DNA from: an uncultured Gammaproteobacteria bacterium
Lineage (GTDB): Bacteria; Patescibacteriota; Microgenomatia; CAYXHB01; CAZYTL01
NCBI GenBank assembly: GCA_964650355.1
Contig: CAZYTL010000003.1
Span: 1,750-65,749 of the forward strand
Length of the DNA: 64,000 nucleotides
Direction of reading: 5' to 3'
Part shown: positions 1 through 64,000 of the stretch, piece by piece
How positions within the stretch are numbered: the first letter of the stretch is position 1
How the letters are laid out: each line of letters opens with the position of its first letter
Made by a program: the position numbers and the translations under genes
The notes under the pieces: generated by a model
The model's input: the letters and a program-made list of their open reading frames with translations, nothing else
What the model was told of the DNA's origin: nothing
The model's database searches: none

Positions 1-463
1 GCTTAAACATCGGCGTCACCTTTGGCAAAATATACACCGACACAAAAATCCCCAACCCCGCGATTGCTGTCATTAACACCGACGGATAAATCATTACCCC
101 TTTCACCTTCGACATCAACTCTCTCTGCTTCCCTAGTTGATCTGCCAAAGCTATCATATTCTCTGACATCGTTCCCGAAGTCTCCCCTACCTCAATCGTG
201 TTCACGAACAACTGAGAAAAAGTCTCCGGATGTTGAGCCAGTGAACTCGCCAGCGAACTTCCCGACTCCACCGACCTCCTCACACTCATCAAAACCTGTC
301 TAAACTTACCTGTTACCGACTCCTCAGAAATTCTTAACCCTTCCGCAATCGGCACTCCCGCACTCATCATCACCGCCATTCCCTTGGCAAACAACGCCAA
401 CTGCGTCAAGCTCACCTTTCCCCAAGGCAACTCCAGCGTTAATTTCGATTTCTTCTCTGCCAT
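1..463 (-). CDS. pilC: Type II secretion/type IV pilus platform protein GspF/PilC family, N-terminal part (gene runs off window start)
   Basis: Reverse-strand translation from ATG at 463 (SD aggggag 7 nt upstream) gives MAEKKSKLTLELPWGKVSLTQLALFAKGMAVMMSAGVPIAEGLRISEESV...LFVNTIEVGETSGTMSENMIALADQL, a typical GspF-domain pattern. Absent from the ORF track because no in-window stop. It lies immediately downstream of pilB. Confidence 0.6.
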   Translation of the reverse strand, partial: MAEKKSKLTLELPWGKVSLTQLALFAKGMAVMMSAGVPIAEGLRISEESVTGKFRQVLMSVRRSVESGSSLASSLAQHPETFSQLFVNTIEVGETSGTMSENMIALADQLGKQRELMSKVKGVMIYPSVLMTAIAGLGIFVSVYILPKVTPMFK

Positions 464-764
464 AAAATTCTCCCCTAAACCCAATATACAATGTCGCCCC
501 TTACCAGTAAACTGCCTCCAGCCCAGCATTACAAATCTCTACTTACGACCTCCAATTTACTTATTCCTATCCCTACTCCTACTGAATTCTGATTACCGAT
601 TACTGGTTACTGTTTACCGATCTCTAATCTCCCAGTCTCGCAATTTCCTGATTTCTACTTCCTCTTCTCCGTCTTCTGTTTTCCATCTTCTACCTTCTAA
701 CTTCTATCTACTTCCTATTTGCCATCTACCGTTTACTGTTTACTGATTGCTGATTTCTTCTCAT
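464..764. repeat. Degenerate heptamer-periodic tandem array (about 40 units, + strand CTTCTAN/CTGNTTA; coding strand TAA/TAG-containing 7-mers) filling the pilB-pilC spacer
   Basis: Direct reading: cttctac cttctaa cttctat ctacttc ctatttg ccatcta ccgttta ctgttta ctgattg. On the gene strand this gives TAA/TAG every 7 nt, so stops fall in all frames. Confidence 0.55.
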
Positions 765-2459
765 CTACGTCTGATTAATCACCCGCACCAACTCTTCCAG
801 AGTCGTCAACCCCATTCTCACCTTCCTCAATCCGTCCTCAAACATCGTCCTCATCCCCGCCTTTCTGGCCGCGGTCACAATCTCGTCTGCCGAACTCTTC
901 TTCATCACCAAATCCTTAATCTCTTCAGTCACTTCCAACACTTCAAATACCCCTTGCCTACCTTTATACCCCGTGTGGTCGCACACGTCACATCCGGCTC
1001 CTCTATACAATCGCGCCTTCTTCAATTCATTAAATAACGTTTCGTCCAAGGCCCTGGCCACCTCTAACGTTTCTTTCAGTCGTTCTTCGTCATCACCACT
1101 CATCTGATAAGACATCCTGCACACCGAACAAATCTTTCTCACCAATCTTTGGGCAATTACCACGTTCACTGTCGAAGCCACCAAAAACGGCTTAATTCCC
1201 ATATCAATCAACCGGAGTAACGTCGTCGCCGCATCATTTGCATGCAGAGTCGAAAGCACCAAATGTCCGGTCATCGCCGAATTCACGGCAATATTCGCTG
1301 TCTCCTGATCCCGAATCTCTCCCACCCCAATGATATCGGGATCCTGCCGCACAATCGCTCTTAGCCCTTCAGCAAACGTCAGATTCGTTTCCGGATTCAC
1401 TTGAATCTGGCTCACCCCTTTCACATCATACTCCACCGGATCCTCAATCGTCGAAATGTGCACATCTCTGGTATTCAGAATCTTTAACACCGCGTAGACA
1501 GTCGTCGTTTTTCCACTTCCAGTTGGTCCCGTCACCAACACCATTCCCTGCGGAATTTTGATAATCCTCCTGACCTTCCCCAAATCACTATCCGACAACC
1601 CCAAACTACTCAAAGTATAAGAAGTCGTCCTGGTCGACAGCAGCCTCATCACAATATTTTCCCCTTTGGTCACTGGCACAATCGATACCCTCACATCCAA
1701 CTGTTCTCCGTCAATATTCATCTTAAATTTGCTATCCTGAGACGCCTGGTGCTCATCAATCCGCAACTTGGACAAAATCTTTATCCTGGTCAACATAAAA
1801 TCCGCCAAATCCTTAGACAGAGAAAACATATCATGCATCACCCCGTCAATCCTGAACCTCACCAAAGTATTATCCATTTGCGGTTCCACATGCACATCAG
1901 AAGCATCACTCCGATAAGCATACTTCATCAACATCTCCGTCATCTTTACCGACAGTTGGTTCCTTTGCTCTCTGCCCAAATCCTCACCCTTCCACTTCTC
2001 TAAATACCCTTCCAGTTGTTTTTTCAAATCCAACCTATATTTTGACAACGCATTATGCAAATCATTGTCCGTAATCAAATAAGGTGTCACCTTTTGCCCC
2101 GTATGCTTGCGCAACATATTTAACACCTCTAAATCGTCCGGATTTACCATCCCCACGTGTAATCCCTTTTCATCCTTTGCAAAAGCGATCACCTCCTCGG
2201 CCCGCGCCATCGGTTCCGGAATTTCCCGCAGCACCTTCTCATCTATCTGCATATTCCTCAAATTCACAAACTCAAATCCTTTCGAGTCTGCCACCAGCCT
2301 CCCCAGCTGATCATCCTGAATCAATCCTTTCTCTACCAACAACTCCCTCATCTCCCGCTTCTCTTCCTCAGCCTCCATCTTCACTTCCTTGAACATCTCT
2401 TCACTCACGTGGCCCGGCCTCACCAACACGTCATGTAACTCATCAATCGTCACCTTCAT
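765..2459 (-). CDS. pilB: Type IV pilus assembly / type II secretion ATPase (GspE/PilB family)
   Basis: Walker A LVTGPTGSGKTTT, GspII_E N-terminal domain, C-terminal tetracysteine CSVC...CDVC, 564 aa. Confidence 0.9.
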   Translation of the reverse strand: MKVTIDELHDVLVRPGHVSEEMFKEVKMEAEEEKREMRELLVEKGLIQDDQLGRLVADSKGFEFVNLRNMQIDEKVLREIPEPMARAEEVIAFAKDEKGLHVGMVNPDDLEVLNMLRKHTGQKVTPYLITDNDLHNALSKYRLDLKKQLEGYLEKWKGEDLGREQRNQLSVKMTEMLMKYAYRSDASDVHVEPQMDNTLVRFRIDGVMHDMFSLSKDLADFMLTRIKILSKLRIDEHQASQDSKFKMNIDGEQLDVRVSIVPVTKGENIVMRLLSTRTTSYTLSSLGLSDSDLGKVRRIIKIPQGMVLVTGPTGSGKTTTVYAVLKILNTRDVHISTIEDPVEYDVKGVSQIQVNPETNLTFAEGLRAIVRQDPDIIGVGEIRDQETANIAVNSAMTGHLVLSTLHANDAATTLLRLIDMGIKPFLVASTVNVVIAQRLVRKICSVCRMSYQMSGDDEERLKETLEVARALDETLFNELKKARLYRGAGCDVCDHTGYKGRQGVFEVLEVTEEIKDLVMKKSSADEIVTAARKAGMRTMFEDGLRKVRMGLTTLEELVRVINQT

Positions 2460-2518
2460 ATACTACTTACTTTAAAATAAGGATTGCAGTATATACCGCT
2501 CCCCGAAGAACATCGGGG
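2457..2518 (-). promoter_or_regulatory. Conserved 45-nt upstream module (also found upstream of ftsH) plus 6-6-6 palindromic hairpin ccccga-agaaca-tcgggg
   Basis: Gene-strand AGCGGTATATACTGCAATCCTTATTTTAAAGTAAGTAGTATATG is about 40/46 identical to 58765-58810. It contains a TATACT -10-like hexamer. The hairpin at 2501-2518 lies just upstream. Confidence 0.4.
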
Positions 2519-2695
2519 CATCGGTATAAATAACCTCCTTTTTTCTTGGGACAACCTGGTAGGCTAAACACATCATCAATCTACCAGCATCCCAAACTCT
2601 TCCTTAATACTACCCTGCCCCAGCCTATTAGAAAAGCACCATCAAGCTACCGGACCACGTAATTCAAATTTCTTCCCCAGCAATAACCCTCACTC

Positions 2696-3106
2696 TCATC
2701 CCTTCTTTCCCAACAGTGATTTTATCTTCTCCACCACTCCCTTCATCGAAGTATTCGTCTTCACCAAATAATCCACTGCCCCCAATTCCATTGCCTTCTT
2801 CATATCCCCGGGCTGGCCCAAATTAGACACCACCATCACCTTCAGTTTTTTTAACTCCGCATCCTTCTTTAGTGACTCCAAGACTTCAAACCCATCCATT
2901 CCCGGCAAAATCAAATCCAGCAAAATCAAATCAGGCTTAAACTTCTTTGCCTTCTCCACCACACCCTCTCCTTCAGTCGCCACTTCCACTTCATACCCCG
3001 CTCTTTCTAACCCGTCTTTATAAGCTCGCCAAATAAAATCATCATCCTCCACCAATAAAATTTTTCCTTGCCCTGATTGATCTGAACTCACTTCACCCAT
3101 AGGCAC
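2696..3106 (-). CDS. Stand-alone response regulator receiver domain (CheY-like)
   Basis: LLVEDDD...D(L)ILLDLILPGMDGF...K(T) receiver motifs, 136 aa with no output domain. Confidence 0.85.
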   Translation of the reverse strand: MPMGEVSSDQSGQGKILLVEDDDFIWRAYKDGLERAGYEVEVATEGEGVVEKAKKFKPDLILLDLILPGMDGFEVLESLKKDAELKKLKVMVVSNLGQPGDMKKAMELGAVDYLVKTNTSMKGVVEKIKSLLGKKG

Positions 3107-3123
3107 CTCTCAATTAATCACTT

Positions 3124-3522
3124 TCATCCCCCGATCGTTCCCAATCTAAACTTCACCCTTTGTACAATCTCCGCCATACTGTAATCAGTCTTAATCAAAT
3201 AATCATCTACTCCCAGCTTCTTAGCCTGACCAATATCCGTATCCGTGCTTGACACCGTCAACACCACCACCGGAATCTTCTTTAACTCCTCATCTTCCTT
3301 CAATATCTGTAACACGTGGAAACCATCCATCCCCGGCATAATCAAATCCAACAGCACCAAATCCGGCTTTTCCGCCTTTATTAACTCCAAACCCTTTTGC
3401 CCGTCCAAAGCCAACTTCACCTCAATCCCTGCCCTCTCCAGACCTTCTTTATAGGCTTGTGCAATCAACTCCTCATCCTCAATCAACACCACCTTAGATT
3501 TAACATTTTCATCCATATCCAT
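3124..3522 (-). CDS. Stand-alone response regulator receiver domain (CheY-like), tandem paralog
   Basis: VVLIEDEE...DLVLLDLIMPGMDGF...DYLIKT, 132 aa. Confidence 0.85.
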   Translation of the reverse strand: MDMDENVKSKVVLIEDEELIAQAYKEGLERAGIEVKLALDGQKGLELIKAEKPDLVLLDLIMPGMDGFHVLQILKEDEELKKIPVVVLTVSSTDTDIGQAKKLGVDDYLIKTDYSMAEIVQRVKFRLGTIGG

Positions 3523-3601
3523 TTCAATCTACCACAATTAAATTCCTCCGTCTATCCTCTGTTTATCTTCGGATCCTCATTTCTATCACACCCACCCCCA
3601 C

Positions 3602-4258
3602 ATGTATAATCAAGACATGGATGAAACTTACAGTCCTAAAGAACCATCGGAAGAAAACGTAAATACTCATTGTAGACAATACTCAGAGACCATCTTAGCC
3701 AATCACTATCCTGACAAACAATTCCAAGTGTTTTCCGACCGAGCCTCTTCCTCACGGTTGTATACTTGTCCGGAAGATCCCTCTCATGTGTACAAAGTCT
3801 ATGTGCCCATGACAGCCATCATGACCAATCCTGACGATCCCATGAATTTTCGATTCACCCAAGATGAGCAAACTTATCATGTCAACGAAGTGGCAAATAC
3901 CACCCTATTAGCTGAGCACGGACTGGCTCCCCAAGTATACGAAGTAAAAGGATCTCCTAGTAACCCAGAAATTTTAGACTTAGAAAAAATAGACTATGAT
4001 CCAGACGGCTTAAGTAAACTTCCCCAGGAAGAACGGATCCGCTTGGCAGATGAATTATTCAATCAACTGTGTCGTCTCAACAAAACTGCCATTGATATGG
4101 AAATAGTTTATGCCAAAGGCAGTCAGACCATTAAGATCATTGATTGCGGAGCAATTACCGATATAGATGAAAAGACGGATCTCCTACTCCAAAAGAAACT
4201 ACTTTACGGCCACTTTGGATTAGGCATGCATTTAGTTGAAAGGGAGCCAGCTAACTAA
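3602..4258 (+). CDS. Hypothetical protein (possible atypical kinase-like fold, unsupported)
   Basis: 218-aa ORF between the RR and HK genes on the opposite strand. Composition is typical of + strand genes here. No firm motif. Confidence 0.45.
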   Translation: MYNQDMDETYSPKEPSEENVNTHCRQYSETILANHYPDKQFQVFSDRASSSRLYTCPEDPSHVYKVYVPMTAIMTNPDDPMNFRFTQDEQTYHVNEVANTTLLAEHGLAPQVYEVKGSPSNPEILDLEKIDYDPDGLSKLPQEERIRLADELFNQLCRLNKTAIDMEIVYAKGSQTIKIIDCGAITDIDEKTDLLLQKKLLYGHFGLGMHLVEREPAN

Positions 4259-4310
4259 CCATCACCACTTTCTTTCCTCCTTTTACCTTCTAAAACTTCG
4301 ACCTTAGTTT

Positions 4311-5753
4311 CTACGCCGCCAAGGTCTTTTCTCCTTCCTTTGGCAGCATTCCTTGGATGGGAATGCCCACATAAAACATAGTTCCCCATCCTGTCTCCTT
4401 GCCGTCCTCTATTTTAGTAAAAGCCGGTGATTTAAACCATGTCTTACATCCCGAAGCTTCCACAATCAGCTTCACCAGATACAACCCCAACCCGCTTCCG
4501 TCCGACCTTTCCCTCATCGCATTATCCGCTCGGTAAAACTTCCCGAAAATCCTCGACTGCACCTCCTTAGGAATCCCGATCCCGTTATCTCTCACCGACA
4601 ACAACAAATAATCACTCGTTCCGAAAATATATTCATTTTCCTCACCTTCCTCCTTCTTCCCCATCTTTTCCGGGCTTATTCCCGCCTTCCTTTCCAACCC
4701 CACTTCCACTAAGCCGCTCTGCGTTGGCGAATAATAAACTGCATTAGTTAACAAATTATTCACCACCTCGTGCATCAAGCCCTGATCTAATGCAATCTGC
4801 AACAATGGCTCCTTTGGCTTATCAAATACCACCTTGCACCCTCTCTCCTCAATTAAAGGTTTCAGATCAGCTATTACCTTCTCAATCAGATCTTCAAACT
4901 GAGTCAACTCAGGTTCTATTTTCAGTCTCCCCGATTCCAATCTGGACACATTCAGAAACTCATTTACTAACTTAATTAACCGCAGCGTCGACTCCTGCAA
5001 TTTTTCTACATAGTCTTTCTGCCCAGAATTTAACCCTCCCACATCCTCATTCAACAACATCTCCGCATATAATCTCATCGCAGTCAAAGGTGTCCGCAAC
5101 TGATGCGAAGCCACCGACACAAAATCGGTCTTCATCTTATCAATCTCTACCATCATCGTAATGTCGTGCAGCACCATTGCTCCTCCTGACACCTGACCCT
5201 TCTCGTCTCTCACTGGATTAATATGTACCTCAAAAAACTTCTCTTTTAAAGGCACTTTTAAATACTTTATCGTATAACCTTTCTCCATCATCAAATCAAT
5301 CGCCTCTCCAAACCCCATCCGATTCCATACCCCTTCCCTGACCTCGGCATATAAAAATCCTTCCTCTTTAAGCCCCGTTTCCTTTTGTTCCATCAAAGCA
5401 ACTACGTTCTCCAAACTTAATTCCTCATCTCTCAAACCCATAATCTGTCTCAACATTGAATTCACTAACAACACCTGCTTTTTACTGTCAAACATCAACA
5501 CTCCGCTAGTCATACTCTCCACCCAACCTTTCAAATTAGCGTAATCCCTTTCATACAAAGACAGCAGTTTGGCGTTCTTCTCTTCCAGCTTATCAACCAC
5601 CGCCTGGATAATATCCTTCGCCTCTTCAAAACCTCCCTTCAGGTCAGGGACATCTACACCTCCTGCATAATCCTCCTCCAATACTTTGTTTATCACCGGC
5701 TTAATTTTGGCAATCTGCTCTCTCGCATACTGCTCGCGCTCCTCATCAGGCAT
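4311..5753 (-). CDS. Sensor histidine kinase (PAS + HisKA + HATPase_c)
   Basis: H-box SVASHQLRTPLTAM, N-box LLTNAVYYSP, G1 VRDNGIGIP, G2 GSGLGLYLVK. Confidence 0.85.
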   Translation of the reverse strand: MPDEEREQYAREQIAKIKPVINKVLEEDYAGGVDVPDLKGGFEEAKDIIQAVVDKLEEKNAKLLSLYERDYANLKGWVESMTSGVLMFDSKKQVLLVNSMLRQIMGLRDEELSLENVVALMEQKETGLKEEGFLYAEVREGVWNRMGFGEAIDLMMEKGYTIKYLKVPLKEKFFEVHINPVRDEKGQVSGGAMVLHDITMMVEIDKMKTDFVSVASHQLRTPLTAMRLYAEMLLNEDVGGLNSGQKDYVEKLQESTLRLIKLVNEFLNVSRLESGRLKIEPELTQFEDLIEKVIADLKPLIEERGCKVVFDKPKEPLLQIALDQGLMHEVVNNLLTNAVYYSPTQSGLVEVGLERKAGISPEKMGKKEEGEENEYIFGTSDYLLLSVRDNGIGIPKEVQSRIFGKFYRADNAMRERSDGSGLGLYLVKLIVEASGCKTWFKSPAFTKIEDGKETGWGTMFYVGIPIQGMLPKEGEKTLAA

Positions 5754-5875
5754 AAGTATCTCCTTTCCTCTCTACCATAGCACATAAAGTCCTCGGGAAA
5801 AACAAGAAATATACAGCACTACACCAGCATTCATCTTCCAACCCTCTCCTTCTGTCCTCATTATCTCCTTACGAT

Positions 5876-6577
5876 TTACAACACCGCCACAGTCATAATC
5901 ACCCACACTACCATCCCCACCGTCAAAAACACCGCTTGCAAATTGCTTGGCACCGGTTCTCTAACCTGCCAGAACCAGCGATCCATCTTCCCGGTCTTCA
6001 TAAATTCTCTCACCTGCTCATACAAAATCCTCAGCCAAAAACTCAATACCAACCCCGCCGCAAATAATCCCCCTTTACTCGTCACCACATAAATCACCAA
6101 AAACATCAGCACCACCTCAAACACCACCGAATGCAACACCAACTTCGATCTTTGGGATGCCGTTTCTATCAACACCTGCCATACTCGCTTCCAGTTCCTT
6201 GATCTCAGCGCTTCCTTCACTTGCTGACTGTCCTCTTTTTCCGGATGCAGAAAAAACACATCCAGCAAATGATCCACGTCCAACAAATGAAATCCTAACA
6301 AGCCTCCAATCCACCAGCCCACTAGACTCCACCCTTTACTCCAACCCAACAAGGTTCCCAACGCCAAATAAATCGCTAACACCCCCAACCGTCTTCTGAA
6401 CGGATGCCCCAACTTTCCTCTTACATCCGCCGGCACCAAACTCTCTGCCTGATCCCGCAACATCCCCGTCATGTCATCAATCACCTTTGTAGCCTGCTTA
6501 GGCATCCCCACTTCCATCCCTTCCTTTCCCTTATTCTTAGGTTCTTCTATTTCTTTGTCTCTCACTTCCTCACCCAT
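5876..6577 (-). CDS. Hypothetical integral membrane protein
   Basis: 233 aa with several hydrophobic segments. No recognisable motif. Confidence 0.5.
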   Translation of the reverse strand: MGEEVRDKEIEEPKNKGKEGMEVGMPKQATKVIDDMTGMLRDQAESLVPADVRGKLGHPFRRRLGVLAIYLALGTLLGWSKGWSLVGWWIGGLLGFHLLDVDHLLDVFFLHPEKEDSQQVKEALRSRNWKRVWQVLIETASQRSKLVLHSVVFEVVLMFLVIYVVTSKGGLFAAGLVLSFWLRILYEQVREFMKTGKMDRWFWQVREPVPSNLQAVFLTVGMVVWVIMTVAVL

Positions 6578-6638
6578 ACTACTAGTATGGCAATTTCTCT
6601 CGCAAAGCGCAAGAATAAGTTAAGTCAATTAGAAGTCC

Positions 6639-6968
6639 TCAATACGTAATCTCCAACTCCTGCCACTTCCCTTCCGGATGCTCCCAAAAAATCTGAATAT
6701 TAGCCACATGTGCCGCTTCCGGCCCTGACCGAGCGTGAGAAATCATCGCCTCCACCTGATTCTTATCCCCCTCAAACACTGCTTCCAATCTCCCGTCTTC
6801 CAAATTGCGCACAAACCCTGTCGCCCCCACCTCCTCAGCCTTTTTATGCAAAAACCACCTGAATCCCACTCCGGTCACATATCCGGACACCAACACTCTA
6901 GCCCGCACCTTTCCCCCCTTACTCTCCGATACTCGTCGTGACTCACTTACTTGCACCATAAAATTCAA
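6639..6968 (-). CDS. acyP: Acylphosphatase
   Basis: VSGYVTGVGFRWF...GFVRNLEDGRLEAVFEG acylphosphatase signatures, 109 aa. Confidence 0.8.
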   Translation of the reverse strand: MNFMVQVSESRRVSESKGGKVRARVLVSGYVTGVGFRWFLHKKAEEVGATGFVRNLEDGRLEAVFEGDKNQVEAMISHARSGPEAAHVANIQIFWEHPEGKWQELEITY

Positions 6969-7064
6969 TTATAGCTAATAGCTTCATTTACTTCTTAGTC
7001 AAAGTATACATACCAGGGAATTATCTGCCAACCCCGAACCCTTTCGTAAACTCTGCCAATGATA

Positions 7065-7385
7065 CTAGTCTTTCTTCTTTTCCTTAGCCTCCAGGTTCAA
7101 CTGCTTCACCTTCCACATAAACAACCGTGCTTTACTATCAACATCCGCATCTTTCACGTAACTTCTGGCTCTTTCTAGAACAGCTCGATCCATATCTCGT
7201 GACATCTTCATATATAGACTGATATGGTCACGGTCATTTAACTCCTCCGCCAGCATCACCGCATACCCCTGCCACTCCCTGGAAATGTATTTATCTTTCT
7301 TCGAGTCGAACCGCCCCAACACCTGCTTCATCGACTGAAACCCTTTTCCTTTACCCTGATCATCACCTTTTCCCATCCCATTCAT
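7065..7385 (-). CDS. Hypothetical protein
   Basis: 106-aa ORF with coding-strand composition like its neighbours. Confidence 0.4.
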   Translation of the reverse strand: MNGMGKGDDQGKGKGFQSMKQVLGRFDSKKDKYISREWQGYAVMLAEELNDRDHISLYMKMSRDMDRAVLERARSYVKDADVDSKARLFMWKVKQLNLEAKEKKKD

Positions 7386-7406
7386 TCTACCATTACTGCT
7401 TCTCAG

Positions 7407-8120
7407 TCATCTCACCGCCTGATCAATTAGAATGTAGATCTCTCCTCCCTCTGCTTCCTTTACAAAAACATTCTTATCGGATGGATCAATAATCCTTATT
7501 CCCGCCCTCTCGGCTTTAGCCAATTGAACTTCAAGGCCTTTCTTATTCCTCTTCCACTCATCCCCTTCCATATCGAACCACCGTTTTTCTTCTACCTTCT
7601 CCATCAGCAATACTTGAGTATGCTTTCCATCTTCCTCATCCCAACTCATAAATCCAAAATAACCAGGTGTCTCCAACCTCAGCATCTCATCCTCATCTTC
7701 ACTCGCCTTGTTATATTCGCTTATTTGTCTTGCCAACTTTCTCATTCTTTCCAGTTCTTCCAGCCTCCTCGGCCTCATCGAAGACCTTTCTGTCTGGGTT
7801 GTCTTCCCCACCGTACCTAACTCCTGATACTCCTCAACCACACTTTTCTTATCCGCCTTCAATACCTTCCCTTCCGGCGGTCTCCCTGTTTTATGCCACT
7901 CCATTACCGCTTCCCTGGGCATCTCTCTCCTCTTCCTCAATCCTTCCTTAGTCAAATAAACTTGCAACCGGTCGTCGCCGTTAAATTGATAAAGTCTCGA
8001 TCCGTCATTAAATTCTGTAATTATTCCAAAGCCAGCTTCCCTCTCTCTCACAGGTATTAAAGCAGATCTCTCCATCAAGTGACTCTTTACATCATCAGGA
8101 CGACCGTCTTCTATTGTCAT
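7407..8120 (-). CDS. Hypothetical protein
   Basis: 237-aa ORF, charged and coiled-coil-like. Confidence 0.45.
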   Translation of the reverse strand: MTIEDGRPDDVKSHLMERSALIPVREREAGFGIITEFNDGSRLYQFNGDDRLQVYLTKEGLRKRREMPREAVMEWHKTGRPPEGKVLKADKKSVVEEYQELGTVGKTTQTERSSMRPRRLEELERMRKLARQISEYNKASEDEDEMLRLETPGYFGFMSWDEEDGKHTQVLLMEKVEEKRWFDMEGDEWKRNKKGLEVQLAKAERAGIRIIDPSDKNVFVKEAEGGEIYILIDQAVR

Positions 8121-8135
8121 AATTAACTTTCGAAC

Positions 8136-9911
8136 TTAATTCCCCTCTTCAGCTCGGTACTCCTCTGCCAACCTCACCAATTGCCTATCAACTAGTTCGC
8201 CTACCTCATTACCCTCCTCTCTTCCTTCCTTAGCCTCTAACTTATCTATATCTAATTCATATGCCTTGTCCACCAGTTCCTTAAACGCAACCAAATGAAA
8301 ACCAAAAGCGCCTTGAGCTTTAACTACCCTATCTTTTAAGTCTCTATGTTGACCCAACAATCTCTTATATTTTTCCAGATCTTCCTCTTTTAACCTTTTT
8401 TTCTCCTCCCTACCCTTATTAATTAACTCTAACCACTCATTCATCCCCATCTCCTCTTCTCTCAAAGCTACCTCCCTACCCACTAAATTCACAAAACCCA
8501 TCACCTCATCTATCTTCATTTCCCCTTCGTCTTTTCCTTTGTGTTGATTTATCCCTACCAACATATCCAGAGCTTCATTCCAATTCTTTTTCCCTTCAAA
8601 ATAAACCTTCCTCATATCCCTTCCCAAATTCAATATCTCATCAGCCTTTGCTTCACCCAACTCCTTTACACACACCTGCCTGAAATCCCCCAGTTCTCCA
8701 TCCCCCTTATCAATCGCTTCCAGCGCTGCAAACAAATATCCCCCCCGCAACCTCGCCTCTTGAAACACACCAATATTTTCAGCTCCTACCCCTCTAGGCA
8801 TCTTCACCTGATACCCCATAAAAGTCCCCGCAAAAGTCTTCACAAAATCATACGACGAATTCACATCCTCATCATAAAAACGCCCCAACTTAGATTCATT
8901 ATGATATTTAATAAATGACCTAGGATCCACCCCCGTCACCATATCCGCCATCCTTCCCCGCTCATGAATATCCCACAATTTGTTCTGCTTTTCTATCCCT
9001 ACCCCTTCAATAAACAACTCCTCCATCGGTCGCCAATTTCTATAATATACCCCTCCTCCATATTTATCAGGAAATCTTATCATTCCCTCTTCAGGATTTA
9101 TCATTACCCCCTCCTTCGTCGCCATCTCATCAGGGAACTCCCCCTTCCCATGGGCTGCCACCACCACTTCTACAAAACTTCCCACCTCATCAATCATCAG
9201 ATCCAGATCCCCACCGCCTTTTTCTAATTCTTTGCGAAGCACATCTTTCATTTCCTCCATTCCCAACACTTCCCTTATCACTGCCCCGCCCAAAATCGCG
9301 CTCATTGTCTCATGCTCTGCCAATAATGTCACGTCTTTCCCTTCAACACTAACGTACTTCGCAATATCGTGAACCTCCGCAATTAACAGAGCCAATGGAT
9401 CCGCCCGTACTTCTCCATATGAGGCCTCTAATCCACTCCTCACTTTCCCTATATGCTCCAGAGCCACCTTAATTGTGTCCTCTTTCACCCCTAAATTCAT
9501 CAACCTCTTTCTATGAAATTCTCTAATCCCACGCAACATCTCTTTCACCAATTCAAGGTTTTTGCCCAACGCCTCATTCACTCCCCACTCCGCCTCTGCC
9601 ATTTCTTCATCTACAACGGTTTCCATTATCTCCTGCCTCTTTTTATATAAATCTCCTTTCCGTAAATAATCATAATCATCCTTTCCAGAGGGAAGTAAAC
9701 GCTGAACAGTTCCCTCAACGAAATTTGTAGACCCAATGCGTCGCCATCTCCTGAACTCTAGTGCCTCCGACTCCGGTTTGTGTCTCTCCAAGTTCTTCCC
9801 CAACAATTTCTCTTCTAACCTTCTCGCCACCTTTTGCCCTTCACCTATCTTAGGCTCTTTTTTCTCCCCGGTCATATCTCGCTGCAACGGCACCTGCTCT
9901 CCGTCTCCCAT
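8136..9911 (-). CDS. Hypothetical protein, possible HD-domain phosphohydrolase
   Basis: 591 aa. Contains LALLIAEVHDIAKYV, a possible HD motif. Otherwise unassigned. Confidence 0.45.
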   Translation of the reverse strand: MGDGEQVPLQRDMTGEKKEPKIGEGQKVARRLEEKLLGKNLERHKPESEALEFRRWRRIGSTNFVEGTVQRLLPSGKDDYDYLRKGDLYKKRQEIMETVVDEEMAEAEWGVNEALGKNLELVKEMLRGIREFHRKRLMNLGVKEDTIKVALEHIGKVRSGLEASYGEVRADPLALLIAEVHDIAKYVSVEGKDVTLLAEHETMSAILGGAVIREVLGMEEMKDVLRKELEKGGGDLDLMIDEVGSFVEVVVAAHGKGEFPDEMATKEGVMINPEEGMIRFPDKYGGGVYYRNWRPMEELFIEGVGIEKQNKLWDIHERGRMADMVTGVDPRSFIKYHNESKLGRFYDEDVNSSYDFVKTFAGTFMGYQVKMPRGVGAENIGVFQEARLRGGYLFAALEAIDKGDGELGDFRQVCVKELGEAKADEILNLGRDMRKVYFEGKKNWNEALDMLVGINQHKGKDEGEMKIDEVMGFVNLVGREVALREEEMGMNEWLELINKGREEKKRLKEEDLEKYKRLLGQHRDLKDRVVKAQGAFGFHLVAFKELVDKAYELDIDKLEAKEGREEGNEVGELVDRQLVRLAEEYRAEEGN

Positions 9912-9985
9912 ACCCCAATTTTACCTTAACCCACCTCAACAAGCAAAATCTCATTCTAACCTGCCCATCTAGCTCATCTAGCCCT

Positions 9986-10585
9986 TTAGTTATACCTATT
10001 CATCGCCATCTCCATCCCCTCCGTCAGAGCCGCCTCTACCGCATCCCCGCATCTTTCCACCATCTCATCCACTACCTTCCGTTCTTTAGCAATAAACTTC
10101 TCCAACACCCAACTCGTCGTCGCATCATCATCTAACTGTGTCTTCATATCGTTGCCAGGCTTACCTATTCCCAATCTAAATCTGATAACTGACAACTGAT
10201 AACTGACAACTGTTAACTGTCTAATCACAGATTCGACACCATGGTGCCCAGCCGCCCCTCCCCCCACCTGAATCTTCAATCGCCCCAAATCCAGGTCCAC
10301 ATCATCGTGAATCAAATACACATTTTCTACTTTTCCCTCATGATTCTTTAACGCATATCTAACCGGAAAACCGGAATTATTCATAAAATCCATCGGTTTC
10401 AACAACTCAACTTCAATTCCATTAACAGAGACCTTCGCGAAATCAGCTTTCGCCTTTTTGCTGAACGACCACCCCCCTCCCCATCTTTCCGCCAAACCGC
10501 CCACTACCTCAAACCCCACATTGTGCCGCGTCCCTTTATACTTCTCCCCCGGGTTACCCAGACCTACGATTAATACCATATCCAA
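9986..10585 (-). CDS. pth: Peptidyl-tRNA hydrolase
   Basis: N-terminus MVLIVGLGNPGEKYKGTRHNVGF and RLGIGKPG are canonical Pth motifs. Carries an in-frame tandem repeat insertion. Confidence 0.9.
   Translation of the reverse strand: MDMVLIVGLGNPGEKYKGTRHNVGFEVVGGLAERWGGGWSFSKKAKADFAKVSVNGIEVELLKPMDFMNNSGFPVRYALKNHEGKVENVYLIHDDVDLDLGRLKIQVGGGAAGHHGVESVIRQLTVVSYQLSVIRFRLGIGKPGNDMKTQLDDDATTSWVLEKFIAKERKVVDEMVERCGDAVEAALTEGMEMAMNRYN
10183..10222. repeat. Tandem ctgataactgacaa x2.8 (heptamer family CTGNNAA) translated in-frame inside pth as QLTVVSYQLSVI
   Basis: Direct reading ctgataa ctgacaa ctgataa ctgacaa ctgttaa ctgtc. It replaces the loop preceding the conserved RLGIG motif. Confidence 0.75.
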
Positions 10586-10646
10586 ATTTTACTACAATAC
10601 CCAAGCATTCGCTTTCACTTATTCTCATTCGCATCCATTGGCTAAA

Positions 10647-11009
10647 TTATTTCATCTTCCCCACTTGCTTCTCCGCCCATCCCCCTACATACGGCAACAC
10701 CCATTTCTCTCCGTGATACGTTTTATAAATCAACATCAACCACAAAATAAACATCCCCACCCCGATCAGTGAACTCAACCTCGCCAAAATCACTGTACTC
10801 CCTAACACAATCTGTATCACCATCAAACCGCCGAACACCCCGATCGACTGTAAGGCATGGAATCGCACTTCTTTATCCTTCTCCATAAACAGAAAAATCA
10901 GCCCCGTTACCCAACCCAAACCATAACACAGAGCACTCGCCGTATTTTTCGGCAAGCCCATACTCACCGTCGCCACCTCAGATTTCTTCTCTTTCTCCTT
11001 CTCTGTCAT
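10647..11009 (-). CDS. Small membrane protein (two to three TM helices)
   Basis: 120 aa with hydrophobic stretches YGLGWVTGLIFLF and GVFGGLMVIQIVL. Confidence 0.5.
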   Translation of the reverse strand: MTEKEKEKKSEVATVSMGLPKNTASALCYGLGWVTGLIFLFMEKDKEVRFHALQSIGVFGGLMVIQIVLGSTVILARLSSLIGVGMFILWLMLIYKTYHGEKWVLPYVGGWAEKQVGKMK

Positions 11010-11070
11010 ATTGTATTAATTCCACTTTACCCTACCCCTAAACCTTCGTCAACTAGTATAATCATTAACA

Positions 11071-11994
11071 ATGACGCCTACATCTTCTATGCGAAACCCC
11101 AATCCCTTCTTCACCATCATCATCCCCACCCTCAACGAGGAAACCCATCTCCCTCTCCTCCTAGAGGATCTCACCCGCCAGACCTTTACCGACTTTCAAG
11201 TCACCGTCGTCGATGGCTTCTCCACCGACTGCACCATCAACAAAGCCAGACAATTTTCCCACCACCTCACTCTTACGATTAAACAAACCCCTTTCCGCAA
11301 TGTTTCCTTCCAAAGAAACTTCGGCGCCCAGCAATCTTCCAGCCCCTACCTGGTATTCTTTGATGCTGATACCCGTCTCCCTCTAAATTATTTAGCCCAA
11401 GTTCACCAATATCTAACCACCAATCCCGTTGACGTTCTCTCTACCTGGATCATTCCCTCCGAAGACCAACTCAAAACTCAACTCATTGCTAACACCATCA
11501 ACTACATCTTAGAAATTTACAAATACTTTACTCCCTTGGCCTGGGGCAGCCATTTAATTATCAACCGCATCGCATTTATGAACAGCGCTGGTTTTAACCC
11601 TCAAATCACCTTCGGAGAAGACGCTGCTCTAACCCAAAAAATTATCCAACAAGGTGGTACCTACGCCCTCCTCAAATCCCCGCGCGCCATCTTCTCCTTT
11701 CGCAGATTCAATCGTGGAGGCCACGCGCTCACCTCAGTCCAACTCATTATCCTTTACTTACACTACCTCATCAATGACCCCACAAAACCCCCTCCTTTTA
11801 CTTATCCCATGGGTGGCACTTCAGAAAAATCTCATCTCCAACTTCGCCATCTTAAAAAAATCCAAAAGCAGCTGACCACTCTCAACCAACTTTCTAAAAC
11901 CAGACTCAAATCTCATCCCGAAATCCAGTCATTGATTAATGAACTACACCAACAGTGGCTTAAAATAAAAAACTACTCAAACCTTATCCAATAA
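11071..11994 (+). CDS. Glycosyltransferase family 2
   Basis: FFTIIIPTLNEE...VTVVDGFSTD is a GT2 signature with a DxD-like region. Confidence 0.8.
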   Translation: MTPTSSMRNPNPFFTIIIPTLNEETHLPLLLEDLTRQTFTDFQVTVVDGFSTDCTINKARQFSHHLTLTIKQTPFRNVSFQRNFGAQQSSSPYLVFFDADTRLPLNYLAQVHQYLTTNPVDVLSTWIIPSEDQLKTQLIANTINYILEIYKYFTPLAWGSHLIINRIAFMNSAGFNPQITFGEDAALTQKIIQQGGTYALLKSPRAIFSFRRFNRGGHALTSVQLIILYLHYLINDPTKPPPFTYPMGGTSEKSHLQLRHLKKIQKQLTTLNQLSKTRLKSHPEIQSLINELHQQWLKIKNYSNLIQ

Positions 11995-12138
11995 CCCAAC
12001 AATTATCCTTCCACCACCATTCCTCATCCCCCACTTCAGCCTTTGTTATCCCGGTCAGGGTAATCACAGCCACTCTCGCCATATCACAGATTTCACACTA
12101 TAATAAGTCATGACCACGGGTTAACCTTACCTTCATTA

Positions 12139-12152
12139 GTTAAAATTTTAAC
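12139..12152. promoter_or_regulatory. Perfect 14-nt palindrome GTTAAAATTTTAAC 9 nt upstream of the GT28 start, with a TATAAT hexamer at 12099-12104
   Basis: Read directly. Candidate operator and -10 element. Confidence 0.3.
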
Positions 12153-12160
12153 CCCCATCC

Positions 12161-13423
12161 ATGACTAATCATCCCGACAATAAACTCCGCAAAGTACTCA
12201 TCTTGGAAGTTCTCTCCGGCGGAGGTCATCTAAGTATCAGCCAAGCTATCGTTCAGTCTCTCGACCAATATCCGAATATAGAACCTATCCGAGCCAACAT
12301 CGGTCCTGAAATCTTCGACAAACTCTATGCCCTCAGCAGCCGTCAGTTTATCCATCTTTGGTCACTCTTTTACAAATCTATCGACAGTAAACGCCGCGCC
12401 AACTTCGCCGCTAAAGTAAATTTAACCCTCCAACGACAACGTCTCACTAACCTCATTCAAAAACACCAACCTCACCTTATCCTTAGTAACACCCACCAAG
12501 CAGTTAAAGAGGTTGCCTCCGTCTTAAATGAACTCCACCTTAAAACCCCTTTTTTAGTTTTCGTCCCCGATCCATTTACTCCTCCCGCTGTTTGTTTTAC
12601 AGACAAGGCCACTCTTACTCTCGTCCCTACCTTGACGACTTACCAAAAAGCCCTAACCAATGACATCCCACCGCAACGACTCATCCTCACCGGGCACCCT
12701 GTTCGCCAAGAGTTCTTCCATCCTCCCACAAACATCGACAAACACCGTCGCCAACTCGGACTTAAACCTAAACTTACTTGCATCCTTTTCGGCGGCTCAG
12801 GATTCGGCGCAGAAAAGATGATTGAAATCCTCTTCCATCTTGGTGCTAAACCCAACAAAAAATTACTCAAATATATAATCCACGAGGCAGAAAACCATCT
12901 AAATAAAGACCTAAAAACCATTGCCCACGAATTGTTTCTTAATAATGGCACATCTGAACCAGCCTCATCTCCTTCCCCTCACCCAACCACCCCCTTCCAA
13001 GCTATCTTTATCACCGGTACTAACAAACGACTTAAAAGTCAACTCGAACAACTAACCTTTCCTCAACATATCACCCCCCATATCTATGGTCTTGTAAAAA
13101 ACATGTCTGATTTCGTTCATGCTTCAGACCTAATCGTGGGAAAAGCCGGGCCGAACATTATCTTCGAGTCAGTCGCCGCCAGTAAACCCTTCCTTGCCAC
13201 TTACCATATCAAAGGGCAAGAAGATGGCAACATTGATTTTATCAGAAGTACCCAGGTCGGATTTGTCGAAGAGCACCCATCCGCAGCTGCCCAACTAATC
13301 CAAATCATCTTAGAAAACCCTCAAATATTGAAATCCACTCATCCTCACATTAAACACGTCCGTAAACAACTTCAACCTGCCGCTCAAAACATTGCGCAAC
13401 AAATCATCAAACACTTACCTTAA
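12161..13423 (+). CDS. Glycosyltransferase, GT28 / MGDG-synthase (MurG-like) family
   Basis: N-terminal ILEVLSGGGHLSISQAI G-loop and C-terminal DLIVGKAGPNIIFESVAASKPFL. Confidence 0.65.
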   Translation: MTNHPDNKLRKVLILEVLSGGGHLSISQAIVQSLDQYPNIEPIRANIGPEIFDKLYALSSRQFIHLWSLFYKSIDSKRRANFAAKVNLTLQRQRLTNLIQKHQPHLILSNTHQAVKEVASVLNELHLKTPFLVFVPDPFTPPAVCFTDKATLTLVPTLTTYQKALTNDIPPQRLILTGHPVRQEFFHPPTNIDKHRRQLGLKPKLTCILFGGSGFGAEKMIEILFHLGAKPNKKLLKYIIHEAENHLNKDLKTIAHELFLNNGTSEPASSPSPHPTTPFQAIFITGTNKRLKSQLEQLTFPQHITPHIYGLVKNMSDFVHASDLIVGKAGPNIIFESVAASKPFLATYHIKGQEDGNIDFIRSTQVGFVEEHPSAAAQLIQIILENPQILKSTHPHIKHVRKQLQPAAQNIAQQIIKHLP

Positions 13424-13441
13424 ATCCTACCCCAACGTCAT

Positions 13442-13885
13442 ATGCAGAGTGTCTATATATTCATATATATCCTAATCATCGCCATTTCCTATGCCCTTTT
13501 AGAAATCCAAATCGAAGGCAGACATGGCTGGGCTTCAAAACTTCCCACTTGGAAAATCACCCAAGGACCTCTTGTGAAACTCGCCGGTCGCCCCATCACC
13601 GGCTTCCATCTTTACACGTACACTACCCAACTCTTATTCTTTCACTTTCCCTTTCTATTCATCACCTGGTCTATTCGAACCGAATTCCTTATCCTCGGCA
13701 TGTTCTTCCTTTTCATTAACCTAGAAGATTTCCTCTGGTTCCTCCTTAATCCTCATTATGGACTTAAAAAGTTCACTTCACAGCACATCTCCTGGCATTC
13801 ATCCTGGTTTCTTGGCCTGCCCACCGGATATTGGGTTGGAACAATCGTCTCTCTCCTCCTCTTCTACCTCCGTTACCAAACCTAA
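13442..13885 (+). CDS. Hypothetical membrane protein
   Basis: 147 aa, multi-TM. Confidence 0.45.
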   Translation: MQSVYIFIYILIIAISYALLEIQIEGRHGWASKLPTWKITQGPLVKLAGRPITGFHLYTYTTQLLFFHFPFLFITWSIRTEFLILGMFFLFINLEDFLWFLLNPHYGLKKFTSQHISWHSSWFLGLPTGYWVGTIVSLLLFYLRYQT

Positions 13886-13905
13886 ACGCCGGACAAAACC
13901 GCCTC

Positions 13906-14517
13906 TCATTTCTCCAACAACACCATCCAGTGATATCTTTTGTCTCCCCGATACCCAAAATAGATATTCTCCACCTCATCCACCACCTTTAAATTCAGAT
14001 CTTTAAAGTATCTGTGCCAATCTTCTTCTGACTGAAAATTAAACGGGCAACCTACTCCGAACGGCATATTTGCCCAAAAATCAGCTAAGGATAACAAAAA
14101 CTTTCCTACTCTGTCATTTGCCATATGATCCTTAATCAACACATACTTCCTAGTCACTCGCCTCATCTCTTTTAACAAAGGCGCAATATCTCCCTTAATA
14201 TGATGCAACACATCCACCACCATCACCACATCAAAGCTGTCATCTTCATAAGGCAAATTCACACCGTCGTATAACTTCCGTGGAATTTTAGCCTCTCTGT
14301 GCTCTTGAACATCTACTCCCTTTATCACCAAATCAGGTCTCTTCCCCATCAACATCACCGCTAAGTTGCCGTCATCACACCCTACATCCAAAACTCGAGC
14401 ATTCTTGGGCATCAACTTTAACAACTCTTTAACTACTAATCTCTTATACTGGGGAAACACCAACTCAACATAAACCGTCCTTAATGGCCAACCCCAAATT
14501 TTCGTCCACCAATTCAT
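13906..14517 (-). CDS. Class I SAM-dependent methyltransferase
   Basis: Motif I VLDVGCDDGNLAV. Confidence 0.75.
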   Translation of the reverse strand: MNWWTKIWGWPLRTVYVELVFPQYKRLVVKELLKLMPKNARVLDVGCDDGNLAVMLMGKRPDLVIKGVDVQEHREAKIPRKLYDGVNLPYEDDSFDVVMVVDVLHHIKGDIAPLLKEMRRVTRKYVLIKDHMANDRVGKFLLSLADFWANMPFGVGCPFNFQSEEDWHRYFKDLNLKVVDEVENIYFGYRGDKRYHWMVLLEK

Positions 14518-14661
14518 ATCTTCTATTTACTCTAACATCAGAATTATAACACCCATTACTCAATTAACCATCTACTCCAGCTCTTTTCCAATCCCAGAAT
14601 TCTCAGAATCGATTAGCATTTTGAATTCAAAAACTAAAGATTCCAACTTGACATTCAGCCT

Positions 14662-16164
14662 CTAACTAGCGGGAACAGCATCAGCCGTCTTTTCATCTTT
14701 CTCCTCAAGCAATTGCTCCCTCATCTCAGCCATTAACTTCCTCCAGAACTCCTGCTTTGCCATCACTGACGAGTGAATTAAACCGTCATACGGCATAAAA
14801 GCTACTCCTTTAGCCTGCGGAAACATTGCCGTTAACATCTCCACCACTCTCTCCTCCATTTCAGTCGGTCCATTTTGTTCGCCTGCCTCTAACCTTTCCA
14901 GATCTTCCCTCCTCGCTTGCCTTAACGACTCAATAGTCGGATAATGGCTAATTAATCTTCTTTGTACTGCATTTACTGGCCTAGCGTCAATCACAGGCGC
15001 AAATACCACCTTACTCTTAACCTGCTGCCTAGCACATCTGGTCGAGTCCGTACGTGCAGCCTCTACATTTGTTGCTACAGCTTTCATCCCTCCAAAAAAC
15101 TGTGGGATTATTCTGGGAGAAAGTCCATACACTTCAGCCAACTTTCTATTAAGCCTACCCTGTGATGAATAAATAAACTCTCTTGCAATTTGCAACAATC
15201 CTCCCGCCGGACCTTCAGGCGTTACCCATGCCCCACCCATCTCTCTATTCGCCTGTCGCAATGTATGAACAACTCCTTTTATTACTCCCACCAATCCTCT
15301 TACCGAACCTTCCGGAGTTATCCCCTCTTTATTCGCCTGCTTCCACGGCTGTAACCACCCCTCACCTTTATATTTCTCCACAGCATCCAAAAGTGTTCCC
15401 CACGTAAAATCACGCCCTAATGTCGGATGCTCTGCCAAGCCACCCGATTCGCATAAGGCCAAAACCTCACATCTCTCACCTAACAAACTGGCTAACTCTA
15501 TCGCCTGAGCTCCTCCTAATGAAAATCCTATCAACCCTACCTTTTCTGTCACCTGTAAATTGTTCCCTTCCTTCTTATCCTGTTCTAGTGCCCTCATCAA
15601 AATCTTGGCTGATTCCGACAACGTTGGTTGAGCAGAAGCTTCTCCTTCTCCCTTTGATCTTGGTATTCCACCAATATGCGGTAAAGCCACCATTCTCAAC
15701 CTATAAGGAAAATCCGGTAACTCTTTAACCGCATCTACGATTCTACCGAACAAGCAAACATTCCCTCTCGCCTCCGAACCTCCTCCTCCCAAAATCAACA
15801 AAGTCAAATAAGGATCCTTCTCATGGTCCTTACTTACGGGCATCTCATATCTCAACGCCGTTATCCCATACATATGAGTCTTGCCTGCTTCATCACCCTC
15901 ACCAGTTCTCTCCATAAAAACCGGCAGTGTCACTTCCTCCACATCCAAAAATTGGTCATCTTCAGATCGTTCATTATCCCCATATCCAATCTTATTCAGT
16001 GGGCCACAGGAAAGCCTCCTCGTCATCTTCTCTCCTACAACATTATGGGTTGCAAGAAAATCGCCTTTTCTCGCAGGAGGTACTCCACTCCAATAATCGG
16101 ACAATCTTGCTTTCGGATCTCCGTCTGCCCGTCCTGCAACCAATCTCTCAACATCTCTTAACAT
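14662..16164 (-). CDS. Large alpha/beta-hydrolase-fold protein
   Basis: GxSxG nucleophile elbow VGLIGFSLGGAQA, 500 aa. Confidence 0.5.
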   Translation of the reverse strand: MLRDVERLVAGRADGDPKARLSDYWSGVPPARKGDFLATHNVVGEKMTRRLSCGPLNKIGYGDNERSEDDQFLDVEEVTLPVFMERTGEGDEAGKTHMYGITALRYEMPVSKDHEKDPYLTLLILGGGGSEARGNVCLFGRIVDAVKELPDFPYRLRMVALPHIGGIPRSKGEGEASAQPTLSESAKILMRALEQDKKEGNNLQVTEKVGLIGFSLGGAQAIELASLLGERCEVLALCESGGLAEHPTLGRDFTWGTLLDAVEKYKGEGWLQPWKQANKEGITPEGSVRGLVGVIKGVVHTLRQANREMGGAWVTPEGPAGGLLQIAREFIYSSQGRLNRKLAEVYGLSPRIIPQFFGGMKAVATNVEAARTDSTRCARQQVKSKVVFAPVIDARPVNAVQRRLISHYPTIESLRQARREDLERLEAGEQNGPTEMEERVVEMLTAMFPQAKGVAFMPYDGLIHSSVMAKQEFWRKLMAEMREQLLEEKDEKTADAVPAS

Positions 16165-16339
16165 AATATCCTATATTATAATACAATAACCCTCCCAATC
16201 CAAGCCCTTATTAAAATTTCACTTTCAACTCTGCAAACAATTCAACAATACTCATATATTTGATAGTTCGCCGCCATCCTAAAACACACTCAAATCTGTT
16301 TTTACTCCGTCTGATACCAACTACTAATATCAACCCTTT

Positions 16340-17098
16340 CTACCCCACCCATTCCTCTATCAATCCCCCGCACCTCTCGACCTCAAACATCACCTGGTCG
16401 TGGTCCCCGTCAAACACCACTAACTTCGAACCTTTAATCAGTTTGTTAAATCTCATTGCATATTCTATCGGAAACAATTCATCCTTGCTTCCCCACAAGA
16501 TCAAAGTCGGCACCTTCACCTCTCTGATCACCCTGGTGTAATCTTCATAAACACATTTCTCAACCATCTCTCTTAACTGCGGCAATCTCCGATTCAGCTT
16601 CACCATATTCCCTAAAAATGACTTAATTATTAACCAAACAAACATTTTATTCTTCCTTACCCGTAACTGCCTCCCCGTCTTCTTCAATCCCCACACGGCT
16701 AATTCCCACTCGGACAATTTCGGTGGTATCCCTACCGCGTCACCCAATACCAGCCTAGCCACCAACCTCGACCGTACTGCCAAATTCACCGCCACTCCCC
16801 CTCCCAACGAGTGTCCCACCACTACCACCCTGTTTATCCTTAAACTCTTCAAAAACCCCTCCAAAAATTCAGCATAATCTCCCAAACCCCATACCTCATC
16901 TGGCAAATCCGACTTCCCGAACCCCGGCAAATCCGGAGCCATCACCTTAAACTTCGCTCCCAACATTTCCAAGTGCTTCCTGTAAACCATCGCCCCCACC
17001 CCGCCTCCGTGCAGCCACAAAATCACCTTTCCGTCTTTCTTCCCCCCTGTCCAATAATGCATCTTTATCCCCCTTGCTTCATAAACCTTCTCATTCAT
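16340..17098 (-). CDS. Alpha/beta hydrolase
   Basis: VVVVGHSLGGGVA nucleophile elbow and HGGGVGAM oxyanion region. Confidence 0.75.
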   Translation of the reverse strand: MNEKVYEARGIKMHYWTGGKKDGKVILWLHGGGVGAMVYRKHLEMLGAKFKVMAPDLPGFGKSDLPDEVWGLGDYAEFLEGFLKSLRINRVVVVGHSLGGGVAVNLAVRSRLVARLVLGDAVGIPPKLSEWELAVWGLKKTGRQLRVRKNKMFVWLIIKSFLGNMVKLNRRLPQLREMVEKCVYEDYTRVIREVKVPTLILWGSKDELFPIEYAMRFNKLIKGSKLVVFDGDHDQVMFEVERCGGLIEEWVG

Positions 17099-18167
17099 AC
17101 ACCTTCATTATTTTATATCTAATCTGCCGACTATTAATCACTAAATACCCCGTCTTATCCTTCCCTGGCACCTTTTTATCAATCGCCCCCAAACCTGGTA
17201 AACCGATAAACTTCACCTCCTCGGCATCATGCCTCAACCGATTGATCTCCTCCATCCCTACTTCTTTCAACCTGCATGATTCCTTACTCACCACGTATTG
17301 CTTGCATAAATGATTATGCCCGGTAATTACCGTCACATTCCTATCACACTCTAAGACCGCCCTCATAAACTCAGCGTTACCATTCACCAACACTCCTTCC
17401 ACTAAACCTTCTTTCCAAAGCATCAAATCATAATGTTCAAGATCAACTTCCACCTCGTGATTCAACCTCCCCACCTTAAAAAACGGTGGAGCATGAACAA
17501 ATATCAACACTTCCTTTGCCTTGCCGTTTCTCAACTCATTCGCCAAAAACTTAATCTGCTCCTTCCTCAATCCGTCAGAATTGGCCAAATGCCTCAACAT
17601 AAAAGGTATCTTGCCTAACCTAAAATAGTTTTCGAGCTTCACAAACGCATCGCATCCGCTATCCAGAAAAACCAACTTCGTGCCGTCCAAATTTACAGCA
17701 TAGCAGCGTTCAAAAGGATACCTCTGCAACGTATTAAACCTCTTCAAATTTACCGTCATCGAACCCAACTCTCCCCATCCTCTAAACTTATTAAACCCAA
17801 TCTGCTTCCTATACTGTCTATATAACGCTCTATCTACATTGATATCTTTAAGCACGTAAATTGCATAGTTATACGGCATCAATCTATAATCATGATTTCC
17901 CAAATTCAGGTACCATTTACCCTTACACTTGTCCAAAATCTTAAACAACAGATCCCAATTACTCCCCTCCACGGACTCGTAACCCACAGAATAATTAATT
18001 ACCAAATCCCCGTTCAAAATCAGTGTCTGACCGCGCTTTATTTTCTCCACCAATGCCCTCAAATTCCTTGTCGGGTTTATCACCTCATATTTAGTAGGAA
18101 TAATCTTACTAATTTCCTCAAATGACCTTGACAAATGCAAGTCCGCCGCCACCACTAAATCCGCCAT
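17091..18167 (-). CDS. Calcineurin-like metallophosphoesterase
   Basis: VVAADLHLS, NGDLV, LGNHDY and ITGHNHL motifs. Confidence 0.75.
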   Translation of the reverse strand: MADLVVAADLHLSRSFEEISKIIPTKYEVINPTRNLRALVEKIKRGQTLILNGDLVINYSVGYESVEGSNWDLLFKILDKCKGKWYLNLGNHDYRLMPYNYAIYVLKDINVDRALYRQYRKQIGFNKFRGWGELGSMTVNLKRFNTLQRYPFERCYAVNLDGTKLVFLDSGCDAFVKLENYFRLGKIPFMLRHLANSDGLRKEQIKFLANELRNGKAKEVLIFVHAPPFFKVGRLNHEVEVDLEHYDLMLWKEGLVEGVLVNGNAEFMRAVLECDRNVTVITGHNHLCKQYVVSKESCRLKEVGMEEINRLRHDAEEVKFIGLPGLGAIDKKVPGKDKTGYLVINSRQIRYKIMKVYE

Positions 18168-18224
18168 ATATCCAACGTATCACAAACCACCATAATTCAC
18201 CATCAAGCCGTCAACCCATTCTCT

Positions 18225-20891
18225 TCACTGTAACTTTTTACCATCTAATTTTTTATATGCCAATTTCACCGCCTCAATCACTCCTACCACCCCCAAACTT
18301 AAAGCCCCCACCATCAGCCACTCCTGCCAAAAAATCACCTCCAAACCCAGCAACATCCTCAGCCAAGGCACATAAATCGGCACCACCGTCAATCCCAATC
18401 CTACCAATACCGCTCCCACCAGCCACCGATTTTCTCCTAACGACTCCTCCCAAATATTCTTAGTCAGACTCCTACAGGAAAACACATACAATAACGAATC
18501 TAGCCCCAACGCCGCAAATACAATCGTTCTTCCGAACTCCTGCCCAAACCTGGGCGCAAACCAGCCGAAAATCGCCAAGCTTGCCAGACCAGTTACTAAC
18601 GAAATCACTCCGATTAGTACCGCAATCTCACTGTCAATCAACGGCAGTTTAGGCGAAATCGGCTTTCTCTTGAGTACATTTTTATCTCGAGGATCAATCG
18701 TTAACGCCAAATTAGGCAACCCATCATCAATCAGATTAATCCACAAAATCTGCGCCGCGCTGATTGCTAACGGCCAGCCCATTACCAGACTGCCAATCAC
18801 CAAAATCAATTCTGAGAAAGTATCAGATAACAAATATAAAATAATCTTGCGCAAGTTATCAAAAATTCCTCTTCCCTCAGCTATCGCCCCCACAATCGTT
18901 CTAAAATTATTATCCAGCAACACCATATCCGCCGCCTCCCTCGCCACCTCCGTCGCTTCCCCCACCACAATCCCGATATCAGCCGCAGTAATTGCCGGCG
19001 CGTCATTAACCCCATCACCCATCATCCCTACCACTTCACCCTTGGCTTTCAAAGCCTTTACAATCCTTAACTTCTGCTGCGGTCTGGTCCTGGCAAAAAG
19101 TTTCACATCTTTAATTCTTCTTTGCAGCACCTCTTCCTTTAATTTCTCCAGCTCAAATCCTTCCATCACCGAACCATCCGGCAAATCGATTCCCAACTCC
19201 TTCATCACCGCCTCTGCGGTCGGTCGATAATCACCCGTGATCACCTTCACCTCCACCCCTGCTTCTTGAGCTTGTCTCAACGCCGTCTTTACCCCTTCCC
19301 GAATCGGATCAGCGTAAGCCATCAATCCCAGCCATCGCAACCTCACTTTCGCAAATTTGTGATCCCGTAAATCTGCAAACATTTCCTTCGTCTCCTTTAT
19401 ACTCCGCGCTTTAAAATAAGCTAATCCGATCATCCGCCTTCCCTTATTCCCCAATTCTTCTATCCTCTCTCGACTCTTGACTCTTGACTCTTGCTTCTCT
19501 TGACTCCAGCCAAGCACCACTTCCGGTGCCCCCATCACAAACACTTCCCTCTTATGCCTGGTTGCCAGAAATCTTGCATCAGTCGAAAACGGAATACTCT
19601 CATCCCTCGGAAATTCATCCACCCATACCTGGGGGTCAACTGCCCCCTTCACTTTCTTGCGTGCCCGCTCGCGCAACCAACTCCACCTCGCTAATTCAGT
19701 CCCGTCTCGTAAATCATTCGCCAACGCCCCTGCCCGCATCCCCAACACCTCATCCGTGAAGTCTACTTCCATCACCTTCAAATCCCCTTCCGTCAGCGTT
19801 CCTGTCTTATCCACGCACACCACTGTCACCGTTCCCAAAGTCTCTGCCGCCACCAACTTCCGTACCAAGGCTTTGTGCTTCAAAATCCTCTGCATCCCGA
19901 TTGCCAAAATCGCCGTCAATGCCACCACCAGTCCCTCGGGAATGGCCGCTACTGCCAGAGCTACTGACAACTCAAACATCTCCACCGGATCTCGCCCCGA
20001 TGCCAGCCCATACCCGAACACCCCGATCGCTGCCACCATTACTCCGATCGTCAACCACCTGGCCAGCTGCGACAGTCTTTTCTCCAACGGCGTCTCACCT
20101 TCCTGTTCTTCCTCCAAACTCTTGGCAATCTTCCCCACCTCAGTGTGCATCCCAATCTTAGACACCACCATTACCCCGGATCCGCTGGCCACTACCGTGC
20201 CCATAAAAGCCTCTGCTTCAGTCTCTAAGTTTCCAGGTTTCCAATCTCCCCAGTTAAATTCTGCTTCTTTGAAACCTTTTAATTTAGAAAGCTCGAAACC
20301 TATTTTCCTTACTGGCACACTCTCTCCGGTCAAAATCGCCTCATTAATCAACAGGTCAGTCGCTTCCGCCACCACCCCGTCCGCCGGCACCTTGTCACCC
20401 TCGTACAGCAATACCACATCCCCAGGTACTAACTCTCTCGCATCCATCTCCTGCTGCTCTCCGTCTCTCCTCACCATTGCTCGAGGTGTCAACACCTTCT
20501 GCAACGCCTCCAATCCCCGTTGGGCATTTCTTTCCTGGATAAACCCCAATACTGTATTCACCACCACGGCCAAACCAATCACTGCTGAATCTGTAAACTC
20601 CTGTAGCCATACCGTTACTAACCCTGCAACCACCAACACCAACACCAGCGGATTCTTAAACTGCCGCACTAAGAAATCCCAGTCAGTTGGCGGTCGTTTT
20701 CCCTCCAACTCATTCCGTCCGGATTCCGCCCTTCGCTTCACCACCGCTTCTCGACTCAACCCCCGCTCCAAATAATCTTCAATCTTATCTAGCCCTCCAT
20801 TTTTGCCGTTTGAGCTTTGAGCTTTGAGATTCTCATTCATATCCCCATCATACCGGAAATCCCTCACAAATCTACCCGTATTCATTCCCAA
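18225..20891 (-). CDS. P-type cation-transporting ATPase
   Basis: CVDKTGTLTEG phosphorylation site and MMGDGVNDAPA hinge. About 10 TM segments, 888 aa. Contains in-frame heptamer repeats (gactctt x3 at 19472-19492, tgagctt x3 at 20811-20831). Confidence 0.9.
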   Translation of the reverse strand: MGMNTGRFVRDFRYDGDMNENLKAQSSNGKNGGLDKIEDYLERGLSREAVVKRRAESGRNELEGKRPPTDWDFLVRQFKNPLVLVLVVAGLVTVWLQEFTDSAVIGLAVVVNTVLGFIQERNAQRGLEALQKVLTPRAMVRRDGEQQEMDARELVPGDVVLLYEGDKVPADGVVAEATDLLINEAILTGESVPVRKIGFELSKLKGFKEAEFNWGDWKPGNLETEAEAFMGTVVASGSGVMVVSKIGMHTEVGKIAKSLEEEQEGETPLEKRLSQLARWLTIGVMVAAIGVFGYGLASGRDPVEMFELSVALAVAAIPEGLVVALTAILAIGMQRILKHKALVRKLVAAETLGTVTVVCVDKTGTLTEGDLKVMEVDFTDEVLGMRAGALANDLRDGTELARWSWLRERARKKVKGAVDPQVWVDEFPRDESIPFSTDARFLATRHKREVFVMGAPEVVLGWSQEKQESRVKSRERIEELGNKGRRMIGLAYFKARSIKETKEMFADLRDHKFAKVRLRWLGLMAYADPIREGVKTALRQAQEAGVEVKVITGDYRPTAEAVMKELGIDLPDGSVMEGFELEKLKEEVLQRRIKDVKLFARTRPQQKLRIVKALKAKGEVVGMMGDGVNDAPAITAADIGIVVGEATEVAREAADMVLLDNNFRTIVGAIAEGRGIFDNLRKIILYLLSDTFSELILVIGSLVMGWPLAISAAQILWINLIDDGLPNLALTIDPRDKNVLKRKPISPKLPLIDSEIAVLIGVISLVTGLASLAIFGWFAPRFGQEFGRTIVFAALGLDSLLYVFSCRSLTKNIWEESLGENRWLVGAVLVGLGLTVVPIYVPWLRMLLGLEVIFWQEWLMVGALSLGVVGVIEAVKLAYKKLDGKKLQ

Positions 20892-20901
20892 TAACTAATC
20901 C

Positions 20902-21705
20902 CTACTTAATCGCCACCCCAGCCTTCTCCGTCTCTTCCTTCAACTTCTTCAACAACTCCCTCTTCACCTGCCACTGACTGCCTCCATCGACCTTTAGTCG
21001 CACTTTGAAAGTCATCACTCCTCCTCCTAAATCTTCCGGACCAGTCACCGAAGGTTCCTCTTCAATCATCTCTTTAAACTTTGGTTCCTTGGCTACCGAC
21101 CTCGCTACTTGCTCGAGCAGCTTGGACACCGTCTCCACCTTCTCCTCCACTCCCACTTTCACTACCACCGCCACAAACGCCCAATCTTGAGTAAAATTCG
21201 CTATCCGCCCAATCGTACTATTGGCAATATAATAGGCTACTCCCTCCTCATCTCGTAACATCGTCCTGCGCAAATTAAACCCCTCCACCTTACCTCGCAC
21301 TCCGTTTATCTCTACAATATCTCCCACTCCCAACTGATCTTCCAATAAAATAAACAGCCCGTTAATAATATCTCTCACCAAATTCTGCGATCCAAACCCG
21401 ATCGCAAACCCGATTACCCCCGCTCCAGCTAGTAAAGGTCCGATATTGAACCCCAAAGCCGCTAAACTCACCAACAACAAAGCCGTCGTCAACCCCACCA
21501 TCAAGGTGGCGCTCACCACCCGCACAATTGTCTGCGCCCTTTGCTCCTTTTCCCGTTTGGATCGTTTAGAGCCCTCCTGTGCCTTTCGCAACACCGCCAT
21601 CAACCATCTCTCCGCAATCGGCCGTACCACAAATGAAAATCCTGCCCACGCTCCTAGCAACGCCAACACCTTCTGCCATGAAACCGATCCCGCCAAACCA
21701 TCCAT
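20902..21705 (-). CDS. mscS: Small-conductance mechanosensitive channel (MscS family)
   Basis: Three N-terminal TM segments plus GDIVEINGVRGKVEGFNLRRTMLRDEEGVAYYIANSTI, an MscS signature. Confidence 0.8.
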   Translation of the reverse strand: MDGLAGSVSWQKVLALLGAWAGFSFVVRPIAERWLMAVLRKAQEGSKRSKREKEQRAQTIVRVVSATLMVGLTTALLLVSLAALGFNIGPLLAGAGVIGFAIGFGSQNLVRDIINGLFILLEDQLGVGDIVEINGVRGKVEGFNLRRTMLRDEEGVAYYIANSTIGRIANFTQDWAFVAVVVKVGVEEKVETVSKLLEQVARSVAKEPKFKEMIEEEPSVTGPEDLGGGVMTFKVRLKVDGGSQWQVKRELLKKLKEETEKAGVAIK

Positions 21706-21883
21706 ACCCCTATCTTACCAGAACCTTCCCCGCTCTCAACCCCAAATATCAAGTCAATGAAAGACCCGATACGTAACACGTAACAAGAGACCAGAATAAA
21801 GGGGCAAAAACTAACTACAATTTAATTTCTACTAATTTCTACTCGCTATTTACCGATTACAGTTTACTATTTACTGATTACTC
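21706..21883. repeat. Spacer with tandem repeats (acgtaac x2, aatttctact x2, heptamer ttactgN array) directly after the ligase stop
   Basis: Same heptamer family as 464-764. On the gene strand it reads TAATCAG TAAATAG TAAACTG TAATCGG TAAATAG, giving stops in all frames. Confidence 0.5.
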
Positions 21884-23878
21884 TCACTTCTGCAACTCAA
21901 ACAACCGTACGACCTCCTCCAACGTACTTGCCTGCTCCGCCCCTTTGTCGTCCCGAAACTTCACCAGTCGCGGAAACCGCAACCCGTAATCAGAAGTATG
22001 CACCTTTGACTTCGTAATATTATCCGCCGCAATCTCTACCACCAGTTCTGGTCTCACCCACACATCCGGCTGCAAATTCTTATTCACCTCATATTCTTTG
22101 GGCTGCTTCTCGACTTCCAATTTCTTTAATCTGCCTTGCAGATCGCCAAACTGCTCATCCGTCAATCCCGTCCCGATCTTGGACACAGTTAAATAACCAC
22201 TCTTTAACTTCCCATCCTTTCTTTTAATTGTCCGATCCTCGTTACCGCGTACGCCTACGAGAAACGCTCCCAACCCAAACTTTGCTCTCTGCCCTCTGCC
22301 CCGGTAGTATCCCATGACCACACAATCCAATGTATCCGCCAACCCCGCCTTTGCTTCCTCCACCTCTTTCATCTTCACCCAATTCCACCCTTTCCTACCC
22401 GGAACATACGGACTGCCCCATCGCTTAATAATTACTCCCTCCAGCCCCGTTTTCAAATATTTCTTATGCAAATTACGACATTGATTAGCATCTTTCGTCA
22501 CCAATTGAGGAACTATTTCCAACACTTTACCTTTCTTTATCACCTTCTCTAGCAACTTCCTCCGGTCACTCAAAGGCAGGCCATGTACGTCCCCATCGCG
22601 CCCTTTAGCTTCTTTAACGTACAAAATATCAAAACACATGAACTTCAACGGCACTTTCCCTCTCTGCTCCTCAACTGCGTACTTCCTCTTCCTGGTCATC
22701 GTTACCTGAAAAGGTAGCCACTTGCCTGTTTTCGGGTCCACCCCAATGGCCTCGCAATCAAAAATCGCCTCCTGCATACCTCTATCTAATTGATCAGCAA
22801 TTGTATGCAATTCAGGAAACATATAACTATTCTCCTCCAAATTCCTGGTGAAACTCCTCACCTGCCAACTATCTTCCCGTTTGCCTGCTCTCCGCCTCCA
22901 ATGTATCTGCAGTCTCGTTCCGTCGTATTTCGGTTCCACTGCCACCTCTCCCATCTTTTCCAAGATCTCATCAAAACTCTTCAGCCTCTGGCACAACTCC
23001 GCCACCACCGGTGTACCTAAACGGACCTTTACCTTACCCAAAGCTCGGGTTATCTCACTTGACAGAGCTGATAAACTCTTTAAATCAGCTCTATCATCCT
23101 GAGCAGACCCCAAACCATGTGGGGTTTGAGGCTGTCGAAGGATCTTGGCTACTCTACTCCTTACTTGCTTCGCAATCAGTCCCACATCCGCCGCCACATT
23201 ATAGGCGTCCTCCAACTCCTCGTGCAGCGACTTATCCCCCGTCACCATCCAGCTCAACCCGTCCAAAATCGTCATCTCCCCGAACCCCAGCCGCAGCTTT
23301 CCCACCGGAATCCGAGCTATATACTTAGCACTCACTTTATCTACTGACCTCAACAAATCGGCTAACCCTTTTACCTTCCTTTCCTGACTCCCCCTCCCTT
23401 CATCCAGGGCAATCTCCATCAACCGCCTATAAGCCTCATTAACCGACATCTGTCCCTTCACATTTGACAAGGACGATAAACGATTAAAATCGTCCTTGTC
23501 ATCCTGAGCAGACCTCAAACCATGTGAGGTTTGAGGCTGTCGAAGGATCTCTACCTTTTTTTTCTTATTTTCAGCCAAGCTACCCGCTACTAACCCCAAG
23601 TCACCTTCCTTCTTATAGGCTCTCTTCACCTCATCCACTTCCACCTCATAAGCCTGTGCCAAAACTCTCACCATCATTTTTTCCGCCACATTAAACTCCG
23701 TCATTGAGTGTTTTGGCCCCAACTGCCCCAAACTCAAATACACTACTTTATCTATCTCGTTCTGCTTTGCAGAAACAAACAACTCAGCCAATAATCTCGT
23801 CATCTTCAACCGCCCGGACACCTTCTCTAACTTTTCCCAAAACTCAGCCAATTTTCTAAACTCCATCTTCCCTATCAT
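21884..23878 (-). CDS. lig: ATP-dependent DNA ligase
   Basis: KxDG adenylation motif EPKYDGTRLQ plus an OB domain. Carries two in-frame ~87-nt palindromic element insertions. Confidence 0.85.
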   Translation of the reverse strand: MIGKMEFRKLAEFWEKLEKVSGRLKMTRLLAELFVSAKQNEIDKVVYLSLGQLGPKHSMTEFNVAEKMMVRVLAQAYEVEVDEVKRAYKKEGDLGLVAGSLAENKKKKVEILRQPQTSHGLRSAQDDKDDFNRLSSLSNVKGQMSVNEAYRRLMEIALDEGRGSQERKVKGLADLLRSVDKVSAKYIARIPVGKLRLGFGEMTILDGLSWMVTGDKSLHEELEDAYNVAADVGLIAKQVRSRVAKILRQPQTPHGLGSAQDDRADLKSLSALSSEITRALGKVKVRLGTPVVAELCQRLKSFDEILEKMGEVAVEPKYDGTRLQIHWRRRAGKREDSWQVRSFTRNLEENSYMFPELHTIADQLDRGMQEAIFDCEAIGVDPKTGKWLPFQVTMTRKRKYAVEEQRGKVPLKFMCFDILYVKEAKGRDGDVHGLPLSDRRKLLEKVIKKGKVLEIVPQLVTKDANQCRNLHKKYLKTGLEGVIIKRWGSPYVPGRKGWNWVKMKEVEEAKAGLADTLDCVVMGYYRGRGQRAKFGLGAFLVGVRGNEDRTIKRKDGKLKSGYLTVSKIGTGLTDEQFGDLQGRLKKLEVEKQPKEYEVNKNLQPDVWVRPELVVEIAADNITKSKVHTSDYGLRFPRLVKFRDDKGAEQASTLEEVVRLFELQK
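23059..23145. repeat. Double-hairpin palindromic element copy A (in-frame in ligase, translated as ILRQPQTPHGLGSAQDDRADLKSLSALSS)
   Basis: Hairpin 1 gacagagctgat/atcagctctatc, hairpin 2 caaacc-atgtgg-ggtttg, conserved tcatcctgagc and gtcgaaggatct. Confidence 0.75.
23464..23550. repeat. Double-hairpin palindromic element copy B (in-frame in ligase, translated as ILRQPQTSHGLRSAQDDKDDFNRLSSLSN)
   Basis: Hairpin 1 gacaaggacgat/atcgtccttgtc, hairpin 2 cctcaaacc-atgtga-ggtttgagg. Confidence 0.8.
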
Positions 23879-23887
23879 AACACTACT

Positions 23888-24907
23888 CTACCCGCTCTTT
23901 CCTCCCCACCTATATCCTCTTCCCCTGCAACTCTCAATCAGTTCATCCGCAAAACCCTGACTCTGCAACTTCCTTCTCAATCTTTGTACCAACTTTCTCA
24001 TAGCCCACAAAGAAAATTTCTCTGGCTCATCAGGCCACAAATTATCCCCCATCGTCTCCCAAGCCACTACCCTTCCCCTATTCTCTACCAAGCATTTCAA
24101 CAACCAATACTCGCTTTTAGTCAAACCTTTGATCATTCGCTCATTCACCCAAATATCATCCTCCTTAATCTCTGCTTTCAACCCAGCTAATATCCCCAAC
24201 TTGCACATATAATCGTTTGCCTTATCAATCCACTGTTGGTCCACCGCTGTCTTTAGTCCTCTCGTCGTCCCCACAAAGCCAGGAAACAACTTCGACAATC
24301 CACCATATCTAAAAAGTAAATCTACAAATACCTCACTCTCTTCCCAGGAATAACCTTCCACTCTCACCGAATTCATCACCAACGCCGACAACACCCCATG
24401 CGCCAACCTATCTACGCTTATATCTTGTCTCCACCAAACTGCCAAATTCAAAACTCTCTCATTCATATCGCCCATAGAATAACTTACGCCTGATCCATAC
24501 TCGGTTGGCTTAATCAATAACTTTACCTCTTTATCAACCATCTCAGGAAATACGCTTCCCACATTCTTCCAAAAATCATCCTCAACCGTCTCCCATTTTT
24601 CCCTCAAAGTTTCTACATCCATCTGCCTTTCCTTCACCAAACCATTAATCCTTTTCGCAAGCTCATCTTCTCTCCAAATTAGCGACCCGTAATCTGTCTT
24701 TGCCACCTGACCCCAAAACCCTTTCTCTACTTCATCATAGTTCCAGTCAGGCAAATAAACCGCCTTCCAAACGTTCCCCACTACCTCTGGTAACACCAAA
24801 AACCCGTGCTTAAAATAAAACAAATTCGCCGTCTTTGCCGCAGTGTTCACGACCCGACAAGCCTCAGTTTCCCGAGAATATTCCCAATTAGTAGTTACTT
24901 TCATCAC
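23888..24907 (-). CDS. Protein with C-terminal OmpR/PhoB-type winged-helix DNA-binding domain (Trans_reg_C-like), N-terminal domain unknown
   Basis: C-terminal WAMRKLVQRLRRKL...CRGRGYRW matches the wHTH recognition-helix and wing pattern. Confidence 0.6.
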   Translation of the reverse strand: MMKVTTNWEYSRETEACRVVNTAAKTANLFYFKHGFLVLPEVVGNVWKAVYLPDWNYDEVEKGFWGQVAKTDYGSLIWREDELAKRINGLVKERQMDVETLREKWETVEDDFWKNVGSVFPEMVDKEVKLLIKPTEYGSGVSYSMGDMNERVLNLAVWWRQDISVDRLAHGVLSALVMNSVRVEGYSWEESEVFVDLLFRYGGLSKLFPGFVGTTRGLKTAVDQQWIDKANDYMCKLGILAGLKAEIKEDDIWVNERMIKGLTKSEYWLLKCLVENRGRVVAWETMGDNLWPDEPEKFSLWAMRKLVQRLRRKLQSQGFADELIESCRGRGYRWGGKSG

Positions 24908-24987
24908 TCATATTCTACCGCAACTTCGCAAATGTCCCCCAAAAGTCACGCACAGTTAGTTCTTCAAAAACTATAATCTATTAAACG

Positions 24988-25392
24988 ATGCCTATAAACC
25001 TAAAACAGCCAACCCCAGAAACAATTATGCCCCTTTCAGTAGCTAAAAGCATCGCCAGAAGAGCTGCGCAATATAGAATTCCACCCATTTCCCAGACTTT
25101 TATTGATCAAGACAACTGGGCATCTAGTGGAGGAATCTTTATTACCGGGGCAGAAATCCTTAACCGTCATGATCCCACTTGGCACGCGAGAAACGATATT
25201 CATCCATCCAAACTATACGAATACACTGAGTACCTCCACCCAGATGGTCCCTGGTTCCAAGCTTGGTGTACAAAAACCGTAAGAGCACCCCTGAAAAGTA
25301 CCATGGAAAGAGTGACAAGAGCATACCTTACAATAAAAACGCGGAGTGAAACCCTACCTCCGGAAATTATCTCTAGTCTTTTTCCAATGTAA
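24988..25392 (+). CDS. Hypothetical protein
   Basis: 134-aa ORF. No motif. Confidence 0.4.
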   Translation: MPINLKQPTPETIMPLSVAKSIARRAAQYRIPPISQTFIDQDNWASSGGIFITGAEILNRHDPTWHARNDIHPSKLYEYTEYLHPDGPWFQAWCTKTVRAPLKSTMERVTRAYLTIKTRSETLPPEIISSLFPM

Positions 25393-25428
25393 CATCTTCT
25401 TCACCCTCCAATCAGATATTCGATTCAT

Positions 25429-26994
25429 CTACCTGCACGTCCAATGATCCGGCACGTAAGCACACCACCAATATTTCAGTGTGGGTGTCGGAGTCGGCTC
25501 TGTCCCTGGCGTTGGCGTCGCTGTTGGAGAAACAGGTGTAGGAGTTAACGTCGGAGTCTGAGTCGGTGTTGGAGGAATCGGTATCGGCGTATCCGTAGGC
25601 GATACCGGGGTAGGCGTACTTGTTGGCTCTATCGGTGTCGGTGTCTGAGTCGGTGTACTCGTCGGTGGCACCGGAGTTAACGTTGGAGTCATTGTGACTG
25701 TCGGAGTTGCCGTCGGCGTCATCGTCGGTAAACCTCCACCACCTACGGCACCACAATCTACTGCCGCACATGCGTCAATCCTCCCAAAACTCCAATAACT
25801 TCCAGTTCCGGGGATCTTTTCCGCAGTTGATTCAATCTGCTGCCTTACCTGTTGATTACTCCACGCCAGATGCTCCCCCTTTACCAACCCTGCTAAGCCC
25901 GCCACCCAGGGACTAGCCATCGACGTCCCTGACAGACTTATATATCCTCCGTTATTATAAGTAGATAAAATCGCCACTCCCGGCGCCGCCACGTCTACCC
26001 AACTTCCGTAAGTCGACCAACTCGGCCTAGTATCATTTTCGTCTATCGCCCCCACCGCGATCACGTCAGAATAGTAAGCAGGATATACCGGATAACTTCT
26101 TCCATTATTCCCTGCCGCAGCCACCACCACTACTCCCCTGTTCCATGCATCCTCAATCGCTCTTTGCAACGTCCTTGACGGATAAGATCCGCCCAAACTC
26201 AAATTAATCACCTCTGCCCCGTTATCCACTGCCCAGGTGACTCCGTCCGCCACCCAAGAATAATATCCGCTTCCGTCATCATCCAACACCTTCACCGAAA
26301 ACAATCTCCCTTCATAGGCCATCCCCGCCACCCCCTTGCCATTATTAGTCATTGCTCCTGCAATTCCTGCCACATGCGTCCCGTGCCCGTTACCGTCATC
26401 GTCACCGTCGGTAGTAAAATTCGCCCTTTTAACCACCTTACTAGCCAAATCCTCATGACCCCTGTCAATTCCTGTATCCACAATCGCGATGTCTACCTGG
26501 CTTGAACCATGAGTCGCACTCCAGGCTCCGAAGGCCTTCACCTTATCTAATCCCCATTGACTACCAACTAAAGAATCATTAGGCACCTCTAACGCTTCTG
26601 CCACGTAATCCGGCTCCGCATACTCCACCCATAAACTCCTTCCCAATTCATCAGCCATCATTCTCGCCTCCGTACTTCCACTCCCCTTAATTTTCCCTCG
26701 AATCACCAAAGTATCCGCCATTTCCATCTTCTGCTCCTTCACCACCTCGATATTCCTTAACACCACCTTCTTGACCCATTCCGGCGTCCATCTTCTCCAC
26801 TTCACAATCACCCGTTCACTCTCACTCCCGGCTACCGCAACCCCCTGCCCTCCCACTTCAGCCTTCACTCCCCCATACCACCAGCCACTCATTGCCACTA
26901 ATAAACCGACTATCACTACTACCGCGAATCTGATCCTCGCCTTTCCCATATATCGATTATCCCTCACCATACTACCTTTTCCTTCCTCAGTCAA
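25429..26994 (-). CDS. Subtilisin-like serine protease (S8) with C-terminal Pro/Thr-rich linker and Cys-containing tail
   Basis: Catalytic triad contexts VDTGIDRGHEDL, HGTHVAGIAG and GTSMASPWVAGLAG. N-terminal signal/anchor. C-terminal (TPTx)n then KYWWCAYVPDHWTCR. Confidence 0.85.
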   Translation of the reverse strand: MTEEGKGSMVRDNRYMGKARIRFAVVVIVGLLVAMSGWWYGGVKAEVGGQGVAVAGSESERVIVKWRRWTPEWVKKVVLRNIEVVKEQKMEMADTLVIRGKIKGSGSTEARMMADELGRSLWVEYAEPDYVAEALEVPNDSLVGSQWGLDKVKAFGAWSATHGSSQVDIAIVDTGIDRGHEDLASKVVKRANFTTDGDDDGNGHGTHVAGIAGAMTNNGKGVAGMAYEGRLFSVKVLDDDGSGYYSWVADGVTWAVDNGAEVINLSLGGSYPSRTLQRAIEDAWNRGVVVVAAAGNNGRSYPVYPAYYSDVIAVGAIDENDTRPSWSTYGSWVDVAAPGVAILSTYNNGGYISLSGTSMASPWVAGLAGLVKGEHLAWSNQQVRQQIESTAEKIPGTGSYWSFGRIDACAAVDCGAVGGGGLPTMTPTATPTVTMTPTLTPVPPTSTPTQTPTPIEPTSTPTPVSPTDTPIPIPPTPTQTPTLTPTPVSPTATPTPGTEPTPTPTLKYWWCAYVPDHWTCR

Positions 26995-27030
26995 TTCATA
27001 GAATCAACAAATCACCATCCCAATTCTCCT

Positions 27031-27465
27031 TCACCCATACGGCAAGGGCAAATTAATCTTCATAATACTGATCCCGAAAAAATTCTCTATCACCCTGATC
27101 ACGGCATAAGACACCGCCACAATCGCTAACCCCGTGAATGCCGACATAATCCTTCCCCTGGCTGCCTCCACTTTTGACTTCTCCCCTCCTGAGATAATCC
27201 ACTGAAACCCGCCCATCACCACTGACCCAAAAAACAAAATTCCTGACACATAAAGCCCCAAACTCAACAACGCCCCCGCAAACTCCCCGATACTGGTAAT
27301 CGAAAACTGCTCCACCGTCTGCCTGGGGATCTCAATCGCCCCACTCGGATTATACTGGGCCATCACTACCCCACTAGCCGCCATTCGATTTAGCTTCTTC
27401 CAGCTTTTCCAAACGAATTTCAGCTTCTTCATATACAGTTCTCCCAGTAACTTTAACCGTTTCAT
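27031..27465 (-). CDS. Small two-TM membrane protein, candidate secretion-system (VirB2/TrbC-like) pilin
   Basis: Basic N-terminus, signal-like AASGVVMAQ, then two hydrophobic helices. Shares the EIP..TVEQFSITSIGEFAGAL module with the C-terminus of the 1235-aa protein. Confidence 0.45.
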   Translation of the reverse strand: MKRLKLLGELYMKKLKFVWKSWKKLNRMAASGVVMAQYNPSGAIEIPRQTVEQFSITSIGEFAGALLSLGLYVSGILFFGSVVMGGFQWIISGGEKSKVEAARGRIMSAFTGLAIVAVSYAVIRVIENFFGISIMKINLPLPYG

Positions 27466-27502
27466 ATACTACTATATAATTTAATCCACAAAGAACAGTA
27501 CA

Positions 27503-27590
27503 TACCGATGGCCCCGATGACTATCGGTATATCCCCCTCCTTATCACTTATCGTATCGATTCTAAAAATTTCATTCGGATCATTCGGATG
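27503..27590. promoter_or_regulatory. Upstream region of the pilin-like gene: palindrome ataccgat...atcggtat (27503-27530) and tttcattcggatcattcggat motif (27569-27589) shared with the upstream region of the 1235-aa gene
   Basis: Read directly. The reverse complement contains catcggggccatcggtat, similar to catcggggcatcggtat upstream of pilB. Confidence 0.4.
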
Positions 27591-27805
27591 AATTAGTATA
27601 TTAGGATCGCCCCCAAGCCGACTTAGGGTCTATACAAACAACTCGAATTAACACCCCATGCTACCAATATAAAATGTTTAATTAACCTATCTCATTACAC
27701 CAGTCTCGACTGAGAACTCCATGAGTCGCGACTGAAACTTTCTTCAAATTAACCATCAAAAAAGGTAAAATATTCCTATCCTCAATCTCCTCATCAACCT
27801 AGCCT

Positions 27806-28051
27806 ATGACCCCAGCCCCCACTCTGCTCCACCGTCGCCAACAAATCCTCGCTAAAATTAATCGACTAAAAAAACAAATCGCCGAAGAAAGAGAAAATGA
27901 GGAAGTCTACCCCGGCCACGAAAGCACTTGGCGAGTTGATACTGAAAACCAACTCCAGGTGCTCACCACCCACCTCAACCAAATCAATCAGGTTCTCCAG
28001 CGCTCGAAACCTCAAGCATCCCAACGCACATCCCAACACAAAAACAAATAA
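27806..28051 (+). CDS. Small hypothetical protein
   Basis: 81-aa ORF in an otherwise gene-free gap. Coiled-coil-like. Confidence 0.3.
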   Translation: MTPAPTLLHRRQQILAKINRLKKQIAEERENEEVYPGHESTWRVDTENQLQVLTTHLNQINQVLQRSKPQASQRTSQHKNK

Positions 28052-28136
28052 TCACTTCAGTTAGTCCACTTCCAAGCCAGCCCCCTCATAAACTCAATCT
28101 TGTCTCTCCATCCCTCCTTATGCCATAATCTAATCA

Positions 28137-28880
28137 ATGCCCCTACTCGTCTTTCTCTTAATCATTATCTTCCTCCTCCTCACCGGTGTGCGCATCGTTG
28201 ATCAATACGAACGCGGCGTCATCCTCACCTTGGGTAAATACTCCGAAACCAAACAACCCGGCCTCAACTGGATCATCCCCATCGTCCAGCGCATGATCAA
28301 AGTCGACCTCCGCATCACTACCGTTGACATTCCCCAACAGGAAGTCATCACCAAAGATAATGTCCCCGTGGGCATCAACGCCGTCGTCTATTTCCAGGTA
28401 GAAAAAGCCGAGGACGCCATCCTTAAAATTCAAAACTATTCCTACGCCGTTTCCCAATACGCCCAGGCCGCCCTCCGCGACGTCATCGGCGGCGTAGAAC
28501 TCGACACCCTACTCACCGAACGTCACGAACTCGCCACCCAAATTAAAAACCTCGTTGATGAAGAAACCAACGCCTGGGGTATTAACGTTACCGCCATCAA
28601 AATCCAGGACATCGAACTTCCGGCCGACATGAAGCGTGCTATGGCCAAACAGGCTGAAGCCGAGCGCGGTCGTCGCGCCGTCATCATCACCGCCGAAGGC
28701 GAATTCACCGCTTCTGAAAAACTCAAACTCGCCGCCCAAAACCTGGCCGACGGCGGTATCTCCATCCGCACCCTCCAAACCATCGAATCCACTACCGCCA
28801 ACCCCGCCAACACCGTCGTCTTCGCCCTGCCTACCGAAATCCTCAAAGGCTTCAAAAACCTCATCAAAGGCCAACAGTAA
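28137..28880 (+). CDS. SPFH/band-7 (stomatin/prohibitin-like) protein
   Basis: N-terminal TM, then VRIVDQYERGVILTLGKY...KDNVPVGINAVVYFQV...AEAERGRRAVIITAEGE, typical SPFH. Confidence 0.85.
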   Translation: MPLLVFLLIIIFLLLTGVRIVDQYERGVILTLGKYSETKQPGLNWIIPIVQRMIKVDLRITTVDIPQQEVITKDNVPVGINAVVYFQVEKAEDAILKIQNYSYAVSQYAQAALRDVIGGVELDTLLTERHELATQIKNLVDEETNAWGINVTAIKIQDIELPADMKRAMAKQAEAERGRRAVIITAEGEFTASEKLKLAAQNLADGGISIRTLQTIESTTANPANTVVFALPTEILKGFKNLIKGQQ

Positions 28881-28894
28881 TAAAAACCAATTAC

Positions 28895-29410
28895 ATGACC
28901 CCCCTTAGCCCCGTCTTAATTCTTATCGGGCTACTCTCCTTAATTTCACCTCCCCTTGTATACGCCAACATGGTTGGTCTTGCCCCTCCCCATCAATTAC
29001 TTGGCTTTCTTCTGGAATTTACCTTTATTACCGGTCCACTTAATGGACTTATCGAATTTACTGTTTTGTGGCTACTTCTAAGAAAAAACCTTACCGGACA
29101 GTGGCTATTCAAAAACGCCATCATCATCAATCTCCTCACTTTCCTTCCCACTCAAAAACTTTTCACTTTCACCAGATACTCCTTATTTAATTTTGTAACT
29201 TACCGACCTTACGACTCCCTTGTTACCATCTCAATTCTATTTTTCGTTGAAATCTTCCCCGTCACCATGGAATATCTTTTCTACAAATGGCGTCTCTCCA
29301 AACCATCTAACAACAAATCTCTAGCCCATACCTCAAATAAAAAATTACTCTTATCCGTTATCTGTGCTAATCTTGTTACTACCTCCTTGGGAGTTCTGCT
29401 TTTCATCTAA
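28895..29410 (+). CDS. Hypothetical membrane protein
   Basis: 171 aa, multi-TM, downstream of the SPFH gene. Confidence 0.45.
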   Translation: MTPLSPVLILIGLLSLISPPLVYANMVGLAPPHQLLGFLLEFTFITGPLNGLIEFTVLWLLLRKNLTGQWLFKNAIIINLLTFLPTQKLFTFTRYSLFNFVTYRPYDSLVTISILFFVEIFPVTMEYLFYKWRLSKPSNNKSLAHTSNKKLLLSVICANLVTTSLGVLLFI

Positions 29411-29449
29411 CCCAATACTACATCAATTTAAGCGTTTCACCATTCAATC

Positions 29450-29872
29450 ATGCCGCCATCTAAACACTCTTTCCTTGTCCCTCAGCACACCTCACCCGAA
29501 GAAATCACGCGCCAGGTAAAACAACAAGCTAGAATTTCTTACCTCATCTTCATCTTGCTCTTCTTCTTTATCACTTTGATTGTAGAATTTTTTGTTAAAC
29601 CTCAATTCACGACGCTTTTATCAGACGATCAACAAGCCTTTATCCTTAAATACAGTTTATATCCTCCAATAATTATACTTCTTTTCTGCTCAGTTATCAG
29701 CTATTACTATACCCGAAACCCCAAATACACCAGCCAGCCAGTCAAAGATAACCTTATAAGAGTCAGTTCACAAAAAACCAAATTACTTCTACCAATTATT
29801 ATCTTAATTCTATTACTTTCAACTGCATATCAACTTTTCACCATCATCACATCCGCCTACATTATTAACTAA
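29450..29872 (+). CDS. Hypothetical membrane protein
   Basis: 140 aa, three to four TM segments. Confidence 0.45.
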   Translation: MPPSKHSFLVPQHTSPEEITRQVKQQARISYLIFILLFFFITLIVEFFVKPQFTTLLSDDQQAFILKYSLYPPIIILLFCSVISYYYTRNPKYTSQPVKDNLIRVSSQKTKLLLPIIILILLLSTAYQLFTIITSAYIIN

Positions 29873-29900
29873 ATCTCACCTCCATGCATAATTCACCTTC

Positions 29901-30419
29901 TTAATTTGTCCCGCTCAATCGTGGCATTTTCTTAAACACCTTCGGGCTAAACCCCAAAGCTTTAGCTGCCTCCTCTGCTGCCTGCAAATTTGCCGCCCCA
30001 TCCTCCACTATTACATCTATCCGTGCCAACTGTTTAAAAATCTGCGTCCAAACCGCCCTCTCCTTTTTGCTCCCATAATCAGACATATCAAATATTTTCT
30101 TTGCTACATTTCCTAAACCTAACCTTTCTAATATCAACCTTGAAGTCGCCACCAAAGCTGTTGAAACCACCACCAGCTCATAATCTTCCAAACTAGCCCT
30201 CAAATTCTCCACAGCAAACTTATTTGAATAAATCTTTAACCTCCCAGACCGGACCGCCTCCAGTTCACCTTCTAACTGCGACTTTATATCTGCATCTGCC
30301 TTTCCCAACTTAAACATTGCCTTCTCAAACACCTTCTCGTGCTTATTAGGATCAAATCCAGGATCATAACTATACAACACCCCGCCCATATCCGACACCA
30401 ACACCTTCATCAAGCCCAT
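29901..30419 (-). CDS. HAD-like fold hydrolase (motif I degenerate)
   Basis: LVSDMGGVL (DxG instead of DxD), VVVST, SKKE and EDGAANL resemble HAD motifs II-IV. Confidence 0.45.
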   Translation of the reverse strand: MGLMKVLVSDMGGVLYSYDPGFDPNKHEKVFEKAMFKLGKADADIKSQLEGELEAVRSGRLKIYSNKFAVENLRASLEDYELVVVSTALVATSRLILERLGLGNVAKKIFDMSDYGSKKERAVWTQIFKQLARIDVIVEDGAANLQAAEEAAKALGFSPKVFKKMPRLSGTN

Positions 30420-30426
30420 TATACAC

Positions 30427-30753
30427 TCAAAAACTGTGTCCTAATTCACTTAATTTCAGCCACACTCGCACGTCTCCCAACTCAGGAAACTCCTTCATCA
30501 AAAAATCCCGTAACTCATTAGCGATTTCATCCTCTCTTTCAACTCGCTCCTTAAATGCATGCACAGACACCTCCAACTCTACCTCGCCAATCATTTGTCC
30601 ACTTACTTTAATAAACCTGATACTAATTTCCTTTTCCGTCAATCTAATCTCTCCGCAACTCAGACGTTCTGCTGCAAAAGGGCGTAACTTAAGAACAATC
30701 TCCTTTTCCTTTAATCGGTCTTTCGCATACACATTAATCGTCGGCATATCCAA
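30427..30753 (-). CDS. Hypothetical protein, possibly tautomerase-superfamily-like (Pro1 if translation starts at the second Met)
   Basis: MDMPTINVY...; weak. Confidence 0.3.
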   Translation of the reverse strand: MDMPTINVYAKDRLKEKEIVLKLRPFAAERLSCGEIRLTEKEISIRFIKVSGQMIGEVELEVSVHAFKERVEREDEIANELRDFLMKEFPELGDVRVWLKLSELGHSF

Positions 30754-30861
30754 ATCTTACCACAAACCGATCACCATCCTGCTCAGCAAAATCAACAGAA
30801 CATGACCCTTATTATCAGTTTACATCTGTCCTTTTATCTGATTTTATCCGTCGAGTCTACT

Positions 30862-31659
30862 TCACACCTGCATCAAAAACTCCTCCGCCAACTTCCCCGC
30901 CTCTCCGTTCGCCCGGTAAAAATTCTTCCACACCACCACAATATCCGCTCCGTTAAACACCGCCGATTGAATCTCCCGCGGCTTATCCCCCCCTGCCACC
31001 GACACCATCACATTAAACGCCCCCTTAATCTTATTAATCATCTGAATCGGCAACGGCTTGTCAGAAAACTCCTCCTCATCCACCCCCCGGTGCAAAATCA
31101 CCACCTGCGGCAACTGCTTCAACTTTCTCAGCACCTTGTAAGGCTGCTCCACATTCATCATATCCACCATTGCATCCACCCCGTGCTCCTCGCACTCAGC
31201 CATAAACGCATCCAAAGATTCCACCGGCGCCATCCCCAAAGCCACCGCCCCACTCGCCCCCGCCTCTGCCGCAATCTGCACCTCAGTCGACCCCCGATCC
31301 ATCATCTTCAAATCCGCCACCACATAAGCTTGTGCCATTTCCTGACTCAGCCCTCCCTCATTCCTCATCCCCGGACTCTTCATCCCCGACTTTAACAACA
31401 TCCCCAATATCCCAGTGAACTGAACACTTTCTTCCTTATCATAAACCAGATTCTGTCCCATCAAATGTGTCCGATACCAATACTTAATCCTCCTAATCCC
31501 TTCCGCTCCATAGCGCTTAATCAATGGCGTCCCCGCCTCTACAATAATCCGCTCGCTTCTAGGCAACTGACTGATAATCCGTCGTGCATCGCTCAACGTC
31601 CCGTTCAGCGCCACCTGCAAATACCTTTTCTTCGGATCCAATAATGAATTCCTTTTCAC
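30862..31659 (-). CDS. KGPDC/OMP-decarboxylase-superfamily protein (3-hexulose-6-phosphate synthase-like)
   Basis: LQVALNGTLSDARRII...IIVEAGTPLIKRYG matches the HPS/KGPDC N-terminal signature, but with N replacing the catalytic D. About 70 aa inserted. Confidence 0.65.
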   Translation of the reverse strand: MKRNSLLDPKKRYLQVALNGTLSDARRIISQLPRSERIIVEAGTPLIKRYGAEGIRRIKYWYRTHLMGQNLVYDKEESVQFTGILGMLLKSGMKSPGMRNEGGLSQEMAQAYVVADLKMMDRGSTEVQIAAEAGASGAVALGMAPVESLDAFMAECEEHGVDAMVDMMNVEQPYKVLRKLKQLPQVVILHRGVDEEEFSDKPLPIQMINKIKGAFNVMVSVAGGDKPREIQSAVFNGADIVVVWKNFYRANGEAGKLAEEFLMQV

Positions 31660-31739
31660 TAATTACATTCTACGATCTCCATGGATTCTTCACAATCAGC
31701 ACCCACCGAAAGTCGACCCCACCCACATCCGCACCCTTT

Positions 31740-32819
31740 TTAACTCACCAACACATACCTCGCCGCTTTCGTCCTCCCTTTCTTCCTCACCAACTTCTTC
31801 CTCATCAGATCAGTCAAATCACGCAACAACGTATCCTCGCTCACTTTAGGTATCAATTCCTTGGCATCGCGCATATACAACTCCTCATGCTCCTTCATAT
31901 ACTCCACCAGCTTAATCTGTCTGTCTGACAACGCAATCTGCTTCCCCACCTTATTCTTCAACCTCTCATCCATCGACAATCTCCTCACCTTTTCCTTCAC
32001 CCTGGTTAACTCCACCGCCAGAGCTTGAGTAAAATACTCTAGCCAACTTGTTAAATCCCTTTCTTCCAGCTCTTCAGTTTGGTTCGACACCGCTTGCAAA
32101 GCACTATAATAAGCCGCTACATCCTGGTCAAAATATTCTTCCAAACTGAACAGCCTCCGGATATCATACCCCTCCGCCCACAACACCAGTGTCGCCATCG
32201 CCCGTGCCACCCGACCGTTACCCTCCACAAACGGATGAATCGCCACCAGAAAATAATGAGTAATTGCCGCCCTCAAAACCGGATGAACCTTCAGACTCTG
32301 CCTATCATTCAACCACAATAATAATCCTTCCACCAAATACGGCACCTCCACCGCCGGCGGCGCCTTGTAACTCGCCTCCCCGCTTTGCACACTCCGCACG
32401 ATCACCTGCGCTTCTCTGAACTTTCCTACCCCATGATCTACCACCCTCTCCACCGTCAACTGATGCATCCTCAATAACTGTTCTTCCGTGTACTCAAACG
32501 GCATCTCCTTGTCCTGTCGCAAAGCTTCCAACCGGTCAATATACTTCAGCACCTCCCGATAATTTAACACCTCCTGCACATCCCTCTCCCGCGCCACCAC
32601 CTCTTTGCCTTCTAGCACCTCTCTCGCCTGATCCAGACTTAGGGCATTCCCCTCAATCGCTGTCCCGTAATGCACCGTCTTCACCACTGCCTCCTCCACA
32701 AACTGCTTTTCCCACGCCGGCACAATCGGCGCATTCACAATCACCTCACGGCACGCCTCAATAATTCCGATATTACCCAAAATGTCATTGGTAATTTGAA
32801 ATTTAGGTAAATACATCAA
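31740..32819 (-). CDS. Fic-family protein (AMPylase-like) with C-terminal wHTH
   Basis: Fic motif HPFVEGNGRVARA. N-terminal GTAIEGN resembles the inhibitory (S/T)xxxE(G/N) helix with S/T replaced by G. Confidence 0.85.
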   Translation of the reverse strand: MMYLPKFQITNDILGNIGIIEACREVIVNAPIVPAWEKQFVEEAVVKTVHYGTAIEGNALSLDQAREVLEGKEVVARERDVQEVLNYREVLKYIDRLEALRQDKEMPFEYTEEQLLRMHQLTVERVVDHGVGKFREAQVIVRSVQSGEASYKAPPAVEVPYLVEGLLLWLNDRQSLKVHPVLRAAITHYFLVAIHPFVEGNGRVARAMATLVLWAEGYDIRRLFSLEEYFDQDVAAYYSALQAVSNQTEELEERDLTSWLEYFTQALAVELTRVKEKVRRLSMDERLKNKVGKQIALSDRQIKLVEYMKEHEELYMRDAKELIPKVSEDTLLRDLTDLMRKKLVRKKGRTKAARYVLVS

Positions 32820-32820
32820 A

Positions 32821-33486
32821 CTAATATCGCAGCGAAGATAACCACAAAATCAAAAACCCCACCCCAGCAATTATCAATATTCCTACTGGTATCATAAGTA
32901 AAGCCTGCCACCAACTCAACCTGCGATCATATTTGGCTACCTTTTCACTAAAAGAATCCATAAACCATTGTGCTTCCCTTAAATTAGGCATAAAATCTAC
33001 TCCTCGACTCTTACAAAACCCTTCTACCACTTCTAATATTGAAGCACAATTCTTAACCAAAATCCCTCTTTCCATTAACTGGGTCCTCACAAATGACGAA
33101 CTCACAATTAAATATTTCGTATCATCACTTACCTCCCGATACAAAACTGAAGTAATTTGCGGCCAGTTTGGTGACCAAAATGAACTCTTTTCATTAAAAA
33201 ACGCTAAAGTAAAATTATTCTCCCCATGGCTATCTACCACTCCCGATCCCAATTTATCATATACCGGTTTAGGTATTAAAAATCTCTCCTCTCGGGGTCG
33301 CTCTTCTTCAGGTAACAACCTATGCCAACTTTTCAACAGCTCATATAAATCTCTACCCTGCACCTCGACCGGCAACTTAATAATTACAGATCGATAATTT
33401 GCATTTCTCTCCGCCCAATCCTCCATCCCCGTTAGTGCTCGGGCAGCAAATTCCTCCACTACAAAATTTAATAAAGGATTAGGCAT
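32821..33486 (-). CDS. Hypothetical protein with C-terminal TM anchor, translationally coupled upstream of fic
   Basis: Its stop codon is 1 nt from the fic start codon. 221 aa. Confidence 0.45.
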   Translation of the reverse strand: MPNPLLNFVVEEFAARALTGMEDWAERNANYRSVIIKLPVEVQGRDLYELLKSWHRLLPEEERPREERFLIPKPVYDKLGSGVVDSHGENNFTLAFFNEKSSFWSPNWPQITSVLYREVSDDTKYLIVSSSFVRTQLMERGILVKNCASILEVVEGFCKSRGVDFMPNLREAQWFMDSFSEKVAKYDRRLSWWQALLMIPVGILIIAGVGFLILWLSSLRY

Positions 33487-33594
33487 ATCCCCTCCACTCT
33501 ATCATAAATTTCCGCACAATTCACGCACTCATTACGTTTAGCAATCAGCAATTTCGGCCTCTGGCCGAAATTTCCACTCCAAAATCTTCACTCC

Positions 33595-34761
33595 TTATTT
33601 TTGATTTTTGCTATTTGATATTTCTAATAGGTATCCTCTTCCTCTTACTGTCCTCAAGTCATACCCGCTTCCCAGTAACTTCTTCCTCAAACGTGAAATC
33701 GCCTGATCCACGGCCTCTTCCGACACTCCTTCAGGATTGTCCCCTGGCCAACCCGCTTCCACCAACTCTTCCCTCTCGCATACTCCCCCTGCCCTATCCT
33801 TTAAACACTTCCACAACCGATACTCAATCTGTGTCAACCTGTTCTCAACCTTAGCCTCTCCGATCTGAGCCTCGCTCGTCTCCTTTCCCTCGCCCTCTGT
33901 CCACGTCTCAGCTCTATCTCTGACAAACCTCTCCACCGCCTCTGACCCAATCACACATTTTTGTTCTCCATTTGACAAAGCTGATAAACTCCTCAGATCA
34001 GCTTTGTCATCCTGAGCGCTCCTAAAACGATGTGACGTTTTAGGGCGTCGAAGGATCTCCTTTACTACTCCCCACCCCCACAACCCCTTATTCATCACCT
34101 CAACACCATCCCTGACGAACTCCACCAACTGCTTTCGTTGTTCTTCGTTCAACCCCCGCCAAATCATCTTCAACATTCCTCTTAGCCTGGCAGAACTTTC
34201 CACCTCCTCCCTGCCTTCCACCAACCATGACTTAACCAATCCCGGAATTCCTCCTGAAAACAAATAAATCTCTTCCCTTTCCTCCTTATTCACCTTCATT
34301 CCTAACCTCCTGGCCACGTTATCAATCACCGCATCTGTTTCTTCTCTCCTACATACCGGAAAATATAACTTTGATTCTGTCACCAACTCATAAAAATTTC
34401 CCATCCTCTCCGCTTCCCGGCTCAAATCACACCTCGTACTCGTCACCACCAAATAAGTCACATGATACTTCCGTTCATCCCTGATCGCCCGCAAATGATT
34501 AAACACCTTCGGTTCAGCCATCTTTAATAACGATTCAAAATGATCTATCACCACCGTCGTTGGTTTCTTCCTGTCAACCTCGCTCATTTCCAGTAATTTA
34601 AACGGCACCAGATTTGCATCCCGCTTCACCAACTTCCTCCCCTTGATCTCTAATTCTCTAATCATCCGGGTCATCCCCCACCCCGGCAAACCGCATAAAC
34701 GCACTGATAACCCGGCATCTAATTTCTCCACCACTGACTTCATTACTTGGCTTCTAGACAT
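33595..34761 (-). CDS. Degenerate P-loop NTPase-like N-domain + C-terminal OmpR-type wHTH (paralog family with 23888 and 43461)
   Basis: LCGLPGWGMTRM (Walker-A-like), VVIDHFE (Walker-B-like) and C-terminal ISRLRKKL...VRGRGYLL. Carries palindromic element copy C in-frame. Confidence 0.6.
   Translation of the reverse strand: MSRSQVMKSVVEKLDAGLSVRLCGLPGWGMTRMIRELEIKGRKLVKRDANLVPFKLLEMSEVDRKKPTTVVIDHFESLLKMAEPKVFNHLRAIRDERKYHVTYLVVTSTRCDLSREAERMGNFYELVTESKLYFPVCRREETDAVIDNVARRLGMKVNKEEREEIYLFSGGIPGLVKSWLVEGREEVESSARLRGMLKMIWRGLNEEQRKQLVEFVRDGVEVMNKGLWGWGVVKEILRRPKTSHRFRSAQDDKADLRSLSALSNGEQKCVIGSEAVERFVRDRAETWTEGEGKETSEAQIGEAKVENRLTQIEYRLWKCLKDRAGGVCEREELVEAGWPGDNPEGVSEEAVDQAISRLRKKLLGSGYDLRTVRGRGYLLEISNSKNQK
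33972..34058. repeat. Double-hairpin palindromic element copy C (in-frame in the 33595..34761 gene, translated as ILRRPKTSHRFRSAQDDKADLRSLSALSN)
   Basis: Hairpin 1 gacaaagctgat/atcagctttgtc, hairpin 2 cctaaaacg-atgtga-cgttttagg. Stem changes relative to copies A and B are compensatory. Confidence 0.8.
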
Positions 34762-34907
34762 CCCCTATATTATAAAACTTCCCCACAATTTTGTCAGCTT
34801 CTTGTCAGGCAAACTTGACTCATAGGTTATACTATATATGCCAAGGATTCACCCCAACTACCCGGCCATTAGTGCGGCCGGGATGTCTGTGGTGACTTCT
34901 TTTTAAA

Positions 34908-35324
34908 AAGAGGAGAAACCGGAAATCAAATATCAAACCAAAGGAGGCCCAAATGGCCAAGAGATTGACAGTCCTCGTCATCGTGGCCATCGTATCCTTG
35001 ATGGCCGCAGTCCCCGCATTTGCTCAAGGCCCCACTACTACGTGGAGGACCGCAGGCACCACACAACGGTGCGTCGGGTCGTGGTGTGTGACGCACCACG
35101 AATGGGAGAACATGGGAGGCCCGGGACCCAACCGATGGGTGGACACCACCGTCGACACCCCATACGGCAGCCGCAGCTTCAGCAGAGGGCTGCCCAACGA
35201 GCCATCCGCCCCTCCGGGGCAACTGGAGATTAACATCCAATACAATTTGCACAGCAGAGAGGGCAACCCCGGAATCACCATCCGGGGACCCCGGCAGTAA
35301 GAGGAGTCACCCGGTTTCTCCTCT
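34908..35324. other. GC-rich (~60% GC) cassette bounded by 13-bp perfect inverted repeats GAGGAGAAACCGG / CCGGTTTCTCCTC
   Basis: Base composition and codon usage differ sharply from the flanks and show no C>G skew. A hairpin cccggcc-attagtgc-ggccggg sits at 34861-34882 just outside. Confidence 0.5.
34953..35300 (+). CDS. Small secreted protein (signal peptide, two Cys), GC-rich codon usage
   Basis: Strong SD aaaggagg 6 nt upstream. MAKRLTVLVIVAIVSLMAAVPAFA|QG signal peptide. Mature region CVGSWCVTHHEW. Confidence 0.55.
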   Translation: MAKRLTVLVIVAIVSLMAAVPAFAQGPTTTWRTAGTTQRCVGSWCVTHHEWENMGGPGPNRWVDTTVDTPYGSRSFSRGLPNEPSAPPGQLEINIQYNLHSREGNPGITIRGPRQ

Positions 35325-35438
35325 CCTCTATCACCCGCCCATTTTAGTCCCCTCTTTTGTCATCCAATTGTTAACTTCCCGTCCAGCAAAGATCTACCTC
35401 TTCCCATTACACTAAAAGTAATTTTTCTTCTCGAGTCC

Positions 35439-35936
35439 ATGCCTCCCAACACTAATTCTCCACCAGCCTCAATCTCATCCCTTACCCAACTTCAACACCG
35501 ACTTCAAGACCTCAAATTTCAAAAACGGCCCCAACTCTTAACCCTCCTTGCTCAAAACCGACATCAAAGAAATATCAACCATATCACCGACCACGTCACC
35601 TTGGCCACCGAACTTGAACTCCTTGATTACCGCATCTCCCAGCTCGAAGCCCTCCTCTCTCGCGCGTCTCTTTCAGCCCTTTCCACCGAACTCCCCCACG
35701 CTAACCAAGTCGATCTCGGCTCCACCGTCATCCTCCAATCAATCTCTACCCAACACCAACGCACCGTCCACCTCGTTCCCGACTGGGAAATCAACCCCGC
35801 TCAAGGCAAAATCTCCTTATCTTCCCCTCTGGGACAATCTCTCCTAGGTAAACAAGTCAATCACCTTATCCAGGTGTCCACCCCCTCAGGCCAAATCCAA
35901 TATCAAATCATCCAAATTTCTCAGACATTTCCCTAA
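35439..35936 (+). CDS. greA: Transcription elongation factor GreA
   Basis: C-terminal ISLSSPLGQSLLGKQVNHLIQVSTPSGQIQYQIIQI matches the GreA/B FKBP-like domain signature, preceded by a coiled-coil N-domain. Confidence 0.8.
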   Translation: MPPNTNSPPASISSLTQLQHRLQDLKFQKRPQLLTLLAQNRHQRNINHITDHVTLATELELLDYRISQLEALLSRASLSALSTELPHANQVDLGSTVILQSISTQHQRTVHLVPDWEINPAQGKISLSSPLGQSLLGKQVNHLIQVSTPSGQIQYQIIQISQTFP

Positions 35937-36106
35937 ACCATGGACCTCATCCTAAAAACCATTCTCGATTTACTTCATAAAATAACCCAATTTATCGATC
36001 CTCAGCTCGGCTATCCCCCCACATCACAACTCAGCTACGGAGAACACTAACAGCCCAAATTAACTAATTACTGATACTCCTCAAGCACAAAAATCTCAGC
36101 TCTCTT

Positions 36107-37237
36107 CTACAACTTCACCACCTTTCCCTTCACTCCTTCTACCAAATGCTCGTCCGCCGTGGTCATCACCGTCTGCTGGTCATTCACCACCTGCATCACC
36201 ACCTTCCTATGCTCATGATCCAACTCCGAAAAAATATCATCCAAAAGTAACACGGGTTTCTCTCCTGTCACCTTCTCCATAAATGCCAACTGCCCCAACT
36301 TCAGCCACAATACCGCCATCCGCTGCTGGCCACGAGAACCGTAAGTGGCAAGGTCAATAGTTCCAAAGCTACGAGGTTTCGAAGTTTCGAAGTCATTATG
36401 GTCACTTTCACCTTGAAACTTAACTATCATGTCATCTCTGTGCGGTCCTACTAGCGTCACCCCAGCCGCTACCTCTTCTCTCCCATACTGTTTCAGCCTC
36501 TGCTCACTAATCACACTGCTGTCATATACTACTTTATATTGTCCGTGAATCTTGAATCTTGCCTGCCCGTCCTCCTGGCGGGAATCTTGAATCTTCTCCC
36601 TACTATTCAAAAACTCAATCAACTCTCTCCGGTATCTCGTTATCACCTGCCCCTCTTTAATCAATAATCGATCCCAAAAGTACAACTGCGACCGACCGGC
36701 AACCCCTTCCTTGATTGCCTGCAATACCTTATTCCTCCTCCGCACACCTTTCTCATAAGACAATAAAGCCCGATAATAATCCGGATAAATCTGACTCAAT
36801 ACCTCATCCAAAAAATTCCTCCTTCGACTCGGGCTCCCTTCAATCAACCTCATATCTCCAGGCCCAAACATTACCACCCGCAAATTCCCCGCAAACGTTC
36901 TTAACTGTCGCCGCACCCCATTCACCATCAATGACTTTCTCGGCACCTTCTTACCTTGCACCTCTCCCCGCGTCACTACCACCTCAAGCTCAGTACTCTT
37001 ATCCCCAAACTCCTCTTGAATCTCTCCCTTCACCCTTCCCACTTCCTTCCCCCACTTCACCATCTCCTCTATCCTCTCCGCTCTGAAACTCTTCCCTGTC
37101 GCCAACAAATAAATCGCCTCCATCAAATTTGTCTTCCCGCTCCCGTTAGCTCCCACCACCACCGTCATCCGCGGCAACTCCAACACAAAATCCTCATGAT
37201 TCCTAAAATCAGCTAACCACAGAGTCTTCAACTTCAC
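36107..37237 (-). CDS. recF: DNA replication and repair protein RecF
   Basis: VVGANGSGKTNLMEAIYLLATGKSFR. Contains in-frame short repeats (gtttcgaa x2 at 36377-36392; gaatctt direct repeats flanking a 22-nt insert at 36547-36596). Confidence 0.9.
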   Translation of the reverse strand: MKLKTLWLADFRNHEDFVLELPRMTVVVGANGSGKTNLMEAIYLLATGKSFRAERIEEMVKWGKEVGRVKGEIQEEFGDKSTELEVVVTRGEVQGKKVPRKSLMVNGVRRQLRTFAGNLRVVMFGPGDMRLIEGSPSRRRNFLDEVLSQIYPDYYRALLSYEKGVRRRNKVLQAIKEGVAGRSQLYFWDRLLIKEGQVITRYRRELIEFLNSREKIQDSRQEDGQARFKIHGQYKVVYDSSVISEQRLKQYGREEVAAGVTLVGPHRDDMIVKFQGESDHNDFETSKPRSFGTIDLATYGSRGQQRMAVLWLKLGQLAFMEKVTGEKPVLLLDDIFSELDHEHRKVVMQVVNDQQTVMTTADEHLVEGVKGKVVKL

Positions 37238-37364
37238 AGTCCAATTTTACACTAAATCCAAATCATACGAATTCCAACTAGACCCTTCTCACCTTTTCTT
37301 CACCAACTCCCCCTTGCCTTCCCATATTTTTAAAATATAAACTTAAATTAAGCAAACGCCTTTC

Positions 37365-37385
37365 ATATTCGGATCATTCGTATCG
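37365..37385. promoter_or_regulatory. tttcatattcggatcattcgtatcg motif about 100 bp upstream of the 1235-aa gene, shared with 27569-27589
   Basis: 17-20 nt identical between the upstream regions of two genes that also share a C-terminal protein module. Confidence 0.4.
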
Positions 37386-37483
37386 CATCAAGCCTGCTTA
37401 GTAGCGATCCTAATCCACGAATACATCCTAATGATCCTAATACAACTTTCAATTCCTAAGACAATAAACCAACCACCCCATCC

Positions 37484-40400
37484 ATGCCCTCAGAATTCTC
37501 GACCCTCACCGATCTTGCCCTCAGCCATGGTATTAAACATTCTGAACTCATTGATCAGATCCACGAAGCCATCCTGGTAGAATTTCTCAAAAAATACCCC
37601 GAACAAGCCAAAAACGCTTCCGTATTAGTCGACGCTCAAACCGGTAAAGCCACCATCTTATCTAATAAAAAAGACATCACCCCGCCTGAATTTGCTCCTC
37701 ATGCAGAAAGTATCGCCCGCCAAGTCATCCTCAGTCACCTGAAAAAAGCCGACACCTCTCCTCCTCCACCGCCAGCCGAAAAAATCGCTCCCCAGCCTCG
37801 CATCCTCTCTCAGCATCCCGACTCTCATCCCGGCAAGTCCGTCTCTTCCTGGCTCGCCCGACTTATTTTCTGGGGCTACAATGGTTTCTTCCTCTTTATG
37901 CTCTTCATCTTTATTTGGGGCCTCTTCACCAAAGACCTCCGCACCAGCTTTTTAGACCAACTCCAGCAAATCAGCCTTTACCAAAGTCTCCTCCTCCTCG
38001 TCCTCGTCGCTACCCCCGCAACCAGCATCTATCTGGCCCTCAAAAACCACCTTTCCCGTCAACCACACCAGCTCGCCCAGCTATTTTTCTTCCTCGAAGT
38101 TCCCCTCATCGGTCTCACCTTCATCTTTCTCTCCTTTGATCAAGCCATTCCCATCATCAAACTCTTTGCCCTGCTCGCCCTTCTCATCCCCATTTTATTC
38201 TTCGGCTACGTCAAACAAATCAAAGTCGACAATCTCCCCAAAACCTATCTTCTCACCGCCATCATCCAAATCTTACTTCTCATTGTTGGCTACTTCACCC
38301 TCCTTTATTCTTTCTTCTCCCCCATTTTCTTAGGCTACCTCGCCAAATCTATCTTTTCAGGCATCGTTTCCGACTTTACGGATTATATCTTTACCAACTT
38401 CGTTAGCATCTCCACCCTTTGGGAAATCCTCTATTTCCTCATCATCATTTCTCTCGCCATTTTTGGCCTCATTATTGTTACCCTCCTCATCTTCCTTCCC
38501 TACCTCCTCACTTATCTGTTTGCCAAAATGTTTCTCCAATACCGCACCCGGCTTCTGAAATATGTAGACGAACAACGCACCTCCGTCTTTATTGGCCTTA
38601 CCACCTTGGCCATGCTCATCCTTACCATCGGTCTTTCTTACCAAGCAGACATCAGTCCCTATCTCAGCCAGCTTGAACAACTCTCCACCGCCACCACCTT
38701 CGAGGACAAACTCCACATCGCCCAACAACTCCAGCCTCATCAGTCTGCAATTAAACAAACCCTCCAGGACATGAACAACTATGGCCGACGTTATCCTTTT
38801 CATAAAAACGACCGCTATCTGGCTAATGCTTACCAATCCGTTTTTCGTCTTGACCAAACCACCGCCAACCACCTCCAAAGCCTCTTTCACACCCTCGCCT
38901 ATCCCTTTGTCTACTGGGGACCTACCGATAGCTACCAACTCCGCCAAAATTTCACCTACCTCTTCGGCAATCCCGACGCCCCCACTCCCAGTCAACCTAA
39001 ACCCAATGTTGAGCTAGTATCCAGAGACGTCCAGGCCCAAACCGCTTATCAAGATCAACTCGCTACCATCACCGTTACCGAAGAATACACTAATAAAACC
39101 TACCAACAACAACAAGTCATCTACGAATTCTCTCTCCCCAACTCAGCCGTCATCACCGATCTCCGACTCGGTCCTAACCTGGAATTTCCCGGCGTCATCG
39201 CCCCCAAAGGCGCTGCCAGTGCCACCTATGAACGCGAACTTCAACGCCGCCGCGATCCTGCATTACTGGAACAAGTCGGCCCTCGTCAATACCGCCTCCG
39301 CGTCTTCCCCATCCCTGCCAAAAACGACCGCACCACCCTCCAGGGAAAAAACCAAAAAGTCCAGTTCACCTACATAGTTAACGCTACCTCACAGGGCTAC
39401 ACCTTACCCAACTACTCCAAGACTCAAAACATCAATCCCGATCCTGCCGACTACACCGTCAGCCTAAACCACCAATCCGTCAGTGCCTTCATCTCAGATG
39501 CCTACATCCGTGATCCCCAAACCAATGGTCCATCCACCGATCCTTGCCAGGTCACCCAAACCCAAACCACCAAAACCCTTCTCGAAAACATCTCCGTTTC
39601 CTTAGTCCCCCATTCTTCTCAATCCCAATTAACCAACAACTTTGACTGTCAAGAAGATGAAGCACTCAAATTCCCATCATTGCTCACCAATCAACGTATC
39701 GCCCTTCTCTACGATGTCTCCCGTGGTAACAAAAACGCTGAAGAGTACGAATTATTCTTTAAAGCTCTTGATGCTCACACCCAACTCCTCACCCAGAACA
39801 CTTTTGATCTCTATCTCTTCAACGATCAACTTAGTCAACCAATTAAGCTCACTAACTCCAATCTCACTACCACCACCAGTGGCCCTAACCTCGTCTACTT
39901 TGGTACTAGTGATCTCAACAAAGCCTTAAAAGAATTCTCAGGTGTTTACGATCTGGCTATTATCATCACCAATCAAACGACAGCTTTTGCCAACTTAAAT
40001 CTCCCCTCCCAGTTCAACTTCCCCATCTATCTCATCCACACCGACATTATTCCTCCCTACAACCAAACGTTTACTAACTACCTCATCCAACACCAGGGCT
40101 ATGTCGCCAATAATCTGTCTGATGCTCTCGACCACTTCGTCCTCACCCAAAACCTCCAACCTTCAAACACCCAAGTCTTGACCGTCTCCCCTTACTGGAG
40201 CCTCACCGTTCCCGCCAATTCTTTACCAGCCATCACTAAATTACCAGAATTTACCATCACCCAAACTCCCCTTCCCTCTCCCACACCTCGAATAAACAAT
40301 AACCTAGTCTGCGGTACCTACTTCCGTCGCAAAACCTCCAATACCATGGTCCAGGGAAACTGGACAGATGACCCCCAATACACCATTTCCAAACAAAAAT

Positions 40401-41191
40401 GTCAGGAATATATGCAAACTAAATTCCTCAACAAACTCTATTGTGATATGTACGATGCCTCCGTGGTATCAGTTTATCTATTAAACAAAAATCGCTACAC
40501 TAGTACCTTCCCCGCTAATGGCTTTAGTGATAATGAATTTGTCTACAGCCAAGAATGCTTAACCGCCCCCTTAACTACCCCCACCCCGACCCTCACTCCA
40601 GCTACTCCTAAAACTCCTCCCGTTGACTCTTTAGCAGCCATCTTCAACCGTGCCTATCTCTCCGACCAAATCTCCCAATATCAAGGCGATCTTACCAAAA
40701 ACCTCGCTTTCTTAGATGCCACCAATAATTTCGCCCTCCAAGCCAATCTGGTCACCCCTTACTCTTCCCTCCTTGCCCTCGTTAACGAAACCCAAAGAAA
40801 CTGGCTGCAAAGAGAATCCCAATCCTACAATCGCTATGAAGAACAACCTCCTCAGCCCACCCCAGTCCCCATCTTTAGAGAATTCGAATCATCTGATGTC
40901 TTCTCTCCCTCTATCGGTATCGGCAATTCACTCTTTGGTACTAGCATGAAATCAGCTCCCGCCCCCCTGATGATGGGTGGCGGCGGTGGTGAATTCGGCG
41001 GCGTCAGCGGCGGCGGATTGGAAATTCCCACCACTACCGTTCAAGCCTTTTCCATCACCAGTGTGGGTGAGTTCATGGGCGGCCTCTTCATTGCCGTTAA
41101 CGTCCTCCTCCTCGGCGGCGGCTTCCTGGTCTATCTCATCATCCACCTTAAAAACCGCAAAAAAACAACCGCCATCAAACAAAATAAGTAA
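37484..41191 (+). CDS. Giant membrane/surface protein: cytoplasmic N-terminus, about 9-10 TM helices, ~750-aa extracytoplasmic domain, PT-rich linker, Gly-rich region and C-terminal TM anchor with basic tail
   Basis: Topology read from hydrophobicity. The C-terminal EIPTTTVQAFSITSVGEFMGGLFIAVNVLLLGGGFLVYLIIHLKNRKK resembles sorting-signal architecture and matches the pilin-like protein module. Confidence 0.7.
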   Translation: MPSEFSTLTDLALSHGIKHSELIDQIHEAILVEFLKKYPEQAKNASVLVDAQTGKATILSNKKDITPPEFAPHAESIARQVILSHLKKADTSPPPPPAEKIAPQPRILSQHPDSHPGKSVSSWLARLIFWGYNGFFLFMLFIFIWGLFTKDLRTSFLDQLQQISLYQSLLLLVLVATPATSIYLALKNHLSRQPHQLAQLFFFLEVPLIGLTFIFLSFDQAIPIIKLFALLALLIPILFFGYVKQIKVDNLPKTYLLTAIIQILLLIVGYFTLLYSFFSPIFLGYLAKSIFSGIVSDFTDYIFTNFVSISTLWEILYFLIIISLAIFGLIIVTLLIFLPYLLTYLFAKMFLQYRTRLLKYVDEQRTSVFIGLTTLAMLILTIGLSYQADISPYLSQLEQLSTATTFEDKLHIAQQLQPHQSAIKQTLQDMNNYGRRYPFHKNDRYLANAYQSVFRLDQTTANHLQSLFHTLAYPFVYWGPTDSYQLRQNFTYLFGNPDAPTPSQPKPNVELVSRDVQAQTAYQDQLATITVTEEYTNKTYQQQQVIYEFSLPNSAVITDLRLGPNLEFPGVIAPKGAASATYERELQRRRDPALLEQVGPRQYRLRVFPIPAKNDRTTLQGKNQKVQFTYIVNATSQGYTLPNYSKTQNINPDPADYTVSLNHQSVSAFISDAYIRDPQTNGPSTDPCQVTQTQTTKTLLENISVSLVPHSSQSQLTNNFDCQEDEALKFPSLLTNQRIALLYDVSRGNKNAEEYELFFKALDAHTQLLTQNTFDLYLFNDQLSQPIKLTNSNLTTTTSGPNLVYFGTSDLNKALKEFSGVYDLAIIITNQTTAFANLNLPSQFNFPIYLIHTDIIPPYNQTFTNYLIQHQGYVANNLSDALDHFVLTQNLQPSNTQVLTVSPYWSLTVPANSLPAITKLPEFTITQTPLPSPTPRINNNLVCGTYFRRKTSNTMVQGNWTDDPQYTISKQKCQEYMQTKFLNKLYCDMYDASVVSVYLLNKNRYTSTFPANGFSDNEFVYSQECLTAPLTTPTPTLTPATPKTPPVDSLAAIFNRAYLSDQISQYQGDLTKNLAFLDATNNFALQANLVTPYSSLLALVNETQRNWLQRESQSYNRYEEQPPQPTPVPIFREFESSDVFSPSIGIGNSLFGTSMKSAPAPLMMGGGGGEFGGVSGGGLEIPTTTVQAFSITSVGEFMGGLFIAVNVLLLGGGFLVYLIIHLKNRKKTTAIKQNK

Positions 41192-41225
41192 TTACTCTCT
41201 CCGCCGTTTACTAATTGCCGAATCT

Positions 41226-43202
41226 TCACCACCACTCCCCGCAGCCGCAATACGTATACCACAAACGAATATTAGCACTCGTGCAATATTGGGCCGGACT
41301 AGGTACCTCCATCTTTTTACCGCAATAATAATTTGGTCGAGAATCATTATAATCGGCCAAACACAACCGTCCCGAACCTCCCCAAGCATAATCTGAAAAA
41401 GTTGTTGTTTTATCCGTATTTGCAGCCACACAGGCTAGACCCTGGTCACCACAAATCTGATCACAAGACTTATTAGAGGCGCTGTTTAGTCTCCATTGTT
41501 GCACAGGAGGCGATGTTATTGGCCCTTCAACCCTCACTACAATATATCCATCGCCCCAATTCTGCTCTATCTGAGTGATCCTAATATCATTTACTTGGTC
41601 ATAAAAACTCTCCCCTGTTTCCAATGCCGCATCCTTAAAATCCAATTCAGCACTATCGCTCAATGGGCTGGTATCCACCAAGTGAGTATTGGCATAATAA
41701 CTCCGTTCACTCCAAATGTGAATATTAGCTCCTTTGGTAATCCCTACGGGTAATCCCGCATCATAACCGATCGGTTGCCGGTATGACACATAATAATCTT
41801 CATTAGTATCCGGCTTATGAATTCGCAAAATCCTGGGTGATGAATTAGTCATCTCCAAAGCATAAACCCTATAATCACCTTCAGCAACTACACTATCTAC
41901 ATCTACCCAACCCATATTGTATTTATGCGGCGCATTATATTGAAAAGTATTCCACAACCCCATCGTATCAGTCTGATCTCCGTATAAACAACTAATCACA
42001 TCACAATTTCCACCGCCTGCATAATCGCAATTTGCATAATCGTCTATTGCTAAAGGACCGCAATCAATCGCTGACGCGTGCGCATTACAAAGGTTATGTC
42101 CCAATTCATGAGTAAAATAATGCGTATCAATATAATTATTAAACCAAGTTCGCTTACCGCAAACTTCACCGCTCCCCCCATACGAACAACCATCTACCCA
42201 GGGAAAGATATACATCACATAATCATAATTTGCCGGGTTAAATCCTGCCTGACTGGCCTTTGAATCAGCAGCATCAGCCCAATCAGTCATATTACAAGCA
42301 CTATCTGAAGAATTAATTGTATACCAGCCGATTACATCACCGCTCAAAGTCAGCTTTCCATTGGAATTCTCCTGATAATAATTAACCAGAGAATTACTCG
42401 TCCCCAAAACATTCTGTCTCACCTCCTGCACCGTAAATGGTTGTCTCTGATTATTAGAAAAGTTTATCAAAATCGCCAATACTCGCTTCGCACCCGACAC
42501 CTTCTCCCTGGACTGGCTCACAATGTCCATGCCTCCCAATTGAGGGGGTACCACTACTGTGTTTGCCAACCTGTATCCGTCAACCTGAACTACGTCCCCC
42601 GTTCCCAATGCCGGAGATCGGGACGCAAAATATACCTTATAATCCTGACCGCTAACCTTGAAACTGTAAAACACCTCAGTTTGTTGCTGTTCAAAATCAT
42701 CCGTTGCCAACACCGACATCTCTCCTTCTCCGTTCCATCGCTGCTCAAGCTGATCAGTAATCTCTCCCGGCATCTCAGCCAGCTGCTCTGATGTATAAAA
42801 TAATCCATAAGCCTGAGCAGTATCCTCAGGAATCAATTCCAGTAGTACCTCCTTCCTGGCCGCGCTTACCTGTAACATTTCTTCCACAACCACTGCCTGT
42901 TGCTCCGGACCGCTCACCTCCCACTGGGCTTTCAGATCCAGTAAATCTTGTGTGTACCTTTCAGCCAAACCTTGCGTGTCAGGAGCCTCCACACAATCCA
43001 TTAAATTAACCTTACCGTCACTATTATAGTCATCAATCAACAACTCAGTCTCTCCGTAATTCGCCATCACCTTTCTGCACCCCGCCACTGATGATTGGGC
43101 CCCAGCTGATCTTACCACCAAAATAAACAATAATAACCCGCCCAAAACAGCAGCAACCATCTTCCTCATAATCCCAGCATACCAAAAAATCACTCTCATC
43201 AA
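41226..43202 (-). CDS. Secreted zinc-metalloprotease-like protein (HExxHxxCxxH) with Cys-rich C-terminal domain
   Basis: Signal peptide MMRVIFWYAGIMRKMVAAVLGGLLLFILVVRSAGA. Motif HELGHNLCNAH. Twelve or more Cys in the last 90 aa. Confidence 0.6.
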   Translation of the reverse strand: MMRVIFWYAGIMRKMVAAVLGGLLLFILVVRSAGAQSSVAGCRKVMANYGETELLIDDYNSDGKVNLMDCVEAPDTQGLAERYTQDLLDLKAQWEVSGPEQQAVVVEEMLQVSAARKEVLLELIPEDTAQAYGLFYTSEQLAEMPGEITDQLEQRWNGEGEMSVLATDDFEQQQTEVFYSFKVSGQDYKVYFASRSPALGTGDVVQVDGYRLANTVVVPPQLGGMDIVSQSREKVSGAKRVLAILINFSNNQRQPFTVQEVRQNVLGTSNSLVNYYQENSNGKLTLSGDVIGWYTINSSDSACNMTDWADAADSKASQAGFNPANYDYVMYIFPWVDGCSYGGSGEVCGKRTWFNNYIDTHYFTHELGHNLCNAHASAIDCGPLAIDDYANCDYAGGGNCDVISCLYGDQTDTMGLWNTFQYNAPHKYNMGWVDVDSVVAEGDYRVYALEMTNSSPRILRIHKPDTNEDYYVSYRQPIGYDAGLPVGITKGANIHIWSERSYYANTHLVDTSPLSDSAELDFKDAALETGESFYDQVNDIRITQIEQNWGDGYIVVRVEGPITSPPVQQWRLNSASNKSCDQICGDQGLACVAANTDKTTTFSDYAWGGSGRLCLADYNDSRPNYYCGKKMEVPSPAQYCTSANIRLWYTYCGCGEWW

Positions 43203-43460
43203 CCAGTCTCTCAGTCAATCACATCGGCTTCATAAATTAGTTACTTTCCTAATCCCTCAGTAATTATCTTCATCTCCCTAACATATTGTCTCCTTTACCC
43301 TAGGCATATCAGAATTCTTTCAATCAGGTTCTGTCCGCAATACAGTAAACCCTCTCTCCGAACAATGCGCCATCCACCTCATATCTAACCACCGCTATGG
43401 ATTCCCAATCTAAAGTATTCATTCTCATTTGAGAAATTAATTCAATCCCAAAGGGAACCC

Positions 43461-44501
43461 TTAGTGATTAACTTTCAACCGATACCCCTTTCCCTTTACA
43501 TTCTCCAGCTCAAACCTCCCTTTCAGCTTCCTCCGCAACCGCGACATCTGCTTATACAACGCCCATAAAGAAAACTTCTCCTCGCTCATCTCCAACATAT
43601 CCGCCAACTTATCCACCGACAATACCTTTCCTTGATTCTCTTCCAACCAGGTAAAAATCCTCTCTTCGGTTCTAGTTAAATTTCCATACATCTGTTCCGC
43701 TATCTTACTCCTGTATCTTTGAACAAAATAATCTCTCAACAACCCAGATCGAATCCGATTATCCTCATCAACCAACTTCAAATCCTGCAACTGTTTAGTA
43801 CTTAATTGTACTATCAACTTTGTCAAATAATTCAACTGAAACAAAATCCCTGAATTTGATTGAAAACCCTCCAAATCGTCCAGCTTCATCTGTCTCTCTG
43901 CCATATTCTTAGGAATCCGCTTCAGTAATCTCCCAATTCCACCGGACAATTCATAAATCCGCTCATAATCCTTCTCTGCTATCGGCCATCCATAATAATC
44001 ATTCGTCACCCTCAACATCGTAAATGCTGCATGTTTATCAAACGGGTCAATCCTAAAACCCGCATTCACGAAAATCCTTGAATGGGCAAAATACCATTCA
44101 GGATGAATAATTCCGGTATGATCAGTGGAAATCAAAAACACTAATTTCTCAGGGTGTGGTTGTCGCAACTCACTTAAGGCCTCTGCGAGATCACTCTTAT
44201 TAGGCACATTTTCAAACCATCTAATTACCACTAAAATTCGTTCGTTTTCAGATTCCAAGGCTAATTTGATCCTCTCAACAATATCCGTGTCTTTACCTCC
44301 ATTGAAAAACAACACCTGATCAAAGACTTCGTCTTCCTCAAACAAGCGCAACAAAAAATTAATTGCTGTATTCAAACCGCATCCCCCTACGGCTGAAATT
44401 GACACATTCTCTCCCTTCAACAACTTCTCACTCACCTTAATATACAGATTATTAAAATAATCTCTTGGCAAACACTGATAGTAAGTTTTATTCATGTCCA
44501 A
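43461..44501 (-). CDS. Degenerate NTPase-like N-domain + C-terminal OmpR-type wHTH (third paralog)
   Basis: SISAVGGCGLNTAINFLL (P-loop-like) and C-terminal LWALYKQMSRLRRKL...VKGKGYRL. Confidence 0.6.
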   Translation of the reverse strand: MDMNKTYYQCLPRDYFNNLYIKVSEKLLKGENVSISAVGGCGLNTAINFLLRLFEEDEVFDQVLFFNGGKDTDIVERIKLALESENERILVVIRWFENVPNKSDLAEALSELRQPHPEKLVFLISTDHTGIIHPEWYFAHSRIFVNAGFRIDPFDKHAAFTMLRVTNDYYGWPIAEKDYERIYELSGGIGRLLKRIPKNMAERQMKLDDLEGFQSNSGILFQLNYLTKLIVQLSTKQLQDLKLVDEDNRIRSGLLRDYFVQRYRSKIAEQMYGNLTRTEERIFTWLEENQGKVLSVDKLADMLEMSEEKFSLWALYKQMSRLRRKLKGRFELENVKGKGYRLKVNH

Positions 44502-44608
44502 AATATGTCCAAAAGCAAACAGATAAAAGTCAAGAAAACGGCTAACTACGATTGCTAAATTTAATCACTAACATCTAATTATACCGTCAAAAACAACCAT
44601 CTCCAAAA

Positions 44609-45550
44609 ATGCCAGGCAAGTACCATCAAGAATCATTATCACTAGACAGACTACTTCTCCATTTAAAAAGAACTAAACCATCATCACCCGAGGTCATAAC
44701 TAGTGAAAAAATCATCTCCCTGATATTTAACCACGCTCAACTATTTGACACTAACTTTCAAAGAGTCAAGGGCGCACGCTTAGTTCAGTTGCTATTAAAA
44801 GAATATCAACAATCTCCTCATGAACAAACTGGACAATTCAAAAGACCTGAACCTGCCCGTTTTCGCCCCCTTAGTCCCTTGACCATTACCGACTTTACCC
44901 ATTTGTCATTAAGCGGCCAAGAATCGCTACAGGATTATCGCAGCGATGATCAGTTTGTCTACGAACAACAAGGACACCCAGGCGTGCTTCATATTAGAGA
45001 CTATCTCAACTATTACTACATTCGACTAATTCCCAAAGGTTGGTCGACTGGCATCACCCCATTAGCCCTATTTACTACTCCAGATGGAATCATCCCCGCA
45101 GCCTGTCTCCAACTAGACCTGGAAATATCACCAGACAATTGGAAGGACGTAAGAGAAGCAATCACTGGTAGAACAAAAGTAGATAGCCATCGTCGTTTTC
45201 CATTCCATCTAGGACACTCATTATCGTCAGGCACTTTTATTGCCAGTTCACCCACAGGCACTCACTTTCATAGCCATATTTATTACCCTTGTACTCCAGA
45301 TAGCCAATTAACAATTGCCAGCCAAATAGGAACTGCCTTGTTAATGAATAAAGAGCACCAACCTCCAATAGTAGACCCTAGACAACTCGGCCACACACTC
45401 AGAAGCTTACCCAATCGAGTAGCCTATGGATATAACTTCACTCTCCCGCCTGACCCAGAACTAAACTGCCTAAGAATTGTTGCCAGCCAGTTAAAACCCT
45501 ATTGTCCGTATCCATTAGCAACAATTAGTTCCAGAAATTTTATTCATTAA
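44609..45550 (+). CDS. Hypothetical protein
   Basis: 313-aa ORF. No motif. Confidence 0.45.
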   Translation: MPGKYHQESLSLDRLLLHLKRTKPSSPEVITSEKIISLIFNHAQLFDTNFQRVKGARLVQLLLKEYQQSPHEQTGQFKRPEPARFRPLSPLTITDFTHLSLSGQESLQDYRSDDQFVYEQQGHPGVLHIRDYLNYYYIRLIPKGWSTGITPLALFTTPDGIIPAACLQLDLEISPDNWKDVREAITGRTKVDSHRRFPFHLGHSLSSGTFIASSPTGTHFHSHIYYPCTPDSQLTIASQIGTALLMNKEHQPPIVDPRQLGHTLRSLPNRVAYGYNFTLPPDPELNCLRIVASQLKPYCPYPLATISSRNFIH

Positions 45551-45573
45551 TTCAATCTTCTTTAGCAAAAATC

Positions 45574-46275
45574 ATGCCCACCCAAGAGAGATTTCCGGCT
45601 ACAGTATCCGTCGCTCTGCTTCTCACTCACGGTAGAAGTAAACGGCTATTACTCACCAGGCAGAAATCAGATCAAGAACAATGGGGACTAATCGCAGGTG
45701 GAGTCCAACAGGGAGAAACTGCATGGAATGCTATTGTCCGTGAAACTTGGGAGGAAGCTAGAATTAAAGAACAAAATATCATTTTCGTCACCGGATGGAA
45801 CAGCCTTGAACCTCACGTAGCGCTAATTAGAGGCCAGGATAAAATCCGCCTAGGCTTAGTCTTCGATTCCACCTACAGCGGCCCCCGTATATCTTTGGAA
45901 GGATGGGAAATATCAGATGATCCCAAGGTAGACCGGGTAAAATTCTTCCGCTGGCAAGAGATTCTCCACCTACTTGAAGATCAATCAAGAATTTACCGGC
46001 CTGAATTTAACTATCCTCAACTCCTCAGATGGCTATTAAAAGATCTTGGCCATAACCCCCATAGAACAATTACAGTCGACCAGTGGTTGCAAACCAATTT
46101 TCAAACCATCCCCGGACTGCAGCCCAAAACAGACAGCCCGAATAGTCAGCCATTCAAGTTAGCTGACCGCTGGGAATACTACTCTCCCTATAACCAGTGG
46201 ATGAAAACACCCGGAATCCATGGACAGGCTACCCGAACCAACTTTGCTAGACCAAGGTGGAAACCTAAACCTTAA
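45574..46275 (+). CDS. NUDIX hydrolase
   Basis: Nudix box GGVQQGETAWNAIVRETWEEARI. Confidence 0.7.
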   Translation: MPTQERFPATVSVALLLTHGRSKRLLLTRQKSDQEQWGLIAGGVQQGETAWNAIVRETWEEARIKEQNIIFVTGWNSLEPHVALIRGQDKIRLGLVFDSTYSGPRISLEGWEISDDPKVDRVKFFRWQEILHLLEDQSRIYRPEFNYPQLLRWLLKDLGHNPHRTITVDQWLQTNFQTIPGLQPKTDSPNSQPFKLADRWEYYSPYNQWMKTPGIHGQATRTNFARPRWKPKP

Positions 46276-46341
46276 AAATTCCATCACCGCTCAAACCTTA
46301 TCACCCACCCGACTACTACGTTATTTATCATCTATTGGTCT

Positions 46342-47328
46342 TTACTTCTGGCACACCGGGCACCAAAACGTCCCCCTTCCTCCCAACGTCACCCGCTTAA
46401 TCTCGCCTCCGTCTTTCCTCAAACAAGCCTCCCCTTCCCTCTGATACGCCTTAAAATGCTCCTGATACTTACCTCCCAAACCTTGCAAATCAAGATACTT
46501 TCCGTCCTGCGCCGTGGCCCCCCCATACTTAATGCCCTCTTCCAACACCTTAATCGTAGCCACCCGCAACGCCTCCGCTTCGTTGTCGCTCAAACTGTTC
46601 GCTGGTCTCTGCGGATCAATCCCTGCTTCCCATAACGCATCATTTGCATATATGTTTCCCACCCCTGCTATCTTGTCCTGATCCATTAATCTTAACTTAA
46701 CAGCTTTCTTACTCGATTTGAATACTTTAGCCCATTCTTCAGCCCCAAACTCACTCGGTTCTTTCCCCAATTTGCTAATAAATGCCCCCTTCTCCACTTC
46801 TGCGGTTGGCACCACCTTTACCCATCCAAAAATCCTCTGGTCATTAAAATATAATACCCCGTCACCATCAGCTTTTAGCTTTGAGCTATTAGCTTTTAGC
46901 TGGTGATTTTTCGCTTGAAAGCGAAAAATCACCCTCGTGTGCTTACTCGGCAACACGCCCACAAAATCCCCTGTGGGATGACCCCCTGCCACCCGATGCC
47001 TTAAATGCTCTACACTCCCTACCCCATGCGGTTCATAAATCAACTGTCCTGTCATCTTCAGGTGAATAACCAAAGATAAGTTGTCAGTTTCGAATTTTGA
47101 GTTTTTATCTATAACTCTTCGCTTTTCGCTATTCGCTATTCGCTTTTGTAAATCTATTACCAGTGCCTTCCCAAACCTCCTCACTCCTACTACCTGGCAA
47201 CCAATCACGGCTGCTTTATCACCCATAAAACTCTTCTCCTTCACTACCTCTACCTCATCAATCACCTTCCCCACCAGCACCTCATCCAACTGTCTCTTAA
47301 TCGTTTCCACCTCAGGTAACTCCGGCAT
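46342..47328 (-). CDS. mutM: Formamidopyrimidine-DNA glycosylase (Fpg/MutM)
   Basis: The true start is probably the internal MPELPEVETI (Pro2 nucleophile). The ORF track start at 47364 adds 12 aa. C-terminal zinc finger CPVCQK. Contains in-frame heptamer arrays and a 15-bp-stem hairpin. Confidence 0.85.
   Translation of the reverse strand: MPELPEVETIKRQLDEVLVGKVIDEVEVVKEKSFMGDKAAVIGCQVVGVRRFGKALVIDLQKRIANSEKRRVIDKNSKFETDNLSLVIHLKMTGQLIYEPHGVGSVEHLRHRVAGGHPTGDFVGVLPSKHTRVIFRFQAKNHQLKANSSKLKADGDGVLYFNDQRIFGWVKVVPTAEVEKGAFISKLGKEPSEFGAEEWAKVFKSSKKAVKLRLMDQDKIAGVGNIYANDALWEAGIDPQRPANSLSDNEAEALRVATIKVLEEGIKYGGATAQDGKYLDLQGLGGKYQEHFKAYQREGEACLRKDGGEIKRVTLGGRGTFWCPVCQK
46869..46933. repeat. Inside fpg: agctttN heptamer x5 followed by near-perfect 32-nt palindrome ggtgatttttcgctt-ga-aagcgaaaaatcacc. 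A second array ttcgctN x4 lies at 47118-47147.
   Basis: Read directly. Translated in-frame as ...HQLKANSSKLKADG... and VIFRFQAKNHQ. Confidence 0.75.
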
Positions 47329-47392
47329 AACACTGATTCTAAGCCATTCTGTCTTACAGAACAACCTCTTGTAATTCAGACATCAACCATCA

Positions 47393-47713
47393 TTAATGTA
47401 AATGGCTGGGGCAGCCACTACCAGGTTCCCAAACCAACTCTGGATTCAGCGCACAACGTCTAAAAACACATTCCACCGTTTGAAAATCTCCATCAGAACT
47501 ACAAATCCGGTGACAATGAGCACCAAAAGGTGAACCGGCAGGCTCACAATCCCAAATCTCCAATCCTTCACACCAACTAGGTATCCCCATAATTCTACAA
47601 GATCTCTCCATCAAACTTTTATTTCCAAATACCAATAATCCCAGCACCATTAAACCAACAAAGATAAATATCAACCCCATCATCTTCTTATCCATAAGAT
47701 CAGCATCAATCAT
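47393..47713 (-). CDS. Small Cys-rich secreted/anchored protein
   Basis: N-terminal hydrophobic segment LIFIFVGLMVLGLLVF then 10 Cys in 70 aa. Confidence 0.45.
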   Translation of the reverse strand: MIDADLMDKKMMGLIFIFVGLMVLGLLVFGNKSLMERSCRIMGIPSWCEGLEIWDCEPAGSPFGAHCHRICSSDGDFQTVECVFRRCALNPELVWEPGSGCPSHLH

Positions 47714-47718
47714 TCAGT

Positions 47719-48837
47719 CTACTTTATCTTAGCATATTCCCTCTCCACCAACTCTCTCATCTCCTTCTCAAACCTCTCCCGACTGAACTTCTCCGCGTGC
47801 TTCCTGCAATCACCCACTCGGTAATTATCAGCCTTAAACCTTTGCAAACACTTCACTAGTCCTTCCACCGAATAATCATGGAAAAATGTCCCCGTCTTCC
47901 CTTCCACCACCGTCTCCAAATATCCTCCTCCGGCATAAGCCACCACTGGTCGGCCAGCAGCCATCGCCTCCACCACCGTCATCCCAAAATCCTCATCTGA
48001 AGCCATTGCCAAATAGGCCTTACATCCCCCATACAACCTCCACAACTCTTCTTCACTCACCCACCCCAACCATTCCACTTTCTCCCCCGATGCCTTCTTC
48101 CATCGCCGCTCATTCCACCTCAATCCCGCCGGTTCTCCCACAATCTTAACTGCCAAACCCAGCTCTTTAGCCGCTCCCAACAAAATATCCCATCCCTTGG
48201 CTCCCACCACCCTGGATACCACCAAATAATAATCCTCCACCTTCGCCGACTTAGTGGCTTTAGCGATCTTCTTCACCTCCACCGGCGGATAAATCACTTT
48301 TGCCCCTAGTCGATAAAACTTCTCAATCCTCTCCTCTACCACATGAGAATTAGCCACAAACTCGTCCACCCTTTGCGCTGCCAAATAATCATACTGTCGC
48401 AAGTAATGAATTAACAACTGACCATACACCCTTACCGGCCAAAACCTCTTCCATTCTACCGCCGTTGGGTAACCATACAAAAACTTTGGTGGTGTATGAC
48501 AATAACAAATATGCGCCGTATCCGGTTGCGTTAGTACCCCTTTAGTAACATAACCAGAAGCCGAAGAAATCACCACATCATAGCCAGATAAGTCAAAACT
48601 CTCCCAAATCAAAGGTATCAAAAACCTCAATGGACTATGCAAATTCCATCTCTTGATTAACCATTCATGCTTCCAGGCAATTACCTTTCTGTCCTTAAAA
48701 GCCTCTGCCGCACTCGATCCAGGCGTCACAAACGCCGTATGAATCGGCGCTTCCGGCCACATCTCCGCCAACACCCGCAACACTCTCTCTGCCCCCCCAA
48801 ATTCCTTCAAATAATCATGCACCAACGCTACCTTCAT
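47719..48837 (-). CDS. Glycosyltransferase family 1 (GT4-like)
   Basis: EDFGMTVVEAMAAGRPVVA (E-x7-E region), GT-B fold. Confidence 0.8.
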   Translation of the reverse strand: MKVALVHDYLKEFGGAERVLRVLAEMWPEAPIHTAFVTPGSSAAEAFKDRKVIAWKHEWLIKRWNLHSPLRFLIPLIWESFDLSGYDVVISSASGYVTKGVLTQPDTAHICYCHTPPKFLYGYPTAVEWKRFWPVRVYGQLLIHYLRQYDYLAAQRVDEFVANSHVVEERIEKFYRLGAKVIYPPVEVKKIAKATKSAKVEDYYLVVSRVVGAKGWDILLGAAKELGLAVKIVGEPAGLRWNERRWKKASGEKVEWLGWVSEEELWRLYGGCKAYLAMASDEDFGMTVVEAMAAGRPVVAYAGGGYLETVVEGKTGTFFHDYSVEGLVKCLQRFKADNYRVGDCRKHAEKFSRERFEKEMRELVEREYAKIK

Positions 48838-48952
48838 AAATTATGGTTTCTTATTGACAATTCTACCAAAATATGGATAATAATACTTGCTCTGCATCAC
48901 CCCCTGATGCAGAGCACGGAGCGCTTAACTGCAAGGTCAAGCGCTCCATTTT

Positions 48953-49327
48953 TTGACAACCATCTCTTCTTTCTTAATAATAAACTTAGTGTTCTTCAAA
49001 CTAATTTCCACTCTCGTAACCGCTCCAGTTGAACTCCTGGGTTCATTACTAGTAGAAATCATCCTCCTTCTCTTCTTCTTTAACGTTCCTCAAGTTTTAT
49101 TCCTTATCCTTATAGGTATCATTCTGCTCCAAAAACTCATTCTTAAAAAAGACATACCTAAGGTTCTTCAATATCTACTTATTTTTGTAATTTCATTAAA
49201 TTTAATCTTTATCCTATCCAACATCTATAGTGGATACCAATATAATCAAATAAAGAGAAAACCTACTAACTGGATAGCATTAATCAAAGGCACTCTCTTG
49301 AACACCCCGAAACCATTAAACTTCTAG
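48953..49327 (+). CDS. Hypothetical small membrane protein
   Basis: 124 aa, three or four TM segments, AT-rich. Confidence 0.4.
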   Translation: MTTISSFLIINLVFFKLISTLVTAPVELLGSLLVEIILLLFFFNVPQVLFLILIGIILLQKLILKKDIPKVLQYLLIFVISLNLIFILSNIYSGYQYNQIKRKPTNWIALIKGTLLNTPKPLNF

Positions 49328-49381
49328 CCCCAAACCAGAAGCATCATCTCAACATCTTCAACTATCTTCCTTGTGCTCATC

Positions 49382-50299
49382 TTACACTAATTTCATCTGC
49401 TCCCCTCCGGCTTGCTCCTCCAATCCTAGTTGCTTCACCAAGCTCTGAAACCCATATTCTTCTAACACCCTGGCCAGCCGTCCCGGCTGCTTCACCACCG
49501 CCGCGCACTCGTCCAAGTCAAACTCCACTTCCACATCCTTACGAATCTTAGCCAAGTCCCGCGACAACTCCCCCGCCTCTTTCCCTTCTTTAAGTTTTTT
49601 CTTAATAGCATCAGAATCAACCTCATCCACTTGGTCATAAACCTTCTCAAAACTTCCAAATCGACTCAACAACCCCACCGCCGTCTTCGGCCCGATGCCT
49701 TTCACCCCCGGATAATTATCACTCGGATCTCCAACCAACCCTTTATAATCCACCACCTGATCCGGCCTCACTCCCAACTTTTCCTTTACCTCCTCAGACC
49801 CAATCAATTGCGCTTCCGTCACCCCCTTCACCGGCAAATACAACTTCACCTTCTCATTCACCAACTGCATCAAATCCTTATCCCCGGTGAGTATCACAAC
49901 CTCTTGATTCCCATCAACCGATCGCGCAGCTATCGTGCCGATCACATCATCCGCTTCAAACCCCGCTTTCTCATAAACCGGCACCTCCATCGCTTCCAAA
50001 ATCTCCTTTGCCCGGTCAAATTGATCCCCCAACTCCTCGTCCATCTCCGGCCGGTGCGCCTGATAACCAATAAACATCTCCTTCCGAAAAGTGGGTTCCT
50101 TCCTATCAAATGCCACCGCCACATGCGTCGGCTGCAAATCCTTCATCGCCCTCAGCAACATCCTCACCAACCCGTACACCGCCCCAGTCGGTCTCCCCTG
50201 CCGATCCGTCAACCCCGGCATCGCATGATAAGCTCGATGCAGCAACGCAGACCCATCCACCAACAACAAGCGCTTCTTCTCTCCGTTCATCTTCCTCAT
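49382..50299 (-). CDS. Stand-alone 5'-3' exonuclease (Pol I N-terminal/FEN-like domain)
   Basis: LLLVDGSALLHRAYHA, GDKDLMQL and H3TH region. 305 aa with no polymerase domain. Confidence 0.85.
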   Translation of the reverse strand: MRKMNGEKKRLLLVDGSALLHRAYHAMPGLTDRQGRPTGAVYGLVRMLLRAMKDLQPTHVAVAFDRKEPTFRKEMFIGYQAHRPEMDEELGDQFDRAKEILEAMEVPVYEKAGFEADDVIGTIAARSVDGNQEVVILTGDKDLMQLVNEKVKLYLPVKGVTEAQLIGSEEVKEKLGVRPDQVVDYKGLVGDPSDNYPGVKGIGPKTAVGLLSRFGSFEKVYDQVDEVDSDAIKKKLKEGKEAGELSRDLAKIRKDVEVEFDLDECAAVVKQPGRLARVLEEYGFQSLVKQLGLEEQAGGEQMKLV

Positions 50300-50340
50300 A
50301 TTAACACAACCGATTAATTTAAATATAAACTTACACCAGA

Positions 50341-51663
50341 TCAGCCATCTCCCATCTCTACTCCCAAAAGGTAACTTTGCTCTATTTGCCCAGGACCACT
50401 CATATCGCCTTTTAGCCTTTTCACTACTTGTCTTGCTCTACTCCTATCCGCTTCCCTCCTTTGCGTTTCCATTTTTCGCACTTCCTTGACATGTCTATCC
50501 AAAAACGTCCATAGTGCTATCATCTCACCCATTTCTCTTTCTTTCGATGAGTCTTCGGCCTCACCACCATTAACTCCATCGCTTCCTTCCCCATCACTTT
50601 CCCTTATATTTAAACCAGCTAAAAGAGACTCTTTATTCACAGGATTACCATCCCACCCTGCCATTATTAATCTGTCTTCAATAGCAACCTGCCAAGACCG
50701 CCAGAAATTAGCATCCAGTCCCATTCGATGAATCACATTGTTTTGAGAACCTCTTAAGTACACCATCATCAACATCGCAGGAAACAAATTAACATTGTAA
50801 TCCCCATCCGGCTGATAACAATTTTCCGCATACAACTTGGGATGAACCTCCACCATACCAAGTCCCAATCTCCTTTGGAATTCCCTCCTATGTGGTAAGC
50901 GTACAGATCCCAACTTCCTACCTCCTGAAGTAAATTCAGCTCCAAACACAGTTTTAACTTCAACTACCCCATAAGGTAAATTCCTCTCCAATATCTCTCC
51001 CATGGAATTCCCGCTCATCGCATCTGATGGCGTATCACCCAACACCACCGCGTCAAATTGAGCCACTGTACCATGGCCATTTACCCACAGCACATTAGGA
51101 ATTAATCTTCCATCATTAAATCGCAAACTGGGATTAAGCAACTCTCTCGCAAGCACCATTGCTCCCTCACCTAAATATCGAATACTAGCCGGTATCATCT
51201 CCCGTGTTCGGTATCCTAGTCTTGATGCCGCTTCAGAGAACAACTTACTCCCTGTTAATCTGTCGACCTCTGAAAAGACCATCAGTAACGAATTATCTTC
51301 ACACCTTACGTCTTCAATCCATCCACCTTCCGGATTTAACACCTCCCTCCACACACTTGCCTGACCCCAATGAGGCATTGTATGCTGTCTCACCCTAGCC
51401 AATCCGTCATAAGTGTCTCTATATGCTAACCGCAACTGTTCTAAATCCACGGAATCTACTTTTAGCTCCCCACCCCAAATCGGCATCACCATTTGCTCCG
51501 CTAACCGACCTAATCTTGTTGTCAATCCTCTCCCCTCCTCTAGATCTTTCTTTCTTCTTTCGTCCCACTCTTCAGGCCTTTTGTCAGGCGTATCTCCTGG
51601 GGGTTCGGCCAAATGTCCTCCCCTCGGCCTTCCGCGATCCAAACTTTCTACCATCAACCCCAT
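50341..51663 (-). CDS. Hypothetical protein with candidate PD-(D/E)xK motif
   Basis: VVLGDTPSD...(21 aa)...VVEVKTV fits the hhD...ExK nuclease-fold pattern. Otherwise no recognisable family. Confidence 0.4.
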   Translation of the reverse strand: MGLMVESLDRGRPRGGHLAEPPGDTPDKRPEEWDERRKKDLEEGRGLTTRLGRLAEQMVMPIWGGELKVDSVDLEQLRLAYRDTYDGLARVRQHTMPHWGQASVWREVLNPEGGWIEDVRCEDNSLLMVFSEVDRLTGSKLFSEAASRLGYRTREMIPASIRYLGEGAMVLARELLNPSLRFNDGRLIPNVLWVNGHGTVAQFDAVVLGDTPSDAMSGNSMGEILERNLPYGVVEVKTVFGAEFTSGGRKLGSVRLPHRREFQRRLGLGMVEVHPKLYAENCYQPDGDYNVNLFPAMLMMVYLRGSQNNVIHRMGLDANFWRSWQVAIEDRLIMAGWDGNPVNKESLLAGLNIRESDGEGSDGVNGGEAEDSSKEREMGEMIALWTFLDRHVKEVRKMETQRREADRSRARQVVKRLKGDMSGPGQIEQSYLLGVEMGDG

Positions 51664-51693
51664 AATACTACAAAAGACAAGCCGTCTTACTCA

Positions 51694-52338
51694 CTAATAC
51701 TTCCATTCAACCACCTTTGCCGCACCCAAATATCTGGGAATACTCACCCCGGCAGCAATCTCAGAATTCAACGGAGGTTCTTTTCCACCATCTATCCTCC
51801 CCCTTTCTTGTTCGTTAACAAATACAGACATTCCCTCAAACCTGGGATCATCCACCCCACATTCCCTTCCCATTCGCCACCACTCTTTCTCCCTCGTCGC
51901 ATAAAACGCTTCTAACCTACCCGCCACCTCAAATAGCCTGGGATCCAGCGCTTCAGGCAAAATCACTAATCTAGCTTCCTCTAACCAATACCGACCATCC
52001 CTCTGCTGCAAATGCTCAAACATGCTTTCCTCTATTATTTCAATCCCCCTCGGTCGACCTCTTCCTCTATTCCACCGCCTCTCTTTTAATCCAATCACAT
52101 ATTTATAATGTGCATCCATAGGTCTACCGTCATCGTAACCAAACTCCGTTTGCCGAGCTTCCACCCAGAGTAATCTCGGGTCGTCATAAACCTTCTTTGA
52201 AAAAGGATGCCGATACTTCAAATTTCCATAACCAAATTCTGTCAGATTATATCCAGCCGCATCTTCGACAAATTCATACTCGAATCGAGTCAAACCCGAA
52301 CCCCAATCACAAATCGTCAACCTTAACACATCTCCCAC
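51694..52338 (-). CDS. Hypothetical protein
   Basis: 214 aa, W/R/Y-rich. Weak YRHPF motif shared with the 54883..55620 product. Confidence 0.45.
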   Translation of the reverse strand: MGDVLRLTICDWGSGLTRFEYEFVEDAAGYNLTEFGYGNLKYRHPFSKKVYDDPRLLWVEARQTEFGYDDGRPMDAHYKYVIGLKERRWNRGRGRPRGIEIIEESMFEHLQQRDGRYWLEEARLVILPEALDPRLFEVAGRLEAFYATREKEWWRMGRECGVDDPRFEGMSVFVNEQERGRIDGGKEPPLNSEIAAGVSIPRYLGAAKVVEWKY

Positions 52339-52521
52339 ACATCCATCATCATATGGATTAGCGTCACCATCAGCAACTTCATTCCCCTCACATCTGCCAA
52401 ATCCGGAGGCTTAATTATCCTATCCGTCCAACTATCAAACCACCGATTCCAAGTCGCAATCTCAAATGGCTGATAGCTATCTTCCTCTATCACATTCCTA
52501 ACCACATCATACCATAATCAG

Positions 52522-53967
52522 CTAAATCCCCAACCGCGTGCGCAAACCTCTCCTCCACTCCTCTTCAATATCTTCAGGCACGTGCTGAGGTGCGAAACTT
52601 GCCAGACCTTCTTTTAATCTTCTCTCCCAATCCTCACCACCTCTAGCATGCTTATCTACCACCCCCATATACTTATACGGTTCCTGCGACAGAGTCCATA
52701 CCAAAACGTTCTCAAATCTACCAGCATCTTCACCAGGTAATGGTCCGTCTCTTAAATACTTATCAGGGTCTACGGTTCGCCTGGCATACTCTGCTAATGA
52801 TACGGCCAGAGGACCTATCCAGTTAACTTCAACTTCTGTATATCCTATATCTTTCCGCCCCAACAAAACTGCCGACAACAATCTCGGAGAAATAGCCTTG
52901 TTATTCGGCAACATACATACCCAAGACGCAACCCGATGGTGAGCATTTCTTTCCCCTATCAAACTAGATTGCCTCCTCACCGATCGATCAACAATCCCCA
53001 CTACCTGATCACTATACAGGTTAACGCCAGATACCTCCAACCCTGCTTCAAACACTCTCTTAATTTGTTCCACCGCCGGTAACTCCCTCCGTGGCCAGTA
53101 CAAAGTATTATTAATCGCCGTCAAAGTCACATCTTTAAAATCCAGTAATCCGGTAGTTGAACCATAAACCGGTAAATTTCTTGACCACAAACTCGCTGGT
53201 ATTTCTAAACTTAAGTTGTGCTTGATGACGTCGACCACTTCCTTTAAAAACCGCCTGCAATCTTCCTCGTCGCTATCCCGGATTTGCTCATAATCAACAG
53301 CTCTACACACCGCTGGCCATCCCTCCACCTCATGCGGAACAAACCCCTTCCCAATTTCTCTTCTCACCACTTGCCACCCATGCCCATCTTCGTGAGATAA
53401 AGTAGCTCGCTCACTCCCGTCTCTTCTGATAATATAAATTGGACCAGTAAATAAATGCCCCAAATTTTGTGCTAACCAACCTTTTACCCGCCATACATTA
53501 CCCTCTTCGCCTTCTCCATCACCCCCACCATGAAACATCTGTTTCAACTTCTCAAACTCGTCCCCTGGTGCCATTATCGCCATTGAGAACAACCCCCAAC
53601 CCACTGTTATTTCCTTTCTCTTTACCCTATTTCCGATCCTTAATCCATTAATTTCTTCCACTAATTCATTCCTATACCCCCTTGGATCTTTAGCATACTC
53701 TCCCTGAACAATTGCCCTCCTTTCCATGGCTCGATAAGTATGAATCATTTGCGCCAATAACTCAGTCCGCCATGCCTCGCTCAATTCCATTACCTCAGTG
53801 GATTGTCTTAACCGAGCCCCTAAATCAACCACATCAGGAATCCAAGGCGGTTTTCTCATCGCTCTCAGACACATCTTCCTCCCCTCCAAAATCATATCTC
53901 CTCCCACATGCAAAGCTCTAAACGTCTCCGACATCACGAACGGGTCTTCTTCTTTCATTTTCCCCAT
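52522..53967 (-). CDS. Hypothetical protein (contains SHEDGHGW, a possible HExxH-like metal site)
   Basis: 481 aa. No firm family assignment. Confidence 0.45.
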   Translation of the reverse strand: MGKMKEEDPFVMSETFRALHVGGDMILEGRKMCLRAMRKPPWIPDVVDLGARLRQSTEVMELSEAWRTELLAQMIHTYRAMERRAIVQGEYAKDPRGYRNELVEEINGLRIGNRVKRKEITVGWGLFSMAIMAPGDEFEKLKQMFHGGGDGEGEEGNVWRVKGWLAQNLGHLFTGPIYIIRRDGSERATLSHEDGHGWQVVRREIGKGFVPHEVEGWPAVCRAVDYEQIRDSDEEDCRRFLKEVVDVIKHNLSLEIPASLWSRNLPVYGSTTGLLDFKDVTLTAINNTLYWPRRELPAVEQIKRVFEAGLEVSGVNLYSDQVVGIVDRSVRRQSSLIGERNAHHRVASWVCMLPNNKAISPRLLSAVLLGRKDIGYTEVEVNWIGPLAVSLAEYARRTVDPDKYLRDGPLPGEDAGRFENVLVWTLSQEPYKYMGVVDKHARGGEDWERRLKEGLASFAPQHVPEDIEEEWRRGLRTRLGI

Positions 53968-54052
53968 TCTATCATCTATTCAAACCTTAAACTCCTCAAA
54001 TTCCCCACCTCTCCATTCCCTAAACTTCCGCCAAGCCTTAAAATAGGGATAA

Positions 54053-54877
54053 ATGAAAACCGCAGAACAACCTTATTTAGCTCATCTACATCCCGATATC
54101 GGATTACCTGCCATCGACGTCATTAGGAAAATCATTGACCGCAATCCAACAATCGAATATCTACATTTCCAAGCAGTCCGACTTCCCCTCGCCGGCCGCG
54201 CAGCTAAAAAAACCGAGGATGATCTAGATCCCCACAGCGAAGACTATGAGCACCCCAGAGACGATTACTTATTATCTAGAACACAAATCTCACGTCCAGA
54301 GTACGGATTAGAGCGCCTAATCATCATCAACTGCCTTTACGATCCCCTCCGAGATCTCCCTAAATTGTTCTCCCATTATCGTATGAGGAAACTGCTTCCT
54401 TATGTATGGGGAGACAACGATGACTCGAGCCCTGTCAATCCAGCTGCTTTTGTCACTATCAACTCCAATGTCATACTAACCAATCAACAAACTCGTCACA
54501 TTCCCATGATGGATTTTCGTTGTCCGGTTAACGAAGAAAACCAAGAACTAGTTGCCGAAACACTCCATTCTCAGGCACAAAGGGGCTGGATCCTTGATTC
54601 AGGTGGGTCCTACCATTATTTGGGATATGATCTGTTTACCCCTGAACAATGGTCTCATTTCTTAGCATCAAATAAAGATCACCCTCTCGTCGATCGCCAT
54701 TTTGTAACCATCTCAGAAAAGTATCACCGAGGTAGCCTTAGATTCACTCCTCGCAAAGAGTGTAAGTTCTGGCGTGCTACCCAAGATCCCGTCCGTGAAG
54801 TATTCGTTGATAGATATAGACCCATCAAACGCATCCTTGCTGCCAGACCCGCACCCCGTGTCGTCGCAGTTATCTAA
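54053..54877 (+). CDS. Hypothetical protein
   Basis: 274 aa, divergent from the upstream minus-strand operon. Confidence 0.45.
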   Translation: MKTAEQPYLAHLHPDIGLPAIDVIRKIIDRNPTIEYLHFQAVRLPLAGRAAKKTEDDLDPHSEDYEHPRDDYLLSRTQISRPEYGLERLIIINCLYDPLRDLPKLFSHYRMRKLLPYVWGDNDDSSPVNPAAFVTINSNVILTNQQTRHIPMMDFRCPVNEENQELVAETLHSQAQRGWILDSGGSYHYLGYDLFTPEQWSHFLASNKDHPLVDRHFVTISEKYHRGSLRFTPRKECKFWRATQDPVREVFVDRYRPIKRILAARPAPRVVAVI

Positions 54878-54882
54878 CCCAC

Positions 54883-55620
54883 CTAAAATCTTATCCTCTC
54901 AGGCGGTCCTAAATTCTCAGGTATTCGTATCTGCGTATGTTGCCCTAACCTATCAATTACCCAACCCCCTTTTGCTTCCCTCCCCCCCAACTTAATCACC
55001 ATATCTTCCTCTACCGTCACTAGCGCTCGTCTCATTTCATCGACCGGGTAAAAAGTATCCGTTGACCAATCATAACCACATGCATAGTAATCAACACGTA
55101 AAGGTCCTAACCAAATATGTCTCTCTCCTCCTGCCCAACTATCTCCTGCCTTCAAATTAAACACAGTATTGCTAATAAGGCATCCAAATTCTCGAGGAAC
55201 TTCTTTTCCCTCCCATCGTTCCAACTGACCCATTACCCGCACTACTCCGTTCTGTAACCATCGCTTAGGTGTTTTATGCCATCGCCTGCCTTCTCGGACT
55301 ACCACGGGAAAAGTAGTATCCTGCAAAAATGGATGTCGAAATTCATCATTCCGATAATCGTAAGTAGTCTTCCCTACTAATACCATCTTCCCCGGCCAAT
55401 TCCTGGTCTTGCGATAATGATATTCGTATCTCGCATCAAGTAAACCTGTATCTCGCCCATAATATTTCAACCATGCAATTACATAACCTAATTCATCTCC
55501 ATTATCACGACCATCTAACCATATAAATCTATCCCTCGACTCCTCAGGTAAATCATCGGTAAACGGTACAGAAGTTGCATCTTCCCAAGCTTTCGGAGTA
55601 AATATCTCTCCCGGGGACAT
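54883..55620 (-). CDS. Hypothetical protein
   Basis: 245 aa. FRHPF and W/Y/R-rich segments loosely resemble the 51694 product. Confidence 0.45.
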   Translation of the reverse strand: MSPGEIFTPKAWEDATSVPFTDDLPEESRDRFIWLDGRDNGDELGYVIAWLKYYGRDTGLLDARYEYHYRKTRNWPGKMVLVGKTTYDYRNDEFRHPFLQDTTFPVVVREGRRWHKTPKRWLQNGVVRVMGQLERWEGKEVPREFGCLISNTVFNLKAGDSWAGGERHIWLGPLRVDYYACGYDWSTDTFYPVDEMRRALVTVEEDMVIKLGGREAKGGWVIDRLGQHTQIRIPENLGPPERIRF

Positions 55621-55741
55621 ATCTGCATTATAACACCATCTCTACCCTTCCGCCTTATATTTCGGCCTTTTTCCCCCACCAGCTTCTCCACCTCCACCAA
55701 CATTTTGACATTCGTCTCCGTTTAAATAAAATAAGGCTAGT

Positions 55742-56635
55742 GTGAAAACATCGCCTTTTGAAATTCAACCACTAACTCGACAACTCATCCAAGACATAGG
55801 AGCCGATCGACCACCTAGCATCTTTTATAGATTAATCAATTATAAAATTAGTTCTCCAAACCTCAGGCCACATCTTCCCCAACTGGGTCACAGACTTCTT
55901 CCTTACACTGCTAACACCGTAGTAGCAGACTTCATAGGTACTCCAGACGCAGGTAAATCTACCACGATTAAAGAACTCGTACCTCTAGTTTCTCCTTTCT
56001 TTGACCAGGTTGTATCTATCCCGGCATTCTCTGCCCTTAGTCCGGATCGTTTATCACCTGTAAGAAAAAGTGATCTTGATCGTCTTGCCCCATTTCACAA
56101 AGAAAGAGCTTTAATCAGAGCTAAACTACTCACATTTGAGAACCTCGTTTTAACAAACGGAATTCTAACTCAACTATTAGATGATCTGCAAAATCATCGC
56201 CATCCACCCAAGCGGCTGTATATCACTGAACGCGGACCAGCTGATGCCCTTCCCAACCTACACTGGGCTTTAGATCTCAACCCGAGATCAATTTCCTCTC
56301 CTCAAGACCGAAAACAAATTGTCACTGAACTTTTCGATTCAGCAATAGCTCTTACTGAAAAGGTTGATGTAATTGTAAATCTAACAACTGATTTAGCCAC
56401 GGCTCAAGCTCATCGAACACGAGCAGGTAAACCACGAGAAAGCGAACTCGTCAATCCTCATCGGTTTCCTGCCCAAGAAACAGCTTATGCTTTATTTATG
56501 ACCCACGGAATGCTCCCTCTCCTTAGAGAAACTAATGGGACAGGAACAGTTGTTCTCGATGGCAGATCTCCTCTAAAAGAAAACGTAGCCATCTTAAGGG
56601 ATTATTTTCAAAGAATTGCTACTCAAATGAGCTAA
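55742..56635 (+). CDS. P-loop NTPase/kinase-like hypothetical protein
   Basis: Walker A FIGTPDAGKSTTIKEL. Candidate Walker B VVLDG. Confidence 0.5.
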   Translation: MKTSPFEIQPLTRQLIQDIGADRPPSIFYRLINYKISSPNLRPHLPQLGHRLLPYTANTVVADFIGTPDAGKSTTIKELVPLVSPFFDQVVSIPAFSALSPDRLSPVRKSDLDRLAPFHKERALIRAKLLTFENLVLTNGILTQLLDDLQNHRHPPKRLYITERGPADALPNLHWALDLNPRSISSPQDRKQIVTELFDSAIALTEKVDVIVNLTTDLATAQAHRTRAGKPRESELVNPHRFPAQETAYALFMTHGMLPLLRETNGTGTVVLDGRSPLKENVAILRDYFQRIATQMS

Positions 56636-56681
56636 ATCTATCTTAGATACCACCCAATCCCTTTACAGAAACCTCAGCAAC

Positions 56682-58670
56682 TCAACCATTCTCAGCCTCA
56701 TACTTCGGCCTTTCCTCATCCACCAGCTTCTCAAACTCGTCCCCCTCCAAATTCTCCACCTCCACCAACCTCTCCGCCACCTTATCCAAGGTACTCCTTT
56801 TCTCCTTCAGAATCTTCTCCGCCTTCTCATACGCCTCATCCAGAATCTTCTGAATCTCCCTGTCCACCCGCGCCTGCAAATCATCAGATAATTGCGGCTG
56901 GTCATACCAATTCACTTTCCCCAACTCCGTAATATCAATCTGCGGTCCCCAATACCCCGGCCCCAGAGAACTCATCCCGTACTTCACCACCATCGCCCTT
57001 GCCAGCCTGGTGGCTTTATCCAAATCACTGGCCGCCCCTCCTGTCAACTCATTAAACACCAATGACTCCGCCGCCCTGCCTCCCAACATCATCGCCAAAT
57101 TCTCCTTCATCCGCGATTCCGTCTCCTGATATCTGTCAGTTTCCGGCCTGGTCATCGTAAATCCTAAAGCCATCCCTCTAGACACAATACTCACCCTGTG
57201 CACCGGATCCAATTGCGGCATAAAATAATTCACCAGCGCATGCCCGGCTTCATGATAAGCCGTCATCTTCTTCTCCAAATCACTTTGCAACCGCCGCCTT
57301 TCCGGCCCCAACTTCGCCTTCAGCGCCCCCTCTTCCAAATCCTTCATTTCAATCACCTTCCGATTATCGCGGGCCGCCAAAATCGCTGCTTCGTTCAACA
57401 TATTCTCAATATCCGCTCCTGAAAATCCTACCGTCCTCCCCGCCACCTTATCCCAATCCACATCTTTGGTCACCGGCTTACCTCGGGCATGAATCTTCAA
57501 AATTGCCTTCCTTCCTTCTTTATCCGGGTAATCCAGCATCACCCGTCTGTCAAACCTTCCCGGTCGCAACAACGCCGGATCCAACATATCCGACCGATTC
57601 GTCGCCGCAATCACAATCACTGAGTCATTAGGCGTGAACCCATCCATCTCCACCAAAATCTGGTTCAAAGTCTGCTCTCTTTCATCATGTCCCCCGCTGG
57701 CCGCCCCCACCCCCCTTTGCCGACCAATCGCATCAATCTCATCAATGAAAATAATCGACGGCGCATTACTCTTTGCCGTAGCAAACAAATCCCTTACCCT
57801 GCTGGCTCCGATTCCTACCAACATCTCCATAAACTCGGACCCTGCCATCGAAAAGAACGGCACTCCGGCCTCTCCGGCTATCGCCTTCGCCAACAGCGTC
57901 TTTCCCACCCCAGATGGACCATACAACAATACCCCTTTGGGCGTCCGCGCCCCCACCTCTCTGTACTTCTTAGGATGCTTCAGAAAATCCACCAATTCCT
58001 CCACCTCTCTCTTCGCCTCATCCACCCCGGCCACGTCCGTAAACTTCACACTCTGCTTTCCTTTGGAAAACAGCTTCGCCCGACTCCTCCCAAAACTGAA
58101 AATGCTATCCTGCTGCCCCCTTGCCTGCTTGAACAAAAACAACAACAACAACCCCATGCCCACAATCGGCAACAGCGACAACAAAATCTCCGACCACACC
58201 TTTGACATACTCACATCTCTTACCTGAACCTGCACCGCATCCGGATTAATCCCCGCATCCTTAAAAATCTCATACAGCGACACATTAGCTTCCTTTCTGG
58301 CCACCTCTTCCTGCCCGTTATTCATCTGCAAATACAACTTATCTCCCTCTATTTGCACCTCTTTTACCTGCTTATTCTTAATCTCATTCAAAGCCTGAGA
58401 CAGACTAATCTCATTCCCATTCACCTGTGGTTGCACCAATTGCAACAACAAAGGCAACCCGAAAAACAAAATCACCAGCCAAATCAACAACGTCCGCATA
58501 TTAATCTTCACCTTCACCATCTTCATCTTCCGCGGACCCTTAGTTCCGAACGGCAACTTAATCGGCAACTGCTGCTTCTCCTTCCCATTCTTCCCCTGTC
58601 CGTTCTTCTCCTCGACCGGCTTCTCTCCTTCCTTTTCTTGCGGCTGATTATTCTTCTTCTCTTCTTCCAT
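56682..58670 (-). CDS. ftsH: ATP-dependent zinc metalloprotease FtsH
   Basis: N-terminal TMs, AAA Walker A GPSGVGKTLLAKAIAGEA, SRH region, protease HEAGHALV. Confidence 0.9.
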   Translation of the reverse strand: MEEEKKNNQPQEKEGEKPVEEKNGQGKNGKEKQQLPIKLPFGTKGPRKMKMVKVKINMRTLLIWLVILFFGLPLLLQLVQPQVNGNEISLSQALNEIKNKQVKEVQIEGDKLYLQMNNGQEEVARKEANVSLYEIFKDAGINPDAVQVQVRDVSMSKVWSEILLSLLPIVGMGLLLLFLFKQARGQQDSIFSFGRSRAKLFSKGKQSVKFTDVAGVDEAKREVEELVDFLKHPKKYREVGARTPKGVLLYGPSGVGKTLLAKAIAGEAGVPFFSMAGSEFMEMLVGIGASRVRDLFATAKSNAPSIIFIDEIDAIGRQRGVGAASGGHDEREQTLNQILVEMDGFTPNDSVIVIAATNRSDMLDPALLRPGRFDRRVMLDYPDKEGRKAILKIHARGKPVTKDVDWDKVAGRTVGFSGADIENMLNEAAILAARDNRKVIEMKDLEEGALKAKLGPERRRLQSDLEKKMTAYHEAGHALVNYFMPQLDPVHRVSIVSRGMALGFTMTRPETDRYQETESRMKENLAMMLGGRAAESLVFNELTGGAASDLDKATRLARAMVVKYGMSSLGPGYWGPQIDITELGKVNWYDQPQLSDDLQARVDREIQKILDEAYEKAEKILKEKRSTLDKVAERLVEVENLEGDEFEKLVDEERPKYEAENG

Positions 58671-58764
58671 ATAATATCAACATTCTACCATCAATTTAAT
58701 GAAAAATTGCTGTATCTACCATGAACACACATATAGCCCCTTCCGTATGGCTACGTCACCTTAC

Positions 58765-58810
58765 CATATACTACTAACACTTTAAACTACGAATTGCAGT
58801 TTATACCGCT
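58765..58810 (-). promoter_or_regulatory. Conserved 45-nt module about 95 nt upstream of ftsH (paralogous to the pilB upstream module)
   Basis: Gene-strand AGCGGTATAAACTGCAATTCGTAGTTTAAAGTGTTAGTAGTATATG. The embedded ATG opens only a 3-codon ORF here, whereas it is the start codon of pilB. Confidence 0.4.
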
Positions 58811-58964
58811 GAACTTAAATTGCAACTAAACTTTTTACCATAATCGCAATTTAAAGTTCCATCGATACAAAACCTCTCCACGATGAAATCGGTAAGCAGA
58901 CTAAATCATCACCAGTTGAACCTAGTATATCAAATAATTCCCCTATCCAACATCCCGATTCTTA

Positions 58965-59288
58965 TTAACTACCGTAAAATTCATTTGTGACCTGTTTTTT
59001 GGGGGCTATCCTGTCAAAACAATAAACCCCCGGTGCGATCCTTTCGACCTTAACCCGAAAGTCCCCCACCCTTAACCGAAAAACATCCCACTGAGTGTCT
59101 TTAACCTTATCCAGGTCAACCCTCATGCCTAAACCCAATCGCTGTGCTGCATCCAACACTCTCCGAACAATGTCTACTTGCCCATCACGACCTAATTTTT
59201 GTAAATCATCTATTATCGGAACCAAAGACACCATCTGCACCGGGGGATCAAATAGACCCGGGAACCGTTTTGATTCTGTTATTAACAC
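58965..59288 (-). CDS. RelE/ParE-family toxin-like protein (no cognate antitoxin ORF found)
   Basis: ...QWDVFRLRVGDFRVKVERIAPGVYCFDRIAPKKQV matches the RelE/ParE core (yrlRvGdyRviY...hRk). 70 bp downstream of trpS on the same strand. Confidence 0.45.
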   Translation of the reverse strand: MLITESKRFPGLFDPPVQMVSLVPIIDDLQKLGRDGQVDIVRRVLDAAQRLGLGMRVDLDKVKDTQWDVFRLRVGDFRVKVERIAPGVYCFDRIAPKKQVTNEFYGS

Positions 59289-59358
59289 CCTTAATTTTAA
59301 CTATAACAAATTCAGATTATAAAAGCCTTCCCAATGAATCAACTCTCCAATATCAATA

Positions 59359-60345
59359 TTATCCCAATCCTACCACACTTTCCACCCTCTTCAAAGTCTT
59401 GCTCGACACCGCCTTCGCCCTTTCCGCACCGTCAGCCAGTATCTTTTCAATCTCCCCTGAATCCATCACCTCTTTATACCTCTCCCGTATCGGCCTCAAA
59501 GCCGCCAACACCACCTCTCCCAAATCCTCCTTAAACTTCCCGTAACCCACCCCTGCATACTCCTCTTCCAGATCACCCACACTCCTACCGGACAATTCTG
59601 CATAAATCTGCAGCAAATTACTCATCGCCGGCTTATCTTCCCTCATCACAATCTCCGTTCCTGAATCCGTCACTGCCCGTTTAATCTTCTGCCTTACCAC
59701 ATCCAAATCATCTAACAAATTAATCTTCCCATTCTCATTCTCGTCGCTCTTGCTCATCTTCGAGTTCGGATCCTGCAAACTCATAATCCTCGCCCCTAAT
59801 CGGTCAATCACCGGTACCGGCAGTCTCAAAATATCTTTTCCATACCTGCCATTAAACCTCTCTGCAATATCTCTGGTCAATTCCACATGCTGCTTCTGGT
59901 CATCTCCCACCGGTACTTCGTCTATGTCATACAACAAAATATCCGCTGCCATCAATACCGGATAATCAAACAACCCCGCTGAAATAAAATCTTTTTGCTT
60001 CTTAGCCTTATCCTTGTACTGCGTCATCCTTTGCAACTGCCCCACGCTCGTAAAACAATTTAAAATCCACGCCAACTGTGCGTGATCAAAGTTATGCGAC
60101 TGCACAAACACCACTGACTTTTTAGGATCAATTCCGCATGCGAGATAAAGCGCCGTCAGCTCCCGAATCTTCCGCTTCAACACTTCAGGATCCTGGGGCA
60201 CCGTAATCGCATGCAAATCCACAATACAAAACACATTCTCTCTTTCATCCTGCCTCTCCACCCACTGCTTTATCGCCCCAATATAATTGCCAATGTGCAA
60301 GTCTCCGCTCGGCTGAATTCCCGAAAACACCCACTTCTTGTCCAT
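59359..60345 (-). CDS. trpS: Tryptophanyl-tRNA synthetase
   Basis: HIGH motif GDLHIGNYIGA, KMSKS motif and class I TrpRS length (328 aa). Confidence 0.9.
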   Translation of the reverse strand: MDKKWVFSGIQPSGDLHIGNYIGAIKQWVERQDERENVFCIVDLHAITVPQDPEVLKRKIRELTALYLACGIDPKKSVVFVQSHNFDHAQLAWILNCFTSVGQLQRMTQYKDKAKKQKDFISAGLFDYPVLMAADILLYDIDEVPVGDDQKQHVELTRDIAERFNGRYGKDILRLPVPVIDRLGARIMSLQDPNSKMSKSDENENGKINLLDDLDVVRQKIKRAVTDSGTEIVMREDKPAMSNLLQIYAELSGRSVGDLEEEYAGVGYGKFKEDLGEVVLAALRPIRERYKEVMDSGEIEKILADGAERAKAVSSKTLKRVESVVGLG

Positions 60346-60432
60346 AAACTGATTCTACATCATCACCTCAGCTTCATACAACTTCCTCTTAAACGGATCC
60401 AAAGCCAACCGACACGCTGTCTCTCTCACCGG

Positions 60433-61110
60433 TTAAGAATTCACCTTTAGTCCCTCAATCCATCCGTGAATCCTCCGTAAAAAATCAGTACTCTTCCTCA
60501 CCTTAATCCTTAAGACCCCAAAATATTCCTCTGGGTGATCATAAGTCTTTTTCCACTTCACCTGCTGATAAAAGGGTTTCTGGAAGAAACGTTTGTCTAT
60601 TTTAGTAACTTTTGCCCAATATTCCTGAACATCATTAATCCTATACTCATGACTTATATTAAGCGTCACCCGTAAACTTATATCCCTCAAGTTTATTCCA
60701 CAACATTCAACTAACCATTTAATGAAAACTTTAACCATCGTCGGATCAGAATTAGCAAACCCTACCTGCTTGTCCTTTTTGAATCCCTCAGCCCAATAAA
60801 GAGCCACACCCACCAAAAACAACTCTCTTTTGGTTAACTTGCCTACTTCCTCCATCCCAGCTTTCATGAGTCTTTTTGCCCTCTCTTTTCGCTTCCTTTG
60901 CTGTTCCAGGGCATAAGACAATCTTCTACCATAATGAGGATCTTTAGCTCTTCTCTCTAACTCCCTAATCTGATCATCCGATAGCTTAATATCTTTACAC
61001 CAAGCACTAACTGAACCAGGAGAAACCTTTAATTTCTTAGCAATTACCTTTATGCTCTCGCCACCCTTGCGCATCTCTCTTGCCAATCTTCTTTCCTTTG
61101 TCTTGGCCAT
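60433..61110 (-). CDS. HTH-containing protein with degenerate LAGLIDADG-like core (possible free-standing homing-endonuclease-like or regulator)
   Basis: N-terminal ESIKVIAKKLKVSPGSVSAWCK (HTH). LFLVGVALYWAEGFKKDK resembles a LAGLIDADG helix with DGDG replaced by AEG. Confidence 0.35.
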   Translation of the reverse strand: MAKTKERRLAREMRKGGESIKVIAKKLKVSPGSVSAWCKDIKLSDDQIRELERRAKDPHYGRRLSYALEQQRKRKERAKRLMKAGMEEVGKLTKRELFLVGVALYWAEGFKKDKQVGFANSDPTMVKVFIKWLVECCGINLRDISLRVTLNISHEYRINDVQEYWAKVTKIDKRFFQKPFYQQVKWKKTYDHPEEYFGVLRIKVRKSTDFLRRIHGWIEGLKVNS

Positions 61111-61200
61111 TAAGATATATTATACAACAAGCCGGGGTTCAAATTAGTATTGACTTTCAAATAAGTTGAACGTAAAATAAACCTCAGTTTAACAAACACG

Positions 61201-61470
61201 TGCGGGGTAGTGTACGGCTGCACGGAGGGCTAGTAGTATGGGCCCCTTAGGGAGTAATCTCTATTGAATAACCTGGCTATATCGGTAGACAGCCCGATGG
61301 ACATCGGGCCAATATCCGAGGGAAGTCGACCTTATTATCTGGTTTGACCCCGTAGAGACTACACGCCGGGCCCCCGATAAACATCGGGGTGATGATATAG
61401 TCCGACACTCTGAGTAATCAGAGATTACAGATCAGCATAATCCTCCAGACCGGGTTCAACCCCCGGCCCC
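61201..61470 (+). ncRNA. ssrA: Structured RNA candidate with tRNA-like 3' domain (tmRNA-like): 5' tgcgggg pairs with 3' ccccgca; T-arm ccggg-TTCAACC-cccgg
   Basis: Acceptor/T-arm architecture parallels the E. coli tmRNA 3' end (gacgcgggttcaactcccgcc-acceptor). A gaataacctggct segment resembles taataacctgctt at the tag stop. Followed by an intrinsic terminator. No convincing tag ORF found. Confidence 0.35.
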
Positions 61471-61484
61471 GCAACATAAAAAGA

Positions 61485-61506
61485 CCGCCCATATGGCGGT
61501 TTTTTA
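61485..61506 (+). terminator. Rho-independent terminator-like hairpin accgcc-cata-ggcggt + T6 (alternatively an IS200 subterminal hairpin)
   Basis: Perfect 6-bp GC-rich stem followed by tttttt, flanked by an A-run. Confidence 0.5.
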
Positions 61507-61574
61507 ACTGAACATCTCCCCCAAGCTCACAAATTGGTAAATTTAGAGGTGTTCGCTAGGGGGGATCTTTTAAC

Positions 61575-61970
61575 TCAGAAATGATCCGTACGGTTAATAT
61601 AGTCTCGAACCAGTTGTTCGTTAAGTCCACCCACTGTTCGGGCATAATAACCCCGAGCCCAGAATGTCCCGTCTGGTAGCTCTCGTCGTAGCTCAGGAAA
61701 TTCTTTCAACAGTCCTTGGGCTACCTTACTCTTTAATACCTGTAAAACTTTTGAAACTGAAAGCTTTGGTGGTATCAATATCAGCATATGAACATGATCA
61801 ATGGCTACTTTAAGCGTGTCAAATTCGCACCCCAACTCCTGAGCTACTTGGATGAAGAGTGATTCCGCAACTGATGATCTTCGACCACTTAATATCCGTC
61901 TCCTACGTTTAGGGACAAATACAACGTGGTATGAAAAATCAAAGCTCGTATGAGCCGCTGTCCGTTTCAC
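61575..61970 (-). CDS. tnpA: IS200/IS605-family transposase TnpA (HUH Y1)
   Basis: HUH motif IDHVHMLILIPP, catalytic Tyr context RGYYARTVG, 131 aa. Confidence 0.85.
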   Translation of the reverse strand: MKRTAAHTSFDFSYHVVFVPKRRRRILSGRRSSVAESLFIQVAQELGCEFDTLKVAIDHVHMLILIPPKLSVSKVLQVLKSKVAQGLLKEFPELRRELPDGTFWARGYYARTVGGLNEQLVRDYINRTDHF

Positions 61971-62065
61971 TCCTCTATCATATCAGCTATTCGGCCCATG
62001 CGTTTTCCTCACCACCTAGCTTGACTCCCGTCCTGCGCTGGGTGGATTGATAACTTTCAAAATAT

Positions 62066-62836
62066 TTAAGATTTAGGCGGCCAGAATACACCCAAAATAA
62101 TAAAAGTCTTCTTTGGATATACGCTACCCACAATCAAATAAGAATCTTTTTTTTCGCTCCACATTTGATCAAAAAACTTCTGTTTAATCTTATCCAGAAT
62201 TTGATCCATCGCATAACCGTAATTGTCTCTTAGATTCCTATAAAGTTGAAAAACCTCCCAATCATGAATCGAAATTGTGTGCCCCTTACATCTCGGATCG
62301 TCACATACAAACTGATAGCTAAATTTAAAGGGTATTTTTTCTAAATCCTTAGGCTGTTCGCCAAAGAGCTTAAGCTGGCTCAGTTTTTGAAGTTGAACCG
62401 AAGACCATTGTGTGTTATCGGGCTTCGCAATAAAACCCATAATTTCTTTGGGTTTAAAAATCCCAATTGACTTCTTATTTCTATCATACTCATCCAAGAT
62501 TGTTTCCAGTGATCGCGAAGCCGTTGGCAAGATCAACGACTTTCTCTTATTCCACTTTCTATCATTTTTTCGGGTTTCCCAATGATCTCCTAAAATCAAA
62601 GTATTAGGATCCGGGCGGTAACTTTCTTTTCGGAAATCTCTCTCATGCTTTTTAACCCGAGTTGTTATCCACTGATACTTCTTAAACCAACTTTTGAAAG
62701 GCAATTTTCGGAACTCTAAAGGGTAAAGCCTGATCCACTCTCCCCTCCGAGTAACACCGGCCGTACATACGGTCTCATCATATTTTCTAGAAATGGAGGG
62801 ATAAGTCTTAACAACAATAAGAATTTCCTCAACCAT
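62066..62836 (-). CDS. Hypothetical protein (partner of the DUF488 gene)
   Basis: The ORF track start at 62911 would overlap the DUF488 gene by 70 nt. The internal Met (MVEEILIVVKTYP) gives a non-overlapping start. AT-rich. Confidence 0.45.
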   Translation of the reverse strand: MVEEILIVVKTYPSISRKYDETVCTAGVTRRGEWIRLYPLEFRKLPFKSWFKKYQWITTRVKKHERDFRKESYRPDPNTLILGDHWETRKNDRKWNKRKSLILPTASRSLETILDEYDRNKKSIGIFKPKEIMGFIAKPDNTQWSSVQLQKLSQLKLFGEQPKDLEKIPFKFSYQFVCDDPRCKGHTISIHDWEVFQLYRNLRDNYGYAMDQILDKIKQKFFDQMWSEKKDSYLIVGSVYPKKTFIILGVFWPPKS

Positions 62837-62841
62837 CCAGC

Positions 62842-63321
62842 TTATATCGCCAGAATCGTCGTATCCGGTACTATCTTTTGAAGTTCGTCTGCCAAGATTG
62901 TCCTGTGACATAATTCACAATCCTTTTCAAAACACATTACACAGATTGTTTCAAACTGTGTCAAATCCGCAATTTTTTGCACCTCAATGTGTTTATGCTT
63001 AATATAAGCCCGGTACTTACTAAAAAATGTAATATAGTTACCTTCTTGCTTTAATTCATCACGCATTAACTTTGGGCTCCCTAATTCACCAACATGTTGA
63101 TATTGTATACCAGCCTGCTTTAAATACTCCTGTAAAATTTTTTTGGAAAAGCCATGCTTTCTACTTAAAGGGTACTGTCGCACATCAACTAATACCGTCA
63201 CCCCATGTTGCTTCATCTTTCTAATAAACCCTTCTATCGTCTCCTTTTCGTAGCCAGTAAGATAAACAGTTTTGTTCATAAACCCATCTCTAGTTAACCA
63301 CATCTCCTGACTATAAATCAA
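62842..63321 (-). CDS. DUF488-family protein
   Basis: TVYLTGYEKETIEGFIRKM...VLVDVRQYPLSRKHGFSKKILQEYLKQAGIQYQHVGELGSP matches the DUF488 conserved core. Confidence 0.65.
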   Translation of the reverse strand: MIYSQEMWLTRDGFMNKTVYLTGYEKETIEGFIRKMKQHGVTVLVDVRQYPLSRKHGFSKKILQEYLKQAGIQYQHVGELGSPKLMRDELKQEGNYITFFSKYRAYIKHKHIEVQKIADLTQFETICVMCFEKDCELCHRTILADELQKIVPDTTILAI

Positions 63322-63570
63322 ACCTTCTATTGAACTTATCAGCGTATGATTTCTACTAAAATCAGGTATAAAAACAGATTCTAACCTGTCAATAAAATAC
63401 TTTCTGATTTCCCTTCAACAAATTCAGTGCCAGCCTCCACTCCCCGCAACACCACCAAAACTCCTCTCTAGGAGTTTATTTTTTGCTATAATCACTATAG
63501 CTAGCTAAAAGGCAATCCCTAAGGGATCTCTTTAGGACAACTAACAGCTATAAGCTAACAAGCTAATCTA

Positions 63571-63647
63571 GCCAGGGTAGCTCAGTTGGTTAGAGCATCG
63601 GATTCATAAACCGAAGGTCGTGGGTTCAAATCCCACCCCTGGTACCA
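63571..63647 (+). tRNA. tRNA-Met (anticodon CAT), elongator/Ile2-lysidine type, CCA encoded
   Basis: Cloverleaf: acceptor gccaggg/ccctggt, D-arm gctc-agttggtta-gagc, anticodon loop ttCATaa, T-arm gtggg-ttcaaat-cccac, then acca. The anticodon stem lacks the initiator 3xGC signature. Confidence 0.85.
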
Positions 63648-63695
63648 AATCAACCAATCCTTTTTTGCTACGTGATACGTGTTACATGATGCTTG

Positions 63696-63995
63696 CTACC
63701 TGAACCTCTCCCACCACAACTCCCAGTTCGCCTTCTCTTCTACCGTCGGCGTCGGCTCCGGCAGCGCCACTTTAGGCAAGTCTTCCGGCAATACCACCAC
63801 TTCTTCTCCGGGTTTGGCCAAATGCAGCTTATCCCGAATCTCCTTCACCACAAACTCTGTCGCGTCCACCTCTACCAACCGCTGACTCAATTCATAATTC
63901 TCCCTCGCCAGCTTCTTTAGCTCTGCTTCAGTCTCCGTCACCCTTCCTCCAGCTTGTTTTAACCTCCAAATACTCTGCCCCAGGTTCAGCATCAA
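63696..63995 (-). CDS. FtsB/DivIC-like septum-formation initiator (possibly N-terminally truncated by the window end)
   Basis: Coiled-coil ETEAELKKLARENYELSQRL and C-terminal EIRDKLHLAKPGEEVVVL match the FtsB family core. Confidence 0.45.
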   Translation of the reverse strand: MMLNLGQSIWRLKQAGGRVTETEAELKKLARENYELSQRLVEVDATEFVVKEIRDKLHLAKPGEEVVVLPEDLPKVALPEPTPTVEEKANWELWWERFR

Positions 63996-64000
63996 ATAAA

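What the first reader, a model, noticed from the sequence alone, without database searches (positions are those of the whole stretch)
34861..35330. GC-rich mini-cassette bounded by 13-bp perfect inverted repeats encoding a small secreted Cys-containing peptide
The IRs are GAGGAGAAACCGG (34910-34922) and CCGGTTTCTCCTC (35311-35323). Everything between them is about 60% GC with GC3-rich codons and no strand skew, unlike the C-rich, AT3-rich surroundings. A strong SD precedes the start. The product has a clear signal peptide and CVGSWCVTHHEW. This looks like a recent horizontally acquired, possibly MITE-like gene cassette. The product could be a bacteriocin, RiPP-like peptide or effector.
Basis: seen in the sequence. 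Interest (0 to 1): 0.6.

Follow-up and report, generated by a model that had tools for sequence, protein, structure and literature searches.

The report
Foreign orphan secreted-protein gene islet
A 0.45-kb stretch of compositionally foreign DNA, carrying one orphan gene for a small secreted protein and bracketed by a perfect 14-bp inverted repeat, sits between two conserved genes of a candidate-phyla-radiation bacterium whose genome otherwise has an extreme strand bias; it looks like an ordinary recent gene acquisition, not a demonstrated mobile element.

Summary
A perfect 14-nt inverted repeat (34909-34922 / 35311-35324) brackets a Shine-Dalgarno site plus a 115-codon ORF (34953-35300). A skew-free, GC-rich island (34864-35306) lies in a genome whose GC skew is about -0.45 across all 64 kb. 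That background skew is a published trait of UBA1400 Microgenomates (PMC7143001).

The ORF is a genuine coding gene:
- GC3 periodicity has p = 0.0009.
- A textbook Sec signal peptide has a chance of about 6e-5.

It looks foreign. It has the highest GC3 of 63 ORFs, third-position skew equal to that of the IS200 transposase gene, and a strong SD in a genome where most genes look leaderless. It has no homolog among 15 billion proteins.

It is absent from the orthologous regulator-greA-recF locus in two relatives that share the skew. In one of them, regulator and greA are only about 76-100 bp apart, against 677 bp here.

The MITE-like reading is not supported. There is no target-site duplication, no second copy, no cognate transposase or recombinase, and the foreign composition starts 45 nt outside the left arm. 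If both arms are on one transcript, they form a -25 kcal/mol 5'UTR-3'UTR helix. That is my preferred but untested role. The product's function is unknown.

The parts
34864..35306 (+). Skew-free, GC-rich compositional island (GC 0.58, GC skew -0.01, against about -0.44 in the rest of the window)
   Evidence: Maximal-scoring-segment analysis; sliding profile
34792..34808 (.). Direct repeat TGTCAG-N5-TGTCAG (11-bp period), conserved upstream of the regulator ortholog in L004 and L005; probable operator of the winged-helix regulator. The first copy is the -35 (CTGACA) of the regulator's promoter. Native DNA, not part of the island.
   Evidence: three genomes, unique in the window; CTGACA-17-TATAAT on the - strand, 34797-34769
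34861..34882 (+). GC-rich hairpin CCCGGCC-N8-GGCCGGG at the left edge of the island, outside the inverted repeat; possible 5'-terminal stem-loop of the transcript
   Evidence: pairing probability about 1.0
34898..34911 (.). Perfect 14-nt AT-rich palindrome TCTTTTTAAAAAGA overlapping the start of the 5' arm; part of an alternative local hairpin (34896-34915, -11.4 kcal/mol)
34909..34922 (+). 5' arm of the perfect 14-nt inverted repeat, AGAGGAGAAACCGG, in the 5' UTR 31 nt before the ATG; does not include the functional SD
34941..34947 (+). Shine-Dalgarno AAGGAGG, 5 nt before the ATG; only 5 of 63 long ORFs in the window have any SD-like motif
34953..35300 (+). ORF115: orphan gene for a 115-aa precursor (stop TAA 35298-35300). 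GC3 0.74 is the highest of 63 ORFs; G3 is 0.28 against 0.06-0.10 in the typical, strongly skewed + strand genes.
   Evidence: periodicity p=0.0009; no homologs
34953..35024 (+). Sec-type signal peptide (24 aa: n-region MAKR, 16-residue hydrophobic core, c-region PAFA, predicted cleavage AFA|QG)
   Evidence: Sequence; occurs in 12/200000 residue shuffles and 2/100000 random ORFs
35079..35101 (+). 10-bp hairpin UCGUGGUGUGU-G-ACGCACCACGA inside the CDS; it encodes the SWCVTHHE part of the Cys motif
   Evidence: (I7)
35300..35311 (+). Purine arm AGAGGAGTCACC just after the stop. It is a direct repeat (11/13) of the 5' arm region (34908-34920) and can pair locally with the 3' arm (-10.3 kcal/mol).
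   Evidence: (D6, I6)
35311..35324 (+). 3' arm of the inverted repeat, CCGGTTTCTCCTCT, starting 11 nt after the stop codon
33595..34761 (-). Flanking native gene: STAND-like NTPase plus OmpR/PhoB-type winged-helix regulator, divergent from ORF115; orthologs in L004 (38%) and L005 (48%)
35439..35936 (+). Flanking native gene: greA, fully skewed (G3 0.06); in L004 it is the direct divergent neighbour of the regulator

Best explanation
The segment 34861-35324 is a lineage-specific, recently acquired single-gene islet. It was inserted into the short divergent intergenic region between a conserved STAND/winged-helix regulator gene and greA, in a UBA1400-type Microgenomates genome. The host genome is under an extreme strand-specific mutation pressure that has driven G out of the + strand everywhere. 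The islet has not yet been reshaped by it, so it stands out as a skew-free, GC3-rich block. It carries its own ribosome-binding site and encodes an orphan precursor of 115 aa. That precursor is exported by Sec and cleaved after AFA, giving a ~91-aa Gly/Pro/Thr-rich protein. The protein has a predicted small beta-meander whose first turn is flanked by the two cysteines (C-x4-C), and a disordered tail. Transcription most likely starts in the native AT-rich region next to the conserved TGTCAG-N5-TGTCAG operator, so the newcomer is probably under the neighbouring regulator's control. The 14-nt inverted repeat is best read as an RNA feature of this transcript. The 5' UTR arm and the 3' UTR arm pair into a -25 kcal/mol helix that closes the whole SD+ORF into a loop. 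That helix would protect or define the mRNA ends, or give an RNase III-type processing site. The repeat is not best read as transposon termini. Shown: island, coding signal, orphan status, absence in relatives, thermodynamics of the helix. Inferred: horizontal origin, promoter and regulation, role of the helix, secretion and fold of the product.
For: Background skew: C 21146 vs G 8154 across the window, regardless of gene strand. This trait is published for Ch65, Collierbacteria and Beckwithbacteria (PMC7143001). Island 34864-35306. Coding: GC3 excess p=0.0009 and signal-peptide pattern 6e-5 / 2e-5. Foreignness: highest GC3 of 63 ORFs; third-position skew -0.23, identical to the IS200 transposase gene (PF01797); SD present whereas 58/63 ORFs lack one and mostly have a TATAAT-like box 6-10 nt before the start. 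Orphan: only itself in 5.8 billion clustered proteins and in an exhaustive phmmer of 1.84 billion representatives, where the single other hit (E=2e-4) covers mainly the signal peptide; no Pfam, PHROG, NCBIfam, PADLOC, PDB or Foldseek match. Comparative: two relatives with the same extreme skew keep the regulator and recF. L004 has regulator and greA divergent with only about 76-100 bp between them; L005 has other small weak-skew ORFs there; tblastn finds no ORF115 in either. Conserved operator-like repeat next to the regulator in all three. RNA: + strand fold z=-5.2 with the stem; duplex -25.2 kcal/mol; pair probability 0.9-1.0 for all 14 pairs, out-competing both local hairpins.
Against: The relatives are distant (RecF 56-61% identical), so absence there dates the gain only loosely and does not exclude loss in both. 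No donor can be named because the protein has no homolog at all; a fast-evolving or de novo gene cannot be excluded on that ground. No promoter or terminator matching the sigma-70 or intrinsic-terminator consensus was found for ORF115, so it is not shown that both arms lie on one transcript. The helix does not include the SD, and against synonymous-codon shuffles the CDS is only marginally more structured than expected (z=-1.6), so selection for RNA structure is not demonstrated. Window-wide, a 14-nt repeat arises by chance in about 8% of shuffles. The only other public sighting (L001) is 100% identical, so there is no independent evidence on conservation of the arms.
Confidence: 0.55

Rival explanations
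1. One reading: a non-autonomous mobile element (MITE or mobile insertion cassette) whose 13-14-bp terminal inverted repeats are recognised in trans by a transposase and which carries the secreted-protein gene as a passenger.
For: Perfect 14-nt terminal-type repeat exactly enclosing SD+ORF. Foreign composition. Absent from the orthologous site in relatives. The arms share a CCGG core, so an empty site could read as a 24-nt perfect palindrome with CCGG as a 4-bp duplication (sequence inspection).
Against: No direct repeat flanks the arms. No other copy of either arm in 64 kb, even with 2 mismatches. The empty-site palindrome and the same-size IR architecture have zero hits in the metagenome and viral collections. 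No transposase with matching ends: the only one in the window is an IS200/IS605 Y1 enzyme, which does not use terminal inverted repeats (own knowledge), and its ends are unrelated. Foreign composition starts at 34864, 45 nt outside the left arm. Other skew-free islands in the window have no bracketing repeats.
Confidence: 0.12
2. An invertible segment (inverton). A site-specific recombinase flips the 416-bp segment between the repeats, switching the secreted protein on and off. Time spent in both orientations would also cancel the strand-specific mutation pressure and erase the skew inside the repeat.
For: A single-copy perfect repeat pair without target duplications, about 400 bp apart, with the likely promoter outside and SD+ORF inside, and a secreted product. 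All of this is typical of phase-variable loci (own knowledge of fimS, hin and Bacteroides invertons). The right edge of the island coincides with the repeat.
Against: No tyrosine or serine recombinase among the ORFs annotated within about +-13 kb. Both independent assemblies show one orientation. Flipping predicts G3 = C3 of about 0.27 and unchanged total GC3 of about 0.55, whereas the ORF has C3 0.46, G3 0.28 and T3 0.07. The island extends 45 nt beyond the left arm.
Confidence: 0.08
3. Not a protein gene, or not only one: a structured non-coding RNA of about 450 nt with a closing processing stem, which resists the skew because paired positions need both G and C, as the tRNA and the group I intron in this window do.
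For: Folding much more stable than dinucleotide shuffles: z=-5.2 with the stem and z=-3.6 without it. A control skew-free coding island gives z=+1.2. A closing helix resembles rRNA-type processing stems (own knowledge).
Against: No Rfam family, even at E<=10. Against synonymous-codon shuffles the excess structure nearly vanishes (z=-1.6). Strong independent coding signals: SD, signal peptide, codon periodicity. No homologs, so no covariation support is possible.
Confidence: 0.05
4. A native, old gene whose unusual composition is kept by selection on the protein or on expression, with the inverted repeat a chance match.
For: A 14-nt repeat occurs somewhere in 8% of shuffled windows. The pyrimidine arm is ordinary sequence for this C/T-rich strand. 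No donor lineage can be identified.
Against: Third codon positions, which are least constrained by the protein, are the most deviant (G3 0.28 vs 0.06, T3 0.07 vs about 0.22). The non-coding 5' part of the island is also G-rich. The gene is missing from the orthologous locus in two relatives. The translation-initiation mode differs from the genome's norm. The repeat's exact bracketing of SD and stop codon is an additional coincidence.
Confidence: 0.12

Closest known systems
Compositionally atypical horizontally acquired ORFan genes or genomic islets (comparable to phage 'morons': single self-contained genes of deviant composition inserted between conserved neighbours)
   Same: One small gene with deviant GC, codon usage and translation signals, sitting between two conserved syntenic genes and absent from relatives; no homologs.
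   Different: Not inside a recognisable prophage; no own consensus promoter or terminator detected; bracketed by a perfect inverted repeat, which morons or islets need not have.
MITEs and mobile insertion cassettes (MICs; e.g. MIC231 of Bacillus cereus, own knowledge)
   Same: Short, non-autonomous, delimited by terminal inverted repeats; MICs carry passenger genes.
   Different: No target-site duplication, single copy, no cognate transposase, composition boundary does not match the left repeat.
5'UTR-3'UTR pairing within one mRNA (icaR of Staphylococcus aureus) and RNase III processing stems that flank rRNAs (own knowledge)
   Same: Long-range complementarity between sequences just upstream and just downstream of the functional RNA, giving a stable closing helix (-25 kcal/mol); the 3' arm is anti-SD-like (CUCCUCU).
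   Different: In icaR the 3' UTR masks the real SD. Here the paired 5' arm is an SD-like GAGGAG 19 nt upstream of the real SD, which stays largely accessible. No experimental evidence for transcript ends or cleavage.
Invertons (fimS, hin/gin, Bacteroides invertible promoters; own knowledge)
   Same: Single pair of short perfect inverted repeats a few hundred bp apart, no target duplication, control of a secreted or surface product.
   Different: No recombinase nearby, one orientation only in the available assemblies, codon composition not explained by flipping.
Integron gene cassettes
   Same: Single promoterless-looking ORF followed by an imperfect palindrome (35300-35324).
   Different: No integrase, no cassette array, palindrome only about 25 nt, and no RYYYAAC/GTTRRRY core sites (sequence inspection; annotation).
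Sec-dependent class II bacteriocins with an N-terminal C-x4-C disulfide (pediocin-like; own knowledge)
   Same: Signal-peptide-led small secreted product with C-x4-C-V near the mature N-terminus.
   Different: No YGNGV box, mature part about 91 aa rather than about 40, only weakly basic (pI about 8), no immunity or transporter gene adjacent, no family hit.

Membership tests
MITE / mobile insertion cassette | Terminal inverted repeats at both ends | tested here: met
   14-nt perfect repeat 34909-34922 / 35311-35324
MITE / mobile insertion cassette | Target-site duplication directly flanking the repeats | tested here: not met
   Flanks ...ttttaaaa| and |cctctatc share nothing. Only an internal CCGG core is shared by the arms.
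MITE / mobile insertion cassette | Multiple copies, or a related autonomous element whose transposase has matching ends | tested here: not met
   No further copy in 64 kb with <=2 mismatches. The same-size IR architecture was absent from metagenome and viral contigs. The only transposase gene is IS200-type with unrelated ends. The rest of the genome was not available.
MITE / mobile insertion cassette | Empty-site allele whose junction coincides with the repeat ends | tested here: inconclusive
   L004 lacks the whole segment, but it is too diverged to align the junctions. The exact empty-site palindrome was not found in public collections. The composition boundary lies 45 nt outside the left arm.
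Horizontally acquired gene islet | Composition and codon usage deviating from the host genome | tested here: met
   Highest GC3 of 63 ORFs, skew3 -0.23 vs a typical -0.6 to -0.8, island score 26.9
Horizontally acquired gene islet | Absence from the orthologous locus of related genomes | tested here: met
   Regulator, greA and recF orthologs present in L004, and regulator and recF in L005; no ORF115 by tblastn. The relatives are distant (RecF 56-61%).
Horizontally acquired gene islet | Identifiable donor lineage or homologs elsewhere | tested here: not met
   No homolog in 5.8 billion clusters, 1.84 billion representatives, or the viral contigs
Inverton | Inverted repeats flanking the segment | tested here: met
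Inverton | Site-specific recombinase (invertase) encoded nearby | tested here: not met
   None among the ORFs annotated within about +-13 kb; the rest of the genome is unavailable
Inverton | Both orientations present in a population | not testable with these tools
   Needs read mapping of SRR14802573. The two assemblies available are identical and in one orientation.
Integron gene cassette | attC site with R''/R' core sites (RYYYAAC...GTTRRRY), adjacent integrase or cassette array | tested here: not met
   No such cores in 35295-35330; no integrase
Known structured RNA family (Rfam) | Match to a covariance model | tested here: not met
   No hit at gathering threshold. The best permissive hits, E 0.065-9.5, are far below their gathering scores.
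Class IIa (pediocin-like) bacteriocin | YGNGV-x-C-x4-C-x-V box in a ~40-aa cationic mature peptide, with an immunity gene | tested here: not met
   Only C-x4-C-V is present. The mature part is ~91 aa with pI about 8. No Pfam or NCBIfam hit.
Sec-secreted protein | N-terminal n-h-c signal peptide with an A-x-A cleavage site | tested here: met
   MAKR / LTVLVIVAIVSLMAAV / PAFA|QG; rule-based test positive, chance 6e-5. No dedicated predictor such as SignalP was available.

The most novel reading that the evidence does not exclude
The repeat-bounded 416-bp unit is a new kind of minimal gene-mobility or gene-switching device in CPR bacteria. One version is a cassette that integrates into the CCGG centre of a palindromic hairpin, splitting it into the two arms seen today. 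The other is an invertible single-gene cassette whose flipping both phase-varies a secreted host-interaction protein and shields it from the genome's extreme strand-specific mutation pressure.
Probability: 0.1. Interest if true: 0.65.

Novelty: new member of a known kind. Interest (0 to 1): 0.3.

Why it matters
In itself this is one more orphan, probably horizontally acquired, small secreted-protein gene, which is common in bacterial genomes. Its value lies in the context. In UBA1400-type Microgenomates the strand-specific mutation pressure is so strong that every recent acquisition shows up as a skew-free island, which gives an unusually clean read-out of gene flux in an uncultivated, probably symbiotic lineage. 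The regulator-greA-recF interval appears to be a turnover hotspot, since it holds different small weak-skew genes in each of three genomes. The newcomer here has landed next to a conserved operator, which suggests how new secreted factors get wired into existing regulation. If the inverted repeat turned out to be a recombination or inversion site, it would define a very small mobile or switchable unit in CPR genomes. Nothing here shows that.

Tried and rejected
**Searches that found nothing**
- Rfam found nothing in the island at gathering threshold, or at E<=10 with permissive filters. ARAGORN found no tRNA or tmRNA there.
- Homolog searches for ORF115 found only itself, plus a signal-peptide-level hit: the word-indexed search, exhaustive phmmer, viral contigs, and Pfam, PHROGs, NCBIfam, PADLOC and PDB sequences.
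- The single-sequence AF2 model was weak (pLDDT 58), and Foldseek against the PDB gave only E>=0.27. No fold assignment is made.
- The empty-site palindrome AGAGGAGAAACCGGTTTCTCCTCT and the same-spacing IR architecture had zero hits in the metagenome and viral collections.

**Searches for relatives**
- Exact look-ups and the homolog search with greA found only the same strain.
- The regulator's exact sequence is not on record.
- The genome-contig scan with RecF gave one 49% relative with normal skew and no synteny.
- Attempts to extend beyond the window on the same contig failed.

**Hypotheses tested and rejected**
- A link to the IS200/IS605 transposase in the window is rejected: unrelated end hairpins.
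- Shared cassette architecture is rejected. Other skew-free islands in the window, and the small ORFs of L004 and L005, have no comparable bracketing repeats. A weak 21-nt, 76% pair in L005 shares an AGAGGAGA core, but in the opposite arrangement and at chance level.
- Selection for mRNA structure is not supported: synonymous shuffles give z=-1.6.
- Bisulfite-type artefact as the cause of the skew is rejected, because A is about equal to T.

Full report
**1. What is in the sequence**

The window is 64 kb with 21146 C and only 8154 G on the + strand, while A is about equal to T. GC skew is about -0.45 in every kilobase, whichever strand the genes are on.
- Genes on the + strand have third positions of about 0.47 C and 0.06 G.
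- Genes on the - strand show the mirror image.

The closest genome-collection hit for RecF is a Microgenomates MAG. A published complete genome of this group, Ca. Chazhemtobacterium Ch65, has exactly this whole-chromosome C-over-G disparity (29.8% C, 15.0% G), as do Collierbacteria and Beckwithbacteria (PMC7143001). The background is therefore a known, if remarkable, lineage trait. It is even stronger here (33.0% C, 12.7% G).

Against this background, a maximal-scoring-segment analysis finds a handful of skew-free islands.

**2. The inverted repeat**

The arms are AGAGGAGAAACCGG (34909-34922) and CCGGTTTCTCCTCT (35311-35324). They are 14 nt, perfect, and 388 nt apart, and no other copy exists in the window even with two mismatches.
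- It is the longest inverted repeat with arms <=1 kb apart in the window.
- Composition-preserving block shuffles produce one somewhere in the window in 8% of trials, and in this 800-bp neighbourhood in 0.13%.
- The arms enclose the Shine-Dalgarno site and the whole ORF. The 3' arm starts 11 nt after the stop codon.
- No direct repeat flanks the arms.
- The arms share a CCGG core, so joined they would form a perfect 24-nt palindrome.
- Each arm also has a weaker local partner (34896-34915 at -11.4 kcal/mol; 35300-35324 at -10.3 kcal/mol).
- The purine stretch after the stop (AAGAGGAGTCACC) is an 11/13 direct repeat of the 5' arm region (D6).

**3. Coding gene or structured RNA?**

The + strand RNA folds far better than dinucleotide shuffles: z=-5.2 with the closing stem and z=-3.6 without it. 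A control skew-free coding island gives z=+1.2. That raised the possibility of a structured RNA that resists the skew, as the tRNA and group I intron of this window do.

Several results speak against that reading:
- Rfam has no match, even at E<=10.
- When the null model keeps the protein and the codon set (synonymous shuffles), the excess stability nearly disappears (z=-1.6, 16/300).

The coding signals, by contrast, are strong:
- GC by codon position is 0.54/0.56/0.74, permutation p=0.0009.
- AAGGAGG lies 5 nt before the first possible start. An in-frame TGA lies 20 codons upstream, with no start codon between it and the ATG.
- The N-terminus (MAKR, then a 16-residue hydrophobic core, then PAFA|QG) meets a rule-based signal-peptide test. 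Only 12 of 200000 residue shuffles and 2 of 100000 random ORFs of the same composition pass it.

I conclude that ORF115 is a real gene.

**4. Foreign or native?**

Among 63 long ORFs in the window:
- ORF115 has the highest GC3 (0.74).
- Its third-position skew is -0.23. Typical values are -0.6 to -0.8, and the IS200-type transposase gene has the same -0.23.
- Only 5 of the 63 have any SD-like motif. Most have a TATAAT-like box 6-10 nt before the start codon, which suggests leaderless mRNAs. ORF115 has a strong SD and a 5' UTR of roughly 90 nt or more, so it also differs in how it is translated.

The protein has no homolog:
- It finds only itself (a 1516-bp Logan contig, 100% identical to the window) among 5.8 billion clusters.
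- An exhaustive phmmer of 1.84 billion representatives gave one other hit (E=2e-4), which covers mainly the signal peptide.
- Family, defence-system, solved-structure and fold searches were all negative.

**5. Comparative evidence**

greA has no close relative in the databases. RecF relatives at 55-61% identity exist, and two of their contigs carry the orthologous locus and the same extreme skew.
- **L004:** the order is recF, a 108-aa ORF, greA, then directly the STAND/Trans_reg_C regulator. The regulator is divergent from greA across only about 76-100 bp.
- **The window:** the same two start codons are 677 bp apart, with the island between them.
- **L005:** greA is missing, and the 1.7-kb recF-regulator interval holds three other small ORFs with weak skew.

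Orthology is supported by full-length identities: regulator 38% and 48%, GreA 39%, RecF 56% and 61%. tblastn finds no trace of ORF115 in either relative.

The interval is therefore a turnover spot, and ORF115 is lineage-specific. With its unameliorated composition, the parsimonious reading is a recent gain. The caveat is that the relatives are distant and no donor can be named.

**6. Regulation (inferred)**

All three genomes have a direct repeat [T/G]GTCAG-N5-TGTCAG (11-bp period) 21-45 nt upstream of the regulator's start codon.
- In the window it lies at 34792-34808, and it is the only such repeat in 64 kb.
- Its first copy is the -35 of a CTGACA-17-TATAAT promoter that ends 8 nt before the regulator's ATG.
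- Direct repeats with an 11-bp period are the usual sites of OmpR/PhoB-type winged-helix domains (own knowledge).

So this is probably the regulator's operator, and whatever lies downstream of the divergent side (greA in L004, ORF115 here) is a candidate target. No consensus sigma-70 promoter or intrinsic terminator was detected for ORF115 itself.

**7. What the repeat does**

*Mobility* is not supported:
- There is no target duplication, no second copy, and no hits for the empty-site palindrome or the same-spacing architecture in metagenome and viral collections.
- There is no transposase with matching ends.
- The island starts 45 nt outside the left arm.
- The other skew-free islands lack such repeats.

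*Inversion* is possible in principle but has no support:
- No recombinase lies within about +-13 kb.
- Flipping would predict C3 = G3 of about 0.27, not the observed 0.46/0.28.

*RNA pairing* is what the repeat would certainly do if both arms are transcribed together:
- The duplex is worth -25.2 kcal/mol.
- All 14 pairs have probability 0.9-1.0 in the ensemble.
- The two local hairpins are fully out-competed, and the SD stays mostly accessible.

I therefore favour a 5'UTR-3'UTR closing helix that stabilises the mRNA ends or serves as a processing site. It is comparable to icaR-type UTR pairing or rRNA processing stems (own knowledge). This step is inferred, not shown, and chance (about 8% window-wide) is not excluded.

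**8. The product**

After cleavage at AFA|Q the protein is about 91 aa, Gly/Pro/Thr-rich, with pI about 8.

The single-sequence AF2 model is of low overall confidence (pLDDT 58). It proposes four beta-strands (residues 31-78, pLDDT about 65-78), with C40 and C45 around the first turn and a disordered C-terminal third.

No bacteriocin, RiPP or effector family could be matched. There is no YGNGV box, no leader-type precursor, and no neighbouring maturation, immunity or export genes. Its function is unknown. A secreted factor for interaction with a host or competitor is a guess based on the CPR lifestyle.

**9. Verdict**

It is a new member of a known kind, an orphan acquired gene islet, made conspicuous by a known but extreme genomic background.

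Noticed in passing
window 1-64000: Whole window has GC skew of about -0.45 (C 33.0%, G 12.7%, A about equal to T), regardless of gene strand. That is stronger than the 29.8/15.0% published for Ca. Chazhemtobacterium Ch65 (PMC7143001). 45 of 63 long ORFs lie on the G-rich (-) strand. Protein composition is visibly bent by it: + strand genes are rich in P/T/S/L/Q/H, and - strand genes in G/E/R/V/K.
   Followed up: partly
window, upstream of most long ORFs (e.g. 34769-34774, 24914-24919, 37244-37250, 55627-55632): Most genes lack a Shine-Dalgarno motif (58 of 63) and instead have a TATAAT/TAGAAT-like box 6-10 nt before the start codon, suggesting widespread leaderless mRNAs in this genome.
   Followed up: partly
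window 34792-34808; L004 about 2534-2550; L005 about 2913-2929: Direct repeat [T/G]GTCAG-N5-TGTCAG (11-bp period), conserved at the same distance upstream of the STAND/winged-helix regulator gene in three genomes and unique in the window. Likely the regulator's operator, overlapping its own -35.
   Followed up: partly
window 23888-24907, 33595-34761, 43461-44501 (all - strand): Three regulators with a C-terminal Trans_reg_C domain. Each is divergent from + strand ORFs that are, or are followed by, weak-skew genes (24988-25392; ORF115; 44609-45550 followed by the NUDIX gene 45574-46275). This may mean that new genes accumulate next to these regulators.
   Followed up: partly
window 61100-62805: The largest skew-free island. 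It holds a group I intron (61222-61424, +, Rfam 56 bits), an IS200/IS605 Y1 transposase gene (61575-61970, -) with a canonical bidirectional terminator (61479-61505), and a 281-aa ORF (62066-62911, -). Which gene, if any, the intron interrupts was not determined. A tRNA-Met lies at 63571-63647.
   Followed up: partly
window 3602-4258, 24988-25392, 45574-46275: Other + strand ORFs with weak third-position skew (-0.24 to -0.31), possibly also recent acquisitions. None has bracketing inverted repeats. 45574-46275 is a NUDIX hydrolase; the other two have no family.
   Followed up: partly
window 25429-26994 (-), especially 25430-25730: The subtilisin-like protease gene ends in a long Pro/Thr-rich linker (TPTATPTVTMTPT...). 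Its C-rich codons on the - strand locally cancel the skew, giving an island of a different cause (low-complexity coding).
   Followed up: no
L005 1206-2528: In this relative greA is missing from the recF-regulator interval. Two of the small ORFs there (89 aa and 82 aa) start with similar sequences (MSPKVKIPEGEDY / MSPKIRLPETPDEY), suggesting a small paralogous family. The interval has a weaker skew and lower GC than its flanks.
   Followed up: no
window 34916-34934 vs L004 2514-2532: A 19-nt, 84% match (AAACCGGAAATCAAATATC / AAACCGTTAACCAAATATC) lies in the equivalent intergenic position and orientation. It is not significant on its own (E=2.5). If real, part of the 5' arm and the G-poor stretch after it would be native DNA, and the insertion history more complex.
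   Followed up: no
window 34898-34911: Perfect 14-nt AT-rich palindrome TCTTTTTAAAAAGA overlapping the 5' arm of the inverted repeat. It could be a protein-binding site or simply the tip of the alternative 5' hairpin.
   Followed up: no
window 37484-41191 (+): A 1235-aa multi-pass membrane protein with a VIT domain and strongly skew-shaped composition; not examined further.
   Followed up: no

Follow-up and report, generated by a model that had tools for sequence, protein, structure and literature searches.

A lineage-specific composite insertion between ftsH and the Pol I exonuclease gene of a Patescibacteria genome carries a RecB-like nuclease gene paired with a gene for an HExxH protein

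What are seven mostly unannotated genes doing between two housekeeping genes, and do they belong together? In the 64,000-nucleotide stretch of DNA analysed here (the window), the first-pass annotation had described such a block at 50341–56635, between the Pol I exonuclease gene and ftsH, and proposed it as a candidate undescribed system with the shape of a defence or toxin–immunity island. All seven ORFs are present with the coordinates and strands first reported, and six of their products (440, 214, 481, 274, 245 and 297 aa) match public gene calls exactly, all of them singletons from the same 134-kb NCBI contig. The flanks are the 5'–3' exonuclease gene (49382–50299, minus strand; PF02739/PF01367) and ftsH (56682–58670, minus strand; AAA and Peptidase_M41). 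The island genes are tightly packed, with spacers of 5–30 nt, and have GC3 values of 0.28–0.44 (0.56 for a 60-aa ORF) compared with 0.55–0.65 in the flanking genes. Because we estimate that roughly one codon in 15 should be a stop on the G-rich minus strand, the minus-strand ORFs of 214–481 aa are not random. The two plus-strand ORFs have the codon-position skew of confirmed plus-strand genes in the window, and one of them carries a Pfam domain. The G-poor plus strand also gives rise to spurious long ORFs antisense to real genes, as at 49631–50317. Searches of Pfam, NCBIfam, PHROGs and PADLOC with the island proteins returned nothing usable beyond a single archaeo-eukaryotic-primase-like (AEP-like) domain, in keeping with the earlier view that most of these proteins are undescribed.

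The 6.3-kb block is a genuine lineage-specific insertion between housekeeping genes. In six related Microgenomates-type loci of ultra-small (CPR) bacteria (L001, L003, L006, L007, L010 and L028) the order trpS-ftsH-exo-GT-fpg is collinear and no more than 50 bp separates ftsH from the exonuclease gene, and neither the island proteins nor their family HMMs had a match in 1.28 Mb of sequence from 80 related loci. The insertion suspected by the first-pass annotation is thus borne out, and its proposed check of neighbourhood conservation shows that the block is missing from related ftsH–exonuclease loci and hence not conserved there. In an Amesbacteria locus (L002), the ftsH–exonuclease gap is filled by a different gene, of 332 aa.

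The block is composite rather than one seven-gene system, because no genes of the block except those for the 440-aa and 481-aa proteins are found together again at other loci. Sequence searches with the window proteins detected no relatives of the AEP-like and P-loop genes beside this pair in other loci, and an all-against-all BLASTP comparison of context ORFs from 16 loci gave no further recurrent partner for the orphan genes of the window. Of the original proposal that a nuclease-like protein, an NTPase-like protein and several unknowns act as one system, the nuclease fold and the Walker A protein therefore stand but the unit does not; the candidate for an undescribed system narrows to the 440-aa/481-aa pair, the P-loop gene being a separate cassette.

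By fold and motif, the 440-aa protein (50341–51663, minus strand) is a RecB/MGME1-like PD-(D/E)xK nuclease, with predicted activity. An N-terminal helical domain (residues ~35–176) is followed by the nuclease core (~180–335), then by a long helix and, at the C-terminus, by the peptide QSYLL. The core has the alpha-beta-beta-beta-alpha-beta arrangement of restriction-endonuclease-like folds, with D204 on a predicted strand at 198–208 and E235 and K237 on another at 231–238. In the family alignment D204, in the sequence 'QFD', and K237 are each found in 31/31 members and E235 in 22/31, with Gln in 5. The PD-(D/E)xK reading made at first pass was accordingly correct as to the type of motif, but the conserved Asp is that of 'QFD' and not of 'LGD'. 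The top structural matches (MGME1, Dna2, AdnAB, AddA and RecB) are replication and repair nucleases, and the nearest known clade is that of the MGME1, Dna2, AddAB–AdnAB and Cas4 RecB-like PD-(D/E)xK enzymes. Cas4 and AddB-type iron–sulfur nucleases have four conserved Cys, whereas the 440-aa family alignment contains no such set for a [4Fe-4S] cluster (the best column is Cys in 15/31 members, the next in 6/31).

Many members of this nuclease family end in what looks like a clamp-binding motif. A QxxLF-type C-terminal tail is present in 12/31 members, compared with 2.3 expected from shuffles, and the pattern occurs in 5.8% of windows taken from elsewhere in these proteins; QSYLL, the tail of the protein studied here, is a weak version of it. 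Judged from this short motif, the tail is a probable candidate for binding the sliding clamp. A parallel is provided by EndoMS/NucS, a restriction-endonuclease-like nuclease that needs a C-terminal beta-clamp pentapeptide for activity, of the form [EK]-[LY]-[TR]-L-F in actinobacteria (PMC6159515), and that resembles the tailed members of the 440-aa family in being a nuclease that ends in a short peptide.

The 481-aa protein (52522–53967, minus strand) belongs to an unannotated family of ~470-aa proteins with an invariant HEDxH. H192, E193 and H196 are present in 20/20 members, so that the HEDGH pointed out at first pass is real and, as H-E-(D)-x-H, a family-wide feature. The motif lies within a predicted helix (186–201) just after a small beta-sheet, and the candidates for a third ligand, identified as sequence columns only, are E255 (18/20; 59 residues downstream of HExxH), which sits on a later helix, and D233 (19/20). 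In the HExxH helix after a small beta-sheet and in the near-invariant Glu on a later helix, the family resembles zincins, especially gluzincins and the minimal ImmA/IrrE-, CapP- or SprT-type regulatory or DNA-associated proteases. A further point in common is the genetic pairing with a DNA-acting protein. We therefore propose, from these sequence features, that the 481-aa protein may be zincin-like. The family has no Pfam entry, the confident predicted structure matched no solved structure, and a zincin fold was not recognisable in comparisons with solved peptidases. Structure searches, which the first-pass annotation had suggested as a check on whether the proteins belong to ordinary families, thus gave a divided answer: the 481-aa protein matches nothing solved and the 440-aa protein matches replication and repair nucleases.

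The pairing of the two genes is conserved in no fewer than three further, independent metagenome loci from CPR bacteria. A word-indexed homology search with the 481-aa protein returned the query itself only; a metagenome scan that used a six-sequence subclade of its family led to three loci. In L081 and L084 the gene immediately upstream of the 481-family member belongs to the 440 family, and in L092/L093 a single 399-aa ORF separates the two. Each family is also found without the other, the HExxH family in L085, L089/L090, L094 and L095 and the nuclease family in L087, L088 and L096, and both partner genes and gene order vary between loci. Those unannotated neighbours of the HExxH family that were scanned are also Pfam-less orphans. 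In a single-sequence search of 1.84 billion representatives the module was recovered as only ~25–30 clusters at 50% identity. In four other, diverged CPR loci the HExxH family adjoins htrA (htrA/ctpA) at a fixed chromosomal position, where the adjacent HtrA proteins are 63–72% identical and the 481-family proteins 26–43%.

A third component may accompany the pair. The 60-aa ORF (52323–52505, minus strand) directly downstream of the 481-aa gene shows weak 'FD(S/T)WT' similarity (E=0.025) to a 92-aa gene that follows the 481-family gene in L081, and this 92-aa gene has relatives in the acidic ends of ORFs that precede 481-family genes in L083 and L093. On this similarity the ORF may, tentatively, encode a small partner of the 481-aa protein.

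The reading we favour, with a probability of roughly 0.4, is that of a composite island whose core is the nuclease–HExxH pair, possibly a trio, and acts in conflict with, or defence against, foreign replicons. This role is preferred because the module is patchy, lies among orphan genes and diverges faster than the adjacent housekeeping gene, the much faster divergence of the 481 family than of neighbouring HtrA being what a conflict role would fit. The functional core would consist of the QxxLF-tailed RecB/MGME1-like nuclease and the ~470-aa protein with the invariant HExxH, perhaps with a small acidic partner. The tail would tether the nuclease to DNA-loaded sliding clamps, so that cleavage would take place at intermediates of replication or repair, and the HExxH partner would be a metalloprotease-like regulator or co-effector that switches the nuclease on or off or removes DNA-bound protein. 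However, both families also occur alone, and clamp binding is deduced from a short motif. It is unlikely, though conceivable, that the 440-aa and 481-aa proteins form an undescribed CPR-restricted two-component system in which a clamp-tethered RecB-like nuclease is under the control of, or cooperates with, an HExxH metalloprotein of a new structural class, in replication-coupled defence or in fork clearance of protein-blocked or damaged DNA.

Database screens weigh against the conflict role. None of the seven proteins matched a PADLOC-DB v2 defence HMM at E<=1, and the block shows no tie to a known defence or toxin–immunity system, although a defence role is plausible. No match was obtained by tblastn against phages with the AEP-like, P-loop, 481-aa and 440-aa proteins, by tblastn against plasmids with the AEP-like protein, or by scanning IMG/VR for the AEP-like protein or the 481-family subclade. 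The fixed position beside htrA also counts against a conflict role: it looks like vertical inheritance rather than mobility and so fits a cellular function as well.

Such a cellular function could be DNA maintenance, with the clamp-tethered nuclease acting on flaps, mismatches, broken ends or DNA–protein adducts and the HExxH protein serving as a DNA-associated protease or scaffold in some CPR bacteria, namely ones without the classical enzymes. This is consistent with the structural matches to replication and repair nucleases, the parallel between the tail and that of EndoMS/NucS, the retention of the htrA/ctpA-side position in four diverged genomes and the lack of any mobile-element or phage link. 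However, none of the close relatives of the window genome has the module at the corresponding locus, its divergence far outpaces that of neighbouring HtrA, its recovery as so few clusters argues against a maintenance function, and its partner genes and gene order vary. We consider DNA maintenance possible, if somewhat unlikely.

The remaining genes bear on whether the block is instead a mobile element. The 274-aa product (54053–54877, plus strand, divergent from the 481-aa gene), for which the first-pass annotation had wrongly seen no family signature, matches the AEP-like family PF24387 over residues 125–220 (E=5.9e-15; score 55.7 bits, gathering cut-off 27; 97/133 profile positions), an assignment also precomputed in the public collection. 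By eye, its SGGSYH segment resembles motif II of the AEP superfamily (sGxGxH) and a VD is present, but the expected DxD site reads D-F-R, unlike that superfamily, and the protein is without a helicase or PriCT-type partner domain. A word-indexed homology search with it returned the query itself only.

The 297-aa protein, an ORF and gene call at 55742–56635 (plus strand), contains the Walker A sequence GTPDAGKST (GxxxxGK[ST]) noted at first pass. Its library matches are short and of Walker A level only, to the MeaB/ArgK P-loop, with no subfamily assignable; we take its 'ERG' and 'RTRAGKPRE' segments to resemble nucleoside-kinase motifs. The ORF has a codon-position skew like that of other plus-strand genes and no competing antisense ORF, and directly upstream lies a promoter-like TTGACA-16-TAAAAT site (55705–55732, plus strand) that agrees with 11/12 consensus positions, as a pattern match only.

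This gene is bracketed by a duplication of the 3' end of ftsH. A decayed copy of the final ~90 nt of ftsH, stop codon included, lies at 55633–55701 (minus strand; repeat families D1–D3 and D18), and the second copy of the direct repeat is the functional 3' end at 56675–56769 (minus strand), which is collinear with the C-terminus in the closest relative, L001. Their local alignment scores 33.75, compared with 17.8 +/- 2.0 (maximum 27.3) for shuffles. In translation the decayed copy reads LVEVEKL...RPKYKAEG*; compared with the FtsH end LVEVENLEGDEFEKLVDEERPKYEAENG*, it has lost 24 nt and carries a frameshift. The two copies enclose the P-loop gene alone, as a cassette of ~1 kb (55702–56674), and because they bracket it we regard this gene as a separate insertion. 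A 20/21-nt match between 53545–53565 in the 481-aa gene and 56724–56744 in ftsH, both encoding GDEFEKL, was considered as a third att-like copy and rejected, because several members of the 481 family have 'EF(E/D)K' at this position, FtsH proteins conserve GDEFEK as a C-terminal motif, and the codon bias is extreme.

The block could thus be the remains of one or more integrated mobile elements that targeted the ftsH 3' end and lost their integrase, with the AEP-like primase, the nuclease and the kinase-like P-loop protein as replication or recombination functions. Site-specific integration classically leaves a duplicated 3' end of the target gene as its scar, mobile elements commonly carry AEP primases, and the insertion is tightly packed and specific to the window genome, with different cargo in the same gap of the Amesbacteria locus. 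However, family libraries revealed no integrase, recombinase, transposase or capsid signature among the seven proteins, and in place of an integrase with repeats at both ends of the block there is a repeat enclosing ~1 kb only. The third-position GC skew is that of the host genome, so the island DNA is long-resident or came from a close relative. Elsewhere, moreover, the nuclease–HExxH pair occurs without detected AEP-like or P-loop relatives and its scanned unannotated neighbours are Pfam-less. Decayed mobile elements are in our view a quite unlikely explanation.

The block can also be compared with defence islands and integration hotspots at conserved-gene 3' ends. It resembles these in being present or absent between syntenic core genes, in the different cargo found in the same gap, in the duplicated 3' end of the target and in its content of nuclease, NTPase and orphan genes; it differs in having no known defence gene and no integrase, and in that the repeat encloses the P-loop cassette only. 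On the favoured reading, at least two insertions into the ~50-bp spacer between ftsH and the Pol I exonuclease gene would have built this composite accessory island in a Microgenomates-type CPR genome, and the AEP-like gene, the P-loop cassette and three orphan genes would be separate cargo of the same hotspot.

Two larger orphans complete the block. The 214-aa product (51694–52338, minus strand; an ORF and exact public gene call) is W/R/Y-rich with a YRHPF segment; it matched no family in four libraries and nothing by tblastn or phmmer in any of the loci analysed. The 245-aa product (54883–55620, minus strand; an ORF and gene call convergent with the AEP-like gene) has an FRHPF segment, and a full HMMER search of the 1.84 billion representatives finds only itself. 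The two products do share the (Y/F)RHPF segment reported at first pass, but they resemble each other only weakly and non-significantly (E=0.021 over 14 aa). Likewise non-significant is an in-register 'KHPLTQ' match (E=0.24) between the 245-aa product and a 245-aa gene divergent from a 481-family gene in L095. An 'RHPF' family uniting all three is thus no more than a hint (E=0.021, 0.24 and 1.2). It is highly improbable that the 214-, 60- and 245-aa ORFs, perhaps along with the P-loop ORF, are spurious or decaying frames kept open by extreme strand composition: the orphan products have no detected homologues and the G-poor strand does make spurious ORFs, but minus-strand ORFs of 214–245 aa are essentially impossible by chance on the G-rich strand, the codon-position skew and tight packing are those of real genes, and the P-loop ORF has its Walker A motif, promoter-like site and no antisense competitor.

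In summary, the locus yields a RecB-like nuclease family with a probable clamp-binding tail, an HExxH family whose confident predicted structure is unmatched among solved ones, and evidence for a genetic link between the two and for their fast evolution at fixed loci. The genomes of CPR/Patescibacteria are small and rich in unannotated genes, and little is known of their defence or DNA maintenance. If the pair is a clamp-dependent nuclease system, it would represent a new type of replication-coupled mechanism, for defence or for repair, together with a new fold for a metalloprotein; even if it is not, the results show the spacer between ftsH and the Pol I exonuclease gene to be an insertion hotspot in this lineage.

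All seven open reading frames (ORFs) that the first-pass annotation had claimed between the Pol I exonuclease gene and ftsH (window positions 50341-56635) were found at the positions and on the strands given there. The minus strand encodes products of 440, 214, 60, 481 and 245 aa, and the plus strand an AEP-like protein of 274 aa (54053-54877) and a P-loop protein of 297 aa (55742-56635). The flanking genes had also been correctly named: 49382-50299 (minus strand) encodes both 5'-3' exonuclease domains, and 56682-58670 (minus strand) encodes FtsH, with its AAA and Peptidase_M41 domains. Beyond these flanks lie genes for a GT4 glycosyltransferase, Fpg and TrpRS. The 440-, 214-, 481-, 274-, 245- and 297-aa products exactly match public gene calls, each of them a singleton cluster and all on one 134-kb NCBI contig.

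Throughout the window (1-64000) the plus strand has a GC skew of about -0.45 to -0.55, with G:C close to 1:3. A disparity in G and C between strands is known for the order UBA1400 of the Microgenomatia, in which Ch65 has 29.8% C versus 15.0% G (PMC7143001), although the disparity is more extreme in the window. The bias extends to two relatives of the window, L001 (skew 0.39) and L002 (skew 0.34). It follows the strand, not the gene: at third positions the skew is about +0.7 in genes on the minus strand and about -0.7 in those on the plus strand. By our estimate a stop codon would turn up on the G-rich minus strand every 15 codons or so, which rules out chance as the origin of its ORFs of 200-480 codons. 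The G-poor plus strand does give rise to spurious ORFs of 197-372 aa opposite confirmed minus-strand genes, namely 49631-50317 (antisense to the Pol I exonuclease gene), 19657-20775 (antisense to an 888-aa gene) and 57634-58227 (antisense to ftsH). These are by-products of base composition and are not to be annotated as genes. The two plus-strand island genes were therefore checked separately. The first has a Pfam domain, and the second has a Walker A motif with a promoter-like site matching at 11 of 12 positions just upstream; no antisense ORF competes with either of them, and they have the codon-position skew of real plus-strand genes in the window. Elsewhere, a stretch of weaker GC skew contains a group I catalytic intron at 61222-61424 (plus strand; Rfam RF00028, 56.4 bits, above the gathering score), and a tRNA-Met lies at 63571-63647.

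We scanned one genome per species, a set that lacks the window's own genome, with the Pol I exonuclease protein and obtained 80 related loci (1.28 Mb in total). The closest are Microgenomates-type CPR, headed by L001 at 54% identity and followed by Amesbacteria and Shapirobacteria. By tblastn, the order trpS-ftsH-exonuclease-GT-fpg is kept in L001, L003, L006, L007, L010 and L028, where ftsH and the exonuclease gene are at most 50 bp apart, compared with 6.3 kb in the window. Neither the seven island proteins nor profile HMMs of the 440-aa and 481-aa families matched any of the 80 loci. That the seven-gene block is an insertion, forming a lineage-specific island, is well supported. In an Amesbacteria locus (L002, MEXE01000013.1) the same gap is occupied by an unrelated 332-aa gene, and the ftsH-exonuclease spacer therefore takes up cargo repeatedly. 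GC3 is 0.28-0.44 in the island genes (0.56 in the 60-aa ORF) versus 0.55-0.65 in the flanking genes, and third-position skew follows the host pattern, so the island DNA is either long-resident or derived from a similar genome.

Some further features of these neighbourhoods were observed. The FtsH of L002 (4649-7843) is 1064 aa long and has an insert of about 400 aa after Walker A (GPSGVGK, then C...HN for the insert, then T) that looks like an intein; an antitoxin/Fic-like pair lies upstream. In the window, two small minus-strand orphan ORFs, 47393-47713 (106 aa, Cys-rich, between GT and fpg) and 58965-59288 (107 aa, between ftsH and trpS), have no Pfam domain and no tblastn match in the 80 related loci. 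The GT-fpg gap in L001 is only about 130 nt.

The island is itself composite. The 121-nt spacer between the genes for the 245-aa and P-loop proteins holds a decayed duplicate (55633-55701) of the final ~90 nt of ftsH (56675-56769), with a local alignment score of 33.75 compared with 17.8 +/- 2.0 (maximum 27.3) for shuffled sequences. The copy has a 24-nt deletion and a frameshift, and translates as LVEVEKL...RPKYKAEG before a stop codon. The live FtsH, which ends in LVEVENLEGDEFEKLVDEERPKYEAENG and a stop codon, is collinear at its C-terminus with that of L001. The two copies exactly bracket the P-loop gene with its promoter-like site, so this cassette entered or was rearranged in an event of its own at the ftsH 3' end, as in an att-type duplication, and its separate insertion is well supported. 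The P-loop protein itself has only Walker-A-level similarity, to MeaB/ArgK. A second resemblance to ftsH, a 20/21-nt identity between 53545-53565 in the 481-aa gene and 56724-56744 in ftsH, both encoding GDEFEKL, was judged coincidental because several 481-family members also have EF(E/D)K there, because the motif is conserved at the FtsH C-terminus, and because codon bias is extreme.

Pfam, NCBIfam, PHROGs and PADLOC gave no match for the island proteins except the 274-aa one, and word-indexed homology searches returned nothing beyond the queries themselves. The earlier statement that none shows a family signature is wrong for the 274-aa protein, which matches PF24387 (AEP-like, archaeo-eukaryotic primase 1D-like; E=5.9e-15); the presence of an AEP-like gene in the island is well supported. 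The (Y/F)RHPF segments said to be shared by two products do resemble each other, but not significantly. We then ran a full HMMER search of 1.84 billion representatives with a concatenated 440+481+245-aa query. For the 481-aa protein it recovered some 25 full-length homologues, with E values reaching 1e-38, and for the 440-aa protein some 30 homologues, with E values reaching 1e-18; the 245-aa protein had none. The 214-, 60- and 245-aa products remain orphans.

All aligned members of the 440-aa family have D204 (in 'QFD') and K237. E235 is present in 22 of 31 members and E56 in 29 of 29; a Cys cluster is absent from the alignment. The AF2 model (pLDDT 82, pTM 0.81) has an alpha-beta-beta-beta-alpha-beta core and puts these residues on successive strands of it. 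Invariant residues and modelled core together indicate a predicted new family within the well-known RecB-like PD-(D/E)xK nuclease superfamily. The kind of nuclease first proposed for this product thus stands, with D204 replacing the Asp then named. Tails of 12 of 31 members carry QxxL[FL]/QxxLxF peptides (among them QGILF, QPELF, QGPLF and QINLF), compared with 2.3 expected by shuffling, and a partial member in L081 ends in QLIFEI. The peptide looks like the bacterial beta-clamp-binding motif, from which we infer that it may bind the clamp. EndoMS/NucS, a restriction-fold nuclease that requires a terminal clamp-binding-type peptide (PMC6159515), is a precedent.

The 481-aa family has invariant H192, E193, H196, R84, Q88, G163 and W261, and near-invariant D194 and D233 (each 19/20) and E255 (18/20). 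Helices dominate the confident AF2 model (pLDDT 84.4, pTM 0.83), in which a sheet of four strands (121-181) immediately precedes the helix bearing HEDGH. Sheet, helix and a conserved Glu on a later helix resemble, in our reading, a gluzincin core. We call this an HExxH protein, possibly zincin-like, on the strength of that local arrangement; it has no structural relative in the PDB and is not placed in any known peptidase family.

Neighbourhoods were taken from contigs encoding homologues and from one metagenome scan, and these CPR and metagenome loci were searched with the two family HMMs. In L081 and L084 the gene immediately upstream of a 481-family gene is a 440-family gene, and in L092/L093 only a 399-aa acidic ORF separates the two; the order in the window is 481-60-214-440. 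Conservation of the nuclease-HExxH gene pair is well supported. The 481 family also occurs alone (L085, L089/L090 between ftsW and murG, L094, L095), as does the 440 family on short contigs (L082, L087, L088) and as tandem paralogues of 405 and 634 aa in L096 (53-3240). In L092/L093 (L093 2293-4313) the 399-aa ORF and the nuclease core ORF overlap in different frames, an arrangement that may be explained by a frameshift, by a sequencing error or by a separate gene. A short acidic stretch, W..L.EEKE..IV.DP.TG, recurs: in L081 it makes up a 92-aa gene that follows the 481-family gene, and in L083 and L093 it forms the end of the ORF that precedes that gene. It weakly resembles the window 60-aa ORF (E=0.025) and is a possible third partner. 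No relatives of the window AEP-like, P-loop, 214-aa or 245-aa genes lie beside the pair in the other loci compared, and its other neighbours there have no Pfam domain. Four diverged CPR loci (L081, L083, L084, L095) have htrA in convergent orientation to the 481-family gene. Between these loci HtrA is 63-72% identical, whereas identity between the neighbouring 481-family proteins is just 26-43%, reflecting either fast evolution or variant swapping at a fixed locus.

The first-pass annotation had read the island as a candidate undescribed defence or toxin-immunity system. Without a PADLOC match, it falls outside the catalogued defence systems. We tentatively favour, at a probability of roughly 0.4, a module for conflict or defence that pairs a clamp-directed nuclease with a metalloprotease-like protein, because its presence is patchy, it diverges rapidly beside conserved neighbours and its company is orphan-rich. 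Nearly as good, if somewhat doubtful, is a role in DNA maintenance: the closest matches by structure are nucleases of replication and repair, the 481-family gene keeps its place beside htrA, and phage, plasmid and IMG/VR searches gave no link. A decayed integrative element is favoured by the duplicated ftsH 3' end and by the AEP-like gene but is unlikely, as the skew is host-like and Pfam, PHROGs and NCBIfam profiles detected no recombinase in the island. Pfam contains neither of the two core families, and their pairing appears to be undescribed in the literature searched, within an island architecture of a familiar kind.

What the first reader, a model, noticed from the sequence alone, without database searches (positions are those of the whole stretch)
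60433..63647. tRNA-Met-anchored accessory island: DUF488 pair, IS200 TnpA, tmRNA-like RNA and LAGLIDADG-like gene
From 62066 to 63321 the sequence becomes AT-rich and loses the strong C>G skew, indicating foreign origin. It contains a DUF488 protein and an overlapping unknown partner. Adjacent is an IS200 TnpA. Next to that is a roughly 270-nt structured region (61201-61470) whose 5' end pairs with a 3' tRNA-like acceptor/T-arm (ccggg-TTCAACC-cccgg) and is followed by a clean terminator, so it is tmRNA-like. The island ends at a tRNA-Met(CAU). tRNA and tmRNA genes are classic integration hotspots. I could not find a canonical tag ORF, so the RNA may be a divergent tmRNA, a tRNA-derived integration remnant or something else.
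Basis: partly seen in the sequence, partly recalled or inferred. Interest (0 to 1): 0.55.

Follow-up and report, generated by a model that had tools for sequence, protein, structure and literature searches.

The report
Self-splicing intron inside initiator tRNA gene
The supposed tmRNA-like RNA is an initiator methionine tRNA gene split by a 204-base group I intron, a known kind of element at its classical position, in a candidate-phyla-radiation (CPR) bacterium and next to a small accessory insertion.

Summary
Region 61201-61475 is not tmRNA. It is a tRNA(CAU) gene with an initiator-type acceptor stem, split between U33 and C34 by a 204-nt group I intron (61232-61435). Rfam scores it 56.4 bits against a cutoff of 50, and ARAGORN with introns allowed recovers the tRNA. 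This is the classical 'fMet.2Ug' site known from cyanobacteria.

The same interrupted gene occurs in about 45 of 80 related Patescibacteria genome loci and 33 of 120 metagenome loci. Covariation is strong: 39 of 65 pairs change on both sides.

The IS200 TnpA and the DUF488 pair (PADLOC candidate defence system PDC-M19) form a true accessory insertion. It is absent from all 80 related genome loci, where DivIC lies a few tens to a few hundred bases from the tRNA-fMet gene. It has no integrase and no att repeats.

The 'LAGLIDADG-like' gene has an HTH plus an unknown domain, and it failed every LAGLIDADG test. It belongs to a large family wedged against tRNA genes. It is enriched next to intron-bearing alleles, and its history is decoupled from the flanking host genes. 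That is the one open lead.

Verdict: a new member of a known kind, of moderate interest.

The parts
61150..61178 (+). Sigma-70-like promoter match (TTGACT, 17 nt, TAAAAT), 22 nt upstream of the tRNA 5' end
   Evidence: Consensus scan, (10 of 12 matches). This is a consensus match only; function is inferred.
61201..61231 (+). Exon 1 of tRNA-fMet(CAU): acceptor 5' strand, D-arm, anticodon-stem 5' strand and C32-U33. Ends in GGGCU.
   Evidence: ARAGORN with introns allowed. Conserved in 41 relatives.
61232..61435 (+). Group I intron, 204 nt, no ORF. Helices P1-P9 plus P10. GUAA tetraloops in L2 and L9. U.G wobble at the 5' splice site and a terminal G before the 3' splice site.
   Evidence: Rfam RF00028: 56.4 bits (cutoff 50), E 1.2e-11. 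All helices complementary in the window. Covariation on 35 sequences.
61272..61423 (+). Catalytic core and periphery of the intron: P3 61272-77/61365-70, P4 61282-87/61313-19, P5 61292-98/61303-09, P6 61320-22/61349-51, P7 61357-61/61398-402, P8 61372-78/61383-89, P9 61408-13/61418-23
   Evidence: P3, P4, P7 and P9 are paired in 96-99% of cells. P3, P8 and P9 show compensatory changes.
61436..61474 (+). Exon 2 of tRNA-fMet: anticodon CAU, A37-A38, anticodon-stem 3' strand, variable loop, T-arm, acceptor 3' strand and discriminator A. CCA is not encoded.
   Evidence: ARAGORN (its call runs to 61475). Alignment.
61479..61505 (.). G+C-rich hairpin flanked by an A-run and a T-run (AAAAGACCGCC...GGCGGTTTTTT). 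Terminator-like in both directions.
60433..61110 (-). 225-aa protein: N-terminal HTH plus a C-terminal alpha/beta domain with no Pfam family. Transcribed divergently, 90 nt from the tRNA 5' end. Member of a large tRNA-gene-linked family in Patescibacteria and some phages.
   Evidence: LAGLIDADG tests negative.
61575..61970 (-). IS200/IS605-family Y1 transposase TnpA (131 aa), part of the accessory insertion
   Evidence: Pfam PF01797 1.5e-31. NCBIfam NF033573 1.8e-37. No homologue in any of the 80 related genome loci.
62066..62911 (-). PDC-M19B-like protein (281 aa as the longest ORF; 256 aa in the public gene call), with no Pfam family
   Evidence: PADLOC PDLC04508 3.8e-74. Gene call in L081.
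62842..63321 (-). DUF488 protein, PDC-M19A-like (159 aa as the longest ORF; 145 aa in the public gene call)
   Evidence: Pfam PF04343 2.1e-30. PADLOC PDLC04505 1.1e-38.
63571..63647 (+). Elongator-type tRNA-Met(CAU), uninterrupted, CCA encoded. It is the orthologue of the tRNA-Met that lies directly downstream of the HTH gene in relatives. Here it sits on the far side of the insertion, in the opposite orientation.
63696..63995 (-). DivIC-like septum protein, a backbone gene that in most related loci lies a few tens to a few hundred bases from the tRNA-fMet gene
   Evidence: Pfam DivIC 3e-07. Synteny.
59359..60345 (-). Tryptophanyl-tRNA synthetase, a backbone gene

Best explanation
Positions 61201-61475 (+) are the gene for an initiator-type methionine tRNA, tRNA-fMet with anticodon CAU. 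A 204-nt ORF-less group I intron of the compact tRNA type splits its anticodon loop between U33 and C34.

Inferred mechanism. The gene is transcribed from a promoter about 22 nt upstream and ends at the hairpin at 61479-61505. The intron folds into P1-P9. The exon end GGGCU pairs with the internal guide GGCCC, placing a U.G wobble at the 5' splice site. The guide's AUG pairs with the anticodon CAU to form P10. Exogenous guanosine attacks after U33. The freed 3' OH then attacks after the terminal G (61435). This joins the exons into a 71-nt tRNA with loop CU-CAU-AA.

This is the classical bacterial 'fMet.2Ug' intron site, here in a Patescibacteria (Microgenomates-like) genome.

Region 61476-63570 beside it is a separate accessory insertion into a conserved backbone. 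It carries an IS200 transposase and a two-gene candidate defence system (PDC-M19: a DUF488 protein plus partner).

The divergent 225-aa HTH gene belongs to the backbone. It is a member of a tRNA-gene-linked, apparently mobile family of unknown biochemical function.

Shown: gene structure, intron class, splice-site geometry, conservation and covariation, synteny. Inferred: actual splicing, promoter and terminator use, initiator function.
For: - Rfam Intron_gpI covers 61222-61424 at 56.4 bits (cutoff 50), E 1.2e-11, matching model positions 1-253. It is the only match with E below 0.2 in this region when hits up to E 10 are listed.
The in-silico spliced sequence gives a normal 71-nt cloverleaf.
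- Every helix from P1 to P10 is complementary in the window. L2 and L9 are both GUAA.
- 41 homologous interrupted genes in related genome loci all show ...GGCU | intron ... G | CAUAA....
- On 35 sequences, 94.5% of cells are paired and 39 of 65 pairs change on both sides. No shuffle out of 500 reaches these values, and slid controls pair at only 33-46% (RNAalifold).
- Intronless alleles of the same tRNA have exactly the predicted ligated sequence GAGGCUCAUAAUCUC.
- One relative (L016) carries a true LAGLIDADG ORF inside the intron (Pfam 1.5e-6 and 4.4e-6).
- Literature: fMet.2Ug is one of the four classical bacterial tRNA intron settings, all subgroup IC3, and genomes of unnamed phyla average 0.49 interrupted tRNAs each (bioRxiv 10.1101/2020.01.27.920355). 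CPR tRNAs with group I introns are noted in PMC8172020.
- Initiator assignment: the acceptor UGCGGGG/CCCCGCA-A matches E. coli tRNA-fMet (CGCGGGG/CCCCGCA-A, from memory). About half of the relatives have the C1xA72 mismatch. The neighbouring loci also carry an elongator-type tRNA-Met and a tRNA-Ile(UAU).
- Accessory block: PADLOC PDC-M19B 3.8e-74 and PDC-M19A 1.1e-38; IS200. None of the 80 related genome loci has these genes, and there DivIC lies beside the tRNA-fMet gene. The same backbone is seen in the metagenome loci.
Against: - No splicing experiment and no RNA data were available.
- The window's tRNA has U1-A72 rather than the C1xA72 mismatch.
- It has only two G-C pairs plus one G.U in the lower anticodon stem, instead of three G-C pairs.
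- It has U11:A24, which is elongator-like. The initiator identity therefore rests on acceptor-stem determinants, on relatives, and on elimination.
- The IC3 subgroup was inferred from compactness, the tetraloops, core motifs recalled from the Azoarcus intron, and the literature. No subgroup classifier was run.
- The Rfam score is only 6 bits above the cutoff. The Rfam seed contains no bacterial introns.
- Only 64 kb of the genome is visible, so a second, uninterrupted initiator gene cannot be excluded.
Confidence: 0.93

Rival explanations
1. The RNA is a divergent tmRNA (ssrA). Its tRNA-like ends would enclose an mRNA-like and pseudoknot domain.
For: The 5' and 3' ends pair into an acceptor stem with a T-arm, and the length (about 275 nt) is tmRNA-like.
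Against: ARAGORN finds no tmRNA in the window. No Rfam tmRNA family matches, even at E<=10. There is no tag ORF. A full D-arm, anticodon stem and CAU anticodon are present once the intron is removed. The interior matches a group I core with covariation.
Confidence: 0.01
2. The two tRNA halves are a tRNA gene broken by an integrated element, or an att-site remnant, so the gene is dead.
For: tRNA genes are common integration sites, and an IS200 and foreign genes lie next door.
Against: The insert is a 204-nt ribozyme with no coding capacity. The two halves join precisely at U33/C34 to give a complete tRNA. The same arrangement is kept, with compensatory changes, in dozens of divergent genomes. 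There are no att-like repeats.
Confidence: 0.02
3. The 225-aa HTH gene is a free-standing homing endonuclease. It cleaves intronless tRNA-fMet genes at the intron insertion site, and the intron protects its own genome. This is collaborative homing, as with F-CphI and the psbA intron.
For: - The gene sits 55-130 nt from the tRNA-fMet gene.
- It is a bare ORF of about 680 nt wedged between the otherwise adjacent tRNA-Met and tRNA-fMet genes.
- From the tRNA side, the counts are: intron with HTH 12, intron only 14, HTH only 1, neither 30 (Fisher p 2e-4).
- Presence and absence are scattered across the intron tree.
- Its pairwise identities do not track those of the flanking FtsH and TrpRS genes (rho 0.05 and -0.08, against 0.74 between FtsH and TrpRS).
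- Relatives lie between tRNA genes in phage tRNA arrays.
- The concept is reviewed in PMC3984707.
Against: - No nuclease fold or motif was found. Pfam, PHROGs and PADLOC show only the HTH or nothing. Foldseek gives nothing below E 0.04. hhalign against a true LAGLIDADG protein gives a probability of 0.2%.
- At least six genome loci carry the gene next to an intronless tRNA-fMet with an identical anticodon-loop sequence, which would be suicidal.
- Paralogues sit next to intronless tRNA-Gln and tRNA-Ile(UAU) genes.
- The association test is not corrected for phylogeny.
Confidence: 0.25
4. The 225-aa protein is a trans-acting splicing or tRNA-processing cofactor (maturase-like) for the interrupted initiator tRNA.
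For: It is enriched next to intron-bearing alleles. Many aromatic and basic residues are invariant, as expected for a nucleic-acid binder. Splicing of what may be the only initiator tRNA would be essential.
Against: Introns with and without the neighbouring gene are the same length (200 against 197 nt) and keep the same GNRA L2 and L9 loops, so nothing indicates protein dependence. More than half of the intron-bearing metagenome loci lack the gene nearby. Paralogues and some orthologues accompany intronless tRNAs. IC3 tRNA introns on viral contigs lack the family.
Confidence: 0.12
5. The 225-aa protein is an ordinary HTH transcription regulator of the divergently transcribed tRNA genes, and its link to the intron is phylogenetic coincidence.
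For: It has an N-terminal HTH. The divergent arrangement leaves about 90 nt of shared control region. Its ORF is fused tail-to-head to a downstream tRNA gene, which suggests co-transcription.
Against: Its history is decoupled from that of the flanking genes. It is present or absent sporadically within one and the same backbone. Copies occur inside phage tRNA arrays. A regulator need not sit next to each target tRNA as separate paralogues.
Confidence: 0.2

Closest known systems
Cyanobacterial tRNA-fMet group I intron (Synechocystis, Scytonema, Dermocarpa), class 'fMet.2Ug' of Williams 2020
   Same: Same host gene type (initiator tRNA). Same insertion point (CU | CAUAA, after U33). U-1 and terminal G. 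Compact tRNA-type group I intron with a sporadic distribution. Some copies carry a homing endonuclease ORF (the cyanobacterial details are from memory of Biniszkiewicz 1994 and Bonocora & Shub 2001, cited).
   Different: The host is a Patescibacteria (CPR) bacterium. The window's copy has no ORF. The intron ORF seen in relative L016 is a LAGLIDADG protein, whereas I-Ssp6803I of Synechocystis is a PD-(D/E)XK enzyme (memory).
Azoarcus pre-tRNA-Ile(CAU) group I intron (subgroup IC3, about 205 nt)
   Same: Size (204 against about 205 nt). No P5abc extension. GNRA tetraloops in L2 and L9. Core motifs such as GUAGAGACUA-ACG and UCGGUGAAACC (Azoarcus sequence from memory; phage examples of that type seen).
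   Different: The Azoarcus-type intron is inserted after the anticodon (CAU | , class Ile2.5Ug), not before it. Here the P1 guide pairs with GGGCU, and P10 pairs with the anticodon itself.
Collaborative homing systems: free-standing F-CphI with the ORF-less psbA intron of cyanophage S-PM2, and T4 mobE with I-TevIII
   Same: [quoted passage not shown] That gene shows sporadic presence and a history decoupled from the host (concept from PMC3984707, PMC6083498 and PMC2790892).
   Different: No nuclease domain or activity is shown for the 225-aa protein. Some genomes carry it next to an unprotected target.
Free-standing homing endonuclease genes inside phage tRNA gene clusters (T4 SegB, T5 F-Tfl enzymes; from memory)
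   Same: Small ORFs wedged between tRNA genes. Relatives of the 225-aa protein occupy such positions in phage tRNA arrays and beside tRNA-Met, tRNA-Gln and tRNA-Ile genes in Patescibacteria.
   Different: Those enzymes are GIY-YIG or HNH proteins. This family has an HTH plus an uncharacterised domain.
PADLOC candidate defence system PDC-M19 (DUF488 protein plus partner), next to an IS200/IS605 TnpA
   Same: Both component profiles hit adjacent genes in the expected pairing. Composition and distribution are those of accessory DNA.
   Different: PDC systems are computational candidates, and no anti-phage activity is known to me. The A-profile match covers only the C-terminal half of the profile (positions 147-284 of 294).

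Membership tests
Group I intron (Rfam RF00028) | Covariance-model score at or above the curated gathering cutoff | tested here: met
   56.4 bits against a cutoff of 50, E 1.2e-11, full-length match to model positions 1-253.
Group I intron (Rfam RF00028) | 5' splice site after a U that forms a U.G wobble in P1 with the internal guide; intron ends in G | tested here: met
   U at 61231 pairs with G at 61241, and G at 61435 precedes exon 2. The U.G pair is invariant in 35 of 35 sequences. The terminal G is present in 34 of 35.
Group I intron (Rfam RF00028) | Conserved core helices P3-P8 with the P3/P7 pseudoknot, supported by covariation | tested here: met
   P3 is paired in 96% of cells, with 5 of 6 pairs changing on both sides. 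P7 is 98% paired. P4 is 99% paired. P9 is 98% paired, with 5 of 6 pairs compensatory. Overall 39 of 65 pairs change on both sides and no shuffle out of 500 reaches this.
Group I intron (Rfam RF00028) | Guanosine-dependent self-splicing | not testable with these tools
   Needs an in vitro splicing assay or RNA sequencing.
Subgroup IC3 tRNA introns, class fMet.2Ug | Insertion between anticodon-loop nucleotides 2 and 3 (U33 | C34) of tRNA-fMet | tested here: met
   ARAGORN gives 'gggct-Intron-cataa'. The nomenclature is from bioRxiv 10.1101/2020.01.27.920355.
Subgroup IC3 tRNA introns, class fMet.2Ug | IC3 architecture: compact (about 200 nt), no P5abc, peripheral tetraloop contacts | tested here: inconclusive
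   204 nt, a simple P5 hairpin, and GUAA in L2 and L9. No formal subgroup classifier or reference IC3 alignment was available.
Bacterial initiator tRNA (tRNA-fMet) | CAU anticodon with acceptor determinants G2:C71, C3:G70 and A73 | tested here: met
   UGCGGGG...CCCCGCA-A. The determinants are from established knowledge of formyltransferase recognition.
Bacterial initiator tRNA (tRNA-fMet) | Unpaired 1:72 (C1xA72) | tested here: not met
   The window has U1-A72. About half of the homologous genes in relatives have C1xA72.
Bacterial initiator tRNA (tRNA-fMet) | Three consecutive G:C pairs at 29-31:39-41, and A11:U24 | tested here: not met
   The window has G29-C41, G30-C40 and G31.U39, with U11:A24. 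Relatives often have A29-U41. The initiator role is therefore assigned by acceptor stem and by elimination, since an elongator tRNA-Met and a tRNA-Ile(UAU) lie nearby.
tmRNA (ssrA) | Detection by a tmRNA model (ARAGORN or Rfam tmRNA families) and a tag-peptide reading frame | tested here: not met
   No tmRNA in the window. No tmRNA family even at E<=10.
LAGLIDADG homing endonuclease (for the 225-aa protein at 60433-61110) | Match to LAGLIDADG sequence profiles | tested here: not met
   No Pfam LAGLIDADG hit in any of 25 family members at E<=1. The profile against PDB gives I-DmoI at E 0.27 only, with the motif GLYVAEGD against ALYWAEGF. hhalign against a true LAGLIDADG ORF gives a probability of 0.2%.
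LAGLIDADG homing endonuclease (for the 225-aa protein at 60433-61110) | Alpha-beta-beta-alpha-beta-beta-alpha fold | tested here: not met
   AlphaFold models have pLDDT 88.6 and 88.0. Foldseek against PDB finds no LAGLIDADG entry among the 50 listed hits in either search; the best hits are E 0.045 and 0.07, to MotB, YfiB and IspF.
IS200/IS605 TnpA | Y1 (HUH) transposase domain above curated cutoffs | tested here: met
   PF01797 at 109.5 bits (cutoff 23). NF033573 at 128.4 bits (cutoff 55). The element ends were not defined.
PADLOC PDC-M19 candidate defence system | Adjacent genes matching both the M19A and M19B profiles | tested here: met
   M19B 3.8e-74 and M19A 1.1e-38, in adjacent genes on the same strand. 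Anti-phage activity cannot be tested here.
tRNA-targeted integrative genomic island | Integrase gene and direct repeat of the tRNA 3' end (att sites) bounding the island | tested here: not met
   There is no integrase among the ORFs. No direct repeat of 13 nt or more links the ends.

The most novel reading that the evidence does not exclude
The 225-aa HTH protein would represent a previously undescribed family of free-standing, horizontally mobile genes that home to the 5' flank of tRNA genes in Patescibacteria and their phages. The clade next to tRNA-fMet would be functionally partnered with the ORF-less initiator-tRNA intron. It would act either as a new type of homing endonuclease in a collaborative-homing pair, or as a trans-acting factor for the interrupted tRNA.
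Probability: 0.3. Interest if true: 0.7.

Novelty: new member of a known kind. Interest (0 to 1): 0.4.

Why it matters
The practical point is annotation. Standard tRNA finders miss this gene: ARAGORN in default mode found only one tRNA in 64 kb. Such genomes would then appear to lack an initiator tRNA, and the locus invites misreadings such as tmRNA.

Biologically, a reduced-genome bacterium appears to depend on ribozyme self-splicing to make its initiator tRNA. The same tRNA occurs with and without the intron in related lineages, which makes a good natural system for studying intron gain and loss.

The larger potential value lies in the neighbouring protein family. It comprises thousands of 50%-identity clusters and has no Pfam domain for its C-terminal half. 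It is always pressed against tRNA genes and is enriched beside intron-bearing alleles. Its history is decoupled from that of the host genes. If it proves to be a nuclease or a splicing factor, it would add a new player to group I intron mobility and to tRNA gene biology in the candidate phyla radiation.

Tried and rejected
- **tmRNA.** ARAGORN and Rfam (gathering cutoffs, and E<=10) gave no support.
- **LAGLIDADG identity of the 225-aa protein.** Checked with Pfam on 25 members, NCBIfam, PHROGs, phmmer and profile searches against PDB, Foldseek of the full-length model against PDB and BFVD, Foldseek of a C-domain-only model, and hhalign against the true LAGLIDADG ORF of L016. The only hint was I-DmoI at E 0.27 with a similar 'LYxAEG' motif. 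Rejected as unproven.
- **Bridging to annotated families through the 1.84-billion-protein representative search.** Only the 150 best hits are listed, all close family members, so no bridge was obtained.
- **Integrase-type island.** No att repeats and no integrase. The block has no plasmid relatives.
- **Maturase signature.** I looked for RNA degeneration in introns that have the neighbouring gene and found none.
- **Intron as immunity to a nuclease.** I looked for target-site differences in genomes that have the HTH gene but no intron. The sequences are identical.
- **First look-up of the window protein in the contig index.** It failed.
- **Covariance model of the whole pre-tRNA.** Not built because of the length limit on calibration. 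nhmmer profiles were used instead.

Full report
**What is in the sequence.** ARAGORN in default mode finds one tRNA in the 64-kb window, tRNA-Met(CAU) at 63571-63647, and no tmRNA. Rfam at gathering cutoffs finds that tRNA and one other RNA: Intron_gpI (RF00028) at 61222-61424 on the + strand, 56.4 bits against a cutoff of 50, E 1.2e-11, matching the whole model. With introns allowed, ARAGORN calls a tRNA-Met(cat) spanning 61201-61475 with a 204-nt intron at 'gggct-Intron-cataa'. Removing 61232-61435 in silico gives a normal 71-nt cloverleaf. A permissive Rfam scan of 61100-61560 lists no tmRNA family even at E<=10. The tmRNA reading is therefore refuted.

**Anatomy of the intron in the window.**
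- The exon end GGGCU (61227-61231) pairs with GGCCC (61241-61245). This forms P1, with the U.G wobble at the splice site.
- The intron ends in G at 61435.
- AUG (61238-61240) of the guide region can pair with the anticodon CAU (61436-61438) to form P10.
- P2, P3, P4, P5, P6/P6a, P7, P8 and P9 are all fully complementary, apart from one terminal U-U in P2.
- P3 and P7 cross as the usual pseudoknot.
- L2 and L9 are both GUAA tetraloops.
- The intron is compact, has no P5abc extension and no ORF.
- A sigma-70-like match (TTGACT, 17 nt, TAAAAT) ends 22 nt before the tRNA 5' end. A G+C-rich hairpin with flanking A- and T-runs follows the 3' end. Their use is inferred.

**Is it more than chance?** The 225-aa protein next door was used to fetch 80 related loci from species-representative genomes, all Patescibacteria/CPR or mislabelled MAGs.
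- An nhmmer profile seeded with the window's pre-tRNA found full-length homologues in about 45 of them, almost all 55-130 nt upstream of the protein gene.
- All 41 extracted copies read ...GGCU | intron ... G | CAUAA....
- In an alignment of 35 copies, 58 columns are invariant, many of them in the J6/7-P7-J8/7 core.
- RNAalifold finds compensatory changes at 35 of 59 predicted pairs.
- For a structure with P1-P9, the P7 pseudoknot and the tRNA stems, 94.5% of cells are paired and 39 of 65 pairs change on both sides. The covariation score is 0.38 against 0.17 in shuffles. No shuffle out of 500 reaches any of these measures, and sliding the 3' partners drops pairing to 33-46%.
- This is a conserved, structured ribozyme, not a chance match.

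**Identity of the host tRNA.**
- The acceptor stem UGCGGGG/CCCCGCA with discriminator A matches E. coli tRNA-fMet apart from position 1 (memory). About half of the relatives have C1 opposite A72, the bacterial initiator hallmark.
- The window has U1-A72. The three G-C pairs of the anticodon stem and A11:U24 are not kept, so two textbook initiator features are not met.
- However, the same loci carry an elongator-type tRNA-Met and often a tRNA-Ile(UAU). That leaves the initiator role for this gene.
- I assign it as the initiator with about 85% confidence.

**Comparison with what is known.** Williams (bioRxiv 10.1101/2020.01.27.920355) lists four classical bacterial tRNA intron settings: Leu.3Ug, Arg.5Ug, fMet.2Ug and Ile2.5Ug. 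All are subgroup IC3. The paper reports 0.49 interrupted tRNA genes per genome in metagenomic assemblies of unnamed phyla. The present intron sits after the second anticodon-loop nucleotide, with U-1 and a terminal G, which is exactly fMet.2Ug. Lui et al. (PMC8172020) mention that some CPR tRNAs carry group I introns that hinder detection. The RNA is therefore a new member of a known kind.

One relative (L016) has a 178-aa ORF inside the intron that passes the Pfam LAGLIDADG_3 and LAGLIDADG_1 cutoffs. This intron lineage can thus host a conventional homing endonuclease. An IC3-type core pattern also occurs on at least 120 viral contigs, mostly in tRNA-Leu(UAA) and other tRNAs.

**The 'island'.**
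- In several of the related genome loci (L002, L003, L004, L015, L066, L070) the gene order is DivIC, tRNA-fMet, HTH gene, tRNA-Met, TrpRS, FtsH, with DivIC lying a few tens to a few hundred bases from the tRNA-fMet gene. The metagenome loci show the same backbone genes in several arrangements.
- In the window, 2.2 kb separates the tRNA-fMet gene from DivIC. This stretch holds the terminator hairpin, IS200 TnpA, a 281-aa protein and a DUF488 protein.
- PADLOC assigns those two proteins to the two components of candidate defence system PDC-M19 (3.8e-74 and 1.1e-38).
- None of the 80 genome loci has a homologue of these three genes. G+C falls to 0.34-0.40 and the skew weakens.
- There is no integrase, no att-like direct repeat and no plasmid relative, so tRNA-targeted integration is not supported.
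- The tRNA-Met at 63571 is the orthologue of the one that normally follows the HTH gene. Here it lies on the other side of the insertion and is inverted, so a local rearrangement accompanied the insertion.
- The tRNA-fMet gene and the HTH gene are backbone, not cargo.

**The 225-aa gene (60433-61110, -): what it is.**
- It has a weak N-terminal HTH, below Pfam cutoffs in the window copy but recurrent across members.
- Its C-terminal domain of about 135 aa has no Pfam, NCBIfam, PHROGs or PADLOC family.
- The family is large: 654 hits at 90% clustering, at least 589 species genomes, and 5,529 clusters at 50% identity with E<=1e-3, of which 2,953 have E<=1e-10.
- AlphaFold models are confident (pLDDT 88.6 full length, 88.0 for the C-domain). 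Foldseek finds nothing below E 0.04 in PDB or BFVD and no LAGLIDADG entry among the listed hits.
- The only LAGLIDADG hint is a profile match to the second domain of I-DmoI at E 0.27, with the motif GLYVAEGD against ALYWAEGF. hhalign against the true LAGLIDADG ORF of L016 gives a probability of 0.2%.
- I therefore do not file it as LAGLIDADG.

**The 225-aa gene: its context.**
- In the loci, family members almost always end within -22 to +30 nt of a same-strand tRNA gene. The partner is tRNA-Met(CAU) for the clade of the window protein, tRNA-Gln(UUG) for a Parcubacteria-type clade, and tRNA-Ile(UAU) for distant paralogues.
- In many cases the reading frame runs into the tRNA and stops at its U8-A9-G10.
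- Four phage contigs carry relatives of about 31% identity. Three of these lie in stretches that hold several tRNA genes; on L083 the ORF sits between two tRNA-Leu genes.

**The 225-aa gene: sampling from the tRNA side.** An exon-1 pattern scan of metagenome contigs returned 120 loci. Of these, 76 were intronless, 33 had an intron of 176-238 nt and 11 were truncated.
- The same backbone genes recur. In many of the empty sites tRNA-Met and tRNA-fMet are divergent and 50-100 nt apart. The HTH ORF of about 680 nt sits exactly between them when present.
- Counting only loci with at least 850 nt on both sides: intron with HTH 12, intron only 14, HTH only 1, neither 30 (naive Fisher p 2e-4).
- Intron-only loci are scattered among HTH-bearing ones on an intron tree.
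- Across 12 loci with all three genes, pairwise identities of FtsH and TrpRS correlate strongly (rho 0.74). Those of the HTH protein correlate with neither (0.05 and -0.08). On larger subsets the values are 0.30 and 0.03.
- The intron's identities are likewise uncorrelated with the host genes (-0.04 and 0.09) and only weakly with the HTH protein (0.13).
- These patterns fit a mobile gene, perhaps a free-standing homing-endonuclease-like element partnered with the intron (collaborative homing; PMC3984707).

**Evidence against that reading.**
- No nuclease signature was found.
- At least six genome loci have the gene next to an intronless tRNA-fMet with the identical anticodon-loop sequence.
- Paralogues accompany intronless tRNAs.
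- A maturase role is not favoured either. Introns with and without the neighbouring gene have the same length and the same GNRA loops, and more than half of the intron-bearing metagenome loci lack the gene nearby.
- I leave its function open. My rough weights are: mobile or nuclease-like 0.25, regulator 0.2, splicing or processing factor 0.12, something else for the remainder.

**Verdict.** The tmRNA and LAGLIDADG labels are wrong, and the island is half right. The core feature is a group I intron at the classical position in an initiator tRNA gene of a CPR bacterium: a new member of a known kind, useful mainly for annotation. The adjoining tRNA-linked protein family is the one element that could repay further work.

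Noticed in passing
L001-L080 and L206-L325 (tRNA-fMet genes); window 61214-61219 and 61455-61461: The D-loop and T-loop of this initiator tRNA covary without exception in 131 genes. D-loops containing GG go with T-loops starting TTC (65), TCC (4) or TTT (4). D-loops without GG (for example CAGT) go with CGC (46) or TGC (12). This suggests an alternative elbow contact (A18-G55 in place of G18-U55). The window has the canonical GG/TTC form.
   Followed up: partly
L002:6675-6684, L007:1149-1158, L038:6678-6687, L052:6676-6690 and many others: The reading frame of the HTH-family gene runs into the 5' end of the downstream tRNA gene and uses a stop codon inside it, often U8-A9-G10 = TAG. RNase P cleavage of a co-transcript would therefore remove the stop codon. 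The window copy has lost this neighbour and ends in its own TAA.
   Followed up: partly
L016:598-1131 (-): In one Patescibacteria genome the tRNA-fMet intron carries a 178-aa ORF with a canonical LAGLIDADG motif (LAGIIDGEG) that passes the Pfam LAGLIDADG_3 and LAGLIDADG_1 cutoffs. The HTH-family gene is still adjacent.
   Followed up: partly
L008:3842-4126 (+): A second interrupted tRNA in a related genome: ARAGORN calls tRNA-Asn(GUU) with a 211-nt intron that also matches the intron profile. No HTH-family gene is next to it.
   Followed up: no
L082-L085 (IMG/VR viral contigs); L083:3956-4708: Relatives of the 225-aa protein (about 31% identity) lie on viral contigs. On L083 the ORF lies between tRNA-Leu(AAG) and tRNA-Leu(CAG), and its end overlaps the second tRNA.
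   Followed up: partly
L119:11300-11585 and L168:5874-6154 (viral contigs): Phage tRNA(CAU) genes with Azoarcus-like introns inserted after the anticodon (ACUCAU | ...). This is a different class (Ile2.5Ug type) from the window's intron. The IC3 core pattern occurs on at least 120 viral contigs, mostly in tRNA-Leu(UAA).
   Followed up: no
window 62066-63321 (-): The DUF488 gene and its partner match both components of the PADLOC candidate defence system PDC-M19. The partner has no Pfam family.
   Followed up: partly
P0180, P0209, P0210, P0223, P0249 (representative search): Some family members are 500-580 aa long and match the 225-aa profile in two or three separate stretches. These are apparently tandem fusions of the module.
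   Followed up: no
window 58965-59288 (-): A 107-aa ORF between FtsH and TrpRS has no Pfam or PADLOC match. It is also called as a gene in the public assembly.
   Followed up: no
L002, L004, L005 and other locus titles: Many of the related genome records are labelled 'uncultured Gammaproteobacteria/Pseudomonadales bacterium'. They nevertheless carry the Patescibacteria-type backbone and proteins, so the taxonomic labels of these MAGs look wrong.
   Followed up: no
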